Positions 1-52,436 of a stretch of 52,436 nucleotides of DNA are shown here, piece after piece. This DNA is from a virus (lineage: Duplodnaviria > Caudoviricetes). Under the pieces are notes generated by a model, which did not search any database, was not told where the DNA came from, and was given only the letters and a program-made list of their open reading frames with translations. Within the stretch, counting starts at the first letter, position 1, and each line of letters begins with the position of its first letter. The stretch covers positions 1-52,436 of IMG/VR virus record IMGVR_UViG_3300025168_010295; one strand, 5' to 3'. A program made the translations under genes and the position numbers.

Positions 1-978
1 GATCCATATACACCTATAGTAGGTTCTAGTTTTAGAGCTTTAGGATCGCTAGCAAGTTCACCTTTTATAGGTTTATTTGATAGCAGCCTAGCGCTAGTTT
101 CACCTCAACCTTCTTTTGGCGCTTTACCAAATAGTAATTACACTGTTGGAGCTGCTAGCGATAGTTATACTTATATTTTAGCTTCAGGTAAAAACCAGCA
201 AAATTTAAGCCCAAGGATAAGTACTGACTCTGGGGCAACGTGGAATTCACTTCCTTCACCTGTTTCAGGAACTTATAGAGCTGAAGACACAACAATGTCT
301 AAATCTGGTCAAGTTATGGTTTTAGAACCTGGAGGTAATAATAATTATATTTTTCTTTCTAATGATTATGGTAGTACATTTACTCAAGTAACATTACCTG
401 TTCCTGCAGGTTCTACTATAAACGCTAAAAGAATGGTATCTGTTTCTTCTGGTGGTAAATATATAATTGTTTCAGCTTATCTTACAAATCCTACTAATTC
501 AGGTGTGTTTGTAAGTGAAGACTATGGAGCAACATTTACAAATATTACAAGTTCTTTACCTTCACCTGTTTCAACGTCTGGGTATGACCAAGTTGTTGTT
601 TCTGGCGAAGGTCAATATCAATATTTACTTAGTCCAATTACTAATGAAAGTAAATATTCAAGTAATTATGGAGTTTCTTGGACAAATAAAAATTATGGTT
701 CTTCTGATTTTAGAGAATCATCCGCTGCTAGTGAATCTGGTCAATATGTATTGTTTCCAAGAAATACAACTACAGCTTTATATACTGATGACTTTGGCGC
801 AACAACAAGCACATCAAGTATAGGTGCTAACCAATTACGATCTTCTATTAGTAATTCAGGTCAATTTGCTATGTTTGTTACACTTACCGCTAATCAATAT
901 ATATCTACCAACTATTTAAGTAGCTTTTCAGCAATAGCTAGCACAAACATGTCAGACGGTGTACTTGTAGATGTATAG
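1..978 (+). CDS. Asp-box (BNR) repeat beta-propeller protein, 5' truncated; probable virion/receptor-binding protein
   Basis: Frame 1 is open from base 1 to the TAG at 978, so the ORF track start at 295 is internal. Repeated S-x-D/N-x-G-x-T/S-W/F motifs: STDSGATW, SNDYGSTF, SEDYGATF, SSNYGVSW, TDDFGATT. Confidence 0.75.
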   Translation, partial: DPYTPIVGSSFRALGSLASSPFIGLFDSSLALVSPQPSFGALPNSNYTVGAASDSYTYILASGKNQQNLSPRISTDSGATWNSLPSPVSGTYRAEDTTMSKSGQVMVLEPGGNNNYIFLSNDYGSTFTQVTLPVPAGSTINAKRMVSVSSGGKYIIVSAYLTNPTNSGVFVSEDYGATFTNITSSLPSPVSTSGYDQVVVSGEGQYQYLLSPITNESKYSSNYGVSWTNKNYGSSDFRESSAASESGQYVLFPRNTTTALYTDDFGATTSTSSIGANQLRSSISNSGQFAMFVTLTANQYISTNYLSSFSAIASTNMSDGVLVDV

Positions 979-987
979 TTAGCTAAT

Positions 988-1018
988 TTGTAAAAATCAC
1001 TAAAACCAAGTAAGTATA
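988..1018 (+). promoter_or_regulatory. Putative phage-sigma promoter (TTGTAAAA-N14-GTAAGTATA)
   Basis: Same two boxes with the same spacing occur on the - strand at 49230-49260; partial matches in three other intergenic gaps. Confidence 0.55.
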
Positions 1019-1075
1019 TAGAATATAACCGGCCAGGGAAATGGCAAACCAAATAGTAATTTAAAACCAAAACCA

Positions 1076-1366
1076 ATGACACTATTTTACCAGACTCAAT
1101 CGTGGAGTAGTCAACCACAAGTAACTGAAGAAACCATTAACCTTTGGAAGCATGTATCTGAAAAGAAACACTGGCGTATAGTCCAGCTACCAAACGGTTT
1201 CTACCAGACAGAATACCTAGATCCTAATAAAGAAGATTCTTGGATCGACGTAACGAGACGCGAAACCATGGAAGGAGCTGAGCAAGCAATAGATGCATCA
1301 ATATCGCACTATGAAAAAAAGCTTGGTTACTTACGCGGACCACAAGTCGTTAAAACGTTTGAATAA
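1076..1366 (+). CDS. Hypothetical phage protein
   Basis: 96-aa ORF with an A-rich leader, first gene after the putative promoter. Confidence 0.75.
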   Translation: MTLFYQTQSWSSQPQVTEETINLWKHVSEKKHWRIVQLPNGFYQTEYLDPNKEDSWIDVTRRETMEGAEQAIDASISHYEKKLGYLRGPQVVKTFE

Positions 1367-1398
1367 ATAAAATAATATAATCTAATCAAATCAAATAA

Positions 1399-2955
1399 AT
1401 GTCAGACGCTATAGTTAAAAACCTTAACTTTGGTAGCGAAGCCCGCACCAATGTATTTAAAGGTATTGATAAATTGACACAAGCTGTTAGCTCCACACTC
1501 GGGGCTAGCGGCAAATGTGTCATACTGGAAGATAACACCGGAAATCCAGTAATCACAAAAGACGGTGTTACAGTTGCAAACTCTATTATATTAAGAGACC
1601 CAGTAGAAAACATGGGTGCTACGCTTTTAAAGGAAGCTGCTAGAAAAACCGTTCAAGAAGCTGGCGATGGAACAACAACGGCTACGGTACTAGCGCACTC
1701 AATCTTAACAGAGGCTTACGAAATACTAGACATTCAAGGTTCTAGAAAAATGAAAGATGGTATAACATCTGCTGTCGATAAGGTTGTAAAATACCTAGAC
1801 AAAAACTCTGTTAAAGTTTCTGGGAATATAATAGATCAAGTAGCAACGATATCTACAAACAATGATACTAAGCTAGGTAAGATAATTGCTGATGCATTTA
1901 GAGGTGTAGATGAAACTGGTATTGTTACAATGGAGAGAACAGCCGAAAGCGATACTAAAGTAGAAATAGTAGATGGTGTTGAATATGATAAAGGCCTTAC
2001 GAATATGGCTTTTGTTACTAGCAAAACCTCTAAAACTGCTGAGCTTGAAAACCCTTTGATACTCCTTGTAGAATCACCAATTGAAAGTATTAGAAAAATA
2101 CAAAGCGTACTTGAGTATGTTATAAAAAATAACAAGGCGTTACTTATAGTTGCCGATTGCGAGCCAGCTGTTGTATCAGCTCTTGCAATGAACAAGAACA
2201 AAGGTAATATAAAAGTAAATATAATAAACGCACCTACGTACGGTATCAATAAAAAAGATATGCTATCAGATCTAGCTTTGCTAACTGGTGCTACAGTTAT
2301 AAACGAAGATCTTGGTGATGATGTAGATTTAATCACACCTGATATGCTAGGTACTTGTAAAAAAGTTATAACAAGCGAGATGGATACTATATTCCAAGTT
2401 AATCGCGATAACGAAGAAGTTGATAGTCTTGTTGAAGAAATTAAAAAAGAATTAGCTACAGCAAAAAATGCATTTGATAAAATCAAACTAGAAAAAAGAT
2501 TGTCTAGATTATCTGCAAAAGTTGCTATTGTAAAAGTTGGTGCAAACTCAGAGATTGAACTCAGTGAAAAAGCTGATAGAGTCGAAGATGCTATTTGCGC
2601 AACTAAAGCCGCGATAAAAGAAGGTATAGTATCTGGTGGTGGTATAGCGTTATTAAATGCGTCACTAGCAATAAAACCTAAAAACGAAAGCGAACAAGTT
2701 CTTTTAAAAGCCATACAAGCTCCGTTTAAAACTATATTGAAAAATGCTGGCATTAACGAATACGAGATGCCTAAGGTAAAAGGCAAAGGATTAGATGTGG
2801 TTACAGGAAATATGGTAAATATGATTAAGTCAGGTATTGTCGATCCTTTGCTAGTTACCAAGTCAGCGCTTAGAAACGCAGCTTCAGTAGCTACTACTAT
2901 TCTTTCAACCGATTGTGTAATCAATAATCTAAGGATAGATGAAAGCGATAGGTAA
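1399..2955 (+). CDS. groEL: Phage-encoded chaperonin GroEL (Cpn60)
   Basis: ITKDGVTVA, AGDGTTTATVLA, VKVGA, EDAICATKAAIKEGIVSGGG and GIVDP motifs; lacks the C-terminal GGM tail. Confidence 0.97.
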   Translation: MSDAIVKNLNFGSEARTNVFKGIDKLTQAVSSTLGASGKCVILEDNTGNPVITKDGVTVANSIILRDPVENMGATLLKEAARKTVQEAGDGTTTATVLAHSILTEAYEILDIQGSRKMKDGITSAVDKVVKYLDKNSVKVSGNIIDQVATISTNNDTKLGKIIADAFRGVDETGIVTMERTAESDTKVEIVDGVEYDKGLTNMAFVTSKTSKTAELENPLILLVESPIESIRKIQSVLEYVIKNNKALLIVADCEPAVVSALAMNKNKGNIKVNIINAPTYGINKKDMLSDLALLTGATVINEDLGDDVDLITPDMLGTCKKVITSEMDTIFQVNRDNEEVDSLVEEIKKELATAKNAFDKIKLEKRLSRLSAKVAIVKVGANSEIELSEKADRVEDAICATKAAIKEGIVSGGGIALLNASLAIKPKNESEQVLLKAIQAPFKTILKNAGINEYEMPKVKGKGLDVVTGNMVNMIKSGIVDPLLVTKSALRNAASVATTILSTDCVINNLRIDESDR

Positions 2956-3199
2956 GAACTTAATTATAAAGATACAAAAAGAAGCGTCTACTAAAACAAA
3001 AGGTGGACTTATTTTAGCTGATATGCACAGAGAAGATATACGTTACAGAAAAGCTGAAGTATTAAATACTGGAAGCGAAGTTGTAGGTGTTAAAGACGGT
3101 GATCAGATATACTTTGATCGTCATGCTGGGCATGGCATAGAAATAGATAAAGAAAAGTTTCACGTTATAAAACTACAAGACGTTGTTGTAATACTATGA
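2939..3199 (+). CDS. groES: Co-chaperonin GroES (Cpn10)
   Basis: Mobile loop KTKGGLIL, VKDGDQIYF, 86 aa; overlaps the groEL 3' end. Confidence 0.92.
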   Translation: MKAIGKNLIIKIQKEASTKTKGGLILADMHREDIRYRKAEVLNTGSEVVGVKDGDQIYFDRHAGHGIEIDKEKFHVIKLQDVVVIL

Positions 3200-3645
3200 A
3201 GCGAAGACTAGAAGCTAGTGATATTAAAGATTTAAACATCTTAAAACACTATCGGATAATTCGCAAATGGGCTTGTAGAAATAACGGTTTAAACGATGCA
3301 GAACTAGAGTTGTTAATTTACTTGGACTGCATGGACCATTTTAGTAAAAAAGATTTTGAGATGGGTTGTTACTCATTTAGCTGGGACAACAGAAGATGGA
3401 ACAGGCTTCTGAAAGAAGGTTGGATAGTAGTATGGCGTGAAAGAAACAGGACAACGCAGAAGTATAACATATATAAGGTTTCGTTTAAATGTAAAAGGCT
3501 AATCAATACTATGTACAAGATTATGGTTGGCGAGGAAGATATTCCAATTAGTGAAAGACGAAACAAGATAATGCGCGGACAGACGTATACTGATAAGGTA
3601 TTAATTACATCTGTGTATAACGTAAACAAAGATAAAAATAGATAA
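3196..3645 (+). CDS. Hypothetical protein, possible winged-helix DNA-binding protein
   Basis: ATGA-coupled to groES; MarR-like segment LNDAELELLIYL...RLLKEGWIV. Confidence 0.6.
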   Translation: MKRRLEASDIKDLNILKHYRIIRKWACRNNGLNDAELELLIYLDCMDHFSKKDFEMGCYSFSWDNRRWNRLLKEGWIVVWRERNRTTQKYNIYKVSFKCKRLINTMYKIMVGEEDIPISERRNKIMRGQTYTDKVLITSVYNVNKDKNR

Positions 3646-3646
3646 T

Positions 3647-3937
3647 ATGGACTCTAAAAATCCTTTAAAAATTATTGACCCATTAACTGGTATGGAGATG
3701 ACAATGCAACCACCTATGCCAGCGAATCAAATGGGTGCGGCTAAACCTATGTTTAATCAAACAACTCAAAACGTAGCACAACAAGTATACGGAGGTTTAG
3801 ATCAAAGACAAATGTCTATGGGACAGCAAGCACCTGTGTTTATGAGCGCTAAGCAAGAAGAAGCGTTTGGCCCAGGTAGTAAAGTATATGAAAGTGGTAA
3901 TACAGCTATATACGAAGGTTTAAAAGAAAAAGAATAA
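3647..3937 (+). CDS. Hypothetical Met/Gln-rich protein
   Basis: 96-aa ORF tightly packed in the operon. Confidence 0.7.
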   Translation: MDSKNPLKIIDPLTGMEMTMQPPMPANQMGAAKPMFNQTTQNVAQQVYGGLDQRQMSMGQQAPVFMSAKQEEAFGPGSKVYESGNTAIYEGLKEKE

Positions 3938-3947
3938 ATAAATAATT

Positions 3948-4151
3948 ATGCACGAAAATATAAGTAAGTTACTAGGCAAGCCTACGTTAGAAGGGCAAGT
4001 AGGAGAGTCTCATGTTTGGGACGGGCCATTAAATACTACTGGTTTTCCAATGGGTAGTGGTAGTAGTTCAGGTATTACAGGTATGCAATTAAAAAAATAT
4101 CCTTGCAAATACCAAGCTGGACCAATAACTCAAAGAGCTAAAGGATTTTAA
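3948..4151 (+). CDS. Hypothetical protein
   Basis: 67-aa ORF with A/T-rich leader, packed in the operon. Confidence 0.65.
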   Translation: MHENISKLLGKPTLEGQVGESHVWDGPLNTTGFPMGSGSSSGITGMQLKKYPCKYQAGPITQRAKGF

Positions 4152-4152
4152 G

Positions 4153-4308
4153 ATGACTTTAGGAGATTTTAAACTTTATGTTATAAATACAACTACGCTA
4201 GGTATAACAACATTTGCAGAAATAGAAATGAGTTTAAAGGTATTGCTTTTATTAGTAACTATTGGTTACACAGTAAATAAATGGATAAAACTTAAAAACA
4301 ATAAGTAG
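4153..4308 (+). CDS. Small membrane protein, probable holin (not in ORF track)
   Basis: 51 aa MTLGDFKLYVINTTTLGITTFAEIEMSLKVLLLLVTIGYTVNKWIKLKNNK; hydrophobic helix plus basic tail; its stop overlaps the endolysin GTG start. Confidence 0.65.
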   Translation: MTLGDFKLYVINTTTLGITTFAEIEMSLKVLLLLVTIGYTVNKWIKLKNNK

Positions 4309-4670
4309 TGTTTAAATACTTTACTTACGAAGAGTTCGATTCGCCTGACGTACAAGGTAGCGGGCAAATGATGAGTAAAGATATTATACTTATACTTGAA
4401 AGCGTTAGAGCTGAGCTAGGTAAACCTGTTGTTATAACATCAGGTTATCGCACTTCGGCACATAACGAAAAAGTAGGTGGGAAACCTAACTCATCTCATT
4501 TAAAAGGTCTAGCAGTTGATATAGCCTGCAAAGACAGTAGATACAGGTTTGAACTTGTAAGAGAATTAATGGAACACGGTATAGACCGTATAGGTATTGG
4601 TAATACTTTTATTCATATAGATATTGATGAAAGTAAATCACCTGATGTAATCTGGACATATGGCAACTGA
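4308..4670 (+). CDS. Peptidase M15 family endolysin (Zn-dependent peptidoglycan peptidase)
   Basis: ITSGYR...HN..VGG..NSSH.KG.A.DI and FIHID motifs. Confidence 0.88.
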   Translation: MFKYFTYEEFDSPDVQGSGQMMSKDIILILESVRAELGKPVVITSGYRTSAHNEKVGGKPNSSHLKGLAVDIACKDSRYRFELVRELMEHGIDRIGIGNTFIHIDIDESKSPDVIWTYGN

Positions 4671-4929
4671 TAAGAAAACACTTAAGTGTAACAAACCTCG
4701 GCGTACGCCAGATCACAAAACTAAATCGCACGTAGTTAGAGCTTGTTCTGCGGGTAAAGAAAAGATTATACGCTTTGGTCAGCAAGGTGTAACAACAGCA
4801 GGTAAGCCAAAGAGTGGTGAGTCTGCAAAACAAAAAGCACGTAGAGCTAGTTTTAAAGCTCGCCACGCAAAGAATATTAAAAAAGGTAAAATGTCTGCCG
4901 CCTATTGGGCTGACAAAGTAAAATGGTAA
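4660..4929 (+). CDS. Small highly basic phage protein
   Basis: 89 aa Lys/Arg-rich; IIRFG...RRASFKARH...SAAYW pattern typical of conserved phage basic proteins. Confidence 0.8.
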   Translation: MATDKKTLKCNKPRRTPDHKTKSHVVRACSAGKEKIIRFGQQGVTTAGKPKSGESAKQKARRASFKARHAKNIKKGKMSAAYWADKVKW

Positions 4930-5183
4930 TTATGCACAAAGGACATTACGGACAGTACACAGGCAACGCCAAATGGTCGAGAGATCACGCACACACTAAA
5001 GTAACTAAAGGAAACTACGATGCTGCTAAGAAAGATGATGAAGCACATATGCAATATCTTAAAGAAGATGTCATATATGATTCACGTCACGGAGGTAGCG
5101 ACAAGCAAATGACAGATGATGAGAAACATATTTCGAAGTTAGCTGGCGATTTAAAATACGATAACAAAAAGTTTAAAAAATAA
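4923..5183 (+). CDS. Hypothetical His/Asp-rich protein
   Basis: ORF in operon with internal repeat DDEAHMQYLKED / DDEKHISKLAGD. Confidence 0.7.
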   Translation: MVIMHKGHYGQYTGNAKWSRDHAHTKVTKGNYDAAKKDDEAHMQYLKEDVIYDSRHGGSDKQMTDDEKHISKLAGDLKYDNKKFKK

Positions 5184-5187
5184 TATT

Positions 5188-5649
5188 ATGCCTTACGGAA
5201 AAACACCAATGAAAAAGAAAGGATCAATGATGCAAATGGGTCATGATTCAGCTGCTAAAATGTATGGTAGCAAATCAGCTATGAAGATGGGACACGATTC
5301 AGCTATGAAGATGGGTCACGATTCAGCTATGAAAATGGGTCATGAAGGATCTGCAATGAAAAACCTTAATAAAGGTTATGGACAGCAAGTAAAATCACCT
5401 ATGAAAATGCAGGGTTCTTGGATGTCAAAACATTCAAAATCAGCTATGCATATGGGTCATTCACCTATGAAAATGGAATCTATTAAGCAAGAAAAGAAAA
5501 ACTTAATGCAAGATATGCCTGTTGATGACAAAGCATCTGCAATGCAAATGGGTCACAGTCCTATGAAAAAATACGACAGAGTTGTATTAGGTGGGAACAA
5601 AGGAGATAAGTCAAAAACCAAGCCAGGTAAAAAAGACTTTATGAAATAA
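5188..5649 (+). CDS. Low-complexity Met/Lys/His-rich repeat protein
   Basis: Repeated SAMKMGH(D)/SPMKM units across 153 aa. Confidence 0.8.
   Translation: MPYGKTPMKKKGSMMQMGHDSAAKMYGSKSAMKMGHDSAMKMGHDSAMKMGHEGSAMKNLNKGYGQQVKSPMKMQGSWMSKHSKSAMHMGHSPMKMESIKQEKKNLMQDMPVDDKASAMQMGHSPMKKYDRVVLGGNKGDKSKTKPGKKDFMK
5275..5346 (+). repeat. Three tandem 24-bp coding repeats (TCAGCTATGAARATGGGWCAYGAW)
   Basis: Read directly; encode SAMKMGHD/E. Confidence 0.9.
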
Positions 5650-5678
5650 AACAGAAAGGACTGTATAAACCTTAGCCA

Positions 5679-5712
5679 AACACTAACACTAACACTAACA
5701 CTAACACTAACA
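5679..5712 (+). repeat. Hexamer microsatellite (AACACT)5+AACA in the leader of the 5717 gene
   Basis: Perfect repeats ending 4 nt before the ATG at 5717. Confidence 0.95.
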
Positions 5713-5716
5713 AAAA

Positions 5717-6106
5717 ATGGCAAAGTATATTAAATTTAACTTAACAACTCCAGGTGGTACTACCGGTTCTGAACTATTGATTAATATTGATCAAATCACA
5801 AGACTTGTAACCGCCTCGACAACTACAACTGATATCTTTTTTGACAACGTTGTAACTGCTACAAAAAAATGGACTATAACACATACAGCACCTTTAGTTG
5901 CTAATGCCGTGTTAGATGCTATTCAAAGCGCAATGACTGCAAACCCAGGTGGCGTAAGATCTACAGTGGTAGGACCAATTAATACTGCACAAGTACCTGC
6001 TGCTCAAGGAGCTGGAGCTGCTGACGGTAGAGGTCCAAATGGTCAATTACTTATTACGCAACCGCAAGTTAATGTAACATTTACATCAGCTGCATTTACT
6101 GCATAA
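5717..6106 (+). CDS. Hypothetical protein, probable virion structural/decoration protein
   Basis: 129 aa, Thr/Ala/Gly-rich beta-type composition. Confidence 0.7.
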   Translation: MAKYIKFNLTTPGGTTGSELLINIDQITRLVTASTTTTDIFFDNVVTATKKWTITHTAPLVANAVLDAIQSAMTANPGGVRSTVVGPINTAQVPAAQGAGAADGRGPNGQLLITQPQVNVTFTSAAFTA

Positions 6107-6107
6107 T

Positions 6108-6263
6108 ATGAAATCTAGAGGTTTAGGAGACGATATAGAAAAGTTTACTAAAGCTACTGGAGTAAAAACCGTAGTAGATAAAGTCGCAGAGGGTTTAAAT
6201 ATCCCCTGCGGCTGTTCTGCTCGTAAAGAATGGTTTAATAAAAAGTTCCCTTATACAAACTAA
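6108..6263 (+). CDS. Small GLGD...CGC-motif phage protein (not in ORF track)
   Basis: 51 aa MKSRGLGDDIEKFTKATGVKTVVDKVAEGLNIPCGCSARKEWFNKKFPYTN; TAATG overlap with the next gene. Confidence 0.75.
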   Translation: MKSRGLGDDIEKFTKATGVKTVVDKVAEGLNIPCGCSARKEWFNKKFPYTN

Positions 6264-6571
6264 TGGCATTTAAACTGGACAAACCACCTTATTCAGGTGA
6301 TAATACACCTATCTACCGAGTGAATATGGAAGATGGAGTTCTTGGTAAAGCTAATAATAATGGAACTGTAATCTTAAGACAAGGCATGACGCCTGAACAA
6401 GAAGATAAAGTTATTGACCACGAGATGGTTCATATAGATCAAATGCTTAGAGGTGATTTAGATTATGACGATAAGTATGTATATTGGAAAGGTAGAAAAA
6501 TACCTAGGTCTAGCATGAAAGAAGGGGCAAAGAATTTGCCTTGGGAAAAAGAAGCATACGATAAAGCATGA
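6263..6571 (+). CDS. Small zincin-like metallopeptidase
   Basis: HEMVH (HExxH) motif and a downstream PWEKEA glutamate. Confidence 0.75.
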   Translation: MAFKLDKPPYSGDNTPIYRVNMEDGVLGKANNNGTVILRQGMTPEQEDKVIDHEMVHIDQMLRGDLDYDDKYVYWKGRKIPRSSMKEGAKNLPWEKEAYDKA

Positions 6572-6963
6572 AAAAAATTCTTCAATTTATAACTGGAGGT
6601 CTCGTTAAAGATATAGGTCAAATAATAGATGATCTAGTAACTACCGATGAAGAAAGACTTGCAGCTAAGCAAAAAGTTGAAGAGCTGCTAGAGCAAGCAG
6701 ATAAAGATGCTCAAGATGAAGTAACTAAAAGATGGGAGTCAGATATGAACTCTGATTCTTTTTTATCTAAGAATATAAGGCCAATGGTTCTTATATACCT
6801 TACTTTTATATTTACTGTACTATCTTTTTTTGATGGTAATGTAGGTGGGTTTAAAGTATCAGAAGAATATATACCAATATTCCAATCATTACTAATAACT
6901 GTGTATGGTGCTTATTTTGTAGGTCGTACGTGGGAAAAATCAAAAAAAATAAATAATAAATAA
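6568..6963 (+). CDS. Holin-like membrane protein (GTA-type 3TM holin family)
   Basis: RWESDM.SDS.LSKNIRP motif followed by hydrophobic helices and GAYFVGRTWEK. Confidence 0.75.
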   Translation: MKKILQFITGGLVKDIGQIIDDLVTTDEERLAAKQKVEELLEQADKDAQDEVTKRWESDMNSDSFLSKNIRPMVLIYLTFIFTVLSFFDGNVGGFKVSEEYIPIFQSLLITVYGAYFVGRTWEKSKKINNK

Positions 6964-6965
6964 TT

Positions 6966-7517
6966 ATGGGACAATTCGGTAATCAACCTGATTTCGCTAC
7001 AAACAATGTTAAGGCAATAACACCTAGTGACACTATTAGCTCAGCAAACAACCTAGGCGGATCACTTATATACGTAGGTGATAACACCACAACTGGTACT
7101 AATATGAATGTTATAGTATCAGGCGTAATAGGAGGTTTTGGTGTGCAAACTTTAGCTACAGTACCACCTAACCAAGCTGTAGGTACTGGGTATACTACTA
7201 ATGCTGGACCTTTAGCTACAACAACAAACGGCTCAGGTACTAACTGTACTGTAAGTATAACTGCTGTAGCAGGTGCTATAACTAACGTTAAAATCACAGC
7301 CGCTGGTGTTGGCTACGAAGCTGGTGACACTGTAACAGTAACACAAGGTGGTGGTGCTAGCGGTACATTTACAGTAACAGCTTTATCTGCTCTACCTCCA
7401 ACAGCTGCTAATGCAGTTTTGTTTAGAGGCTTACAAACAGGTGGATTTTTACCTGTAACTGTAGATTATGTACTTGCAACAGGAACAACAGTAGAACAAC
7501 TTATAGCAGCTCAGTAA
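6966..7517 (+). CDS. Virion structural protein with Gly/Thr-rich beta module
   Basis: 183 aa; GTGY...GVGY..GD module shared with the 22248 and 26226 proteins. Confidence 0.7.
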   Translation: MGQFGNQPDFATNNVKAITPSDTISSANNLGGSLIYVGDNTTTGTNMNVIVSGVIGGFGVQTLATVPPNQAVGTGYTTNAGPLATTTNGSGTNCTVSITAVAGAITNVKITAAGVGYEAGDTVTVTQGGGASGTFTVTALSALPPTAANAVLFRGLQTGGFLPVTVDYVLATGTTVEQLIAAQ

Positions 7518-7518
7518 C

Positions 7519-7665
7519 ATGGCGATAGGCTTAGGTGTAGGTAATGACATACCCGGAAATCTTTTAGGCAACAACGCGGCGCCTCCTCCAGTTTTTAGAA
7601 TATTAGCAGAGAACGGAGATTTTCTTATATCTGAGATAGATAACAAATTTATTATAGTAGAATAA
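7519..7665 (+). CDS. Small tail-associated protein (not in ORF track)
   Basis: 48 aa MAIGLGVGNDIPG...ILAENGDFLISE; fills the gap before the tail fibre gene. Confidence 0.65.
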   Translation: MAIGLGVGNDIPGNLLGNNAAPPPVFRILAENGDFLISEIDNKFIIVE

Positions 7666-7673
7666 TACACATT

Positions 7674-9917
7674 ATGGCAAATTTAAAATTTTCACAATTT
7701 ACAGAACAGACTGATACTTCTAACGTTCAGTTTATAGTTGGATACAACGGTGCTACTAATGTACGTATATCTCCTGATAATATAAACGGAGCATACTTAC
7801 CTTTAGCTGGCGGTACTATAACAGGTCCGGTAATATTTAGCGACAACAGTCAACTACAATTAGGTACTAATAATGATATGAGAATATACCACGATCCTTC
7901 TGGAAGTGGTACTAACATATTTAATTCTACTTTAGGTAATTTAAAATTTATTCAAGGGCAAGACAATGGTCTTATTGAATTTGAAAATGACAATGGTGCT
8001 GGTAATACAGAGTCTTATTTTATTTTAAATGGTTCTGATGAAACAATACGAGCTTATAAAACTTTAAAATCAGGTACTACTAATCTAGCATTAGAAGCAA
8101 ACAACGCTGGGTTTGTAGAAATAAGAAGTGCTAACGGAACTACGCCTGGTACTTTGCAACTTAATTGTGAGCAAAACTCTCATGGTATAAAAATACAAGG
8201 TCCACCACATAGCGCTGGTGCTAACTACACTTTAGTATTTCCTACTACAGACGGTGGTACTGGTGAATTTTTACAAACTAATGGTAGTGGTGTTTTAACT
8301 TGGGCTGCGGCTGGTACGGGTACTGTTACGTCTGTTACAACTGGAAATGCTAATACTATAACAATAGGTGGAACAGCTGCTGCTCCTACTGTAGCTGCTA
8401 ATACAGCGGCTGTAACAAACGGAAGTGCAAACTTAGCTACAGGTGATCAAATTTATGATTTTGTTATAGCACAAGGTTATACCACAAACGTGGGTACAGT
8501 TACTAGCGTTGGACTTGCGATGCCAGCTGCTTTTTCAGTTGCTAGCTCTCCTGTAACAACGTCAGGAACTTTAACTGTAACAGGTGCTGGTACAACATCT
8601 CAATATATAAGAGGTGATGGTACGCTAGCTACTCTACCTGGAGGTTTTACTTCTTTTGATATTACAGGAGGTTCTGGTTCAGCGCAAACAATAACTAACG
8701 GTAACACTGTTACACTAGCACAAGGTACAGGTATATCAACTGTGGCTGGAGCTACTGACACTGTAACAATAACTAATACTTTACCTTTTAACAGTTTAAC
8801 ATTAGCTGGTGATTCAGGTGCTTCACAAAGTATTACTAACAATAATACAATTACACTTGCAGGTGGAACTGGTTTAAGTAGTGTAGCAAGTGCAACTGAC
8901 ACTGTAACGTTTAATGCAAATGTAGATGGTACGCAATCAGTTGCTGCAAATACATCTACAACAACCGCTGCTAGAACATATAAAGTTCAAGTAGATTCTT
9001 CAGATAATCTTGTTGTAAACGTACCTTGGACTTCTGGAAGCAGTGGTATTGCAGGTAGTTTAGCTGATGAACAAATTGCTTTTGGTAATGGCACAGATAC
9101 TATTGCTGGTAGTGATGATATTAAATGGAATGGTAATACACTTGCCTTAGGTGGAAGTACGGGTAACGGTATCTTATCCGCTGTACTTGTTACTGGTGAT
9201 GCTTTTACTTGTAACAACAATATGAACCTAGGAACTGTTATACAGCACCAAGGTGACCCTAACACTAAATTTGGTTTTCCAGCTAATGATACTTTCAGTA
9301 TAGAGACAAATGGTCTTGAAAGATTACGAATAGCAAGTGCTGGTCAAATAGGTATTGGAGGTACTAATTATGGAACATCAGGTTACGTACTTACATCTAA
9401 TGGAGCTAGCGCTGCGCCGTCTTGGCAAGCTGCTGGAGGAGGTAATCAGTTTGCAAGTGGTCTTTACATAGGTGGTACAGCAGCAGCTAATTTATTAGAG
9501 GATTACGAAAAAGGCACTTTCACACCAACAATTACATCTAGCGTGGTAACAAATGGCGGGCTTTTACCCCAAAATGGCACACACTACGGATATTACGAAA
9601 GAGTTGGAGATTTTGTTACAGTAAGTTTTGAACTTAATTTTTTTGGCTCGCCTTCAGCTGTAACTGTTGATTGGACACTTACAAGTTTAGACAACTTACC
9701 TTTTACCGTTAGGTCACCAGATGCTGGTGGTTCAAATAATCCATCATTTATAACATACAATAGTACAGGCGCTTATAGGTTTGATTTTGGTGGTTTTTGC
9801 CAACGAAGCACAACAATAATAAGATTTGGCGAAGCAGGTTCAACTACACAAACATTTTCACTATCACAATTTGCAAGTGGATTTGTTTCAGGAACAGTAA
9901 CATATAAGGTAATTTAA
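7674..9917 (+). CDS. Tail fibre protein
   Basis: 747 aa Gly/Thr/Ser-rich; YLPLAGGTITG, GTVTSV repeats, ERLRI..SG.IGIG and EDYEKGTFTPT fibre motifs. Confidence 0.85.
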   Translation: MANLKFSQFTEQTDTSNVQFIVGYNGATNVRISPDNINGAYLPLAGGTITGPVIFSDNSQLQLGTNNDMRIYHDPSGSGTNIFNSTLGNLKFIQGQDNGLIEFENDNGAGNTESYFILNGSDETIRAYKTLKSGTTNLALEANNAGFVEIRSANGTTPGTLQLNCEQNSHGIKIQGPPHSAGANYTLVFPTTDGGTGEFLQTNGSGVLTWAAAGTGTVTSVTTGNANTITIGGTAAAPTVAANTAAVTNGSANLATGDQIYDFVIAQGYTTNVGTVTSVGLAMPAAFSVASSPVTTSGTLTVTGAGTTSQYIRGDGTLATLPGGFTSFDITGGSGSAQTITNGNTVTLAQGTGISTVAGATDTVTITNTLPFNSLTLAGDSGASQSITNNNTITLAGGTGLSSVASATDTVTFNANVDGTQSVAANTSTTTAARTYKVQVDSSDNLVVNVPWTSGSSGIAGSLADEQIAFGNGTDTIAGSDDIKWNGNTLALGGSTGNGILSAVLVTGDAFTCNNNMNLGTVIQHQGDPNTKFGFPANDTFSIETNGLERLRIASAGQIGIGGTNYGTSGYVLTSNGASAAPSWQAAGGGNQFASGLYIGGTAAANLLEDYEKGTFTPTITSSVVTNGGLLPQNGTHYGYYERVGDFVTVSFELNFFGSPSAVTVDWTLTSLDNLPFTVRSPDAGGSNNPSFITYNSTGAYRFDFGGFCQRSTTIIRFGEAGSTTQTFSLSQFASGFVSGTVTYKVI
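8646..8927 (+). repeat. Two diverged 47-aa (141-nt) tandem repeats in the tail fibre
   Basis: FTSFDITGGSGSAQTITNGNTVTLAQGTGISTVAGATDTVTI vs FNSLTLAGDSGASQSITNNNTITLAGGTGLSSVASATDTVTF. Confidence 0.85.
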
Positions 9918-9929
9918 AAATAAATAACA

Positions 9930-10190
9930 ATGTCATTAGAAAAAAAACGAAAATTAGATAAATTAGAAATTGTAGGAGATTTTAAGATACTACAAGCAAG
10001 ATACCTAATAGAAGTAACAGAAACTATTGGAGAAGAAACTAAAATTATATCTTCTTCAACCGAAAGAGAAAGCTATACACCTGATACAGATGCAGCTAGT
10101 TTACCTTTAGAGTTAGAAAAACACGCTGTTATTGAATGGACAGATGAAGTTATCGCCGCGTATAACGATTATATAAACTCAACAATTTAA
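9930..10190 (+). CDS. Tail-fibre-associated protein (possible assembly chaperone)
   Basis: Directly follows the fibre gene; DKLEIVG...LQ.R...WT.EVIAAY pattern. Confidence 0.65.
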   Translation: MSLEKKRKLDKLEIVGDFKILQARYLIEVTETIGEETKIISSSTERESYTPDTDAASLPLELEKHAVIEWTDEVIAAYNDYINSTI

Positions 10191-10192
10191 AA

Positions 10193-10537
10193 ATGGCAAC
10201 AACATGTAATTGGAATTGTAAAACAGTAGACGTACATCCAACAGTAGAAAATCATACAGACGTAGTTTACAATGTTTATTGGAAAGTGATAGGCGTTTCA
10301 GATCAATTAGATTCAGAAGGAAAACCTTACAGGTATGCTATTAGCAATACACAGCTTGTTTCTTTAAACAATCAAAATGAATTTATTCCTTTTAATGATC
10401 TTACAAATGAAATATTAGTATCATGGACTAAAGAAGCTATAGGCGAAGAACAAGTGACTTCTATAGAAGCTAGTATACAGCAAGCTATTGATTTAGAAAT
10501 AAATCCTACTTCTGTAACTATGACAATAGCAGATTAA
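10193..10537 (+). CDS. Tail-fibre-associated protein
   Basis: DVVYNVYW...FIPF.DLT...W motif; second small gene after the fibre. Confidence 0.65.
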   Translation: MATTCNWNCKTVDVHPTVENHTDVVYNVYWKVIGVSDQLDSEGKPYRYAISNTQLVSLNNQNEFIPFNDLTNEILVSWTKEAIGEEQVTSIEASIQQAIDLEINPTSVTMTIAD

Positions 10538-10542
10538 ATAAA

Positions 10543-10573
10543 AAGTAGATTAAAAAATTATAGTGTAACTATA
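10543..10573 (+). promoter_or_regulatory. Putative phage promoter (GTAACTATA box) for the packaging/head operon
   Basis: GTRANWATA box at 10565-10573 in an intergenic gap; upstream box is a weak match. Confidence 0.45.
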
Positions 10574-10605
10574 TTATTATAAATTAATTAATTAAATTAA
10601 ATCAA

Positions 10606-10875
10606 ATGGCAAAAATTACTGAAGATCAATTAGAAAAAGTAAAAGACTTAAACTCTAAACTAAACGAAACTGTTACTAGAATAGGTTTATTAGAATCAAA
10701 CAAGCACGCACTTTTACACGAAATAGCTGGTGTTAATAAAGATTTAGAAGAGTTTAAATCAGAGCTAGAGAAAGAATACGGAAGTATTAATATTGATATG
10801 GCTACAGGCGAGTACACTGAGATCGAAAAAGAAGAAGATGAAGGTGAATCAGCTGTAGTAAAAGCAGAAGACTAA
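10606..10875 (+). CDS. Acidic coiled-coil hypothetical protein
   Basis: 89 aa heptad pattern; ELEKEYGSINIDMATGEY. Confidence 0.75.
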   Translation: MAKITEDQLEKVKDLNSKLNETVTRIGLLESNKHALLHEIAGVNKDLEEFKSELEKEYGSINIDMATGEYTEIEKEEDEGESAVVKAED

Positions 10876-10876
10876 A

Positions 10877-11104
10877 ATGGATTCTGTTATAAGAAAGATC
10901 AGTATTGGTTCTGATTATAAAAATGATGCAATGCATTATTCCGTAGGTCAACAAGTTTATGGCGGCCATGAGATCGCATATATTTTATTTGAAGATACAG
11001 ATCGTTCTTATAATATTCATATAAAGAAAAACAACGAGGTATTGCCATGGAAGAAATTTAATTCTAACATGGCGGTATCTGTTGAGTATGATTTAGAATA
11101 TTAA
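10877..11104 (+). CDS. Hypothetical protein
   Basis: 75 aa, TAATG-coupled to the next gene. Confidence 0.75.
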   Translation: MDSVIRKISIGSDYKNDAMHYSVGQQVYGGHEIAYILFEDTDRSYNIHIKKNNEVLPWKKFNSNMAVSVEYDLEY

Positions 11105-11709
11105 TGAAAAGTGTATATGATTTTATCATAAAGCCTGTAGGTAATGTTTATGATAATTCTATAGATGTAGACGGCGAAGAGCTTTTATTAAATACTAGTA
11201 TTGAAAAATATAGATTTGTAAATAATAAAGCTATTGTTGTTTCTACACCTCTTGCTTTTAATACATCTATAGAAGAAGGAGATGAAATTATAGTTCATCA
11301 TAATGTCTTTAGAAGATATTATAATATGAAAGGTAAAGAAGTTAATAGTAGTAAGTTTTTTAAAGACGATCTTTACTTTTGTCAAATAGATCAAATATAT
11401 TTATATAAAAAAATATATAAGTGGTACGCGTTTGCAGACAGATGCTTTGCTATGCCACTTAAAAATAATAATGATCTAGAACTAGATAAAGAGCAAAAGC
11501 TTATTGGTATACTAAAATATGGTAATAAGTCCTTAGAAGCTAAGGGAATAAGCGAGGGTGATACTATTGGGTTTACGCCTAACAGTGAGTTTGAATTTAT
11601 TGTAAATGACCAAAGGCTTTATTGTATGAAATCAAATGATATTGTAATTAAATATGAGCACCAAGAAAACCAAGTTGAATATAATCCAAGCTGGGCAAAA
11701 AGCAGTTGA
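11104..11709 (+). CDS. Tandem double GroES-like co-chaperonin
   Basis: Two Cpn10-like halves: DFIIKP...IEEGDEIIV and DRCFAMP...GILKYGN...ISEGDTIGF...EFIVNDQRLYCMKSNDIV. Confidence 0.6.
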   Translation: MKSVYDFIIKPVGNVYDNSIDVDGEELLLNTSIEKYRFVNNKAIVVSTPLAFNTSIEEGDEIIVHHNVFRRYYNMKGKEVNSSKFFKDDLYFCQIDQIYLYKKIYKWYAFADRCFAMPLKNNNDLELDKEQKLIGILKYGNKSLEAKGISEGDTIGFTPNSEFEFIVNDQRLYCMKSNDIVIKYEHQENQVEYNPSWAKSS

Positions 11710-11926
11710 GGAATTAATTAAGGTAGCTAAAGAACCTATTGTAGATTCAGATGATGACATCTCAGCTGATCGTTTAAAAAACGCAGCTGCAACAAAAAAG
11801 TTAGCTATATTCGATGCGTTCGAAATACTTAATCGTATTGAAGAAGAAAGAAGTATGCTTGAGGATAAATCAGGTGATAGCAAACAAAAATCTTTTCAAG
11901 GTTTTGCAGAAGGTAGATCTAAATAA
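11654..11926 (+). CDS. Small helical protein, candidate terminase small subunit
   Basis: Immediately upstream of and TAATG-coupled to TerL; assignment is positional. Confidence 0.5.
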   Translation: MSTKKTKLNIIQAGQKAVEELIKVAKEPIVDSDDDISADRLKNAAATKKLAIFDAFEILNRIEEERSMLEDKSGDSKQKSFQGFAEGRSK

Positions 11927-14136
11927 TGTATAGTCAAAGTTTACTTACTGTACTTACAGATCACATAAAACCTCACGTGCTTAAAAGAAATAACAAAAGC
12001 AAAAAGTGGGAGTATGGCTATAACAAAGAACACGATATAATTGTTATAAGCAAAACTGGTCAAATAGGTGATATATATGAAATACAAAACCTTAAAATAG
12101 CTTTACCACCGTTTAAAGGTAAAATAAATAAGGATAAAGACAAATGGTCTAGAGAAGAATATCCTAAAGAATTAAATAAAATAAAAAGTGTATTTGAATG
12201 GGGTAAATACCCAGAGCACTTTAAAGAAAGATGGTATGAGTATATTGACGAAGAGTTTAAACGCCGTGACGAAGGCCATTGGTTTAATAACAAAGGTATT
12301 ACTACTTATCTTACTGGTACTCACTACATGTACTTGCAGTGGAGTAAAATTGATGTTGGGGCAGCAGACTTTAGGGAGTCAAACAGATTATTCTTTATAT
12401 TCTGGGAAGCTTGCAAAGCAGACTCAAGATGCTATGGTATGTGCTACCTCAAAAACAGAAGGTCTGGTTTTAGCTTCATGGCATCAGGGGAAACTGTTAA
12501 CCTTGCAACAATATCAAGCGATGCAAGATTCGGTATCTTATCAAAATCAGGGGCTGATGCTAAAAAAATGTTTACCGACAAGGTAGTACCAATATCAATT
12601 AACTACCCTTTCTTTTTTAAACCAATACAAGACGGTATGGACCGTCCTAAAACAGAGTTAGCATACAGAGTACCAGCATCAAAGCTAACTCGTAGAAAGC
12701 TAGATCAAGGTGAAACACCTGACGAAGTAGTAGGTCTTGATACAACTATTGACTGGAAGAATACAGGTGATAACAGTTATGATGGTGAAAAACTAAAACT
12801 GTTAGTGCACGATGAATCAGGTAAATGGGAAAGACCTGACAATATACTTAATAACTGGAGGGTTACAAAAACAACGCTTAGATTAGGTAGTAGAATTGTA
12901 GGTAAGTGTATGATGGGTTCTACAAGTAACTCGCTAGATAAAGGTGGAGAAAACTTTAAAAGATTATATTATGCATCAGATGTTACCAGTAGAAACCGCA
13001 ATGGACAGACTAGCTCAGGACTATATTCTTTGTTTATACCTATGGAATGGAACTACGAAGGATTCATTGATACTTATGGACACCCTGTCTTTGATACGCC
13101 GTCAAAATCAGTTGAAGGCTCAGACGGTTCACAAATTGAAGTAGGTGTTATAAACCATTGGGAAAATGAAGTTGATGGTTTAAAAGGTGATCAAGATAGT
13201 TTAAACGAATACTACCGACAGTTTCCTCGTACTGAGCAACACGCTTTTAGAGATGAAACAAAAGAATCTTTATTTAATCTAACTAAGATATACGAGCAAA
13301 TAGATTACAATGAAGATATAAAAACCGGAGGACTTGTAACTAAAGGTTCTTTCCAATGGGCTAAAGGTCATAAAGATACATTTGTAGAATTTATGCCACA
13401 TAAAGACGGTAGGTTTTTAGTTTCATGGGTACCGCCTGTTAATTTACAAAACCGTTTAATAATTAAAAATGGAGTTAAATACCCTGGTAATGAACATTGT
13501 GGTGCTTTTGGTTGTGACTCTTATGATATATCAGGAACAGTAGATAACAAAGGTTCTAAAGGTGCTTTGCATGGTCTTACTAAATTTAGTATGGAAGATG
13601 TACCACCTAATAAATTTTTCTTAGAATATGTAGCTCGACCACAGACTGCTGAGATATTTTTTGAAGAAGTACTTATGGCTTGCGTTTTTTATGGCATGCC
13701 TATACTTTGTGAAAACAATAAACCAAGATTATTATACCATTTTAAACGTAGAGGTTATAGAGGATTTAGTATGAATCGCCCAGATAAAACATATAATAAA
13801 TTATCTATAACTGAAAAAGAAATCGGAGGTATACCAAACTCCTCTGAAGATATTAAGCAAGCGCATGCTGCTGCTATTGAATCTTATATAGAAGATTTTA
13901 TCGGATTAAAAGAAACTACATATGGTGATATGTATTTTCAGCGCACACTAGAAGACTGGGCAAAATTTAATATAAACAATAGAACTAAGTTTGATGCAAC
14001 AATTAGTTCTGGCCTAGCGCTTATGGCTTGTAATAAAAATAGATACACACCAGTTTTCAAAGTTGAAAAAAATGTTGTACCTTTAGGTTTCAAGAAATAT
14101 GATAATAAAGGTGGTATTTCAAAAATAATAAAATAG
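11926..14136 (+). CDS. terL: Terminase large subunit
   Basis: Walker A-like KNRRSGFS, Walker B LLVHDESGK, coupling motif GST, nuclease FGCDSYD and C-terminal Asp. Confidence 0.9.
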   Translation: MYSQSLLTVLTDHIKPHVLKRNNKSKKWEYGYNKEHDIIVISKTGQIGDIYEIQNLKIALPPFKGKINKDKDKWSREEYPKELNKIKSVFEWGKYPEHFKERWYEYIDEEFKRRDEGHWFNNKGITTYLTGTHYMYLQWSKIDVGAADFRESNRLFFIFWEACKADSRCYGMCYLKNRRSGFSFMASGETVNLATISSDARFGILSKSGADAKKMFTDKVVPISINYPFFFKPIQDGMDRPKTELAYRVPASKLTRRKLDQGETPDEVVGLDTTIDWKNTGDNSYDGEKLKLLVHDESGKWERPDNILNNWRVTKTTLRLGSRIVGKCMMGSTSNSLDKGGENFKRLYYASDVTSRNRNGQTSSGLYSLFIPMEWNYEGFIDTYGHPVFDTPSKSVEGSDGSQIEVGVINHWENEVDGLKGDQDSLNEYYRQFPRTEQHAFRDETKESLFNLTKIYEQIDYNEDIKTGGLVTKGSFQWAKGHKDTFVEFMPHKDGRFLVSWVPPVNLQNRLIIKNGVKYPGNEHCGAFGCDSYDISGTVDNKGSKGALHGLTKFSMEDVPPNKFFLEYVARPQTAEIFFEEVLMACVFYGMPILCENNKPRLLYHFKRRGYRGFSMNRPDKTYNKLSITEKEIGGIPNSSEDIKQAHAAAIESYIEDFIGLKETTYGDMYFQRTLEDWAKFNINNRTKFDATISSGLALMACNKNRYTPVFKVEKNVVPLGFKKYDNKGGISKIIK

Positions 14137-16557
14137 ATGATTTATACTAACGTTAATAGTTCTTTCCCAAGTCAGGTAGTACCAGACGCAGAGAAAAGTA
14201 CTTTAGAATATGGCTTAGCTGTAGGAAGAGCTGTGGAAAACGAATGGTTCAGAGGCGATAGAGGTCTTGGAGATGGCGGAAGGTTTGGAAACAATTGGAG
14301 GTATTTTAACAATCTAAAGCTATACGCTCGTGGAGAACAAAGTGTTCAAAAATATAAAGATGAATTATCTATAAACGGTGATTTATCTTACCTTAATTTA
14401 GACTGGAAGCCAGTAGCTGTATTATCTAAATTTGTGGATATTGTAGTAAATGGCATGACAGATAGAGGTTATGAAATAAAATCTTTTGCAACAGATCCAT
14501 TTTCAATATCACAAAGAACTGATCACGCGACTGCTTTGTCTGAAGATGCTTTTGCTGCTGATATAATATCTAGTGCAGAACAATCTTTTGGTATTGATTT
14601 AAAAAGAACTAATGTATCTGAAGAGCAATTACCAAAAAGCAAGGAAGAGCTAGAATTACACATGCAGCTATCTTATAAGCAAGCTATTGAAATTGCAGAA
14701 GAAGAAGCTATTAGCAATATTTTAAATTATAATAAATACGATGAAACTAAAAAGCGTTTAGCTTATGACTTAACAGTACTTGGTATCGCAGCTGTTAAAA
14801 CTAATTTTAATTTAGCAAATGGAGTTACTGTAGACCACGTAGATCCTGCTAATTTAGTATACTCGTATACTGATGATCCTAATTTTGAAGACATATATTA
14901 TGTTGGTGAAGTAAAAAGCGTTAGCTTAGAAGAAATTAAAAAACAATTTCCTTACTTAACACAAGATGAATTAGAACAAATAGAAAAATATCCCGGTGAT
15001 ATAAGTTACACTAGAAATTATTATAATCAGAATAACGATAATGATACTATACAGGTTTTATATTTTGAATATAAGACTTATCAAAATCAAGTATTTAAAA
15101 TAAAACAAACAGATCAAGGTCTTGAAAAAGCTCTTGAAAAAGACGATACATTTGACCCGCCAGAAACTGATAACTTTAATAAAGTTCATAGAGCTATAGA
15201 AGTTTTATATAGTGGCGCTAAAATTCTAGGTCATAAAAAAATGCTTAAATGGGAGCTAGCTAAAAACATGACTAGACCTTATAGCGATCAAACTAAAGTA
15301 GAGATGAATTACAGTATTTCTGCACCTAGAATGTACAAAGGTCGTATAGAATCTTTAGTAAGTAAATGTGTGGGCTTTGCTGATATGATACAGCTGACGC
15401 ACCTTAAACTGCAGCAAGTTTTAGCACGTATGGTGCCAGACGGCGTTTATGTAGACGTAGATGGTTTAGCTGAAGTTGATCTTGGTAATGGTACAAACTA
15501 TAATCCAGCTGAGGCTTTAAACATGTACTTCCAAACTGGTAGTATAGTTGGTAGAAGTTTAACTCAAGATGGTGATCCTAATAGAGGTAAGGTACCAATA
15601 CAAGAACTTCAGACTTCATCGGGTATGGCTAAAATACAATCATTAACGCAAACATATCAATATTATTTACAAATGATACGAGATGTAACTGGCCTTAATG
15701 AAGCTAGAGATGGTAGTAAGCCAGATAAAGATTCATTGGTAGGTTTACAAAAATTAGCAGCAGCAGCTTCTAATACAGCTACAAAACATATATTACAATC
15801 ACTTATGTATCTAACTGTAAGAACTGCTGAAAATATTAGTTTACGCGTTGCTGATATGTTAGAATTTCCATTATTGAAACAAGCTTTAATGAATAGTATT
15901 AGCACTTTTAATGTAGATACTTTAGAGCAAATAGAAAAACTAAACCTACATGAGTTTGGTATATTCTTAGAATTAGAACCTGAAGAAGAAGATAAAGCAG
16001 GTTTAGAAAGAAATATACAAATTGCTTTACAAAACGGAGGTATTGATTTAGAAGATGCTATAGATATTAGACAGATATCTAATATTAAATTAGCTAATCA
16101 AATGCTTAAAATAAAACGTAAGCAAAAGCAAGAAGCAACTAGAAAAGCTCAGCTTGAAAATATACAAGCGCAAGCACAAGCTAATGCTCAATCTGCTGAA
16201 CAGTCAACATTAGCTGAACTGCAAAAACAACAAGCTCTTACTGAAACTAAATTACAATTAGAGCAAGGTAAATCTCAGTTTGAAATACAACGCATGCAAA
16301 CAGAAGCTGAAATTAAAAAACAGCTTATGGCAGAAAAGTTTCAATATGATATGCAATTAGCTAGAATTGATGTAGAAGCAGAAAAAGCAAAAGAACAAGA
16401 TATAGAAGATCGTAAAGACGAACGTGCTAGAATTATAGGTACACAGCAATCAGAAATGATTTCACAGCGTAAAAACGATGAACTGCCTAAGAATTTTGAG
16501 TCAGCTGGGTTTGACTCACTAGGAGGATTTGGACTTGAACAGTTTGAGCCTCGTTGA
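14137..16557 (+). CDS. Portal protein
   Basis: 806 aa directly after TerL; helical with Gln-rich coiled-coil C-terminus typical of crAss/podovirus portals. Confidence 0.85.
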   Translation: MIYTNVNSSFPSQVVPDAEKSTLEYGLAVGRAVENEWFRGDRGLGDGGRFGNNWRYFNNLKLYARGEQSVQKYKDELSINGDLSYLNLDWKPVAVLSKFVDIVVNGMTDRGYEIKSFATDPFSISQRTDHATALSEDAFAADIISSAEQSFGIDLKRTNVSEEQLPKSKEELELHMQLSYKQAIEIAEEEAISNILNYNKYDETKKRLAYDLTVLGIAAVKTNFNLANGVTVDHVDPANLVYSYTDDPNFEDIYYVGEVKSVSLEEIKKQFPYLTQDELEQIEKYPGDISYTRNYYNQNNDNDTIQVLYFEYKTYQNQVFKIKQTDQGLEKALEKDDTFDPPETDNFNKVHRAIEVLYSGAKILGHKKMLKWELAKNMTRPYSDQTKVEMNYSISAPRMYKGRIESLVSKCVGFADMIQLTHLKLQQVLARMVPDGVYVDVDGLAEVDLGNGTNYNPAEALNMYFQTGSIVGRSLTQDGDPNRGKVPIQELQTSSGMAKIQSLTQTYQYYLQMIRDVTGLNEARDGSKPDKDSLVGLQKLAAAASNTATKHILQSLMYLTVRTAENISLRVADMLEFPLLKQALMNSISTFNVDTLEQIEKLNLHEFGIFLELEPEEEDKAGLERNIQIALQNGGIDLEDAIDIRQISNIKLANQMLKIKRKQKQEATRKAQLENIQAQAQANAQSAEQSTLAELQKQQALTETKLQLEQGKSQFEIQRMQTEAEIKKQLMAEKFQYDMQLARIDVEAEKAKEQDIEDRKDERARIIGTQQSEMISQRKNDELPKNFESAGFDSLGGFGLEQFEPR

Positions 16558-16590
16558 AAATAAACCCCATTAATTTTATATTATTATATT

Positions 16591-17793
16591 ATGTCAGAAG
16601 AAATAAAACAAGAAGGAGAATTTAAAATAAAATCTCATTCTAAGCCTAAGAATTTAGGTGATAATCAAGGTCAAAATGAAATTACTAAAGTTAACATGAA
16701 AGAACCTTTAGTGAAATTAGAACCTAGTGTTACAAAAGTTGTAATACCAAACGAAGAAATAAAAGAAGAAGATGCCGTTCAAACACAAGAGACAAATGAT
16801 AGCGATGCTATTGTCGAAGAGTCCAAAGACAGTAGCGACAGCAAAGAAGTGGTTGAAGAAGTACGGACCTCCGAAGATGAAGTAGAATCTCCTATAAAAT
16901 TAGTAGATAATACAGAAGAAGAAGTACAAGAAGAAATTGTAAAAGAAGTAGAACAAGCTGTAAAAGAGCAAAGAGTTTTACCTGAAAATATTGAAAAGCT
17001 AGTTGCCTTTATGGAGGAAACTGGCGGAACTGTACAAGACTATGTTAGGCTTAACGCAGATTATACCAATGTTGATAACCAAACTTTAATACGAGAATAT
17101 TATAAACAAACAAAACCACATTTAGATTCTGAAGACGTAAGTCTTCTATTAGAAGATTTTGATTATGATGAAGATATCGACGAACCAAAAGACATACGCA
17201 AAAGAAAAATTGCGTTTAAAGAGGAGGTTGCCAAAGCTAAGGGATTTCTTGAAGATCTTAAGGGAAAGTATTACGACGAGATCAAGTTGAGACCGGGCGT
17301 AACCCAAGAACAAAAGAAAGCAACAGAGTTTTTCAACCGATACAACGAAGAGCAGCAAGCTGTAAAAGCTAAGCATGGAGATTTTATTGACCGCACTAAA
17401 AAATTATTAAATAATGATTTCGAAGGTTTCGATTTTAAAGTTAGTGATAAAAAATTTAGATACGGTATTAAAAACCCAGCACAGGTAGCTGAAAATCAAT
17501 CTGATATTACAAACTTCATTAAGACGTTCTTAAATGACAAAGGTGAAATAACAGATACTAAAGGTTACCACAAAGCTATATACGCAGCTCGTAACGCTGA
17601 TACAATAGCACAACATTTTTATGAGCAAGGCAAAGCTGATGCTGTTAAAGATGTTATGGCTAAATCTAAAAACATAAGCAATGAGCCTAGGCAAACAAAC
17701 TCAGGTGAAGTTTATATTGGTGGATTAAAAGTAAAAGCAATAAGCGGTGCTGATTCTTCAAAATTAAAAATCAAAACTAAAAAATTTAACTAA
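16591..17793 (+). CDS. Capsid scaffolding-like acidic protein
   Basis: Very Glu-rich N-half, between portal and capsid genes. Confidence 0.65.
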   Translation: MSEEIKQEGEFKIKSHSKPKNLGDNQGQNEITKVNMKEPLVKLEPSVTKVVIPNEEIKEEDAVQTQETNDSDAIVEESKDSSDSKEVVEEVRTSEDEVESPIKLVDNTEEEVQEEIVKEVEQAVKEQRVLPENIEKLVAFMEETGGTVQDYVRLNADYTNVDNQTLIREYYKQTKPHLDSEDVSLLLEDFDYDEDIDEPKDIRKRKIAFKEEVAKAKGFLEDLKGKYYDEIKLRPGVTQEQKKATEFFNRYNEEQQAVKAKHGDFIDRTKKLLNNDFEGFDFKVSDKKFRYGIKNPAQVAENQSDITNFIKTFLNDKGEITDTKGYHKAIYAARNADTIAQHFYEQGKADAVKDVMAKSKNISNEPRQTNSGEVYIGGLKVKAISGADSSKLKIKTKKFN

Positions 17794-17807
17794 CTAAAAC
17801 AAAAATT

Positions 17808-19304
17808 ATGGCTTTAACTCCACAATTTGGTAGTTTAATACCTTCGGCAACTCAACAACTGTTGGCGAGTAACTACCTACAATTTAACGCAGCTGGAGCT
17901 GGTGGTGCAACTTTTGCACAACAGTATCTACCTGAGATTTACGAACAAGAAGTAGAGCGTTACGGAAACCGTACACTATCTGGATTCTTACGTATGGTTG
18001 GCGCTGAAATGCCAATGACATCTGATCAAGTAATTTGGTCTGAACAAAATAGATTACATATCAGTTATACTGGATTTGGTATTGGAGCAGATGCTGCAAA
18101 CGCTAACCTTATTACAGTACCTAACACTGTGAGAAACGTTGTTTCTATCAATGATACTGTAGTTCTATTAAACCCTGCGACTGGTGCTGAGCAAAAATGT
18201 ATTGTAACTGCTTCTACAACTGTAGCTGCTGGTGGTGCTCCTGGAAACGGTGGTACATTTACTGTAGCTCCTTTTGTTGGAACTGGTCTTGTTGCTGCTG
18301 GATTTGTAGCTGCTGCTGTTGCTGTTGGGGCTCAAGCTAGTCTTAAGGTGTTTGTATATGGTTCTGCATATGTAAAAGGTAGTAACCTTGGTGGTGCTGC
18401 TGCTGGAACAGGCGTACAAGCTGCTAACACAAGAGTATCTGTAACTCCTCAGTTAACTCAATTTTCTAACTCTCCAATTATCATAAGAGATCAATACACT
18501 ATTAGTGGTTCTGATATGGCACAGATTGGTTGGGTAGAAGTTGCTACTGAAGATGGTACTTCTGGATTCTTATGGTATTTAAAGGCTGAATCTGAAACTC
18601 GCTTGCGTTTTGAAGATTACCTAGAAATGGCATTAGTAGAAGGTGAGTATAATCAAGGTGGTGCTGCAGGTGCTACGGCTACTTTGCCTGGTACTGAAGG
18701 TTTATTTGCTGCTATTCAATCTCGTGGTAACGTAGAAGTAGGATTTACTGCTGCTAACGGACTAGATGAGTTTGATAACATTCTTAAAAACCTAGATACT
18801 CAAGGAGCTATTGAAGAAAACATGTTGTTTTTACAGCGTCAGACTTCACTAGACTTTGACGATATGCTATCTGCAATCTCTGCTGGTTCAGCTGGAGGTA
18901 CTGCATTTGGTCTTTTCGAAAATTCTGAAGAAATGGCATTGAACTTAGGATTCTCTGGATTCCGTCGTGGTTCTTACGATTTCTATAAGACTGATTGGAA
19001 ATATCTAAACGATGCTTCTACTCGTGGTGGTGTTGCTGGAATTAGTTCAATCGAAGGTGTATTAGTTCCTGCTGGAACTTCTACAGTCTACGATCAAATT
19101 CTAGGATCTAACATCCGTCGTCCGTTTTTACACGTACGATATAGAGCTTCTGAAAGCGATGATCGTCGTATGAAGTCTTGGTTGACTGGTTCAGCTGGTG
19201 GTGCTTTTACTTCAACTCTTGACGCAATGGAAGTAAACTTCCTATCTGAAAGATGTTTAGTAACTCAAGGTGCTAATAACTTTGTACTATTCAAAGGAAT
19301 CTAA
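17808..19304 (+). CDS. Major capsid protein
   Basis: 498 aa after scaffold; strongly biased codon usage; followed by a strong terminator; QYLPE...RYG and GTEGLF motifs. Confidence 0.85.
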   Translation: MALTPQFGSLIPSATQQLLASNYLQFNAAGAGGATFAQQYLPEIYEQEVERYGNRTLSGFLRMVGAEMPMTSDQVIWSEQNRLHISYTGFGIGADAANANLITVPNTVRNVVSINDTVVLLNPATGAEQKCIVTASTTVAAGGAPGNGGTFTVAPFVGTGLVAAGFVAAAVAVGAQASLKVFVYGSAYVKGSNLGGAAAGTGVQAANTRVSVTPQLTQFSNSPIIIRDQYTISGSDMAQIGWVEVATEDGTSGFLWYLKAESETRLRFEDYLEMALVEGEYNQGGAAGATATLPGTEGLFAAIQSRGNVEVGFTAANGLDEFDNILKNLDTQGAIEENMLFLQRQTSLDFDDMLSAISAGSAGGTAFGLFENSEEMALNLGFSGFRRGSYDFYKTDWKYLNDASTRGGVAGISSIEGVLVPAGTSTVYDQILGSNIRRPFLHVRYRASESDDRRMKSWLTGSAGGAFTSTLDAMEVNFLSERCLVTQGANNFVLFKGI

Positions 19305-19316
19305 TGATTCAATTTT

Positions 19317-19356
19317 AATAATAACCCCTGTCTTCGGGCGGGGGATATTATTTTTT
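19317..19356 (+). terminator. Rho-independent terminator after the major capsid gene
   Basis: CCCCTGTC-TTCG-GGCGGGGG stem with C(UUCG)G tetraloop, AT-rich extension and T tract. Confidence 0.85.
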
Positions 19357-19378
19357 AACTATTTAATTTTATTATATT

Positions 19379-20206
19379 ATGGCTAAAGAAGCTAAAGCAG
19401 TAGAAACAAATGAGGTTGCAACTCAAGAAACAGTTAAGGCTAACACTGTAGAACAAAAGCCGAGTAAACCTGAATGGGAAATTAAAGATCGTGTATATTT
19501 TTTAACAGGAAATAAATCTCCTTTAACACTTAAAATCCCAGGAAGACATACAAGAAAGCATGCATTATTATACTTTGACGAGACCAATGGTAAGCAACGA
19601 GAAATTAGGTATGCAACAAATCAAGATTCACCACTTGTTGATGAGCAAAAAGGTGAAGTAACTTTAGGTCATATTATGTTTAGAGACGGTACACTAACTG
19701 TTCCTAAGCAACAACAAAACCTACAAAAATTACTTTCATTATATCACCCTTTGAAAAATAGATTATATCAAGAATATAGCGCTATTGAACAAGCTACTGA
19801 TGAGCTCGATGAATTAGAACTACAAATCGACGCTTTAAACGCAGCTACATCTATGGATATAGATCAAGTAGAAGCTATTATGCGTGTAGAAGTTGGTTCT
19901 AGAGTATCTCAGATGAGTTCTAAAGAACTTAAACGCGACTTGCTATTGTTTGCTAAAAAGAATCCTTCTTTATTTGTAGAACTTGCTAATGATGAAAACG
20001 TACAACTACGTAACGTGGCAATTGTAGCAACTGAAAATGGAGTGATTATACTTTCGCAAGATCAAAGAACATTTACTTGGGGTAGCAATGGAAGAAAACT
20101 AATGAACGTACCGTTTGATGAAAACCCTTACTCAGCAATGGCTGCATGGTTTAAAACAGACGAAGGCGTAGAAGTTTATAAATCAATAGAGAAAAAACTT
20201 CTCTAA
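19379..20206 (+). CDS. Conserved hypothetical protein downstream of the capsid gene
   Basis: 275-aa ORF in the head module. Confidence 0.75.
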   Translation: MAKEAKAVETNEVATQETVKANTVEQKPSKPEWEIKDRVYFLTGNKSPLTLKIPGRHTRKHALLYFDETNGKQREIRYATNQDSPLVDEQKGEVTLGHIMFRDGTLTVPKQQQNLQKLLSLYHPLKNRLYQEYSAIEQATDELDELELQIDALNAATSMDIDQVEAIMRVEVGSRVSQMSSKELKRDLLLFAKKNPSLFVELANDENVQLRNVAIVATENGVIILSQDQRTFTWGSNGRKLMNVPFDENPYSAMAAWFKTDEGVEVYKSIEKKLL

Positions 20207-20218
20207 CGTGTAATAATA
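20188..20218 (+). promoter_or_regulatory. Putative phage promoter (GAAAA-N14-GTAATAATA)
   Basis: GTRANWATA box at 20210-20218 with an A-tract at the conserved upstream spacing. Confidence 0.5.
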
Positions 20219-20221
20219 TAC

Positions 20222-20244
20222 AAGGGCGTGTAATGCGCCCTTTA
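20222..20244 (+). terminator. Hairpin (terminator or 5' stabilising stem)
   Basis: AAGGGCGTG-TAA-TGCGCCCTT followed by only a short T run. Confidence 0.5.
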
Positions 20245-20261
20245 TATAAATAAAAATATCA

Positions 20262-21017
20262 ATGGCAATAAACGTAAATACTGTTTATACAACAGTGTTG
20301 TCTATTCTTAACAAAGAACAACGAGGCTATATAACACCAGAAGAGTTTAATAAGCTAGGCACACAGGTACAGTTAGAAATTTTTGAAAACTATTTTGAAG
20401 ATCTCAATCAGCAATTACGCGTGCCGCAAACTGATAGTGAATACGCTAACAGACAAAAAAATATTGACAATTGTATATCTATATTTAAAACTATAGGTAA
20501 TACTACATATAACGGAGCTGGTGGTTATTTTTTACCACCGTCTGATCTACATAGAATAGGTACAGTTATATATAAAGACGAGAAAGAATTACAACGCGTA
20601 GAGCGCAATGACTTCTTAAATATTAATCTTTCTCCACTTACAAAACCTACAATACAATTCCCCGTTTATTTATACGAGCAAACAGTTCAAGGAACTGGTG
20701 GTTCAAATACAGGTGAAACACATATATTTGTAAAGCCAACAACAATTGTTAACGCTGCAGACATAACGGTTAGTTACATACGTAAACCTGCTGATGTTGT
20801 TTGGAATTTTATAGGATTAAATGGTCAAAATCCTTGGACTTCAGGACCTTATATATATAATTCAGCTACATCTACTCAATTTGAGTTAGATAACACAGAG
20901 CAAACAGAAGTCATACTTCGTATACTCGCTTATGCAGGTGTTGTAATTAGAGATCCGCAGATAGTTCAAGCAGCATCTCAAGCTGTTCAAGCTGAAGAAG
21001 TAAACTCAAAAAGTTAA
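20262..21017 (+). CDS. Head-tail adaptor/ring-like structural protein
   Basis: NKEQRGYITPEEFN and YIRKPADVVW patterns; start of the tail module. Confidence 0.65.
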   Translation: MAINVNTVYTTVLSILNKEQRGYITPEEFNKLGTQVQLEIFENYFEDLNQQLRVPQTDSEYANRQKNIDNCISIFKTIGNTTYNGAGGYFLPPSDLHRIGTVIYKDEKELQRVERNDFLNINLSPLTKPTIQFPVYLYEQTVQGTGGSNTGETHIFVKPTTIVNAADITVSYIRKPADVVWNFIGLNGQNPWTSGPYIYNSATSTQFELDNTEQTEVILRILAYAGVVIRDPQIVQAASQAVQAEEVNSKS

Positions 21018-21020
21018 GAT

Positions 21021-22241
21021 ATGTCAATGATGCAAGAAAATAATAGGCAATACTACGAAGGAGCTCAAAGCTTTGTCAGTGACGCGGGTGGTACTGCTGG
21101 TCAAGTATTTACAACTACATTTGATACAGATCTAATATTCAATGCGGTGTCTTCTGCGACGCCAAGTTATGCTTTAAATAATTTTAAACTATACACTAGC
21201 CCTACAGGAGCAGCAAGCACATATACAGAATACACTAGTCCATATACAGTTTCTGTAAATGCGATAACAATAACAGGGGCTCTTCCTGCTAACACAGTTG
21301 TAGTTGTACAATTAAAAAAATTAGACGGTGGTAATTACGGTAATACTATAGGTGAAAAAGCATTTGGTAATATAGTAGAAGAAAATTATGGCTCTTATGC
21401 TTATGCTAGATTAGGTGATCTTGTTAATAACTTTTTAGTAGCTTATGTAGGTCCTGGTAAACTTATACCTAGTGTTAAACGTACTGATGTAATGTTTCAT
21501 GTTAAAAGAGCAATACAAGAATTTAGTTATGACACCCTTAGAAGTGTAAACGCTCAAGAGCTTACAGTTCCTAAAAATTTAAGCGTAGTGCTACCGCAAG
21601 ACTATGTTAATTATGTAGAAGTTTCTTGGTCAGATACTCAAGGAGTTAAACATATTATATACCCTACTAGACTAACTAGTAATCCATCTGAAATGCCTTT
21701 ACAAGATAATCAGGGTGTTCCAATTCAAGATGCGTTTAATGAAAACGTAGAAGTAAGTTCTATTATAGAAAAAAGATGGAAAAACAATTCGCTTTCAGAG
21801 CTTGATCAAATAGAACAAAACAGTTTAATATCTTATGATTACTACTATGCTAACGGAGGTAACATGTATGGCTACGGTCAGTTGTATGGATTAGAACCAG
21901 AACTTGCTAATGTCAATGGATCATTTACTATAAACGAAAGAGAAGGTAAGTTTTCTTTTTCAGCAAACTTAGTAGATAAAATTATTTTATTAGAATATAT
22001 ATCTGATGGTTTATCTAATGATTTAGATACTAAAGTACCTAAAATGGCTGAACAAGCTGTATATGCTTACGTGATGCATGCTGTTCTTGCTAGTCGTATA
22101 AACCAGCCAGAATATATAATACAAAGACTTAAGAAAGAAGCTAGCGCAAAATTACGAAATGCAAAGATTAGATTATCAAATATTAAATCTAACGAAATAG
22201 TTCAGGTTATGCGTGGTAAGTCTAAATGGATAAAACACTAG
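21021..22241 (+). CDS. Tail structural protein (ring/tubular protein-like)
   Basis: 406 aa; LPQDYVNYV and LEYISDG motifs; tail module. Confidence 0.65.
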   Translation: MSMMQENNRQYYEGAQSFVSDAGGTAGQVFTTTFDTDLIFNAVSSATPSYALNNFKLYTSPTGAASTYTEYTSPYTVSVNAITITGALPANTVVVVQLKKLDGGNYGNTIGEKAFGNIVEENYGSYAYARLGDLVNNFLVAYVGPGKLIPSVKRTDVMFHVKRAIQEFSYDTLRSVNAQELTVPKNLSVVLPQDYVNYVEVSWSDTQGVKHIIYPTRLTSNPSEMPLQDNQGVPIQDAFNENVEVSSIIEKRWKNNSLSELDQIEQNSLISYDYYYANGGNMYGYGQLYGLEPELANVNGSFTINEREGKFSFSANLVDKIILLEYISDGLSNDLDTKVPKMAEQAVYAYVMHAVLASRINQPEYIIQRLKKEASAKLRNAKIRLSNIKSNEIVQVMRGKSKWIKH

Positions 22242-22247
22242 AATTAA

Positions 22248-25200
22248 ATGCCAGATATTCAAAATAACTTTGTACAGTCTAAAATGAATCAAGATCTTGA
22301 CGATCGATTGATTCCACCAGGCGAGTACAGATCAGCACAAAACGTGGCTATTAGTAGATCACAGGGTGAAGACGTTGGGGCATTAGAAAATATAGAAGGA
22401 AACTCTATTGTTGCTAATCCTTTACTACCTACAGATCCTAATCTAGATGTTATAGGTTATTTTGTAGATCCTTCTGAAAACAATGTATATTTATTTTACA
22501 CTGATTATGTAGACACTTCTTCTGATTTTATTAGTAATTTTGCCCCATCAACTGCTAAATGTATTATTTATCAATATAATAATTTAGGTGCAGGTACTTG
22601 GAGTAAATTAGTAGAAGGTAGATTTTTAAATTTTTCTAAAAATAGTCCTATATATGGCGTTAGTATTATAGAAAATTTATTATTTTTTACTGATTATAGA
22701 AACCAACCAAGAAAAATAAATGTAAATATAGCAGCAAATGATGATTCTTATTATCAAAATGAAGATCAAATATCTGTAGCTAAATTTGCACCAGTAAACC
22801 CCGTTAGATTTGTAGACATGGCTTACAATAATAAGCTTAAATCTACTATATCAAATCCTTCACAAGAATTTTTACCGATAAATATAGCTTCAACAATTAA
22901 TGGTACTCAAAGTGTAACTAACCAAGTTACTATAAATTCAACAGGTTTTGTTCCTAGTGTAGGTTCTAAAATAGTAAGTATTGGAGCACCTATTTTAAAC
23001 GATAAAATTGTTACTGCATCTACAGCAACTTTAATTACGTTTTCTCCAGCTGTATCATCAACTTCTGTAACTGACGTCAAGGATATAGCTTTTCAACAGC
23101 CAAACCCAGATTATAATGCTGATTGGGCTGGTGATCCAGATTATGTAAAAGATAGGTTTATACGTTTTAGTTATAGATTTAAATTTGATGATGGTGAATA
23201 TTCTATAATGGCACCGTTTAGTCAGTCTTGTTTTGTACCTAAACAATCAGGTTATTTTGTTTCTTCACAACCAGACACTACCGGTAATTTTGCAAAAAAT
23301 GACGCAGAGCAAACTTATAGAAGTACTGTAGTTTCTTTTATGGAAAACAACGCTACTGATGTTGATTTAAATATAGAAATGCCTTCTAATAATATAGAAA
23401 CAAGCCTACGTGTTTCAGCTGTAGAAATATTGTATAAAGAATCTGATCAAATTTCTATTAAATCTGTAGAAACAATACCTATTGAAGAGGTTAATAAAAA
23501 CATGATTAGTATAGACAAGCTAAATAATAATGGTAATATTAATATTTTTACATATAAATATTTATCTACTAAACCATACAAAGTATTACCTGAAGATCAA
23601 ACAACAAGAGTTTATGATAAAGTTCCTGTTAGAGCGTTTTCTCAAGAGACAAGTAGTAATAGAATAATATACGGAAACTACATTGACAAGCATAGTTCTC
23701 CTGATTTTTTAAATTACGGATTAGGATTTGCAGATAAAACTCAAGTAAACACAGGTTCTCCTGATGCTAATGTTATTTATAGTCAAATAGAATATCCAAA
23801 CCATACGCTTAAACAAAATAGAAATTATCAATTAGGAGTAGTCTTAGCTGATAAATACGGAAGATCTTCTACAACTATATTATCTTCTAAAGATGTTTCA
23901 AGTTCTGAAAACACAGTACAATACGGTAGTTCTACTATATATGTACCTTATAAATCTTGGTCATCTCCGTCAGCATCAAGCGGCGTTACTTCAAGTTTAT
24001 ACAAATGGCCTGGTGATAGTTTATCTGTTTTATTCGATAATAAAAAAGGTAGTTTAAACGCTGTACCAGTAGATAAAGAAGATGGTTATCCTGGTGTTTA
24101 CGTACCAATAGGCGCTGCAGAAACAATAGTAGTATTAAATGGAGGTGTTGGGTATTCTAGCGCTAATAATGTTACTACTACTGGAGGTACTAATGCAACT
24201 GGTCACGTTACAACAGGTAGTGGTTTAACTGTAAATATAACCGTAACAGGTAGCGCTATAACTAGCGTTGAAATAGCTAAAATGGGTGAAGGTTATTCAG
24301 ATGGCGATGCAATAAATATAGATGGAGTTCCAGGTGCTAATGGAACTGCTACAATAACAGGTATAAGCGAACCTAATTTACTTGGTTGGTACTCGTATAA
24401 ATTTGTAGTAAGACAAACAGAACAAGATTATTACAATGTATATGTGCCTGGTATTTTATCAGGTTATCCTTTTGAATCTCTAGCAACTTTAAAACAACCA
24501 TTTGAAATAAATGAAACTTCTAATATAGTTTTGTTTAATGATAATATAAATAAAATACCTAGAGATTTATCTGAAGTAGGTCCTGATCAAAAAATATTTC
24601 AAAGTAGCGTTAGACTTTTTGGTAGAGTAGAACCTTTTGATAGTGAATCTTCTACTTTTTCTGTTCAATATAACCCTCCTTCAACTCCAGTTTTTGCTGC
24701 TAGTGTATCTACTTTAGCTGAAACTAATTATAAAAACAACGCAGGTGTTGATTTAACTTATGAATCATTTTATAATAGCGAATCAAACCCATATATAGCA
24801 AGACTTACTACAGCTAAAAAAATAGGTAAAATAAATCAAACTAGTGGAACTTTTGGATTAGCTTTAAGTGTTTTTGAAACAGCACCTGTAGAATCTGTTT
24901 TAGATATATACTGGGAAACTACATCTGTAGGATTAGTTGAAGATCTTAATTTAGAAGTTAAACAATCTCAAAGTGCTGGCGGAGTTGTTTCTTTATCATC
25001 TACAACAGCTGCTCAAAATGAGAGCAGCCCTATAAACGCCGCTGTTTTTGGTGATTCTGGTTCTTTAATTACTCCTTTAAATTCTTCTGGCACATTAGTA
25101 ACTGGTCAAAACTTTTCTATAATATCTGCTACTAGAAATACTTTAGGTGGTAATAGTATTCCTTTGTTAGCTAAAAGCGCAACTAATGCGGATGTAACAC

Positions 25201-26192
25201 CTTTTACGTTGGTTAGTAGTGGTAGTGGTTTTTATGTACAAACAAATGGGTTTTTTGATATTTCACCTATAGCTGCAGAAAATAATTATGCTTTAGTTAT
25301 ACGTGTTCAAGACAATTCAACTCTTGTGTTTGTTGATTTTACAATTAATTGGACATTAACTAATACCGCACCTTCTTTTGGTACCGCGCCAGGTCCTTAT
25401 ATTATATCTAATTTAGGTGAAATACCTAATTCAGATTACAGCGCTAACGCTGTTAACGGTGTAAATACAGGTGCTAGTTCTATTCAACAAAAAGAAGATT
25501 TAAGTTTTTCTATAGCTGCAAATACTGTTGTAAACGCCTCAAGTGCTATTGATACAACTGGTAACAACTATGGATTTAGTATATTATCTGAGGGAACTTC
25601 TTTATCTTTAACAGGAAATCCTGATTTGCCACCAGATAGCACTTATACAATACCTGTTATAGTAACTGATGCAGGTGGTTTAACTGCTACTACTAATGCT
25701 AGTGTTGTAGTTTCTAGTGGACAAACTGTAACTTTTAGTTTAAACGTGCAAAACAATACAACTTCACATACAGGTGATTTAGATATGCAGGTTATTTTTG
25801 AATATAACACTAATTCAAGTACTTTAATTGCTTCTGTATCAGGAATTAATTCTTTTAATAGTGCTATTCAATTAGTTAATATAAACCCATGGACACCTAC
25901 TACTGGTGGTACTACAAAAATAGTATGTAAAGTAAATAGACAAACAGGTGGAGATCCGCTTCAAGTTCCAGCTAATACTAAAATGGTTATACAACTTTTA
26001 AAAGCACCTGGACAACCTTCAGAATCTATTATAGGTACTACAACTTTAACTGCTGGTAATAACGTAAATCAACCATCTCAAGGTGTTATACAATTATCAC
26101 CATTACCAAATGGCACAGATATACAAGGAACTGATTTAACTACAAATCCAGGACTTGGTTGGGAAATAAAAGTATCTTTAGAAAATGCTTAA
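22248..26192 (+). CDS. Tail stabilisation/muzzle-like protein
   Basis: N-terminal KMNQDLDDRLIPPGEYRSAQN...GALENI.GN and LFFTD.RNQPRKIN motifs of podovirus/crAss stabilisation proteins; Ig-like C-terminal extension. Confidence 0.75.
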   Translation: MPDIQNNFVQSKMNQDLDDRLIPPGEYRSAQNVAISRSQGEDVGALENIEGNSIVANPLLPTDPNLDVIGYFVDPSENNVYLFYTDYVDTSSDFISNFAPSTAKCIIYQYNNLGAGTWSKLVEGRFLNFSKNSPIYGVSIIENLLFFTDYRNQPRKINVNIAANDDSYYQNEDQISVAKFAPVNPVRFVDMAYNNKLKSTISNPSQEFLPINIASTINGTQSVTNQVTINSTGFVPSVGSKIVSIGAPILNDKIVTASTATLITFSPAVSSTSVTDVKDIAFQQPNPDYNADWAGDPDYVKDRFIRFSYRFKFDDGEYSIMAPFSQSCFVPKQSGYFVSSQPDTTGNFAKNDAEQTYRSTVVSFMENNATDVDLNIEMPSNNIETSLRVSAVEILYKESDQISIKSVETIPIEEVNKNMISIDKLNNNGNINIFTYKYLSTKPYKVLPEDQTTRVYDKVPVRAFSQETSSNRIIYGNYIDKHSSPDFLNYGLGFADKTQVNTGSPDANVIYSQIEYPNHTLKQNRNYQLGVVLADKYGRSSTTILSSKDVSSSENTVQYGSSTIYVPYKSWSSPSASSGVTSSLYKWPGDSLSVLFDNKKGSLNAVPVDKEDGYPGVYVPIGAAETIVVLNGGVGYSSANNVTTTGGTNATGHVTTGSGLTVNITVTGSAITSVEIAKMGEGYSDGDAINIDGVPGANGTATITGISEPNLLGWYSYKFVVRQTEQDYYNVYVPGILSGYPFESLATLKQPFEINETSNIVLFNDNINKIPRDLSEVGPDQKIFQSSVRLFGRVEPFDSESSTFSVQYNPPSTPVFAASVSTLAETNYKNNAGVDLTYESFYNSESNPYIARLTTAKKIGKINQTSGTFGLALSVFETAPVESVLDIYWETTSVGLVEDLNLEVKQSQSAGGVVSLSSTTAAQNESSPINAAVFGDSGSLITPLNSSGTLVTGQNFSIISATRNTLGGNSIPLLAKSATNADVTPFTLVSSGSGFYVQTNGFFDISPIAAENNYALVIRVQDNSTLVFVDFTINWTLTNTAPSFGTAPGPYIISNLGEIPNSDYSANAVNGVNTGASSIQQKEDLSFSIAANTVVNASSAIDTTGNNYGFSILSEGTSLSLTGNPDLPPDSTYTIPVIVTDAGGLTATTNASVVVSSGQTVTFSLNVQNNTTSHTGDLDMQVIFEYNTNSSTLIASVSGINSFNSAIQLVNINPWTPTTGGTTKIVCKVNRQTGGDPLQVPANTKMVIQLLKAPGQPSESIIGTTTLTAGNNVNQPSQGVIQLSPLPNGTDIQGTDLTTNPGLGWEIKVSLENA

Positions 26193-26220
26193 TAAAAATA
26201 ATAAAAAATAAGTGATAATA
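26190..26220 (+). promoter_or_regulatory. Putative phage promoter (TAAAA-N14-GTGATAATA)
   Basis: Box at 26212-26220 with TAAAA at the conserved spacing, in an intergenic gap. Confidence 0.45.
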
Positions 26221-26225
26221 ATATA

Positions 26226-28229
26226 ATGGCTATAGTAAAAGAAGTATTATACTATAATTCGTTCTGGTTAAAACAGTTACAGCAAGATGATGCTACTTTA
26301 GCAAGTCAAGTACCTGTATATCCAGGTGGATATCCTTATAACGCATCAGGTACTTTTGCGAGGCAAGTTATTGGTATAGCTTCTTTCACAGCAGGTTCAG
26401 GTTACGGATTGTCGAACAATACAGCGACAACAGGTGGTAGTGGAACTGGTTTAACAGTTGATATTATTTCTATAAACAGTGGAGCTATAAACAAAATTAA
26501 AATAAGAAACAACGGTAGCGGTTATTCAGATGGTGATGTTTTAACTATTACAGCAGGTACTAGTGGTACTATCACCCTTAGAGTATTAAACATGTCTGGA
26601 TCAACAGGAGTTTCTTATAATTTTCCTGGTGCTATAAGTATAGACAGCAACAAAGGTAATTTTATAGTTGAAGAATCTAGAATACGAGGTGGCTATAATA
26701 ATACACAAGTAGGTTTAGGTGCTAAAGCTTATTTTGCAGAAGAAGAATCATTACAACAAGATAGATTTAATTCACTTATATACTCTGGTATATTTAATTC
26801 TAGAACAGGTATAAATAATACAAATCAATTTTCTATAGGTGAAGATATTACTAAATCAGCACCACCCGCATATGGTTCTATACAAAAACTTCATGCTAAT
26901 GATAGTAATTTAATTGTTCTTCAAGAAAACAAGATTAACAGAGCTCTTATAGATAAAGATGCTATATATTCTGCTGAAGGAAATGCTACAATAACCTCTA
27001 GATTTCAAGTTATTGGTGAGCTTGTACCTTATAACGGTGATTTTGGTATTAGTAGAAACCCTGAAAGTTTTGCTAGTTACGGTTTTCAAAGGTACTTTGT
27101 AGACAAAGATCGTAATAGTGTACTTAGATTATCTAAAGATGGACTTACAGAAATATCTAGATACGGTATGCTAGACTTTTTTAGAGATGAACTTACTAAT
27201 TTGTCTGAAGCAACACGAGTTATTATTGGTAGTTTGCAAACTCCTTATTCTATAACTGTAGCAGCTTTTAGCGCGAAAACTCTTTCAATAGCTCAAATAT
27301 CAAATGCTTTAAGTAACGTACAAAAAGGTATGCAACTTTGGGTTAATGGTGTATTACAACCAGATATATACGTAACACAAGTATCTGGCCAAACTGTTAC
27401 TTTTAATAAAACTATTAGCGTCGGTACTGGTAATGGAGTAGCTTTTGTAGCGCCTACAACTAGCAAAATAGTTGGTGGGTATGATATACATAATAAAAAC
27501 TATATAACATCTATACAACAAAAACCAACATGGGCTGTTCCAATAGCAGATGATCAAACTACAGGTAGTAATGCTAATTATAAAACACTAGCATTTGACG
27601 AGCTTGTAAATGGTTGGACTAGTTTTTATACTTACAAACCTTCATTTTCTTTTAGTTTAAAAAATAAATATTACACAACTAAAGATCAAGAAATATACCA
27701 ACAATATTCACCTTTAACTGGTAACAATAGAGGAACGTTTTATGGTTTTAGAAAAGAATCTAATATAGAATTTGTATTTAATCAAAACTCTTCTGTGGCT
27801 AAAAACTTTTTAACAGTAAACTATGAAGGTGATAACGGTTGGCAAGTAAATAGTTTTATATCTGATGCGCAAAGATTTGATTATGGATCTCAAAATCCAT
27901 TAGATAATTACCAAAGCACTAATGATACAGCTCCGTTAGTACCAAGTTACTATGGAGGTGCTTTTGATTCACAAGGTAATACATATGCAACAGCTATATT
28001 AGTACCACCTGTATTTAGATATGGTTTTGATCGTAAAGAAAATAAATACTATGCAGTGTTAAAAAATAATAGTGCAGCCACAAACGGTGAAGTGTTATAC
28101 GGAAAACAAATATCAGGTATAAAAGGTAGATATGCTACTGTAACAATATCTACAGACACAATAACAGATGTAGGTGGCGCAAAAGAATTATGGTCAGTGG
28201 GATCAAGATACGCAGTATCAAGTTATTAA
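26226..28229 (+). CDS. Tail stabilisation protein, C-terminal-type half
   Basis: YGSIQKL, FGISRNPESFA.YG, GWTSFYTYKP and KENKYY motifs. Confidence 0.7.
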   Translation: MAIVKEVLYYNSFWLKQLQQDDATLASQVPVYPGGYPYNASGTFARQVIGIASFTAGSGYGLSNNTATTGGSGTGLTVDIISINSGAINKIKIRNNGSGYSDGDVLTITAGTSGTITLRVLNMSGSTGVSYNFPGAISIDSNKGNFIVEESRIRGGYNNTQVGLGAKAYFAEEESLQQDRFNSLIYSGIFNSRTGINNTNQFSIGEDITKSAPPAYGSIQKLHANDSNLIVLQENKINRALIDKDAIYSAEGNATITSRFQVIGELVPYNGDFGISRNPESFASYGFQRYFVDKDRNSVLRLSKDGLTEISRYGMLDFFRDELTNLSEATRVIIGSLQTPYSITVAAFSAKTLSIAQISNALSNVQKGMQLWVNGVLQPDIYVTQVSGQTVTFNKTISVGTGNGVAFVAPTTSKIVGGYDIHNKNYITSIQQKPTWAVPIADDQTTGSNANYKTLAFDELVNGWTSFYTYKPSFSFSLKNKYYTTKDQEIYQQYSPLTGNNRGTFYGFRKESNIEFVFNQNSSVAKNFLTVNYEGDNGWQVNSFISDAQRFDYGSQNPLDNYQSTNDTAPLVPSYYGGAFDSQGNTYATAILVPPVFRYGFDRKENKYYAVLKNNSAATNGEVLYGKQISGIKGRYATVTISTDTITDVGGAKELWSVGSRYAVSSY

Positions 28230-28239
28230 ATTAAATTAT

Positions 28240-28650
28240 ATGGAATTAAACGTACGCAGATTAGCGGACAGTGATTGGGATACATTATGTGAATGGTGGG
28301 ATGCGTGGCCTGAATGGGTTAATCCACCTAAAGATTTTTTACCTGATAACGGTACTGGTGGACTTATGGTTTACAAACAAAATACATTGATAGCAGCAGG
28401 GTTTATATATTATACTAATTCTAAAGCAGCTTTATTTGAATGGGTTATATCTAACCCTAAATATAGAGAAGCTGATAGAAAACAAGCTATAGAGCTTTTA
28501 ATAAACGCAGCTGAAGAAGTTTGTAAAGCTAATGGTGTAAACTATATGTTTACTATAGGTAGAACAAAACCTTTGATAGAAACACATCGAAAATTAAACT
28601 GGGTGGTTGATGATAAACCATCTTATGAAATAACTAAAAAAATAAATTAG
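28240..28650 (+). CDS. GNAT-fold acetyltransferase-like virion-module protein
   Basis: Start moved to ATG 28240 (A-rich leader after the upstream stop); EWVISNPKYR...ELLINAAEEVCKANG GNAT-like pattern. Confidence 0.65.
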   Translation: MELNVRRLADSDWDTLCEWWDAWPEWVNPPKDFLPDNGTGGLMVYKQNTLIAAGFIYYTNSKAALFEWVISNPKYREADRKQAIELLINAAEEVCKANGVNYMFTIGRTKPLIETHRKLNWVVDDKPSYEITKKIN

Positions 28651-28651
28651 C

Positions 28652-29467
28652 ATGGGAGTAGTAACGGCAATAGCAGCAGGTGTTTCCGCGATAGGCGGAG
28701 CAGTTGCGTCTAATCAAGCAAAGCAAGCCGCTAAAGGAGCGAGGAATGATAAAGCTAGAGCTGAAGCTGAGCTTAGATCTTTAAAAAACTCTAGGCAAGA
28801 CGTGATAAATCCTTATTCTTCTACAAAAGATTTAAGTGAACTTGCTAGAGATTTATCAGGTCAACTAACAAATCCTTTTGCACAGTTAGGTGTAGCAACG
28901 CAAGCAGCTGAAATACAGATGGAACAAACTGATATTGCTCTTGCTAATACTTTAGACACACTTATGGCTACTGGTGCTAGCGCAGGTGGAGCAACAGCTC
29001 TTGCTCAAGCAGCGTTGCAGTCTAAGAAAAATATTGCAGCTAACATAGAACAACAAGAAGCTCAAAACGAAAAACTACGAGCACAAGGTGAACAAGCTTT
29101 ACAAGCTCAAAAAATATCTGAGCAACAAAGACTTCAGTCTATTGCTATATCAGAAGGGCAACGAATTCAAGCCGCGGATGCTGCTGGCCAACAGTTTGAG
29201 TTTCAAACACAAGAAAATAGAATTAATGCAGATCTTGACAGAGCTGCAGGTACGCAAGCACAAGCACAAGCTAATCAAGCTTCTGCAAACCAAGCGCAAG
29301 CGTCTGCACTAACAGGTGCTGTTGGTGGTATTACAGGTATGTTAGGCACGGCTGTTGGTGGCGGGGCTTTTAATAGGTCTGCTCCAAGTGCTGTAAATCC
29401 AAATTCTGATAAATTAGCAGGCCTTATAACTGGGGCTATTAATCCTCTTTATGGAATAAAATTTTAA
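28652..29467 (+). CDS. DNA ejection/pilot-like internal virion protein
   Basis: Ala/Gln/Gly-rich with hydrophobic Gly-Ala termini and a coiled coil. Confidence 0.65.
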   Translation: MGVVTAIAAGVSAIGGAVASNQAKQAAKGARNDKARAEAELRSLKNSRQDVINPYSSTKDLSELARDLSGQLTNPFAQLGVATQAAEIQMEQTDIALANTLDTLMATGASAGGATALAQAALQSKKNIAANIEQQEAQNEKLRAQGEQALQAQKISEQQRLQSIAISEGQRIQAADAAGQQFEFQTQENRINADLDRAAGTQAQAQANQASANQAQASALTGAVGGITGMLGTAVGGGAFNRSAPSAVNPNSDKLAGLITGAINPLYGIKF

Positions 29468-29473
29468 TTAATA

Positions 29474-31087
29474 ATGAGTTATAGAAATCCACAGATAATC
29501 GTTGATCGATCAGCAGAAATATACGCGGGTCTTGCTAATGCAGGAACTAATTTTTTTAATTCTTATATGAAAGCTAGCAATGCTGTTAAAGATGCTACTG
29601 CTAAACGAAACGCAGGTATGCTTAAGGCTATTAACAAGTCTACAGAAAAGTATGAAAACAGAATTGAAAAAGGAATTGACGCGAATAAAATAGATGACCC
29701 TACTTTAATAGAGCAAGTACAAGCTGCAGCTGAAAAAATGTTAAATGGTTCTGACGGAAAAATAGGTGTTATTAGAAAAGATGCTATGCTAAACATGGGG
29801 TTAGTAAATGATCCGGCTCTTAGTAAACAATATAGAAAAGATATTAGAGAATATAAAGCTTGGCAATCAAGAGCTATACAAAACGCTGGTGGCTATGAAG
29901 CTCAAGTGGAAGATTACGATGCTCAAGTAAATTCGTCTACGCTTGGAACTACAAAGCAAATAGCTGGTCAAGGTACAGAAAGATTTATAAACCTTACAGC
30001 GCTTCAAACTTTAAGACAAAGAGAAATTGAAGGTGTTGATGTGTCAAGAACAGTTACAAAAGATGGTGATATAATTATATCGGGTAAGATGGATATGGAT
30101 AGCGCTGCTTTTAAACAATATTTAGATGATGAACTTATAGAAGTAGATAAAAATACAGGTGAAATAAAAGGTTTAAATATTGATGTAAAAAATGGTACTG
30201 CTTCTTTTGAGTGGAGAAGCAATGCTAAAAATCCAGTTAAAAATTTACTTATAGATTTAATACCTACGTTTGATCAATCTAAAGCTTCTATTGCAGCTGG
30301 TATAGAAAATAAAGATGGTAAAGTAACAGAGTCTCTATACGTAGGAGGAGAAAAAGGAAGAAAAACTCAAACAATTTCAGCTGGAAAAGGTCGTGTGTAT
30401 GATGAAACAAAAATATATATTAATACTGATGTAGTAAAAGATAATGATGTTTTTAACAAACAAGCTACAGCTTTTGCAGAAGGCGTTAGAACATCGTCTA
30501 AAGATCAACAAATAGATATACTTAATAGAATTGGTGTACCTCTTGAAGATCAAGAAAAGTATTTAAATGATCCCGCTTCTCAAGCTGACATAATTACAGA
30601 AGCATTAATTAATGATAACATAAAAAGACTTACTGGTTCACCTGATGTTAAAAAAGATGGTGATAAATTTTATATAACTGAATACAGCAAAGATAGAGCT
30701 AAACCTAAACCAGGAGCTACAGAAATAAAAGATGCTAAAGATTTAAAAGACGCTAAAACAAGATTAGATATTGTAGATACTCTTCTTGAAGTAGAAGACG
30801 CTATACCTGTGTTACCAGATGTTTTTCCAACAAGTTGGTTTAATTCTAATGAAGGTGAAGTAGCAAAACAAAGTATAATTGATATTGTAGAAAGAAGCGG
30901 TGGAAATATTATTGGAGACGTGATAGACGATGGCTCACGAGGTTTCAAAATCAAAGTAGACTACGACGGTAGAAAAAGAACTTTGTCAACAAATGATTTT
31001 AGAAATAAAAATATATTAAAATCTAGACTTAAAGACGCTATAGGAGCAGGTGTTGAAAACATTTATGATGATATTAATATTGATTAA
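29474..31087 (+). CDS. Internal virion (ejection) protein
   Basis: 537 aa between the pilot-like gene and the giant gene; assignment is positional. Confidence 0.6.
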   Translation: MSYRNPQIIVDRSAEIYAGLANAGTNFFNSYMKASNAVKDATAKRNAGMLKAINKSTEKYENRIEKGIDANKIDDPTLIEQVQAAAEKMLNGSDGKIGVIRKDAMLNMGLVNDPALSKQYRKDIREYKAWQSRAIQNAGGYEAQVEDYDAQVNSSTLGTTKQIAGQGTERFINLTALQTLRQREIEGVDVSRTVTKDGDIIISGKMDMDSAAFKQYLDDELIEVDKNTGEIKGLNIDVKNGTASFEWRSNAKNPVKNLLIDLIPTFDQSKASIAAGIENKDGKVTESLYVGGEKGRKTQTISAGKGRVYDETKIYINTDVVKDNDVFNKQATAFAEGVRTSSKDQQIDILNRIGVPLEDQEKYLNDPASQADIITEALINDNIKRLTGSPDVKKDGDKFYITEYSKDRAKPKPGATEIKDAKDLKDAKTRLDIVDTLLEVEDAIPVLPDVFPTSWFNSNEGEVAKQSIIDIVERSGGNIIGDVIDDGSRGFKIKVDYDGRKRTLSTNDFRNKNILKSRLKDAIGAGVENIYDDINID

Positions 31088-31098
31088 AATTAAATATA

Positions 31099-34000
31099 AT
31101 GGCTAGAAATAAAGAGCAAGTTGATCAATTAAAAAAATTAGTAGATCAATTAAGATCTGAAAATTTATCTACAGACGAAATACAAGCTAAGGTTGATGAA
31201 CAAAAAGCTTTGTTTGATGCTGAGCAAACAACTACTGTAGAAGTTACAGACGAAATACAAACTGACTCTACAGAGGGAAAGACAAACGATGTTGCAACAG
31301 TGGATGCGGCTGTGACATCGGAACCGGACACAGCATCCGAGAGTACGGAATCAGAGCCGGACGATATTTTATCGGGATTAGAAAAAATTAAAGACGTACG
31401 TGAAATAGATAAACGTATTGATAAAATAACATCTACTAAAGCCACTAAGTTTTTTGAAGCAGGAGAAATAAGTCCTTTAGATTCTCCAAAACGGATAGCT
31501 CAATATAAAGAATTAATCAATAGAAGAAACAATATAATAGGTGACGCTTATAAACTAGGTCAAACTCAGACTTACCAGCAAAAAGACTTTGATCCTATGA
31601 GTGCTGCTGAAATACAAACTGAAAGAGAGGGAGCTCCAGAAGGAGGAGTTAAACTAGCTTACGTTCCTTTTACTGTAGACGGTGAAGTTGTCGGTACTAC
31701 TATGGAGCCAGTTGGATTACAAGAGGTAGTAGTAACAGCTGAACAATATAAAGAGCGTGAAAGACAAGTACAAAGTGAAGCTTATATTAATTTTCTAGAA
31801 CAATCTGGTTTATCAACAGAACCACTATCTCGAGAAAAGTTTGAAGCTGAAAAAGAAAAAGAAGGTAATATAACAGAAATAAAAACTATGCCTTATAGAG
31901 GTTTAGATTTACTTCAATCTTTTGAAAACATAGGAGCTTCTTTATCTGGGCTTCAACAAACAACACAAGAAAAAGAAGATTTTAAAAATCAATATGAAGA
32001 TTATCTTTCTTTAATGAAAGACGAAAAAGTTAGTTTAGAGCGAGAAGTTCCTGGACTTTTATCTAGCACTGGTGCTGTAATTTCCAATACGCTTTTACAA
32101 ATTGGAGGTACTGATGATAGAGCTCTTTTAAATTTAGCTTATCTTACAAATTCTATATCTTCTGATACTTATAGAAATATATTTGGTGTAAATCTTGGTG
32201 ATAAACTAAAAGAACAGGCTGTTAAAGGACTTGGTGTTATAGATACTAAAATAAATTATTTAAATTCATTAACAGGTGATGTTGCGCAGTTTACAGATAT
32301 ACCAGATGTTGAAGGTGTAAAAAAAGTAACTTCAGGTTTAGCCGCTACTTTAAATGCTGTATCTAGTTTTGGCGCTACAGTAGCTACAGCTATACCAACT
32401 AGTGGCTACTCTATATATAGCGATATGATTGCTAATAATATTAAATCTTATAATGATGCTAAAGCTCAAAGATTTGGTATTGACGTTGTTGAACTTGCTA
32501 AACGCGGAGAAACAGAAATTGTAATACCTGCTACGTTAGGAAGTATAGGTGCTCAATTAGAAAAACTTGGTATAAAAGGAGTTGGAAGAGCTATAAGTAA
32601 AATGTCTCCAGGCGCTATGCAAACTGTTTTTGCTTTATTTAATTCAGGTACAACAGAAAGCGTTACTGAATGGTCACAAAATCAACTTGAAACATACAAT
32701 GAAGCTTTAGGAAAAGGTCTTACAAATAGCGAGGCTATTGACCTTGTTGTTAAAGAAATGACTTCTAAACAAAGTATAGAAAGCGCTTTGCAAGGATTTG
32801 CTGGAGGTGGTGGTGCAATGCTTAGTTCTAGTTTAATAAAATCAGCTAGCAGTTTACGCACTCCTTCTGAAAACAAAAGAGTATCTAATCTTATAAACAA
32901 ACTAAACGAATTAGAAAATAGTAAGTATAGAAAAAATTTAAACGCTGATGATATTGCTCAAATAAACACAGCTCAAGAACAAATAAGAGTTGATCTAAGA
33001 GATATTGTATTAAGTAATAACGAATTAACAACAACTTTAACACCAGCACAAATTCAACAAGTAGATATAGCCTCTGATTATTTAACTTCTTCTACTAGTA
33101 GAATAAACGAAATAGAAGCTAGTGATAAATACAGCGAGCAAGACAAAGAAAATATTATAGCTAGTATAAATCAAAAAAGAAAAATAGCTAGCGATGTAAT
33201 ATATGATATACGTAACGAAGCAGAAAAATTAGAAGCACAAGTATTTACTATAAAAGATTTATCTAAGTTTGTTAAAGGTGTTAAAGTAGAGGAAGCTAAA
33301 GATGATGCTGAAGCTTTAAAATTTGTTGATGAAAATAATTTAGAAATAAAAGCTTCTACGGAGCAAGGCTATATACTACAAAATCCTGAAACAGGTGAGC
33401 AGACGATAGTTATAAATAAAGAGACCGCTCAAAACCAACAAGCTGTAAACGTAGCCGCTCATGAATTTTTACATGCTATATTATATTCTACAATAAAAAA
33501 TAATCCTAAGGCAGCTACAAATCTTGGTAAATCTCTAATGGCTGAGTTAAATAAAATAGACATAGACCAAATAGAAGATAGTGACTTTAAAAAACGTATG
33601 AAGCAATATGCTGAAAAACCTATTGACCAACAAATGGAAGAGGCTATTACGTTGTTTTCTGATGCTTTAGTTACAGGGGATATAAATTTTAAAGAAAATA
33701 TAGCTACTAGAATAGGTGATAGATTTCGTAGACTTGCTCAAAAGTTTGGTGTTAAAATAAAATTTAACAATGGTAGAGATGTATATAACTTTGTAAAAGA
33801 TTATAACAAAAGTATTGAAAAAGGTGAATTATCTATAGCTCAAGTACGGGCAGCCGCTGAAGGTGTTGAAGGTGAATTAGTTACACCAGCTGAACAACAA
33901 GCTGATGAGCAAATAATTAAAGAATCAAGATCTGAAGAAGCTTCTAATCGTGTTCAAGAAATATACGATGAGCAAGGTGAAGCTGGAACTTTTGAAATTA

Positions 34001-37000
34001 TAGAACAGTTTAAACCTATTACAAGTAGAATAGTAGAGCGTAGAAGTGAAGCGCCTAGCTTTGATCGTCAATTACTTACAGACGAAATAGAAACTGGTCG
34101 GCGTGGTATTATAGATCTTATTAAAGAATATAATCCAGAATCAGGTGTACCGCTAGCGGCTTATATAAATAAGTTTCTACCAGCTCGAGCAATTGAAGCA
34201 TCGAAAAGAGTTCTTGGTGAAGAGTTTACAGAAGATGTCACTGAAGTAAGAGGTGTTGCGGCTGAAGAAGTTGTGACTGAAACTGCTATTAAACCAGAGG
34301 CAAAAGCTATTGATCCGTTTAGGATTATGCCTAATGTAAGAGAAAATGCGGTAACAGAAGTACAAGAAAGCATTGCAGATAAAGACGTAGACGTTACTAC
34401 GGTTACATATAAGGAGCTTAAAGATGTTGCACCATACCAAACAGTGGCAGACTTTTTTAACATACCTGTAAGCAGAATAAAAAATCCTAAAGATAATTTG
34501 CGTAAGTCAGATGACGTAGCAAATATACAGCGTTGGATATTAAAAAACGAACCTACATTAAAGAATTTATTTACTGAAGCTAACAGAGATGTAATTGAAG
34601 TAACTGAAGGTAATAGAGTTATACGTCAAGGTGGTGAACCCACTGCTATACCTAGAAATCTACTAAATAAGTTCTATACTAAAGGTGATCGTGTTGGTAA
34701 TAACTTTCAATGGAAACTTAAGCCTTACGATCGTACAGCTTTCTTAGAAGCTGTAGGTATTAAAGACGGTAAGGTTGATCCTAACTTTACACCACGTGCT
34801 GCAGAAGCTCAAACTATTAAAGGTATACTAGATATGTATACTAGAAACTTAGGCAACGTAGCTGCAAGAGATATTATAGAAGGTCGCGAAGATATTGCAC
34901 CCGCTGAAAGAGCTAGAGTACAAGCTGAGGTTGCCAAAGGCAAGCCAAGAATAATGCTTAGTCGATCACAAGAAAACGCTTTTATATATTCACCGACATC
35001 TGAAAATGATTTTGCTCAAGATATAAAAGGTTATTCTGAGATAGTAAAAGAAGCTCGTCAAACACCTATAAACATGCAAACTTTAGTTGGTGTAAACAAA
35101 TTTTTAAATAATTCTGTATCTTCAAGGTTAGTTAGTAAATTACCAAAAGAACTTTGGTTAAGTCTTACGGGTTCAACTGAAAGTGCTTTAACAGAACAAA
35201 CAAAAAAAGAATTAAAAGATCTTGGTATACAAGGTAAACCTTTTACAGTAGGTGAAACTACTTTAAGAAAATTGACTGGTAATTTTCCTTTTTTAAATAA
35301 AGGTGAAGCGGAAGCTTGGATAGCTAAGCAAGAAGCTAATGGAATAATTTTTCCAGAAGCTAGTAATAATATAAAAGCTTTATATAAAAGATTTAATTAT
35401 AAAGCTAAAAAAAATAATTTAGAAAAATTACTAAAAGATCCTAAATTTATTGCTGAACAAAATGCTTCTCTTGAAGGTTTAAAAGAAATATGGTTAATTA
35501 TTCAAAAAGAAATTTCAAAAAATCCTACAGTTATTATACCACTTGCAGCTGCTATATTTTCATCAACTAGCGCTTATCAAGGTACTACAATGCGCGTGGC
35601 AGCTCCTGTTAGGTTTTTTGAAAAAGGTTATAGAGATAATCCATTTGTAGAAGAACACACGTTACCAGCTAGTAGTTTAGCTAAAAAATTATTAGTTGAA
35701 GCTATTAATGGCAATATAAACAAAGTATGGCCTGATGTAACTAGAAATTTTCAACAAGGTGCTTTACTAGAAACTTCTGATAAAAAATTAAAAGGATATG
35801 GACCTGGAGAGTTTAGGTTTGATTATACTTCTGTAACTCCAGATGGGTGGAGAATAACAGATAATGTTTGGGCCAGATACTTTAATACAAATGTTGCTGA
35901 AAACCGTTTTGGTATAGATACAAACAATATAATAACAGAAGCTGGTTTAAGTATATTTGATTTGTACGGTGTAAATGCTTCTGGAAATATAGTATCAAAC
36001 GTTTTTAATTTAACACAACAAAAAGCAGCTCAAGTAAATAACAATAAAGTTCCTAAAAACTTTAGGGTTATGGCTAGCAAGTCTATGCCAAATGTTTTAG
36101 AAAACATGTCTAATCTAGACGCTGACGCTAAGCAAGCTAATAAAGAGTTTTACGATAGTGTTGATCTTAATAAAGAGTTTAACGATATACTAGAAGTTAA
36201 AACAGGTATTGCATCTGAGAAAAGATACAAGCGTGTTAAAGCAGAAGTAGTTGGAGCTAACAAAGGTAGGTTCCAGTTTTTTATACCTCCGTCAGCTGAA
36301 GACTTTACAGGTTTGTTATACTCAACACTTACTAAAGGTAAACTTGGTGATGCTCAAATGGCTTGGTACAAAAAAAACTTGCTAGATCCGTATGGTAAAG
36401 CAATGAACGAATTATCATCAGCTCGTATAGCTATGATGAACGATTATAAAGCTTTGAAAAAAGAGCTTAAGCTTGTACCAAAAGATTTACGTAAGAAAGT
36501 TCCAGGCGAACCGTTTACTCAAGAGCAAGCTGTAAGAGTTTATATATGGCAGAAGCAAGGTATGTCTGTTCCAGGTATAAGTGAAACTGATATGCAAGAC
36601 TTATCTGATTTTGTAGAAGGTAAAGAAGATTTAAAAACTTTTGCAGATCAACTAATGTATATACAAAAAGGTGATCAATACGCTGGACCTAAAGAAGGTT
36701 GGCCAGCTGGTACGATTACAACTGATATGCTTGAAGGTCTTAACACTATTAAGCGAGCTAAAGCTTTAGAACAATGGCAGACTAATGCAGATGAAATATT
36801 CAGCGAAGAAAATCTAAACAAACTAGAAGCCGCGTATGGTAAACCATATCGCTTAGCTATGGAGAATATGCTACAGCGTATGAAGTCTGGTCGTAACAGA
36901 AACTTCCAAGGCGATACGCTTACAGGTAGATTTACTGACTGGGTTACAGGTAGTATTGGTACTATAATGTTCTTCAACACAAGATCAGCATTGCTACAAA

Positions 37001-38172
37001 CTATATCTAGTATTAACTTTGTTAACTTCACTGATAACAATATACTAGCTGCAGGTAAAGCTTTTGCAAACCAGAAACAATTTTGGTCTGACTTTATGAC
37101 GCTTATGAACTCTGACTTCTTAAAAGAACGTCGTGGTGGTTTACGTATCAACGTAAGTGAAGCTGATATTGCAGACATGGCTAAAAAAGGTGGAGCTAAA
37201 GGTGTTATAAATAAACTACTTGAGTTTGGTTTTACGCCTACACAAATAGCAGATAGCTTTGCTATAGCATCAGGTGGCTCAGCGTTTTATCGTAATCGTA
37301 TTAAGACTTATAAAAAACAAGGTATGACAGATGCTGAAGCTGAAGCTCAAGCGTTTGTAGACTTTAGAGAGACAGCGGAAGAGTCTCAGCAGTCGTCAAG
37401 ACCTGATAGAATATCTATGCAACAAGCAGGTCCATTAGGACGTCTTGTATTAGCTTTTGCTAACACACCAGCTCAGTATGCTAGACTTATAAAGAAAGCG
37501 GCTAGCGATCTTAAGAATGGTCGAGGTGATGCTAAGACTAATATAAGTAAGATTATATACTACGGTGTAGCACAGAACTTATTGTTTAACGCGCTGCAAC
37601 AAGCTTTGTTTGCGTTTGCATTTGATGATGACGAAGAAGATACAGAAGAGCAGCAGAAAAAATATGTTGGTATAGCCAACGGTATGATGGATTCATTGCT
37701 AAGAGGTATGGGAATTGGCGGTGCTGTAGTTTCAGTAGGTAAAAACTCTATCATACGTATTATAAACGAGATGGAAAAGAAACAGCCTAAGCTTGAAAAA
37801 GTAGGTTATGAAATTACTAAACTATCTCCACCTATATCTGCTAAGCTATCACGTATAAATCAAGCTGCAAGATCTTATCAATGGGATAAAAAAGATATGA
37901 TGGAAAAAGGTTGGAGCTTAGATAACCCAGCTTACTTAGCAAGCGCTAATGTTATAGCAGCGCTTACCAACATACCACTTGACAGAGCTGTAAAGAAAAC
38001 TAACAACGTAGTACAAGCTACCTCACAAGATCTAGAAACTTGGGAACGCTTAGCTTTACTAGGTGGTTGGCAAGACTGGGAAATCGGTATTGACGAAGAA
38101 AAACCTAGTAACAAACCACAGCCTAGAAAAACAAAATCAAGAACTAAAAAACGTAAAACTAGAAAAAGATAA
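31099..38172 (+). CDS. Giant (2357 aa) internal virion/polyvalent protein with zincin motif, sigma-70-like module and EHxxP nuclease-like motif
   Basis: Last of three ejection-type genes; HEFLH at aa 788, sigma region-2-like at aa ~965-1037, HTH at ~1113, EHTLP at ~1519. Confidence 0.8.
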   Translation: MARNKEQVDQLKKLVDQLRSENLSTDEIQAKVDEQKALFDAEQTTTVEVTDEIQTDSTEGKTNDVATVDAAVTSEPDTASESTESEPDDILSGLEKIKDVREIDKRIDKITSTKATKFFEAGEISPLDSPKRIAQYKELINRRNNIIGDAYKLGQTQTYQQKDFDPMSAAEIQTEREGAPEGGVKLAYVPFTVDGEVVGTTMEPVGLQEVVVTAEQYKERERQVQSEAYINFLEQSGLSTEPLSREKFEAEKEKEGNITEIKTMPYRGLDLLQSFENIGASLSGLQQTTQEKEDFKNQYEDYLSLMKDEKVSLEREVPGLLSSTGAVISNTLLQIGGTDDRALLNLAYLTNSISSDTYRNIFGVNLGDKLKEQAVKGLGVIDTKINYLNSLTGDVAQFTDIPDVEGVKKVTSGLAATLNAVSSFGATVATAIPTSGYSIYSDMIANNIKSYNDAKAQRFGIDVVELAKRGETEIVIPATLGSIGAQLEKLGIKGVGRAISKMSPGAMQTVFALFNSGTTESVTEWSQNQLETYNEALGKGLTNSEAIDLVVKEMTSKQSIESALQGFAGGGGAMLSSSLIKSASSLRTPSENKRVSNLINKLNELENSKYRKNLNADDIAQINTAQEQIRVDLRDIVLSNNELTTTLTPAQIQQVDIASDYLTSSTSRINEIEASDKYSEQDKENIIASINQKRKIASDVIYDIRNEAEKLEAQVFTIKDLSKFVKGVKVEEAKDDAEALKFVDENNLEIKASTEQGYILQNPETGEQTIVINKETAQNQQAVNVAAHEFLHAILYSTIKNNPKAATNLGKSLMAELNKIDIDQIEDSDFKKRMKQYAEKPIDQQMEEAITLFSDALVTGDINFKENIATRIGDRFRRLAQKFGVKIKFNNGRDVYNFVKDYNKSIEKGELSIAQVRAAAEGVEGELVTPAEQQADEQIIKESRSEEASNRVQEIYDEQGEAGTFEIIEQFKPITSRIVERRSEAPSFDRQLLTDEIETGRRGIIDLIKEYNPESGVPLAAYINKFLPARAIEASKRVLGEEFTEDVTEVRGVAAEEVVTETAIKPEAKAIDPFRIMPNVRENAVTEVQESIADKDVDVTTVTYKELKDVAPYQTVADFFNIPVSRIKNPKDNLRKSDDVANIQRWILKNEPTLKNLFTEANRDVIEVTEGNRVIRQGGEPTAIPRNLLNKFYTKGDRVGNNFQWKLKPYDRTAFLEAVGIKDGKVDPNFTPRAAEAQTIKGILDMYTRNLGNVAARDIIEGREDIAPAERARVQAEVAKGKPRIMLSRSQENAFIYSPTSENDFAQDIKGYSEIVKEARQTPINMQTLVGVNKFLNNSVSSRLVSKLPKELWLSLTGSTESALTEQTKKELKDLGIQGKPFTVGETTLRKLTGNFPFLNKGEAEAWIAKQEANGIIFPEASNNIKALYKRFNYKAKKNNLEKLLKDPKFIAEQNASLEGLKEIWLIIQKEISKNPTVIIPLAAAIFSSTSAYQGTTMRVAAPVRFFEKGYRDNPFVEEHTLPASSLAKKLLVEAINGNINKVWPDVTRNFQQGALLETSDKKLKGYGPGEFRFDYTSVTPDGWRITDNVWARYFNTNVAENRFGIDTNNIITEAGLSIFDLYGVNASGNIVSNVFNLTQQKAAQVNNNKVPKNFRVMASKSMPNVLENMSNLDADAKQANKEFYDSVDLNKEFNDILEVKTGIASEKRYKRVKAEVVGANKGRFQFFIPPSAEDFTGLLYSTLTKGKLGDAQMAWYKKNLLDPYGKAMNELSSARIAMMNDYKALKKELKLVPKDLRKKVPGEPFTQEQAVRVYIWQKQGMSVPGISETDMQDLSDFVEGKEDLKTFADQLMYIQKGDQYAGPKEGWPAGTITTDMLEGLNTIKRAKALEQWQTNADEIFSEENLNKLEAAYGKPYRLAMENMLQRMKSGRNRNFQGDTLTGRFTDWVTGSIGTIMFFNTRSALLQTISSINFVNFTDNNILAAGKAFANQKQFWSDFMTLMNSDFLKERRGGLRINVSEADIADMAKKGGAKGVINKLLEFGFTPTQIADSFAIASGGSAFYRNRIKTYKKQGMTDAEAEAQAFVDFRETAEESQQSSRPDRISMQQAGPLGRLVLAFANTPAQYARLIKKAASDLKNGRGDAKTNISKIIYYGVAQNLLFNALQQALFAFAFDDDEEDTEEQQKKYVGIANGMMDSLLRGMGIGGAVVSVGKNSIIRIINEMEKKQPKLEKVGYEITKLSPPISAKLSRINQAARSYQWDKKDMMEKGWSLDNPAYLASANVIAALTNIPLDRAVKKTNNVVQATSQDLETWERLALLGGWQDWEIGIDEEKPSNKPQPRKTKSRTKKRKTRKR

Positions 38173-38174
38173 TT

Positions 38175-38333
38175 ATGGCAAAGTCACCATTGTACGGAAA
38201 GATAAGCGGACCTTGTAAGGCTGCAGCAAAAAAGAAATTTAAAGTATGGCCATCGGCGTACGCTTCAGGGTGGGGCGTTCGTTGTACCAAAGCTGGTGGA
38301 CCAAGTAAGTTTGGTAATAAGAAAAAGAAATAA
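38175..38333 (+). CDS. Small basic protein, WPSAYASG motif (not in ORF track)
   Basis: 52 aa MAKSPLYGKISGPCKAAAKKKFKVWPSAYASGWGVRCTKAGGPSKFGNKKKK. Confidence 0.75.
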   Translation: MAKSPLYGKISGPCKAAAKKKFKVWPSAYASGWGVRCTKAGGPSKFGNKKKK

Positions 38334-38335
38334 TT

Positions 38336-38461
38336 ATGGATAAGAATTTAAAATCAGTGGTTGCTGAATTAAAAAAAGCATCACGCATGCACGCTGCTCA
38401 AGCTAAGAAAATTGAAGGGCATATTAAAGCTATGAATCAAATGAGTAAGAAAAAGAAGTAA
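38336..38461 (+). CDS. Small basic helical protein (not in ORF track)
   Basis: 41 aa MDKNLKSVVAELKKASRMHAAQAKKIEGHIKAMNQMSKKKK; TAATG-coupled to the next gene. Confidence 0.7.
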   Translation: MDKNLKSVVAELKKASRMHAAQAKKIEGHIKAMNQMSKKKK

Positions 38462-38646
38462 TGGCTAAGGCTTATAGAGGTGTTTTAAAAGCTCGTATAA
38501 ATAAATTATACGGAGGCGACGTTACTTGTAGCAAAGTTAAGAAATTAAAATCTCGTGATGATGCTACAAAAAGAGACACTCAATTAGCTAATTGGTTTAT
38601 AAACATGCAAGACTGTAATGGCAGATCCAAAAAAAGGAACAGGTAA
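38461..38646 (+). CDS. Small basic protein
   Basis: 61 aa Lys/Arg-rich, two Cys. Confidence 0.7.
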   Translation: MAKAYRGVLKARINKLYGGDVTCSKVKKLKSRDDATKRDTQLANWFINMQDCNGRSKKRNR

Positions 38647-38905
38647 AAAACCTAAAGGTTCATCACGTAGATTATATACAGACGAAAATCCTAAAGATAC
38701 TGTCAAAATAAAATTTGCTACAGAATCAGATGCTAGAGCTACGTGTAGTAAGGTTATGAATATAAAAAAACCTTTTGCTAGAAAAATACAGATACTAACC
38801 GTAATGGAGCAGCGCTCTAGATTTGGTAAAAAACCTAAGCAAGCAGCGATAGCTAAAGCTTGCAAAAATAAAGTAAGAAAAAAACATGGCAAAGAAAAGA
38901 CTTGA
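38618..38905 (+). CDS. Small basic protein
   Basis: GTGKKPKGSSRRLYTDENPKDTV motif; Lys-rich. Confidence 0.75.
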   Translation: MADPKKGTGKKPKGSSRRLYTDENPKDTVKIKFATESDARATCSKVMNIKKPFARKIQILTVMEQRSRFGKKPKQAAIAKACKNKVRKKHGKEKT

Positions 38906-39122
38906 ATGGAAAGACTCTGACGCACCAGATGCTGACGGTAAGTTTAGAGATTTAAACTGCGGTGACCTAGCTGACTGGTTAATTAAAAGCCGTAAAGGAA
39001 ATAAGAAAAAAATTGTTGGTAGTTTAAACCAACAAATTGCTTTTAACAAAAAGAAAAAACCTACGTATGCTAAAAAAATGGAGTGCGCTAGAAACAAAGC
39101 AATGAAAAAACTAGATAAATAA
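38886..39122 (+). CDS. Small basic protein
   Basis: 78 aa Lys-rich; overlaps both neighbours. Confidence 0.7.
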   Translation: MAKKRLEWKDSDAPDADGKFRDLNCGDLADWLIKSRKGNKKKIVGSLNQQIAFNKKKKPTYAKKMECARNKAMKKLDK

Positions 39123-39397
39123 TGTATACACAAAGCTCACCGTTCCAAAAGAAATCTAAAGTAAAAGGTGGTGGAACTAAAAAAGTTTGTCTACCTGCTT
39201 CAAAAGTAAGATCAATGAGCAAAGCTGAAAGAGATAAAGTTGTTAGAGCTAAAAGATCTGCAGCTGCGTCTGGTAAGTATAAACGCTCTAGTAAATCAAA
39301 CGTTAAAGGCGCTCGTAAGAAAGGCGCTACCCTACGTGATTGGTTTGAAAAAGAAAATTGGATTAACGTTGCAACAGGAAAGCCATGCGGAGATTAA
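39122..39397 (+). CDS. Small basic protein with CLP and WF..E.W...GKPCG motifs
   Basis: 91 aa, TAATG-coupled. Confidence 0.75.
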   Translation: MYTQSSPFQKKSKVKGGGTKKVCLPASKVRSMSKAERDKVVRAKRSAAASGKYKRSSKSNVKGARKKGATLRDWFEKENWINVATGKPCGD

Positions 39398-39462
39398 TAG
39401 ATAAGTTACAAGCAGCTTGGAATAGTTTACTATACAAGCTTATGTTTAAGAAATATAGATAA
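39385..39462 (+). CDS. 25-aa amphipathic peptide (not in ORF track)
   Basis: MRRLIDKLQAAWNSLLYKLMFKKYR; overlaps the upstream stop. Confidence 0.4.
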   Translation: MRRLIDKLQAAWNSLLYKLMFKKYR

Positions 39463-39509
39463 GGAACAATATAAAAATGGGCGTACCATACCCAAAAGTT
39501 CCTGTAACC

Positions 39510-39545
39510 GAAGGGGATCTCATCGCGAGGTCCCCTTCTTTTTTT
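39510..39545 (+). terminator. Rho-independent terminator at the convergence of the two arms
   Basis: GAAGGGGATCTC-ATCGC-GAGGTCCCCTTC 12-bp stem followed by T7. Confidence 0.9.
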
Positions 39546-39549
39546 ACAG

Positions 39550-41313
39550 TTATCCGTCGCAAGCAGCACAGTCAGGATCCATAGCTTGTTTAGCAATGTC
39601 ACCGCGTAGTACTGATTCAGTACGCATATAGTATAAGGTCTTGATACCTTTCTTCCAAGCATCCATATGCACTTGGTTAATCCACTTAGGTGTAGCCTCA
39701 GAGGGAAACGCTAGGTTTAAACTAACTGATTGATCTATATACTGTTGACGTATACCAGCTTGATTAACAAGCTCTAGTTGATTAATTTCTTTGAAAGTTT
39801 TAAACACGTTTTTAACTTTATCAAAGCCTGTAGTTTCTAAATCATCTTGCTCAGATAATACCACTAGCTTTTTATTAACATAGCCGTAGTCATCTAATGG
39901 TAGGTCTTGTACGCTACCACCGTCAGCCATTATCTTATCCCAAACCTCTTTAGTATTTAATCCAGCTTTACGTAAAACCTTTTCTAGTTCTTTGTTTTTC
40001 CTAATGAACGTACCCTTCGCGCTTTGTTCAGTGAAAACATTAGCGGCCCAAGGCTCAATACCAGGACTAACATTACCGGCAAGCTTACTATTAGACACAG
40101 TAGGAGCAATAGCCCTAAGATGAGTATTACGAAGCCCAGTGCCAACGCACCACAAAGGTTCACCATAAAGTTCAGCGAGATCTCTACTCGCTCGCTCAGA
40201 TTCGATTTTAATCTGGCTAAATATTCTTCTAGTTTCATATTGTGCTGTTAATCCCTCGAAGGGTATTCCGTTTTTTTGTAAGTACGTGTGCCAGCCCAAT
40301 ACTCCAAGGCCAAGCGCTCTACCTTTTTCCGCTGATCTAACTGAATTCGCAAAGCCAACCTTGCCTTTCGCTTTCTGTATAAACTCTTCAAGTACTCCGT
40401 CCAAGAACCAAATAGCATCGTATATAAGGTTTGTATTCTTCCACTCTTCATATCTTGATATATTTAAACTTGATAAGCAGCAAACAAAGCTATGGCTTTC
40501 ATCTGTGTGTAATGTAATCTCACTACAGATATTCGTCATGTGTACTTTTAAGGCGTTGTCTTTGTATGCTTTTGGATTTGCTTTGTTAGTATTTCCTTTA
40601 AACATAACATACGGTTCTCCAGTTGCTTTTCGTTTTCTAATAAGTTTACTCCATCGAGCTCTAGCGTCTGCATCTCCTTGTTCAAGACGCCGCATAAACT
40701 TATCACCAACAACTGCGCATTGATGTAAGTTAAGCGACTGTCTGTTAACATCTCCTTTAGGTTCTCTGATCTCAAGCCACTCTTCAAAATCATCGTGCTC
40801 AATGTTAATATTAACTGAGGCAGCTCCTCGTCTAACCGATCCTTGATTTGTAGCAAGTATTGTTGAGTCATATATTTTGCAGAAAGGTACGACTCCGTCT
40901 GATGTTCCATTGCCTGTAATTTTAGCGCCAGCGGGTCTGATTTGATTTATACCAATGCCAACTCCACCGCCGTGCTTAGCGAGCAACATCATCTCTAAGT
41001 TCTTACCTCCTATATCGTGTATGCTATCTGCTACATCAATACCAAAGCAACTAATAGGTAAGCCACGATCAGTGCCTGTATTACTAAGTACAGGGCTAGC
41101 AAGGTTAAGCCAACCTTTCCAGATATAATCAAAAAACGTTTCACTAAGCTCTGGCCTTTCGAGTCTACGCGCAACTGTTTTACATACTCTTTGGTATGCG
41201 TCTCTTGGTGTTTCATCATATAGTAAATATCCTCCTGATATAGTTTTTTTATATACATCTGTATCACCCCACTCAGGGTAATCTATAGATTTTTTCCACT
41301 CGTTTTTCCACAT
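39550..41313 (-). CDS. nrdA: Ribonucleotide reductase class I alpha subunit (no ATP cone)
   Basis: PISCF, TNICSEI, CCLSSLN, IAPTVS, IKTLYY and C-terminal CAAC. Confidence 0.95.
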   Translation of the reverse strand: MWKNEWKKSIDYPEWGDTDVYKKTISGGYLLYDETPRDAYQRVCKTVARRLERPELSETFFDYIWKGWLNLASPVLSNTGTDRGLPISCFGIDVADSIHDIGGKNLEMMLLAKHGGGVGIGINQIRPAGAKITGNGTSDGVVPFCKIYDSTILATNQGSVRRGAASVNINIEHDDFEEWLEIREPKGDVNRQSLNLHQCAVVGDKFMRRLEQGDADARARWSKLIRKRKATGEPYVMFKGNTNKANPKAYKDNALKVHMTNICSEITLHTDESHSFVCCLSSLNISRYEEWKNTNLIYDAIWFLDGVLEEFIQKAKGKVGFANSVRSAEKGRALGLGVLGWHTYLQKNGIPFEGLTAQYETRRIFSQIKIESERASRDLAELYGEPLWCVGTGLRNTHLRAIAPTVSNSKLAGNVSPGIEPWAANVFTEQSAKGTFIRKNKELEKVLRKAGLNTKEVWDKIMADGGSVQDLPLDDYGYVNKKLVVLSEQDDLETTGFDKVKNVFKTFKEINQLELVNQAGIRQQYIDQSVSLNLAFPSEATPKWINQVHMDAWKKGIKTLYYMRTESVLRGDIAKQAMDPDCAACDG

Positions 41314-41443
41314 AATTATTGCTATTTGTTTTTGCGTGTTTCATCGCATATTCTAAATGTTTTTTTTCCCAGTGTTCTCTATAATCTCTACCGTTATAAA
41401 ATGTTTCGTCACATTGGCTGCATTTAATTGATTTGTATTTCAT
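41273..41443 (-). CDS. C2H2 zinc-finger microprotein (not in ORF track)
   Basis: 56 aa MKYKSIKCSQCDETFYNGRDYREHWEKKHLEYAMKH...; ATGA overlap with the upstream stop. Confidence 0.7.
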   Translation of the reverse strand: MKYKSIKCSQCDETFYNGRDYREHWEKKHLEYAMKHAKTNSNNYVEKRVEKIYRLP

Positions 41444-41718
41444 TTAAAAAATAGTAACGCGTAAGCCATCATAACATTTATATTAACCATAACTAAATTC
41501 CATTGTTTAGCAACCCAAACTTGTGGTAAAGAAAATAAACCTGCTAAAAAATATATTACAACACCTGGTGTTTCAGGTAATAAATGGGGAGCGGTTATAA
41601 AAAAACCAGTCCCCATATAACCAAGCCTATTCGCTAGCCTCTCCGTAGGAGAAAGCTTTCTCTCCTTCACTAGATTCTTCAGCCACTTTCTTTTTAAGTT
41701 CGGCGATTGCATCTTCAT
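41440..41718 (-). CDS. Small multi-TM membrane protein
   Basis: Three hydrophobic segments; KQWNLVMVNI pattern. Confidence 0.65.
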   Translation of the reverse strand: MKMQSPNLKRKWLKNLVKERKLSPTERLANRLGYMGTGFFITAPHLLPETPGVVIYFLAGLFSLPQVWVAKQWNLVMVNINVMMAYALLFFK

Positions 41719-41866
41719 AACCTGGTAATTGTTTTAATACTTGATGATGCCCTGACACCATTGTGCTTAGTCTATCATTTTCATTTATTAACTGTTGCAG
41801 TACGTTAGTCACTGCAGCCATACGTTTTTCTAACGCATCTGTTCTACTCTGTTTCTGACCTTTCAT
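41627..41866 (-). CDS. Coiled-coil hypothetical protein
   Basis: 79-aa ORF within the nrdB-nrdA interval. Confidence 0.65.
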   Translation of the reverse strand: MKGQKQSRTDALEKRMAAVTNVLQQLINENDRLSTMVSGHHQVLKQLPGYEDAIAELKKKVAEESSEGEKAFSYGEASE

Positions 41867-41901
41867 ATAATTGTTCTATTAATTCTTGTTCACTAATTAG
41901 T

Positions 41902-42870
41902 TTACCAAATATCTTCGAAGTCCTCACCTTCGTTAGCTTTCGAATAATCTGTCGGCCGTACCGCGAAAAAATCAGTATGAGTGAGCCCGCCGGTAAGATG
42001 ATAGAACCAATCAAGATTATCTGCTGCAGCCTTGTCATACGTGAAGTACGAATCAAGGTTAGTGTAACCAAGTTCAACCAGTTTTTCATTTGTTCTTTTC
42101 TTTATAAAGTGTTTTAAATCGTTTGACTTAATACCTTCAATGTCACCCATCTCAAACATCTTGTCTATATATTTGTACTCAAGATCAACCATAGTCTCTG
42201 CAGCTTTAATAATATCTTTTTTACAAAGATCTTTTAGTTGATTGTTCTCTGCGCACATATCACGGTATAGTTTACAACCCATTTTGCTATGCAGGCTTTC
42301 GTCACGCACAGACCATTTCATCTGTTGCCCTATTCCTTTAAGCATGTTACGCAGCTGAAAAGAATATAGAACAGCGAAAGCAGAATACAAACTAACCCCT
42401 TCAGCGAAGGCGGAAAAAACAGCAAGGCTACGAGCAATGCCACGTGGGTCATTACCGTCATAACCAACCAGGTTATCAAATCTATTCGCGGTTGCTTCCT
42501 CATGAAGGAAGGCTTCAAAGTTTTCAAGTCCAAGTGTTTCATTTAAATAGCTATATGCGACAGCGTGTATCGTTTCTTGCGAACCAAACATCATTGCCAT
42601 TTGTTGTATCTCGTGTTTAGGAAACCAACCTACTACTTTCTGCGTCCAATAATCTGACACAGCACATTCAGTCTGAGCAAAGCCTAGTAGTATATTTCCC
42701 ACTAGGTTTTTCTCTTCGTCTGTTAGTTTCTCTTTCCAGTCTTTAACATCGCCTTGCATTGGTATCTCGGTGTGTAACCAAAAAGCCTGCGCTTGCTTAA
42801 GCCAACCTTCAGTATAGTACTCTGGGTACTCAAACGGTTTATACGCTACGCGCTCGTCAAACAGTCCCAT
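41902..42870 (-). CDS. nrdB: Ribonucleotide reductase class I beta subunit
   Basis: KPFEYP, FW, ETIHAVAY, EGVSLYSAF, DESLH and DFF motifs. Confidence 0.95.
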   Translation of the reverse strand: MGLFDERVAYKPFEYPEYYTEGWLKQAQAFWLHTEIPMQGDVKDWKEKLTDEEKNLVGNILLGFAQTECAVSDYWTQKVVGWFPKHEIQQMAMMFGSQETIHAVAYSYLNETLGLENFEAFLHEEATANRFDNLVGYDGNDPRGIARSLAVFSAFAEGVSLYSAFAVLYSFQLRNMLKGIGQQMKWSVRDESLHSKMGCKLYRDMCAENNQLKDLCKKDIIKAAETMVDLEYKYIDKMFEMGDIEGIKSNDLKHFIKKRTNEKLVELGYTNLDSYFTYDKAAADNLDWFYHLTGGLTHTDFFAVRPTDYSKANEGEDFEDIW

Positions 42871-43034
42871 TACTTATAAGTTTCAAAAGCAACGTCAATA
42901 AAAGGCAGATAAAAAACGTAAGCGGTTTGTGTTGTTTCTTCATAAGTTCTGATTCCAAATAATATACCCGGGTAAAACCCAAATGATAACGTCCAGTTCT
43001 TTCTAACGTCCTTGCCCTCTGTATTTTTTGACAT
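42870..43034 (-). CDS. Small hypothetical protein (not in ORF track)
   Basis: 54 aa ...SFGFYPGILFGIRTYE...YLPFID...; TAATG-coupled to nrdB. Confidence 0.65.
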   Translation of the reverse strand: MSKNTEGKDVRKNWTLSFGFYPGILFGIRTYEETTQTAYVFYLPFIDVAFETYK

Positions 43035-43137
43035 AATTTTTAGATTTTTTATTATTACTGTTTCTAGTTTTAGCGTGTACCCCTGGTCTACTTATTTTAG
43101 GAGACTCCATGTGTACTGATAAATTTACTCTAGCCAT
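43003..43137 (-). CDS. Small basic protein ending YRGQGR (not in ORF track)
   Basis: 44 aa MARVNLSVHMESPKISRPGVHAKTRNSNNKKSKNYVKKYRGQGR. Confidence 0.7.
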   Translation of the reverse strand: MARVNLSVHMESPKISRPGVHAKTRNSNNKKSKNYVKKYRGQGR

Positions 43138-43303
43138 ATACTTTTATATTATACTTATCATGTTCGTGTACAATGTCTTTATATTTGACATATCCTTTTT
43201 GATCCCAAGACCACTTAACAAACTTATCGATCTGACGCTCAGCATACTTCTGCCTAGCTACTTGTTTCGCAAGTCTAGGATTAGGCGTATTGTTTCGTCG
43301 CAT
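43130..43303 (-). CDS. Small hypothetical protein (not in ORF track)
   Basis: 57 aa MRRNNTPNPRLAKQVARQKYAERQIDKFVKWSW...; overlaps both neighbours. Confidence 0.55.
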   Translation of the reverse strand: MRRNNTPNPRLAKQVARQKYAERQIDKFVKWSWDQKGYVKYKDIVHEHDKYNIKVYG

Positions 43304-43734
43304 TCCTTTTGATTTTGTGGTTTATATAATGTAACTCCATGCAGATGATCAACTACGTATCTTTTGAACATCTTCCAGCGTAGTGGAAATGATTCATTAG
43401 CTCTACCTTTAGTTTCAATAATAAAACCTTGGCCAATAAAATCAGGCGTATACTTTATGTTCAGTATCTTTTTGCTACCTCTATTTTTGTACTCACCTTT
43501 ACCATTACCGCATCGTTCATAAGACTCATTAGGAAAATCAAAGCCAGAGAATATCTCGTATGTTTGTCCTTCGTATACAGCGTGTATCTTAGCTTTCTTC
43601 AAAGCCATATACATATACCGCTCAAGGCCAGAGGCAAAGTTAATACCATCGTATGATATCTTCCTTGCTTGTACTGGTCCTTTCTTTTTGCTACGTTTTT
43701 TAAACTTTTTCCTTATCATAGTGTAGTCCGTCAT
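43258..43734 (-). CDS. T7 endonuclease I-like Holliday junction resolvase (PD-(D/E)XK)
   Basis: FASGLE, YTPDF and IIETKG motifs. Confidence 0.85.
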   Translation of the reverse strand: MTDYTMIRKKFKKRSKKKGPVQARKISYDGINFASGLERYMYMALKKAKIHAVYEGQTYEIFSGFDFPNESYERCGNGKGEYKNRGSKKILNIKYTPDFIGQGFIIETKGRANESFPLRWKMFKRYVVDHLHGVTLYKPQNQKECDETIRLILDLRNK

Positions 43735-43996
43735 TACCGTTCTGACCGATGATGTTCATACGTTTCAGCATAGCCTCTTCGATCTCATCACCTAAACAGT
43801 ATCGTGCTGCTTCAATATAAAGCAACGCGTCCATTAGTTCTTCTTGCACATCGACTAAAAACCTATCTAAGTCCTTAACTTCGTTTTTAATCTCACCCAT
43901 CATTGTAGCACCGTACTTTTCTTGACCAACAAGACTACGTTGATCCATCTTAGCTAGTACTCTACGTACAACTTCATCTTTAGTTTTAATTTGCAT
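43700..43996 (-). CDS. All-alpha NTP-pyrophosphatase-like protein
   Basis: R...G.EKYG.TM...VQEELMDALLYI (EExxD); probable start ATG 43996. Confidence 0.55.
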   Translation of the reverse strand: MQIKTKDEVVRRVLAKMDQRSLVGQEKYGATMMGEIKNEVKDLDRFLVDVQEELMDALLYIEAARYCLGDEIEEAMLKRMNIIGQNGNDGLHYDKEKV

Positions 43997-44756
43997 CTTT
44001 AACAAATGTACCGTTAACCATTTTACCTGTGCGCTTGGCAATCACATCATATGCAGACTTTATACAGTCTTCAATAAACATATCTTCAAACTTAGCGATG
44101 CTTGTGAGCACAACAATCATATCACCTATAGCATCTTGTATCTCTGCTTTATCGTTACTAAGTAAAGCTTCTGCAAGCTCACCTGATTCTTCCATAAGCT
44201 TTAAGTACTGGGTTTTGCTATCGCCTTTATCGTATATGCCTTTATCAGTAGCCCAACTACGTATATCATCAAAAATATTACCTGGTTTTTCTATAGCTGG
44301 TTCAGCTAAGAACGCTTCATAATAAGCTTTGTTATATATATAACTACGATCTTCGTTATACATAGACATCTTAGCATTAGACATTATCCATGGTATTGTT
44401 TGTTCGTTAATCTCGAACTGGCCGTGACCAAAGCCACTTATATTTACCCGCCATTGTAAACCTATGTTATCCATTAAATGTCCTTTGAGTTTGTTTAAAG
44501 GTACTGGAAATGTTGAGGTTTGTTCTGTTGCGTTTATCTTCATTTTATTAAATAAATTTTTATACAATTTCCTGTCTGTCTTATAGCCATAAGACTTTTG
44601 AAGTTCTATTTCGCGGTCTGATATATAATCTATATCGTCTGACTGCTCAAGAACTTCATACTCATTCTCCTTATATCCTTGTATAAGGGTTACGCGAGTA
44701 TTAAGATCACGTGTTACGCCTATCTTTTTACCCGGTATGTGATACAAATAATACAT
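43986..44756 (-). CDS. GIY-YIG-like nuclease domain fused to a MazG-like dNTP pyrophosphatase
   Basis: N-terminal YYLY...KIGVT.DL..R...E; C-terminal KLMEESGELAEA...DAIGD.IVVL...AY..I..RTG. Confidence 0.75.
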   Translation of the reverse strand: MYYLYHIPGKKIGVTRDLNTRVTLIQGYKENEYEVLEQSDDIDYISDREIELQKSYGYKTDRKLYKNLFNKMKINATEQTSTFPVPLNKLKGHLMDNIGLQWRVNISGFGHGQFEINEQTIPWIMSNAKMSMYNEDRSYIYNKAYYEAFLAEPAIEKPGNIFDDIRSWATDKGIYDKGDSKTQYLKLMEESGELAEALLSNDKAEIQDAIGDMIVVLTSIAKFEDMFIEDCIKSAYDVIAKRTGKMVNGTFVKDAN

Positions 44757-45410
44757 CTAATTTAATTTATCGTTATACAAATGTAAGTTGTGCGCATGGT
44801 GGTAATACCAGCCGGTTTGAATAGACAATCTGTCTGCAACCATTTCTTGCAACGATGCAAACTGATACTGATCATTGCAGAAACCGTACCAGAGATCATT
44901 AGATCGCATATAGACGGACATACAAAGCTTATCATCAATGATACTAAACTGAACTGCATACGTACATGGCGTGTCGTGTCTGTAATCGTATATTTCTTTA
45001 CCATCGTATATACTTACCGCAGCTTGCCTAGTACTTTTATTTTTCTTAATTATGTCTACTACTTTACCTAACTGGTTTTCTCTGTTCCATTGCCAACCAT
45101 AATTAGAGTTGACATTGCCGTTAGCATCTGCCATACGTTTCCATATCTCAGGTACCTTACCATACAGCTCACCCAACTTACTTATGTTTCTGTTACCAGA
45201 TAAATACCAAGCCCATTCGGCTGCAGCATATTTCTGATTCCATTTTCTATATCCCGCTTTTATCTTCTTATCAGAAGGGTTGTGAATATAAAACCCAACA
45301 TTAAACAAAGCTTTAGTGTTATCAAAGTCTACACCTTTGTCTTTAATTTTGATGTAAAAATAATCAAAAGCTTCGCTTGCTGTTTTAAAATTACTTTTCG
45401 TGCTTATCAT
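44757..45410 (-). CDS. Thymidylate-synthase-fold enzyme, dCMP hydroxymethylase (T4 gp42)-like
   Basis: E.WY, P.IW...A, NSNYGW, DTPCT, MRSNDLWYGFCND and LHLY; Asp at the dUMP/dCMP specificity position. Confidence 0.8.
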   Translation of the reverse strand: MISTKSNFKTASEAFDYFYIKIKDKGVDFDNTKALFNVGFYIHNPSDKKIKAGYRKWNQKYAAAEWAWYLSGNRNISKLGELYGKVPEIWKRMADANGNVNSNYGWQWNRENQLGKVVDIIKKNKSTRQAAVSIYDGKEIYDYRHDTPCTYAVQFSIIDDKLCMSVYMRSNDLWYGFCNDQYQFASLQEMVADRLSIQTGWYYHHAHNLHLYNDKLN

Positions 45411-45651
45411 AATAATATTTATAAAACTTATAAATGTTCTCCCATATCATATCTTTAATATAGACATGAGGCGACCTGTTTATTTTACCGTTTAATGTTA
45501 TATCTATATACCATTCAGCCGGACCTTTAGCAAAAGGTGATATGTATATCTTGTTTCGTATACACCATAGCCTAGCCTCGTACTCTTCATCGGTTGGGTT
45601 ATAGCTACCCATATCCCACTCTTTGCTTTTCTTATGCCAAGCAGCTGCCAT
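45391..45651 (-). CDS. Hypothetical protein
   Basis: 86 aa abutting the helicase stop. Confidence 0.7.
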   Translation of the reverse strand: MAAAWHKKSKEWDMGSYNPTDEEYEARLWCIRNKIYISPFAKGPAEWYIDITLNGKINRSPHVYIKDMIWENIYKFYKYYYDKHEK

Positions 45652-47364
45652 TTATTCCCATGGCATTTTTTCACCATCAGCAATTGCATGCTGTACATGT
45701 GGTGCAAACCTACCCGAGGCTGGTTGCCATTTGAAATGAGCTTCAGCACCGTTCTCACCTAAGTTTTGAAACTTTACTTTAAGTATCTTTGCTTTAACGG
45801 TTTTCTCTTCATAGTCTCTGTGAACTAATATACCGTGGTAACTAGCATCGTACCATTCGCCACCACCTTTAATGTTATACATAGTAGGTTCTTCAATCTT
45901 ACCGTCTTTGTCTTTGTACATCTTGGTTGGGTGCGCCACAATAAACACTAGTACATCATACTTTTTAGCAAACATTTCTATCTTAGTTAGATACTCCATT
46001 GTGTAACGATTAATGTCTTCCGTTTTGCAGTCTACATCTCTAACTTTATTAAACGGATCTATAACAAGGCATTTAATACCTTTACGTTTAACAAGCTCAG
46101 CACCTTTACGTAGTACAGACTCAAGCGTGTAACGTTCCATATCGATAAAGAAAAAGTTATCATTAACATGTTCAGCTACTTGTCGCCACTTATCTGTACC
46201 AATATCACGTTTAGAAGGCATGTCGCCCCAAACTTTACGCATTAACTTATGAGCGTGTAAATATGTCGGCGCATTTTCTGGACTAGCAAATGCTGTCTTC
46301 CAACTATAATTAGCGTTGTACCCAACAACCATCTGGTCGACAAAGTCACTCTTGCCGGAACTAGGGATGCCAGTGACAGTAATAAATTGACCAGTGTAAG
46401 TTGAAAAGATATCATCAAAATTCGGTAAGCCAATTTGATATCCTGGTTTAAAGCCATTAGTAACAAAGTCGGTAACTTCATTTTCAATATCCCTGAATGT
46501 CGTAACATTCTCAAGCGGTACTGGTCTTGCTTTTGTAATACGCTCTGCCAGTTTTTCTTTTCCATACTTAATTAGATATTCATTAGCGTCTTTACAATCT
46601 TCAAAGTCTGCTAAGAAACAAACCTCAGCACCTAATCTCCTAACTAGTTCTTGTTGTAAAGCCTGACCAGCATCATCTGAGTCAACAGCTAGTATTACTT
46701 TTTCTTTATCGTCAAAATAATCAATACAATTATCCAGATAATCTAGGTTGTTTGTATTAAGCGTTGCACCATTTGGTACTGACAATGCATTTTTAATACC
46801 AGCTTCATGCAAAGCTAGCACGTCCATTTCACCTTCAGTTATTACACAATGATCGTAACCAACAATGCTATTGATATTATAAAATACTTTTTCAGCTCCT
46901 TTGTAAAGCTTAAAGTTTTTTCTACCATCTCTGTATTTAACATTGATAAGCTGATCACCTATAATATAATTAAACTGAATTGTATTCTCGGTCTTACCGG
47001 TCTGTGGCATCCACTCAGGACCTTGACTAACGTTTAAGTCGTCAAGTGTCCTTTGTGATATACCTCGTGATTCAAACCATTCAGTTACTTTGTCTTTAAC
47101 GGGGTTAAGCTTAACGACATCAGGTCTAGTATAAACCTTCTCACTAGCGCCTTTACGCTGATAAGTATGTAACTGAAAAGTTGTATTACAATTGTGACAA
47201 GTACCGAGACCACGTTCCCAATCATAGCTAGCACATTCTGCTTTCTGATTTTTGGGTTGTCTAGTGTGAGAGCAAAGCGGGCATATACCCTGTGCTTTGC
47301 CTTCTTTAAGACTGTATTGATTGAACTCGTCAATCATATATCCATTGATCTCTGTTGTCTGCAT
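45652..47364 (-). CDS. T7 gp4/Twinkle-like primase-helicase
   Basis: Zn ribbon CPLC...CHNC, TOPRIM EGEMD and DSDDAG, KDANE, Walker A GIPSSGKS, VIDP and VAHP. Confidence 0.93.
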   Translation of the reverse strand: MQTTEINGYMIDEFNQYSLKEGKAQGICPLCSHTRQPKNQKAECASYDWERGLGTCHNCNTTFQLHTYQRKGASEKVYTRPDVVKLNPVKDKVTEWFESRGISQRTLDDLNVSQGPEWMPQTGKTENTIQFNYIIGDQLINVKYRDGRKNFKLYKGAEKVFYNINSIVGYDHCVITEGEMDVLALHEAGIKNALSVPNGATLNTNNLDYLDNCIDYFDDKEKVILAVDSDDAGQALQQELVRRLGAEVCFLADFEDCKDANEYLIKYGKEKLAERITKARPVPLENVTTFRDIENEVTDFVTNGFKPGYQIGLPNFDDIFSTYTGQFITVTGIPSSGKSDFVDQMVVGYNANYSWKTAFASPENAPTYLHAHKLMRKVWGDMPSKRDIGTDKWRQVAEHVNDNFFFIDMERYTLESVLRKGAELVKRKGIKCLVIDPFNKVRDVDCKTEDINRYTMEYLTKIEMFAKKYDVLVFIVAHPTKMYKDKDGKIEEPTMYNIKGGGEWYDASYHGILVHRDYEEKTVKAKILKVKFQNLGENGAEAHFKWQPASGRFAPHVQHAIADGEKMPWE

Positions 47365-47436
47365 TTAATCTTCTATTAGTGTAACATTACCATCACTGTC
47401 TGTGTTGATGTTAATGTAGTCGTTTTCATCTATCAT
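47365..47436 (-). CDS. 23-aa acidic microprotein (not in ORF track)
   Basis: MIDENDYININTDSDGNVTLIED; TAATG overlap with the SSB stop, and its own stop abuts the helicase ATG. Confidence 0.5.
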   Translation of the reverse strand: MIDENDYININTDSDGNVTLIED

Positions 47437-47744
47437 TAAAATGGTAGATCTTCTTCAACAGCTGCCGGCTGTGGCGCTTGCTGCGGTTGATCATCACGCG
47501 GCGCTGCGGCTACGTTATCACCGTTAGTCCATACTACCTGTACATTACCAAGGTAAGTCTTCTTTTCTTTAGCGTCTCGCTCTTCTTTTGTTTGTGCGAC
47601 AACGATAGGACCTTGATTACCAAACTGATCTGATTCGTCATTAATAGTTATTGTTATTGGTAAGTATTTACCTTTCTTACCTGGAATAATTTTATCCTTA
47701 GGTATTTCAGATAGGTTAATACTTGCTTTAATTATACTTGCCAT
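47436..47744 (-). CDS. Single-stranded DNA-binding protein-like
   Basis: Beta-rich core with acidic C-terminal tail EEDLPF; next to the helicase. Confidence 0.75.
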   Translation of the reverse strand: MASIIKASINLSEIPKDKIIPGKKGKYLPITITINDESDQFGNQGPIVVAQTKEERDAKEKKTYLGNVQVVWTNGDNVAAAPRDDQPQQAPQPAAVEEDLPF

Positions 47745-47923
47745 TATGCGTAGTTATTGATTTGGTTAAACATGCGCTGCAACTGATCTTTAGTAGCGTT
47801 GCTATTGCGTCGTAGATTATCTACTGCTTTAACATGATTTTGATTAGCATAAAAATTATTTACACTTGTTTCCATTCCTGTTATTGTACAAACTTTAGTT
47901 TGATTTTTTCTAGCTCGTGCCAT
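47744..47923 (-). CDS. Small hypothetical protein (not in ORF track)
   Basis: 59 aa MARARKNQTKVCTITGMETSVNNFY...; TAATG-coupled to SSB. Confidence 0.65.
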   Translation of the reverse strand: MARARKNQTKVCTITGMETSVNNFYANQNHVKAVDNLRRNSNATKDQLQRMFNQINNYA

Positions 47924-47934
47924 AATAATTGGTT

Positions 47935-48663
47935 TTAAAGGGTTTCGTTAATAAAAAATTGTGAAGGATCAAAACCTTCTTGTCTATAAAATAATTGGTA
48001 CTGTTCAACTGCTTTCTTTACTTTATCAGCTCCACGCTGTAAAAACTCAGGTGAGCAATCGAATACACCAATTTGATGTGTTGTCTTATCTATTGCAATA
48101 AACAACATCTCGTAACCAAACAACTGTTGGTATATGTAAGCTTGACTGTCGTAGTTATATTTAGATGCTGACCATCTAAACTTATTAAGGTCTGCTGTTG
48201 TCTTCAAATCAATGATAAGTTTCTCATCATGGTTTAATATATCAGCTTTACCTTTCCACAACTCGTTCTCTAGCTCACCAATACCAGGTACTTCGTAGTC
48301 GCAATTACCTCTGATAAGACCATTGCAAATATCATTTGACAATATCTTATCTGTCATCAGTTCGATCATATCGACTTCAGACTGAAGCAAGCACAACTCA
48401 CCACCTGATATCTCTTTGTACGCTTTAGTATTCCTGTTAGACGATTCTACAACCTTAAAGTTTTTAAGTTTTTCAGGTTCTAGTATCGCCGTGTGGAAAT
48501 ACCCACCAATTAAAAAGGCAGGTATTTGCTTTGACGGTTTACCTAAAGCTAAAGGATCTTTTAAAAGTGTAGATATATCAGAGTTACTAAGGTACTGCTT
48601 ACCGAAGTCGCCATAGTAATGCTCATCAATCTTAAGCTTTTCAATAATCTCATTCTTGCTCAT
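47935..48663 (-). CDS. PD-(D/E)XK exonuclease (RecE/ExoVIII-like)
   Basis: LSNSDI, G.YFHTAILEP, KGKAD, IDLKTT and Y..QAYIY. Confidence 0.85.
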   Translation of the reverse strand: MSKNEIIEKLKIDEHYYGDFGKQYLSNSDISTLLKDPLALGKPSKQIPAFLIGGYFHTAILEPEKLKNFKVVESSNRNTKAYKEISGGELCLLQSEVDMIELMTDKILSNDICNGLIRGNCDYEVPGIGELENELWKGKADILNHDEKLIIDLKTTADLNKFRWSASKYNYDSQAYIYQQLFGYEMLFIAIDKTTHQIGVFDCSPEFLQRGADKVKKAVEQYQLFYRQEGFDPSQFFINETL

Positions 48664-49204
48664 ACTTTTTAAGTTGCGCTTTAGCCGGTATAGATACTTT
48701 GTACTTTGTGTTGATAGCCTTCATTGTGCCACCAGCCTTGATGTACTCCACTGCTTTCTTAAAAGCATCGGTATTTATATCCAACATTGGTTTAGATTTA
48801 GCCTCGGCTTTTCCGTGGTCGTTTGACGCATCTGAGTCTTGCGTGTCATCTATTAGGAATAAATTTCCTAATGCGTATTTCTTCCCATAACTTGAAGCAG
48901 AACCAAACTGCTGCGGTACTTGCATACCTTTCTGCCCTAGATCAACCCCGACAACTGCTTTTGCAGATATCGATGCTTCACCATCAGAGATAGTTGCAGT
49001 CGACTCAATCATAGGTACGCTATCAAATAACGTTAGCACCTCTTCATTTATCGTGACTGATACTCCTAACTCTAGTAGAAAGGGTTTTGTTGCTTCAAGA
49101 ATGTCTTCGGCTGATCGGAAGTAATATTTGCCGAATGAATTAAACCTACTTTTTTTCGATTTAAATTTTGTCTGGATAGTAGCCAGCTTTTCATTTAGTG
49201 TCAT
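48650..49204 (-). CDS. ERF-family single-strand annealing protein
   Basis: FNSFGKYYFRSAEDIL and Q.FGSASSYGKKYALGNLFLIDD..DSD. Confidence 0.9.
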   Translation of the reverse strand: MTLNEKLATIQTKFKSKKSRFNSFGKYYFRSAEDILEATKPFLLELGVSVTINEEVLTLFDSVPMIESTATISDGEASISAKAVVGVDLGQKGMQVPQQFGSASSYGKKYALGNLFLIDDTQDSDASNDHGKAEAKSKPMLDINTDAFKKAVEYIKAGGTMKAINTKYKVSIPAKAQLKKYEQE

Positions 49205-49229
49205 AGGTATATTGGTATTTACTTATTAA

Positions 49230-49260
49230 TATAATTACACATAAAAATACAGTTTTACAA
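49230..49260 (-). promoter_or_regulatory. Putative phage-sigma promoter (TTGTAAAA-N14-GTAATTATA) upstream of the recombination/replication operon
   Basis: Same boxes and spacing as 988-1018; lies immediately downstream of the sigma gene. Confidence 0.55.
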
Positions 49261-49267
49261 TTATAAC

Positions 49268-50023
49268 TTACAGATAGTCAATCACTTGCGAATGATCAAC
49301 GCTATCAATTAATTTCTGTACGGCTTGCTTTTTTAGCTCACTTACACGCACGTAATTGCTTGTACCTTCTATGTTTAGTTTAGCTGCAATATCTTTAGCT
49401 TGATGCTTATCGCAGTCGAGTCCGTAGCTTAATCTGAGCACCTCATACTCTTTTTCATTTAGGTGCTTTTGAAGTAAGCCTTTGAGATAAATATTTAGTA
49501 GAGCTATATTATATGGCTCTGATTTATCTGCTATTTGATGTATCATCATTTCGCCTTCGTCATTTGCTGGTTGCGCATCTATAGATAAAAATATAGAATT
49601 AAAAAACATTGCAACCATTTTATGATCTTTAGGGTTTTTACGTATTTCGTTCATCTTATGCTCAGGTATGCGTATGTCGCCTCTGTGCATATCAATACGC
49701 CTACGTATAGCGCCTTTGATACGTTTGCTGAAGAAACTTTTTAAAGTCTTTTCTAAGTCATCAGAATCATCTAGCTTTTCCCAAAGTAGTTTGTCAACTG
49801 ATTTAGTAAGTGCTTCGCCACCTATTTGTATAAGATCGTTTATACTAAGCACACCTGATGCTTGTTGTGTGGTTGAAAACTTACGTGCTAGATTTTCTAC
49901 AAGTGGCATGAACTGTATTATAAGCTCAACGCGACTGTAGTCTTTAAACTCCTTATGTTCAGGCATAGAGGCTTTTAAATCTTCTTTGTACCTTATATAG
50001 TTCTGTACGTTATACTTTTTCAT
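49268..50023 (-). CDS. Phage sigma-70 family RNA polymerase sigma factor
   Basis: Region 2 FMPLVENLARKF...DLIQIG...RIKGAIRR, IRIPEH, region 4 LNEKEYEVLRLSYGLD...RVSELKKQAVQKL. Confidence 0.9.
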   Translation of the reverse strand: MKKYNVQNYIRYKEDLKASMPEHKEFKDYSRVELIIQFMPLVENLARKFSTTQQASGVLSINDLIQIGGEALTKSVDKLLWEKLDDSDDLEKTLKSFFSKRIKGAIRRRIDMHRGDIRIPEHKMNEIRKNPKDHKMVAMFFNSIFLSIDAQPANDEGEMMIHQIADKSEPYNIALLNIYLKGLLQKHLNEKEYEVLRLSYGLDCDKHQAKDIAAKLNIEGTSNYVRVSELKKQAVQKLIDSVDHSQVIDYL

Positions 50024-50645
50024 CTTCTTTTAGTTGCTGATTTAATAATTCTTTTTCTTTTTTAAGCTCATTACCTATATTACGATATATAGTTCTTGCC
50101 GAGCAATTAAAATACTTAGCAAGCTTATCTATAGTAATAAGATCTTGCATTTCATTTAGAATTAGCATAGCATCGTATATATCATCTTGTGTAACAGTCT
50201 TAGCTCTACCCATAATACTACCAACAATGTGTAGCTTTTCGGATGGTGTTAGCTGGCAAGTATCTTTAAAAATAATCTTACGCATTTTATTACGTGGAGG
50301 TTCTTCTAAATCATACATGCTTACATCATAGATAATATTTTTTAATAGTTGTTCTGAAACAGTAAATGTTACAAAACCATTTTTCTTGTTGCAAATGTTT
50401 GTAGCTACATATTCAAACTCATCTTGATCCATTGCAGGATTAAGATACCATATAACTAACAGGTGCCATTTTAAAGAACGATACGTTGTAATCTTAGCTT
50501 TAGTTCTAAACAGATCGTAGCACTGATGTGTACCATTATAGTACACAGTGCCCCAATCATGCAACTCATCAGGATAATCACTGATAGGATCTCGGCGGTA
50601 TATAATACGGTTGCTATCTAAAAATTTGGTATTTCGGTATGACAT
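50010..50645 (-). CDS. DNA-binding protein with C-terminal HTH (possible Rep/initiator)
   Basis: ITIDKLAKYFNCSARTIYRN helix-turn-helix. Confidence 0.7.
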   Translation of the reverse strand: MSYRNTKFLDSNRIIYRRDPISDYPDELHDWGTVYYNGTHQCYDLFRTKAKITTYRSLKWHLLVIWYLNPAMDQDEFEYVATNICNKKNGFVTFTVSEQLLKNIIYDVSMYDLEEPPRNKMRKIIFKDTCQLTPSEKLHIVGSIMGRAKTVTQDDIYDAMLILNEMQDLITIDKLAKYFNCSARTIYRNIGNELKKEKELLNQQLKEDEKV

Positions 50646-50683
50646 TAGCCTATTACTTATTACTATTAGGGGCTGTTGTCACA
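50638..50683. repeat. Imperfect inverted repeat around an AT-rich spacer, overlapping the HTH gene start
   Basis: TATGACATTAGCC-tattacttattactattagg-GGCTGTTGTCACA. Confidence 0.6.
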
Positions 50684-50774
50684 GTCCCGTGTGGTTCTAA
50701 CGTACATATAATAATATGCTCGTTTATAAAATCATCTTCTTCTCTAAGCCTCATAAATAATTCTTTTGTTTTAC

Positions 50775-50966
50775 TCATTTAAAAAATGTTATTAGTTTGA
50801 GTCGTTTGTTATATTTATGAAATAAATTAACTTTATTTTTATTAATGTTTAACACTAATGCGTCATTAAGTATTTCATACTTTAGATTCCAAATGTTAGT
50901 TTCCAGATACCTTACGTGGCGCCTTCTTCTTTTGAAATGTTTTAACTTTTTTTGTAATATTCCCAT
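50775..50966 (-). CDS. Small basic hypothetical protein
   Basis: 63-aa ORF in a run of overlapping micro-ORFs. Confidence 0.5.
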   Translation of the reverse strand: MGILQKKLKHFKRRRRHVRYLETNIWNLKYEILNDALVLNINKNKVNLFHKYNKRLKLITFFK

Positions 50967-50998
50967 AATTAACTGATATAATGTGTTCGTATATTTTT

Positions 50999-51085
50999 TT
51001 ACTCATAGTGTTTGTCTAATAAAATGTGTGCTACTTCTTCTGAAATAAGATTATCGTTGTATAATTTCCATATTAGTTTACTCAT
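50999..51085 (-). CDS. 28-aa microprotein (not in ORF track)
   Basis: MSKLIWKLYNDNLISEEVAHILLDKHYE; start overlaps the ligase end (ATGAGTAA). Confidence 0.5.
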   Translation of the reverse strand: MSKLIWKLYNDNLISEEVAHILLDKHYE

Positions 51086-51908
51086 AATTTCTAATTGTTT
51101 TGTATAGCGGGTGTCTGTAGCTACCAGCTTTAGTACGTTCGAAGTATGTAAATGTAGCAATTTTACCGATATAGTCGTGAATATTTTCTAGTATATAACG
51201 ACGATCTGAGTAGTTGTAACCTTTACCTATTGGACAACCGAACTTATTACCATCATCATCTACCATCAAGAACTTACCAATAAGACCTGTAAACTTGCCT
51301 TTACCAGCTTCATAGCCAATAATAGTAGCTTCGGTGTCACTGAAGTCTTTGAATTTTTGTAAGTTGTAGCTACGTTTTTGCTCATACGGACCATTTAGTC
51401 TTAGTATAGAACCTTCGTAGTTTTGTTTTAGAAACTCACTGTGCATTACTTTGGCTCCATCGTAGCTAATACACCATAGTGTTTCAACTGATATGACTGA
51501 ATCTGACCACAGGTTTTTACTTGACAATAGCCAGTTAAGTCTGTCTTCGTAACTAGGACCTTCAGCTATCATATCGTATACATGGTATTGTATTAGTTTA
51601 TGTGCGTTTAGACGATCCTTATCAGTCGGTTTTTGTTTTCTGACCAATGATATGATTTGCTCGAAATCGTTTCTTAGATCGTGATTATACAACTCACCAT
51701 CAAGTACAGCATTAGGTTGCTGATCAAAGAACTTTTCAAGATCTATCTTGATATGTTGTAAGTTGTGAAACTCTTTGCCAGTACGTGAGTACGCACCATT
51801 TTTAGTAAATATACAGCGCACGCCATCGAGCTTAGGTTGTATAAAAACCTTCTCTGAAAAGTCTATTTTGTTTTCATTTACTTTATGCGCTAGCATGGGT
51901 TTTATCAT
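51078..51908 (-). CDS. ATP-dependent DNA ligase
   Basis: KPMLA, QPKLDGVR (KxDG), LDGELY, YHVYD, EGSILR, KFK and RHP.Y. Confidence 0.93.
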   Translation of the reverse strand: MIKPMLAHKVNENKIDFSEKVFIQPKLDGVRCIFTKNGAYSRTGKEFHNLQHIKIDLEKFFDQQPNAVLDGELYNHDLRNDFEQIISLVRKQKPTDKDRLNAHKLIQYHVYDMIAEGPSYEDRLNWLLSSKNLWSDSVISVETLWCISYDGAKVMHSEFLKQNYEGSILRLNGPYEQKRSYNLQKFKDFSDTEATIIGYEAGKGKFTGLIGKFLMVDDDGNKFGCPIGKGYNYSDRRYILENIHDYIGKIATFTYFERTKAGSYRHPLYKTIRNYE

Positions 51909-52150
51909 AATTTTCCGTATTTAGTTTGTAATCTTTCTATTTTTCTTTTAATTATAGCTGCTTTCTCATATTCCTCTTTGTCTTCATACGTTGACAATAG
52001 GGTCATAAGTCGCGCTAGTTCTCCTACCATTATTTCTTCATCTGTTGCCGATGGAAACTGAGTAATCTCAAGGTCACCTGAATCAAATAAAGTTTTAATA
52101 ATTTTATCAGCAATTTTATCTGCTAGATAATCTAGTTCTTTTTCTGTCAT
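51905..52150 (-). CDS. Hypothetical protein with UVR-like C-terminal hairpin
   Basis: EEYEKAAIIKRKIERL motif. Confidence 0.65.
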   Translation of the reverse strand: MTEKELDYLADKIADKIIKTLFDSGDLEITQFPSATDEEIMVGELARLMTLLSTYEDKEEYEKAAIIKRKIERLQTKYGKL

Positions 52151-52436
52151 ACTAATTCTTCTTTATTGTATTTTTTAAGCACTGCGTCTGGTTTACCTAC
52201 AAATATAACATCTTTGTCACGTGTATCATATATAGACATATAAGTTTCTTCACCTTCTTTAGGAAACAAAGTATATATATAATCCACCCAACCTTCATCG
52301 TCATCAATAGGTGATAAATATAAACCACCTGGTCTATCTTTAAAGTGTTTTATAAACTGAGCTGCAAAACAACCTACACCATTTGCATATTTATTAAGCT
52401 CTGGATCTCTGCCTAAACCGTTTCCTATGCTAAGAC
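52147..52436 (-). CDS. Hypothetical phage protein, 5' truncated by the window
   Basis: Open frame with NGVGCFAAQFIKHFK...GGLYL; ATGA overlap with the 52150 gene. Confidence 0.65.
   Translation of the reverse strand, partial: LSIGNGLGRDPELNKYANGVGCFAAQFIKHFKDRPGGLYLSPIDDDEGWVDYIYTLFPKEGEETYMSIYDTRDKDVIFVGKPDAVLKKYNKEELV

Follow-up and report, generated by a model that had tools for sequence, protein, structure and literature searches.

The window, by which we mean the whole 52-kb stretch of DNA that was analysed (52,436 nucleotides), is from a podovirus related to phages of Flavobacteriia; the source phage has been described as marine. A giant open reading frame (ORF) occupies positions 31099..38172 on the plus strand and encodes 2357 aa in one unbroken frame. 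It closes the structural operon as its last large gene, and the genes upstream of it have PHROG matches to terminase, portal, and virion structural proteins. Further along, an intrinsic-terminator-like hairpin with a T-run (39510..39538, plus strand; a stem of 12 pairs, 7 of them G-C, then TTTTTTT) lies between convergent plus-strand and minus-strand gene blocks. An earlier note on this DNA had described a sigma-70-like module with regions 2 and 4 at 33961-34510 (+), which corresponds to aa 955-1137 of the giant ORF, and the translation carries the strings that it quoted there, FEIIEQFKPITSRIVERR...GRRGIIDLIKEYNPESGVPLAAYINKFLPARAIEASKR and then YQTVADFFNIPVSRIKN about 75 aa further on. The opposite strand of this interval has no ORF of at least 150 aa.

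The giant protein is a mosaic, 'polyvalent'-type protein. From a variable N-terminus it runs through an M78 zincin peptidase, a sigma-2-like module, an acidic linker, and a helix-turn-helix-like domain; beyond a further variable stretch come a conserved C-terminal block and a basic tail. The M78/IrrE-type zincin metallopeptidase domain (33340..33762, plus strand; aa 748-888; Pfam PF06114) lies directly upstream of the sigma-2-like module; PF06114 scores 30.0 bits (E 5.1e-7, cut-off 22) against the piece aa 620-960 and 23.4 bits against the whole giant protein, and a regular-expression search places the peptidase motif HEFLH at aa 788-792 (nt 33460-33474). The conserved C-terminal block (36103..38136, plus strand; aa 1669-2346) is common to giants with differing N-terminal and middle parts, with 86-88% identity in the relatives G029 and G023 (88% in G023) and 46-49% in G021 and G003. 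It matches no Pfam family at E <=0.5, and its PHROG matches are weak (E 0.03-0.08). The strongly basic C-terminal tail read from the translation, KPQPRKTKSRTKKRKTRKR (38113..38169, plus strand), may bind DNA. No 19-aa window exceeds a Kyte-Doolittle hydropathy of 1.4. Pfam families exist for polyvalent-protein-associated domains. The Pfam families matched here include none of the polyvalent-protein-associated domains of Iyer et al. 2017.

Syntenic giant genes are present in MW202828.1 (3859 aa) and in Flavobacterium phage elemoA_7-9A (3694 aa, annotated 'structural protein'), and other cargo domains in the relatives' proteins include Zeta-toxin/AAA and LysM. The module is missing from the syntenic giants of the cultured relatives that we checked, and no cultured phage carrying it was found in INPHARED, where the searched set may leave out records near the window. 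Based on gene position, synteny, and architecture, we believe that the giant protein is probably carried in the virus particle.

The sigma-70 region 2-like module spans 33931..34275 on the plus strand (aa 945-1059) and aligns to sigma regions 2.1-2.3. When its family profile was compared with five E. coli sigmas, hhalign gave Prob 74-79% and P 1.7e-5 to 2.7e-5 over 71-73 columns, and the alignment follows the register proposed in the earlier note. The hhalign score was 38.5, against a mean of 13.0 (sd 2.1, maximum 21.2) for 120 column shuffles and 13.0 for the reversed profile. In this alignment the counterpart of region 2.1 reads FKPI(T/V)xxIVxxR, and the module pattern DEIETGxRGIxDLIxEYxPxSGVPLAAYIN pairs with an E. 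coli sigma stretch of 30 residues (not shown). Protein-language-model features in the ESM-Atlas point the same way, with Sigma70_r2 in 27/30 of the nearest named clusters (scores 0.96-0.97, 174 shared features) and viral 'sigma factor' in the remaining 3/30. PHROG 1025, 'RNA polymerase sigma factor', matches the window segment at E 7.7e-4 and is matched weakly by 10/19 family members.

Standard models barely detect the module. NCBIfam matches among the 19 members comprised SigK (5), SigI (4), FliA/WhiG (3), and four single sigma models, all of them weak (E 0.0036-0.18) and each insignificant alone, with non-sigma matches such as ClpS (E 2.7e-4) mixed in; the curated NCBIfam cut-offs were not reached, and 0/6 divergent versions of the module had an NCBIfam sigma match. 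Pfam Sigma70_r2 matched 0/19 family members, HMMER profiles found no sigma in the PDB, and an HMMER search of 1.84 billion representatives returned the family alone among the best 150 of 302 matches. One family fragment carries the JGI name 'DNA-directed RNA polymerase specialized sigma subunit'. The likeness to regions 2.1-2.4 claimed in the earlier note holds for 2.1-2.3, where the hhalign score is above all shuffles, but not for 2.4, which was left unaligned against the E. coli sigmas. In the same alignment the module has a Lys at the position matching what we take to be W433 of E. coli sigma (the numbering and the residue roles are presumed), and an invariant Pro falls within the module helix matching region 2.3/2.4. 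In sigma factors, the sigma-2 domain docks on the beta-prime clamp helices of the RNA polymerase core and touches the -10 element, and region 2.3 contacts DNA. On sequence comparison, aa ~945-1059 is a very divergent homologue of the sigma-2 domain of the sigma-70 family, covering regions 2.1-2.3, and the sigma-2-like cargo domain is genuine, its similarity being remote.

The module family comprises 302 representative clusters. In alignment A4, whose sequences were picked at <80% identity over 290 aa, mean column identity in the module is 80%, and 31 of 115-117 columns are invariant; the equivalents of regions 2.2 and 2.3, the latter reading VPLAAYINKFLPARAIEAS, are equally invariant. The module is also the most conserved 100 aa of the giant protein, at 69-76% identity across 78 divergent homologues, a figure that is biased because these homologues were retrieved with the module region as query. 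Conservation in homologous giants is borne out to the extent that this is the most conserved stretch of the family, but among the close relatives the module is very divergent in G029 (blastp E 1e-7, ~25% identity) and unrecognisable in G023, where nothing matches the module profile. G023 has a stand-alone sigma that is 97% identical, a C-terminal block that is 88% identical, and five exact copies of the early motif described below. Since G023 keeps sigma and motif with no recognisable module, the module looks like exchangeable cargo rather than an obligatory first step of a conserved cascade, and it may be dispensable for the shared programme.

Downstream of the module, an acidic, poorly conserved linker (34276..34395, plus strand; aa 1060-1099) varies in length and sequence in alignments A1 and A3. 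It is followed by a domain (34396..34743, plus strand; aa 1100-1215) with pattern-level conservation in A3 and in a 45-sequence alignment, and this domain contains the helix-turn-helix-like motif YQTVADFFNIPVSRIKN (34435-34485, plus strand; aa 1113-1129) that had been likened to ECF region 4.2. When the C-terminal part is aligned locally with hhalign, the top alignment does set YQTVADFFNIPVSRIKN on the 4.2 helix-turn-helix, and a PHROG sigma profile runs co-linearly, from positions 56 to 197 of 214, over the region-2-like part and the motif. The comparison with sigma region 4 gives P 0.03-0.09 over 16-43 columns, the stretch fits the region 3.1 helix-turn-helix equally well, 0/10 C-terminal segments match a sigma family in PHROGs or Pfam, and in 10/19 matching records the domain stands with no detectable region-2 part. 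The downstream part also weakly matches a PHROG 'DNA binding protein' (E 0.035). A sigma region 4 identity is thus not supported for aa 1100-1215, in which we saw a generic helix-turn-helix likeness only, and the likeness to region 4.2 is not established.

A stand-alone phage sigma factor of 251 aa with regions 2 and 4 is encoded at 49268..50023 on the minus strand and matches PHROG 351, a sigma family, at E 3.2e-16; in Pfam, r4 (E 0.0038) and r2 (E 0.016) are both below the cut-offs. Against the E. coli sigmas its family profile reaches hhalign Prob 97.7% (E 2.4e-12) in an alignment of 192 columns that takes in region 4, whereas the module aligns over 71-73, and we agree with the earlier note that a separate, bona fide sigma lies here. 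The resemblance between this sigma and the module, also claimed there, is weak: the comparison with the single sigma protein gives E 0.076, and that with the 7-sequence family profile of the phage's own sigma gives P 0.018 in the correct register, with a shared superfamily signal in regions 2.1-2.2. Judging by these alignments, the module does not stem from a recent duplication of the phage's own sigma. The statement that the giant protein has no DxDxD-type polymerase motif is likewise correct, since a regular-expression search found no D[FY]DxD in it and the only DxDxD string, DKDVD at aa 1094, falls within the variable linker. Family matches and the motif search found no phage RNA polymerase in the 52-kb window, and transcription therefore appears to rely on the host polymerase and sigma-type factors.

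In the early region of the relative G001 we noted five copies of TTTACA-N5-AATAC-N9-TGGATAATA, all directed toward small early genes. The counterpart of this region is missing from the window, in which no copy of the motif was found. Across relatives, the occurrence of this 34-bp candidate early-promoter motif follows that of the stand-alone sigma more closely than that of the module: among near-complete records, motif and stand-alone sigma occur together in 25/27, and motif and module in 7/27 (narrow A4 profile) or 13/27 (wide A3 profile). The Bacteroidetes sigma-A consensus is TTG / TAnnTTTG. The early motif is unlike this consensus, so that a further factor may be required at time zero.

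The reading that we tentatively prefer, with a probability of roughly 40%, is that the module is the sigma-2 cargo of a packaged polyvalent protein and docks on the host RNA polymerase as a minimal sigma. Gene position, synteny, and architecture suggest that the giant protein would be packaged and would exit the capsid together with the DNA. The neighbouring peptidase may cut modules free, by analogy with what has been proposed for polyvalent proteins, and the sigma-2-like module could then dock on the host RNA polymerase core and, acting as a minimal sigma that resembles T4 gp55, help initiate transcription on the incoming genome. The phage may in this way bring with it a ready-made handle on the host transcription machine; a cascade led by an injected sigma is a hypothesis. 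Iyer et al. 2017 (PMC5512222) see zincin peptidases as the hub of polyvalent proteins, where their most frequent partners are DNA-binding domains that shield DNA on entry. The authors propose that the peptidase sets adjacent domains free by self-cleavage and that the polyvalent proteins of phages help establish transcription. Polyvalent and packaged proteins are also described that, once delivered, modify or take over RNA polymerase, T4 Alt being one example (PMC5512222, PMC7824862).

The fuller model of the earlier note, in which an injected two-domain sigma (regions 2 and 4) steers the host RNA polymerase toward dedicated early promoters and is the obligatory first step of a cascade that the stand-alone sigma continues, would draw on the real sigma-2 likeness, the co-linear PHROG profile, the placing of YQTVADFFNIPVSRIKN on 4.2, the five directed motif copies in G001, and the dissimilarity of that motif to the sigma-A consensus. 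We nevertheless consider it unlikely: region 4 is unsupported, the C-terminal domain often stands with no detectable region-2 part, the motif goes with the stand-alone sigma more closely than with the module, G023 has motif and sigma with no recognisable module, and no copy of the motif lies in the window, which lacks the early region. The module might instead be a decoy, not an initiation factor in its own right, that fills the place on the beta-prime clamp helices where sigma docks, serving either to shut off host transcription or to hold the polymerase at the entry site. Its sigma likeness is clearest in the core-binding part (region 2.1-2.2), a second sigma domain was not detected, it is exchangeable among close relatives as expected of host-takeover cargo, and delivered polymerase-modifying proteins such as T4 Alt offer a precedent (PMC5512222, PMC7824862). 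A pure core-binding decoy would not need an invariant region 2.3-equivalent, however, and we find this reading improbable.

Somewhat doubtful, in our view, is a role as nucleic-acid-binding or anti-defence cargo, in which a sigma-2-like fold is kept and RNA polymerase is no longer the target; such a module might bind the incoming end of the DNA or shield it, on the model of ArdC-type pairings of a DNA-binding domain with a zincin peptidase. The adjoining M78/zincin peptidase, the usual pairing of zincins with DNA-protecting domains in polyvalent proteins (PMC5512222), the weak 'DNA binding protein' match, the basic tail, and the fast divergence and replacement of the module among close relatives, typical of conflict-related cargo, are all consistent with this. 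The A4-type module, however, is nearly frozen (80% mean column identity), as would be expected more of a domain facing a conserved partner such as RNA polymerase than of one caught in an arms race, and we saw no similarity to ArdC-N or any Pfam DNA-binding family. It is also conceivable, though very unlikely, that the giant protein stays undelivered and that the module acts late in the producing cell or is merely structural, given the late structural-operon expression judged from gene position, the contextual nature of the case for packaging, and the fact that neither a hydrophobic segment nor a lytic domain of the kind found in ejection proteins was seen. A separate sigma is already present for intracellular use, though, the syntenic giants of cultured relatives are annotated as structural proteins, and the multidomain, zincin-containing architecture is that of proteins predicted to accompany the DNA. 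The module is missed by curated models and HMMER searches, as it would be if a helical segment resembled sigma through chance or composition, but four different methods agree on sigma region 2 in a single register and the score is ~12 sd over the column shuffles, with the reversed profile at the shuffle mean, so that we regard chance as extremely improbable.

For a packaged, minimal sigma-2 cargo, one of the closest comparisons is with T4 gp55, reportedly a minimal late sigma that is essentially a sigma-2-like domain only, made during infection as a free protein of ~185 aa. Both have a very divergent sigma-2-type domain and no convincing sigma-4, and both are barely detected by standard models; like gp55, the module would use the beta-prime clamp helices as its docking site and recognise a -10-like element. 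Unlike the free gp55, it is embedded, at aa 945-1059 of a 2357-aa structural-operon protein, beside a peptidase, and no gp33-like or sliding-clamp partner was identified here. Like N4 gp50 and crAss-like phi14:2 gp66, the giant is encoded with structural genes, and as with these proteins it is presumed to be delivered with the DNA and would serve early transcription before phage gene expression (10.1101/2020.03.07.982082; PMC5512222). Unlike these virion RNA polymerases, it has no catalytic motif and no polymerase family match, and the module would borrow the host core polymerase rather than replace it. Like the polyvalent proteins of Iyer et al. 2017 (PMC5512222), the giant is a large, multidomain protein that has a zincin-like metallopeptidase and cargo differing among relatives, is encoded in a late or structural setting, and is predicted to be delivered with the DNA; the word 'sigma' has 0 occurrences in the main text of that paper, whose supplements may list the module under another name. 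T4 Alt and other packaged effectors (PMC5512222, PMC7824862) are pre-made, delivered with DNA, and retarget the host RNA polymerase, as the module would, but Alt is an ADP-ribosyltransferase enzyme, whereas the module, which has no catalytic signature, would act by binding.

The sigma-like strings read by eye at 33961-34510 on the plus strand are confirmed by a stop-free translation: the interval encodes amino acids 955-1137 of one open frame (31099-38172) whose product has 2357 aa. No large gene follows this giant one in the plus-strand block, which a terminator closes at 39510-39538, and the genes upstream of the giant gene have matches among the families of large terminase, portal and virion structural proteins. 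Giant genes are found at the same position in the uncultured Caudoviricetes genome MW202828.1 (3859 aa) and in Flavobacterium phage elemoA_7-9A (3694 aa, annotated 'structural protein'). The module is absent from both syntenic giants; a blastp match at E 0.42 in them was inspected as a possible module and rejected.

Based on remote sequence comparison, we believe that the segment at aa ~945-1059 is very probably a true, very remote homologue of sigma region 2. As a reference we aligned RpoD, RpoS, RpoH, FliA and RpoE from the annotated E. coli K-12 record, and hhalign matched the module family to these five sigmas with Prob 74% and E 2.7e-5 over 73 columns, placing FKPI(T/V)xxIVxxR on region 2.1 and DEIETGxRGIxDLIxEYxPxSGVPLAAYIN on regions 2.2-2.3. 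With a 32-sequence non-redundant alignment, the region-2 part scored 38.5 (P 1.7e-5), versus a mean of 13.0 (sd 2.1, maximum 21.2) for 120 column shuffles and 13.0 for the reversed profile. The positive control, the family of the phage's own stand-alone sigma, reached Prob 97.7% over 192 columns. ESM-Atlas features of the 115-aa core gave Sigma70_r2 for 27 of the 30 nearest named clusters (0.96-0.97) and a viral 'sigma factor' for the other three; a 241-aa query was weaker, with a lead of 0.81. The window segment also matches PHROG 1025 'RNA polymerase sigma factor' (E 7.7e-4) in a co-linear alignment, segment residues 32-180 on profile positions 56-197 of 214, as do 10 of 19 relatives, and one family fragment has been named 'specialized sigma subunit' by JGI.

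The region 2 assignment thus stands as remote homology in the correct register, but not as membership of a curated family, and region 2.4 is unaligned in the module. Pfam, including PF04542, recognized neither the window segment nor any of the 19 family members. NCBIfam sigma models gave E 0.0036-0.18 on these members, none significant; SigK (5/19), SigI (4) and FliA/WhiG (3) drew the largest numbers of members and four further sigma models one member each, all of them weak matches among unrelated singletons. A PF04542 search of the window's record returned nothing, and since it missed the stand-alone sigma too, it is an insensitive search. Phmmer and hmmsearch found no sigma among PDB sequences. 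When 1.84 billion representatives were searched exhaustively with HMMER, 302 of them, representative clusters at 50% identity, matched at E <=1e-3, and the best 150 of the 302 all belong to the same giant-protein family. ASxxVQxIYxxQG had been considered as sigma region 1.2 because of a resemblance by eye, and was dropped when hhalign did not put it on RpoS region 1.2.

The earlier note had also proposed a region 4.2 helix-turn-helix downstream of the module, and this we could not sustain. Across the hhalign comparisons P was 0.03-0.09 over 16-43 columns. The best local alignment put YQTVADFFNIPVSRIKN on the 4.2 helix-turn-helix with P 0.086, while a 45-sequence alignment that included divergent variants covered 16 columns with P 0.03-0.06 and scored 13.3 versus a shuffle maximum of 12.5, with the region 3.1 helix-turn-helix an equally good target. 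When 10 C-terminal segments were searched against PHROGs and Pfam, none matched a sigma family; the window's own segment matched a PHROG 'DNA binding protein' at E 0.035. This downstream part is much less conserved than the module, and in 10 of 19 related records it was picked up with no region-2 part detected alongside. A helix-turn-helix-like motif is present there, but the comparisons do not show it to be region 4.

The second sigma gene is where it was thought to be: the product of 49268-50023 on the minus strand matches PHROG 351 'RNA polymerase sigma factor' at E 3.2e-16, with Pfam matches to both region 2 and region 4, both weak. The proposed likeness between it and the module is in register but weak (E 0.076, P 0.018), and recent copying of the stand-alone gene does not account for the module. 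The start of that gene is overlapped by 14 nt by a gene (50010-50645, minus strand) for a 211-aa protein with a C-terminal HTH_11 match (E 2.7e-5, 24.4 bits, just below the cut-off of 25), which may be a partner or a second regulator. Just downstream of the sigma gene, and upstream of the ERF/PDDEXK genes, an AT-rich non-coding gap of 63 bp (49205-49267) could be an internal promoter.

The giant protein does not qualify as a virion RNA polymerase, which would combine a catalytic aspartate motif (DxDxD / DFDxD) with a polymerase domain. It contains no D[FY]DxD, and DxDxD occurs in it once, as DKDVD at aa 1094 within a variable linker; no polymerase family in Pfam or PHROGs was matched. No RNA polymerase gene was found among the window's genes either.

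The sole curated domain in the giant protein is an M78/IrrE zincin peptidase (aa 748-888, PF06114, 30.0 bits versus a cut-off of 22) with the motif HEFLH, directly upstream of the module. Such a zincin-like metallopeptidase is a mark of polyvalent proteins and may serve self-processing. Their other mark, unrelated domains joined in one chain with a content that varies among relatives, is also seen: the protein combines the M78 peptidase, the sigma-2-like module, the helix-turn-helix-like domain and a conserved C-terminal block, and some homologues (P0071, P0087, P0091, P0115, P0093-P0095) carry as extra cargo a Zeta-toxin/AAA kinase (PF06414, PF13671, PF07931) or LysM (PF01476). With aa 930-1180 as query, a word-indexed search returned 972 proteins (1296-4125 aa), none of them named and all from metagenomes, many of them marine, and 212 IMG/VR stretches encode relatives. 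Candidate stand-alone forms of the module (53 short matches) were mostly fragments on short contigs; we inspected 10, among them the ones on long contigs, and these proved to be truncated or frameshifted.

Among 78 divergent homologues, which were found through the module region and so bias the profile towards it, two conserved blocks run along the protein at aa 750-1300 and aa 1700-2350, and within the first block conservation peaks at positions 951-1050 (69-76% identity). In the core module alignment the mean column identity is 80%. Such conservation is found across this family, but not in every close relative of the phage. G023 and G029 are related records whose stand-alone sigmas are 96-97% identical to the window's, and their giant proteins share the C-terminal block (window 36103-38136, aa 1669-2346) at 86-88% identity while the front and middle differ. 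The G023 protein has no match to the module profiles. The peptidase-plus-module block is present in very divergent form in G029 (blastp E 1e-7), where it contains KRGLLGLLQKYDPARNESIMGYLN, and in G021 (6e-30), and intermediate versions occur in G004, G012 and G036. None of six divergent module segments matches an NCBIfam sigma model. A cryptic sigma-like segment picked out by eye in the G023 protein was set aside, having no NCBIfam matches and just three near-identical relatives, too few to yield a profile. At aa 690-960 of the G021 protein (L263:2658-3470), where the window protein has its module, there is a weak NCBIfam match (E 2e-5, 24.6 bits, cut-off 100) to QatB, a protein of the Qat anti-phage system. 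The C-terminal block itself matches no Pfam family at E 0.5 or below and PHROGs only weakly (E 0.03-0.08); transmembrane helices were considered for it and rejected, with no 19-aa window of hydropathy above 1.4. It has the look of a constant part, for 'delivery or assembly', in a protein that swaps its cargo.

The large terminase has relatives in 87 records, namely phages of Flavobacterium (68), Cellulophaga (15), Tenacibaculum (2) and Maribacter (1), and MW202828.1 as the 87th, so the hosts are probably marine Flavobacteriia. The minus strand encodes both ribonucleotide reductase subunits, MazG, a thymidylate-synthase-like gene, a primase/helicase, a PDDEXK nuclease, ERF, the sigma, the HTH protein and a DNA ligase. 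On the plus strand there is a GroEL-like chaperonin (1399-2955, Pfam Cpn60_TCP1, E 9.9e-56); GroEL and GroES are also encoded by the cultured-type relatives MW202828.1 and elemoA_7-9A. Five tandem CTAACA units (CTAACACTAACACTAACACTAACACTAACA) lie between two plus-strand genes at 5650-5716. Neither the giant gene nor its protein or the segment had a blastn or tblastn match among the INPHARED phages, a set from which records near the window may be missing. Literature searches on the elemo phages brought up only unrelated surveys, and the Baltic Flavobacterium phage paper (PMC7077304) leaves these phages out.

The window is a partial, rotated copy of G001, a related record of 58,995 b that is 92% complete, and lacks the ~7 kb of G001 that lie between the window's two ends and contain small ORFs running leftward along with a divergent intergenic region of 510 bp. 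In this early region we noted five copies of a 34-bp promoter-like motif, TTTACA-N5-AATAC-N9-TGGATAATA, at G001 30760-33327 on the minus strand (within L131, which is G001:26500-36500). All five are oriented with the early genes, three end 18-19 nt before an ATG, and the reversed pattern, used as a control, has no copies there. The motif does not occur in the window, where the early region is missing, or in MW202828.1 and elemoA_7-9A. At least 120 IMG/VR stretches contain it in exact form. In the same locus, two intergenic stretches (L131 2201-2319 and 3786-4025, in minus-strand orientation) share GCGTGAAATGGT(C/T)AG ... CAGGTTCGATTCCTGCCACG, which resembles a tRNA T-arm. A tRNA-like element, or some other structured RNA, is a possible explanation; ARAGORN, run for tRNA genes in the G001 early region, found none.

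If the module were the factor that reads these promoters, the two should occur together. We examined the 43 motif-bearing records of at least 40 kb, 27 of them with a completeness of 90% or more. The stand-alone sigma occurs in 32/43 (25/27 of the near-complete ones), and the module in 8/43 (7/27) with the narrow core profile A4 and in 19/43 (13/27) with the wider family profile A3. The motif therefore tracks the lineage and the stand-alone sigma at least as well as it tracks the module. Co-occurrence does not support module-specific early promoters, although shared ancestry and undetected divergent modules confound the comparison.

Our preferred reading, to which we give a probability of about 0.4, is that the segment is a sigma-2-type docking or minimal-initiation module for the host RNA polymerase core, and that it travels as cargo in a polyvalent protein which would be packaged and process itself. 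That the region 2.3-equivalent is frozen hints that a contact with nucleic acid has been conserved, beyond mere core binding. In its fullest form, the giant protein would be carried in the capsid as a self-processing polyprotein, the module would be released on entry and dock on the host core, and core plus module would recognize early promoters of the phage that are out of reach for the unusual housekeeping sigma of Bacteroidetes, with the extended -10-like TGGATAATA motif of the relatives as one candidate. That complete sequence of events in marine Flavobacteriia phages, an injected sigma in the strict sense, is a long shot.

The other readings differ from this one mostly in what the module would do. 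A full two-domain sigma heading an obligatory cascade, as the earlier note envisaged, would make use of the helix-turn-helix-like domain downstream, but the region 4 comparisons do not support it as a sigma domain, and G023 carries the motif without a recognized module; we consider it unlikely. Equally doubtful is a decoy that merely binds the polymerase: the lack of a recognized second sigma domain would sit well with it, a conserved nucleic-acid contact less so. Somewhat more plausible than either, though still improbable, is a cargo domain of borrowed fold that binds DNA or counters defences, which would suit a protein that exchanges its cargo. That the giant protein is not delivered at all seems to us a slim prospect; its gene stands at the end of the structural operon and is syntenic with 'structural protein' giants that lack the module, and on this we base the presumption that the protein is packaged and delivered with the DNA. 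Chance resemblance, for which one could cite the curated models and against which stand the shuffled profiles, is hardly credible. The presence of a sigma-like domain is a solid and widespread finding; the functional claim is a hypothesis, and on some of the evidence the function would be less than obligatory.

Phages obtain their first transcripts by two known routes, either from early promoters read by the host holoenzyme or with their own injected RNA polymerase, as in N4, crAss-like and some jumbo phages. If our reading is correct, a pre-made sigma-type domain delivered by the virion would be a third route to transcription at time zero, an injected sigma, and the stretch that this large family of giant proteins conserves best would gain a function. 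The idea is testable, given that the module is only ~115 aa long, that the beta-prime clamp helices, which it presumably binds, are a well-defined target and that culturable Flavobacteriia are among the hosts of the phage's relatives. Even with another function, what by its sequence appears to be a sigma-2 fold serving as exchangeable cargo would be something new in the domain architecture of phages.

Sigma-like factors of phages are known, and so are delivered hijackers of transcription, but not their combination as proposed here. No packaged or injected sigma is described among the titles and abstracts searched or in the main text of the polyvalent protein survey (Iyer et al. 2017, PMC5512222), nor does that literature describe a virion or polyvalent protein with a sigma domain in it. 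Polyvalent proteins, as that survey's main text presents them, have a zincin peptidase as hub, exchangeable cargo and a predicted delivery with the DNA. Sigma goes unmentioned in that main text; in its peptidase and exchangeable cargo the giant protein has the same architecture.

What the first reader, a model, noticed from the sequence alone, without database searches (positions are those of the whole stretch)
44757..45410. The 'thymidylate synthase' is T4 gp42-like with the dCMP-specifying Asp, predicting modified cytosine in the genome
Seen: PEIWKRMA...NVNSNYGW, DTPCT and MRSNDLWYGFCND. Established: ThyA has Asn at the specificity position (GLPFN), whereas T4 dCMP hydroxymethylase has Asp (MRSNDVVFGFRND) and the NSNYGW motif. 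Inference: the enzyme makes 5-hydroxymethyl- (or 5-methyl-) dCMP, giving restriction-resistant DNA. Automatic annotation would probably mislabel it thyA. No glycosyltransferase is visible in the window, so any further modification is unknown.
Basis: partly seen in the sequence, partly recalled or inferred. Interest (0 to 1): 0.72.

Follow-up and report, generated by a model that had tools for sequence, protein, structure and literature searches.

The report
Phage dCMP hydroxymethylase, not thymidylate synthase
A marine flavobacterial phage carries a thymidylate-synthase look-alike whose active site matches phage T4's dCMP hydroxymethylase, so the phage probably puts 5-hydroxymethylcytosine in its DNA; this is a known anti-restriction trick in a new, very common phage group.

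Summary
ORF 44757-45410 (-) encodes a 217-aa thymidylate-synthase-fold protein (Pfam PF00303, E 2.3e-26) with the quoted motifs.

In E. coli ThyA numbering it has C146, D177, D143, T147 and D169. It matches T4 gp42 at 11 of the 12 residues that surround C5 of the substrate. The same count is 7 for the Xp12 dCMP methylase, 7 for the SPO1 dUMP hydroxymethylase, 6 for ThyA and 6 for the RB69 5-hydroxy-dCMP synthase.

It keeps the Ser/Tyr/Asp water-activating trio of T4 gp42, lacks the ThyA C-terminal tail, and scores far below every NCBIfam ThyA cut-off.

All 112 representative homologues examined have Asp177 and Asp169. At least 582 related viral loci exist. In 72 of 73 loci with enough downstream sequence, a MazG-family pyrophosphatase follows directly; I predict it is a dCTPase. 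Here it is fused to a T5orf172/GIY-YIG-like domain.

No glycosyltransferase, dNMP kinase, deaminase or DNA polymerase was found in the window or in near-complete relatives. Whether 5hmC actually reaches the DNA therefore remains inference.

Verdict: a new member of a known kind, of moderate interest.

The parts
44757..45410 (-). 217-aa thymidylate-synthase-fold enzyme, predicted deoxycytidylate 5-hydroxymethyltransferase (T4 gp42 type). Key residues: E65, S102, Y104, R128, D146, C149 (nucleophile), T150, R169, S170, D172, D180 (cytosine-specifying), H210, Y212.
   Evidence: Pfam PF00303 E 2.3e-26. Residue mapping. AlphaFold2 model pLDDT 97.6. Foldseek top hits are MilA CMP hydroxymethylase (TMq 0.89), ThyA and T4 dCH (TMq 0.79). 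In a quick tree it lies in a starred clade with T4 gp42.
43986..44756 (-). 256-aa fusion protein. Residues 1-~70 are a T5orf172/GIY-YIG-like domain, residues ~75-150 a domain of unknown kind, and residues ~160-256 a MazG-family all-alpha NTP pyrophosphohydrolase (predicted dCTPase). Its ATG directly follows the TAG stop of the hydroxymethylase gene.
   Evidence: Pfam MazG 9e-06 (26.3 bits, cut-off 22) and PRA-PH 3.2e-04. MazG hit in 47 of 47, T5orf172 in 16 of 47 and MUG113 in 14 of 47 aligned homologues. Atlas feature hits to T5orf172 clusters. Invariant Y5, K11, G13, R21, E49 and E189, E190, E193, D208, D212. Fold hits to MazG, PRA-PH, DCTPP1 and S-2L MazZ over residues 156-256. Adjacent to the TS gene in 72 of 73 loci with room downstream.
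43700..44041 (-). Conserved small ORF (up to 113 aa; the true start is probably internal) with a ...KYG...QEELMDA..Y... motif. It is a companion of the module and its function is unknown.
   Evidence: PHROG 11184 (unknown function) 1.3e-05. No Pfam hit. A homologue is present in 68 of 80 related loci, including the second phage lineage (L017, L020, L021, L027).
45391..45651 (-). 86-aa ORF of unknown function directly upstream, overlapping the hydroxymethylase start by 20 nt.
   Evidence: No Pfam, PHROG or NCBIfam hit. A homologue is at the same place in 53 of 80 related loci.
41902..42870 (-). Ribonucleotide reductase small subunit, in the same minus-strand nucleotide-metabolism and replication block.
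   Evidence: PHROG 86, 4.2e-69.
39550..41313 (-). Ribonucleotide reductase large subunit.
   Evidence: PHROG 84, 9.2e-153.
45652..47364 (-). Primase/helicase upstream of the module. It is the only replication-fork enzyme found; no polymerase was found.
   Evidence: PHROG 239, 8.8e-84. No DNA_pol_A or DNA_pol_B match in 3 of 3 near-complete relatives.

Best explanation
The gene encodes a folate-dependent deoxycytidylate 5-hydroxymethyltransferase of the T4 gp42 type. Cys149 attacks C6 of dCMP, and Asp180 reads and protonates N3 of cytosine. The methylene group of 5,10-methylene-THF is transferred to C5. The exocyclic methylene intermediate is then hydrated by a water held by Asp146, Ser102 and Tyr104, instead of being reduced by hydride transfer, which gives 5-hydroxymethyl-dCMP. 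The translationally coupled downstream gene supplies a MazG-family pyrophosphatase that most likely turns dCTP into dCMP. That would feed the enzyme and keep ordinary dC out of phage DNA, as gp56 does in T4. 5hm-dCMP would then be phosphorylated by host kinases and built into phage DNA by the host polymerase, giving 5hmC DNA without a sugar. What is shown: the fold, all catalytic and specificity residues, family-wide conservation, the conserved gene pairing, and the absence of ThyA features. What is inferred: the product, the dCTPase specificity, and above all that 5hmC reaches the virion DNA.
For: 1. Residues in E. coli numbering. The query has E58, W80, Y94, R126, D143, C146, T147, M165, R166, S167, N168, D169, G173, D177, H207 and Y209. 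This is identical to T4 gp42 at 16 of 19 sites checked and at 11 of the 12 residues that PMC13326640 lists within 6 A of C5. The same count is 7 for Xp12, 7 for SPO1 gp29, 6 for ThyA and 6 for RB69 gp48.

2. T4 dCH functional residues (passages of PMC6400193). 13 of 21 are identical, including E60, S94, Y96, D145, C148, D171, D179, H216, Y218 and the PABA-pocket residues Y56, I81, W82.

3. Only 5 residues follow the Y209 equivalent, against 55 in ThyA and 61 in Xp12.

4. The best NCBIfam ThyA equivalog scores 73 bits against a cut-off of 327.

5. Of 112 representative homologues, 112 have D177, 112 have D169, 107 have D143 and 102 have T147.

6. The AF2 model has pLDDT 97.6. The best structural match is the cytosine hydroxymethylase MilA (E 1.1e-19, TMq 0.89, rmsd 1.9). 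S170 and R128 sit at the positions that PMC5175136 links to deoxyribose preference.

7. In the quick tree the query shares a starred 69-row clade with T4 gp42. RB69/Atu_ph04 and SPO1/Colly_1 lie elsewhere.

8. Enterococcus phage VPE25 has a homologue (34.6% identity, same signature) next to a dUTPase-like gene and a beta-glucosyltransferase. Its DNA resists bisulfite, EcoRI and MspI and is cut by PvuRts1I (PMC4999554, passages).

9. In MetaGPA, Asp177 thymidylate synthases and PRA-PH-domain genes co-occur on contigs selected for modified cytosine (PMC8670742, passages).

10. A MazG homologue lies directly downstream in 72 of 73 loci, including a different phage lineage.

11. Natural fusions of this enzyme type with P-loop kinase domains exist (P0260, P0242).
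Against: No activity was measured, and the closest characterised enzyme is only about 33% identical (T4 gp42, over 144 residues).

The phage and its near-complete relatives show no dNMP kinase, no DNA polymerase A or B, no glycosyltransferase and no deaminase. T-even phages need their own dNMP kinase to use hm-dCMP (recalled knowledge), so the route to DNA is unproven.

Four of the T4 residues that hold the folate (the glutamate tail and the pterin water network: K28, R59, R177, R220) are not conserved. R127 is Gln.

The link between residue 143 and a hydroxymethyl product is described only as a correlation (PMC13326640). Xp12 itself has Asn, not a bulky hydrophobic residue, at that position.

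A very short C-terminus is also seen in the flavin-dependent 5hodCMP synthases (12-14 residues after Y209).

The MazG domain shows no significant sequence similarity to T4 gp56 (BLASTP E 0.21), and its substrate is unknown.

The two closest cultured relatives by terminase lack any TS-family gene (0 of 2), so the module is accessory.
Confidence: 0.72

Rival explanations
1. The enzyme does make 5hm-dCMP, but plain 5hmC DNA is not the end point. Either unannotated neighbours (orf86, orf113, the middle domain of the MazG fusion, or other unknown ORFs) modify it further, or, for lack of a kinase, little of it reaches DNA and the module mainly reshapes the dCTP pool.
For: No kinase, polymerase or transferase was recognised. 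Several conserved ORFs of unknown function flank the gene. In other lineages the same TS-MazG pair sits beside a PLP-dependent enzyme and two unknown ~300-aa proteins (L017, L074), which hints at further chemistry elsewhere.
Against: None of the neighbours in this window has any transferase signature. The pairing with a MazG pyrophosphatase is what complete replacement of a base needs. 5hm-dCTP is a good substrate for many polymerases (recalled knowledge).
Confidence: 0.15
2. It is a dCMP methyltransferase of the Xp12 type, making 5-methyl-dCMP and 5mC DNA.
For: Asp at position 177 is shared with Xp12. The N177D/N229D mutants of ThyA methylate dCMP (cited in PMC8670742).
Against: The Xp12 enzyme keeps a ThyA-like C-terminal segment (61 residues after Y209, against 5 here). 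It has N143, P147, L165 and S168 where the query and T4 gp42 have D, T, M and N. It shares only 7 of 12 C5-shell residues with the query, against 11 of 12 for T4 gp42. Without the tail that seals the site, hydride transfer is not expected (PMC6400193).
Confidence: 0.07
3. It is a flavin-dependent 5-hydroxy-dCMP synthase like RB69 gp48 or DLP3 gp80.
For: Asp177, an acidic residue at 143 and a short C-terminus are shared with that group.
Against: The diagnostic D169N change is absent (D172 here). The two reference enzymes examined also differ at E58 (Phe), W80 and G173 (Val), all of which the query shares with T4 gp42. Only 6 of 12 shell residues are shared. RB69/Atu_ph04 lie in another part of the tree. 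No arabinose or glycosyl genes are present.
Confidence: 0.03
4. It acts on dUMP, as an ordinary thymidylate synthase or as a dUMP hydroxymethylase, as the automatic names say.
For: Public sources and PHROGs call the family 'thymidylate synthase'. The phage has no other TS-family gene, is AT-rich and encodes ribonucleotide reductase.
Against: Asn177 is replaced by Asp in the query and in 112 of 112 homologues. H147, L143 and the C-terminal tail are absent. ThyA equivalog scores are 73 bits or less against cut-offs of 108-576. The dUMP hydroxymethylases SPO1 gp29 and Colly_1 keep Asn177.
Confidence: 0.03

Closest known systems
Bacteriophage T4 gp42, deoxycytidylate 5-hydroxymethyltransferase (PDB 1b5d, 6a9a)
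   Same: TS fold. Cys nucleophile. Asp at the cytosine-specifying position. The Asp145/Ser94/Tyr96 water-activating set. Asp171. The NSNYGW and MRSND..GF.ND motifs. 11 of 12 C5-shell residues. No ThyA C-terminal tail.
   Different: Only about 33% identity over 144 residues. The query is 29 residues shorter, with 5 rather than 28 residues after the HxY motif. K28, R59, R177 and R220 of the folate site are not conserved, and R127 is Gln. T4 has gp1 kinase (recalled), gp56, glucosyltransferases and its own polymerase; none of these was found here.
Thymidylate-synthase homologue of Enterococcus phage VPE25/VFW (DNA shown to carry modified, probably glucosylated, hydroxymethylcytosine; PMC4999554)
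   Same: 34.6% identity, the same active-site signature, and 11 of 12 shell residues. It is followed by an NTP-pyrophosphatase-type gene.
   Different: VPE25 adds a beta-glucosyltransferase and a second sugar enzyme, and has its own Pol III alpha. Its enzyme has a 75-residue C-terminal extension.
Bacteroides phage BF486P2 gene 32 (annotated deoxycytidylate 5-hydroxymethyltransferase, uncharacterised)
   Same: It is the closest protein in a cultured phage: 45.5% identity, the same signature, and similar length (226 aa).
   Different: That phage has a second, divergent Asp177 paralogue and a dUTPase rather than a MazG neighbour. I found no data on its DNA: one literature search on the phage names gave one unrelated review.
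MilA, CMP 5-hydroxymethylase of mildiomycin biosynthesis (PDB 5jnh, 5b6d)
   Same: It is the best structural match (TMq 0.89, rmsd 1.9). It has Asp at both position 143 and position 177.
   Different: MilA prefers ribo-CMP through Ala176 and Lys133. The query has Ser170 and Arg128, as the deoxy-specific enzymes do. MilA is about 100 residues longer.
Xanthomonas phage Xp12 dCMP methyltransferase and RB69 gp48 5-hydroxy-dCMP synthase
   Same: Asp177 and use of dCMP as substrate.
   Different: See the rival explanations. The query shares 7 of 12 and 6 of 12 shell residues with them respectively. Xp12 keeps the ThyA tail. RB69 has N169, F58 and V173.

Membership tests
dCMP hydroxymethylase (T4 gp42 type, EC 2.1.2.8) | Thymidylate-synthase fold with a catalytic Cys (T4 C148) | tested here: met
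   PF00303 E 2.3e-26. AF2 pLDDT 97.6 and Foldseek hits to MilA, TS and T4 dCH. C149 is aligned with C148/C146.
dCMP hydroxymethylase (T4 gp42 type, EC 2.1.2.8) | Asp in place of ThyA Asn177 (T4 D179): cytosine specificity | tested here: met
   D180 is in that column. The same holds in 112 of 112 homologues.
dCMP hydroxymethylase (T4 gp42 type, EC 2.1.2.8) | Acidic residue in place of ThyA Leu143 (T4 D145), plus Ser94 and Tyr96, which hold the substrate and proton-abstracting waters | tested here: met
   D146, S102 and Y104. The roles are taken from passages of PMC6400193.
dCMP hydroxymethylase (T4 gp42 type, EC 2.1.2.8) | Asp169 retained (it is Asn in the 5hodCMP synthases) | tested here: met
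   D172. The rule is from PMC13326640, section 28.
dCMP hydroxymethylase (T4 gp42 type, EC 2.1.2.8) | No ThyA C-terminal tail sealing the folate site | tested here: met
   5 residues follow the Y209 equivalent, against 55 in ThyA and 28 in T4.
dCMP hydroxymethylase (T4 gp42 type, EC 2.1.2.8) | Folate-binding residues of T4 dCH | tested here: inconclusive
   The PABA and pterin core (N53, Y56, E60, I81, W82, Y218) is conserved. K28, R59, R177 and R220 are not.
dCMP hydroxymethylase (T4 gp42 type, EC 2.1.2.8) | Makes 5hm-dCMP from dCMP and methylene-THF; 5hmC is found in virion DNA | not testable with these tools
   This needs an enzyme assay and nucleoside LC-MS.
Thymidylate synthase ThyA (EC 2.1.1.45) | Asn177, His147, Leu143, the C-terminal tail, and a score above the equivalog cut-off | tested here: not met
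   D, T, D, and no tail. The best NCBIfam ThyA equivalog scores 73.1 bits against a cut-off of 327.
5-hydroxy-dCMP synthase (RB69 gp48 / DLP3 gp80 type) | D169N substitution | tested here: not met
   Asp is retained. RB69 gp48 and Atu_ph04 both show Asn in the same alignment.
dCMP methyltransferase (Xp12 type) | Asp177 together with a ThyA-like C-terminal segment that allows hydride transfer | tested here: not met
   Asp177 is present, but the C-terminal segment is absent and only 7 of 12 shell residues are shared. The Xp12 gene was assigned here only as the sole PF00303 match in that genome.
CMP hydroxymethylase (MilA/BcmA type) | Ala176 and Lys133, which give ribose preference | tested here: not met
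   Ser170 and Arg128 are at those positions. The rule is from PMC5175136.
MazG-family all-alpha NTP pyrophosphohydrolase (neighbour gene, C-terminal domain) | Pfam MazG above its cut-off; conserved acidic metal-binding residues; four-helix fold | tested here: met
   26.3 bits against a cut-off of 22. E189, E190, E193, D208 and D212 are invariant in 47 sequences. VIA Z 9.2-9.5 to PRA-PH, MazG and S-2L MazZ over residues 156-256.
MazG-family all-alpha NTP pyrophosphohydrolase (neighbour gene, C-terminal domain) | dCTP as the preferred substrate (role of T4 gp56) | not testable with these tools
   The only support is gene context, plus DCTPP1 among many weak fold hits. There is no sequence similarity to gp56.
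GIY-YIG superfamily, T5orf172 family (neighbour gene, N-terminal domain) | Pfam T5orf172/MUG113 match; conserved Tyr, Lys-Ile-Gly, Arg and Glu; beta-beta-alpha-beta-alpha core | tested here: inconclusive
   T5orf172 is hit in 16 of 47 homologues (best E 5.4e-05) but not in the window's own protein. There are Atlas feature hits. Y5, K11, G13, R21 and E49 are invariant. The predicted secondary structure fits. The fold searches were taken up by the MazG domain.

The most novel reading that the evidence does not exclude
A minimal, translationally coupled two-gene cassette (dCMP hydroxymethylase plus a nuclease-MazG fusion) is enough to replace cytosine by unglycosylated 5hmC in a phage that has no DNA polymerase and no nucleotide kinase of its own. 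The host's kinases and replicative polymerase would then do the rest. The fused T5orf172/GIY-YIG domain would act like T4 endonuclease II, cutting cytosine-containing host DNA and sparing 5hmC phage DNA. With at least 582 related viral loci, this would make 5hmC DNA common among marine flavobacterial podophages.
Probability: 0.25. Interest if true: 0.6.

Novelty: new member of a known kind. Interest (0 to 1): 0.4.

Why it matters
Names such as 'thymidylate synthase' hide which phages carry modified DNA. Here a residue-level reading re-labels one gene, and with it a large uncultured marine phage group (at least 582 IMG/VR loci), as probable 5hmC producers.

That has four consequences:
- It bears on how these phages escape restriction and CRISPR systems.
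- It bears on defences that target modified cytosine.
- It can bias methods that depend on cytosine chemistry, such as bisulfite or EM-seq and some restriction- or glycosylase-based preparations.
- It is a source of compact hydroxymethylases (217 aa) for enzymology.

The absence of a phage kinase and polymerase poses a concrete question: can host enzymes alone carry a modified dNMP into DNA?

Tried and rejected
1. Read-through or fusion across the in-frame TAG-ATG junction between the two genes. Among 51 distinct junctions in related loci, 15 are in frame, which is about the one third expected by chance. Stop codons vary (TAA, TGA, TAG), and many junctions are ATGA or TAATG overlaps. This indicates translational coupling, not recoding.

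2. An intron or homing-endonuclease split of a longer TS gene, suggested by the GIY-YIG-like neighbour. The 213-218 aa length is constant in close homologues. Nothing after the stop resembles the ThyA C-terminus. The nuclease-like domain is conserved and fused to MazG.

3. TAG recoding of the whole genome. Long ORFs, up to 2357 aa, are intact under table 11.

4. A search for kinase, glycosyltransferase and gp56 relatives. I looked for P-loop motifs (only the helicase and the 2357-aa protein have one). I ran tblastn with the kinase domains of P0260 and P0242, RB69 p045, three glucosyltransferases, T4 gp56 and the VPE25 dUTPase, and found nothing below E 0.4. Pfam and PHROG scans of the window ORFs and of the 12.7 kb that a complete relative adds found none either.

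5. The 747-aa ORF at 7674-9917 as a hidden polymerase. It matches a cyanophage fibre protein.

6. Palindrome avoidance as an indirect sign of modification. Observed/expected medians are 0.91 for C/G-containing 4-mers against 1.0 for AT-only, and 0.90 against 0.89 for 6-mers. This is uninformative.

7. Structural confirmation of the GIY-YIG domain.

8. Near-identical phage records: none (megablast).

9. Literature on the Bacteroides phage relatives: one search on their names found only an unrelated review.

Full report
**What is there.** The window is a complete IMG/VR virus record of 52,436 bases, estimated 82% complete. On the plus strand it carries GroEL/GroES, lysis genes, terminase, portal and structural genes. 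On the minus strand it carries a replication and nucleotide block: ligase, a sigma-like factor, Erf, an exonuclease, primase/helicase, the gene in question, a MazG fusion, a DUF1064 resolvase-like gene and both ribonucleotide reductase subunits. By terminase, its nearest cultured relatives are podophages of Flavobacterium, Cellulophaga, Tenacibaculum and Maribacter. There are 87 such records; identity is 45% to the elemo phages and 65% to an uncultured spring-water podovirus.

**The observation.** The ORF 44757-45410 (-) gives 217 aa with the quoted motifs. It belongs to the thymidylate-synthase family (Pfam E 2.3e-26; PHROG 160 at 1.3e-39).

**Which member of the superfamily.** Five chemistries are now known in this fold:
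- dUMP to dTMP (ThyA).
- dUMP to 5hm-dUMP (SPO1 gp29).
- dCMP to 5hm-dCMP (T4 gp42).
- dCMP to 5m-dCMP (Xp12).
- dCMP to 5-hydroxy-dCMP, by flavin-binding enzymes such as RB69 gp48. This was reported in 2026 (PMC13326640; I read the abstract, sections 24 and 28, and passages).

That paper and MetaGPA (PMC8670742, passages) name the telling positions in E. coli numbering: 177 (Asn for uracil, Asp for cytosine), 143 (bulky hydrophobic for methyl, Asp or Glu otherwise), 169 (Asn in the hydroxylases) and 147.

I fetched one reference for each chemistry and aligned them with the query and 112 representative homologues.
- The query reads D177, D143, D169 and T147, as T4 gp42 does.
- It is identical to gp42 at 11 of the 12 residues within 6 A of C5. 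The counts for the others are 7 (Xp12), 7 (SPO1), 6 (ThyA) and 6 (RB69).
- The residues that the T4 ternary-complex study assigns to water activation and proton abstraction are all present: Asp145, Ser94 and Tyr96. So are Glu60, Asp171 and the PABA pocket. In all, 13 of 21 listed residues are identical. The misses are mostly side chains that hold the folate's glutamate tail.
- Ser170 and Arg128 mark a deoxyribose rather than a ribose substrate.
- The protein ends 5 residues after the HxY motif. It therefore lacks the tail that seals the ThyA site for hydride transfer, a tail that Xp12 keeps.
- Every NCBIfam ThyA equivalog scores far under its cut-off.
- The AlphaFold2 model is very confident (pLDDT 97.6). 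Its best structural neighbours are MilA, then ThyA and T4 dCH.
- In a quick maximum-likelihood tree (124 rows, one outgroup, SH-aLRT only), the query lies in a starred 69-row clade with T4 gp42. The 5-hydroxylases and the dUMP hydroxymethylases lie elsewhere. The tree is a weak test, because all non-reference rows were chosen for likeness to the query.

**Relatives and context.** The family is large. There are 7,548 representative proteins at E up to 0.001 and at least 582 viral loci. Close homologues are 213-218 aa, so the short form is not a truncation. Public names for them, where given, are 'thymidylate synthase'.

All 112 representatives examined have Asp177 and Asp169. Five near-complete relatives (92-100% complete) have exactly one TS-family gene each. 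The two closest cultured relatives have none, so the gene is an accessory module of this marine lineage.

Two comparisons tie the signature to modified cytosine:
- Enterococcus phage VPE25 has the same signature and a TS, dUTPase-like, beta-glucosyltransferase cluster. Its DNA behaves as glucosyl-5hmC (PMC4999554, passages).
- A T4-like Acinetobacter phage has the same signature beside two glucosyltransferases.

**The partner gene.** In 72 of 73 related loci with at least 1,500 bases downstream, a MazG-family gene follows directly. The gap is usually 0-13 bases or the genes overlap. This includes a different phage lineage in which MazG stands alone as 97 aa.

In the window the MazG domain is fused behind two further domains.
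- The first is T5orf172/GIY-YIG-like: a Pfam hit in 16 of 47 homologues, Atlas feature hits, and invariant Tyr, Lys-Ile-Gly, Arg and Glu.
- The second is of unknown kind.
- The MazG acidic residues are invariant, and the domain's fold matches MazG, PRA-PH, DCTPP1 and S-2L MazZ.

By analogy with T4 gp56, and given the MetaGPA co-occurrence of TS and PRA-PH domains on modified contigs, I take it to be a dCTPase. This is inference: it shows no sequence similarity to gp56.

**What is missing.** I found no glycosyltransferase, no deaminase, no P-loop nucleotide kinase and no DNA polymerase. This holds for the window, for the 12.7 kb that a 100%-complete relative adds, and for six-frame searches of three near-complete relatives. 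Elsewhere in the family the enzyme is even fused to a kinase domain (P0260 and P0242), which shows that a dedicated kinase is often wanted. The path from 5hm-dCMP to DNA therefore has to rely on host enzymes, or on proteins not yet recognisable. This is the main reason for holding the DNA-level claim at about even odds, while the enzyme-level claim is stronger.

**Verdict.** It is a new member of a known kind. The points of interest are the abundance of the phage group, the minimal two-gene cassette in a phage without its own polymerase or kinase, and the nuclease-MazG fusion.

Noticed in passing
window 43986-44756 (-): The MazG pyrophosphatase is fused to an N-terminal T5orf172/GIY-YIG-like domain with invariant putative catalytic residues, plus a middle domain of unknown fold. 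In another phage lineage the MazG stands alone (97 aa). This may be a counterpart of T4 endonuclease II, but that idea is untested.
   Followed up: partly
L017:7258-10928 and L074:4491-9282: In a different phage lineage the same TS(Asp177)-MazG pair is preceded by a PLP-dependent enzyme (PALP), two unknown ~300-aa proteins and a DUF6378 protein. This looks like a candidate gene cluster for a further, unknown cytosine hypermodification.
   Followed up: no
P0260 (492 aa) and P0242 (440 aa): Natural fusions of an Asp177/Asp143 TS homologue with a P-loop thymidylate-kinase-like domain, one C-terminal and one N-terminal.
   Followed up: partly
whole window plus L090; relatives G001, G002, G005: This ~60-65 kb phage group has primase/helicase, ligase, Erf, an exonuclease and RNR, but no detectable family A or B DNA polymerase.
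   Followed up: partly
window 43700-44041 (-): A small conserved ORF with a KYG...QEELMDA..Y motif accompanies the TS-MazG pair in 68 of 80 loci, and also in the second lineage. It might be another small all-alpha nucleotide hydrolase.
   Followed up: partly
L093:2860-3522 (Agathobaculum phage AB434P2); L095:2932-4011 (Maribacter phage Colly_1): Two public annotations look wrong at the residue level. The 'deoxyuridylate hydroxymethyltransferase' of AB434P2 has Asp177, which is cytosine type. The 'thymidylate synthase' of Colly_1 has Asn177 with Asp143 and sits beside a beta-glucosyltransferase and sugar-nucleotide enzymes, which suggests glycosylated 5hmU.
   Followed up: no
L001:3156-3917 and L001:5989-6669 (Bacteroides phage BF486P2): Two divergent TS-family paralogues, both with Asp177, lie in one 53-kb phage with a dUTPase between them. 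The second paralogue has Leu at E58 and Leu at G173.
   Followed up: no
window 1399-3199 (+) and 11104-11709 (+): The phage encodes GroEL and GroES, and a second, longer GroES-like protein just upstream of the terminase.
   Followed up: no
window 31099-38172 (+): A giant 2357-aa ORF in the structural block has an M78 peptidase-like segment (residues 748-888) and a P-loop motif at residue 810. It has no PHROG match.
   Followed up: no
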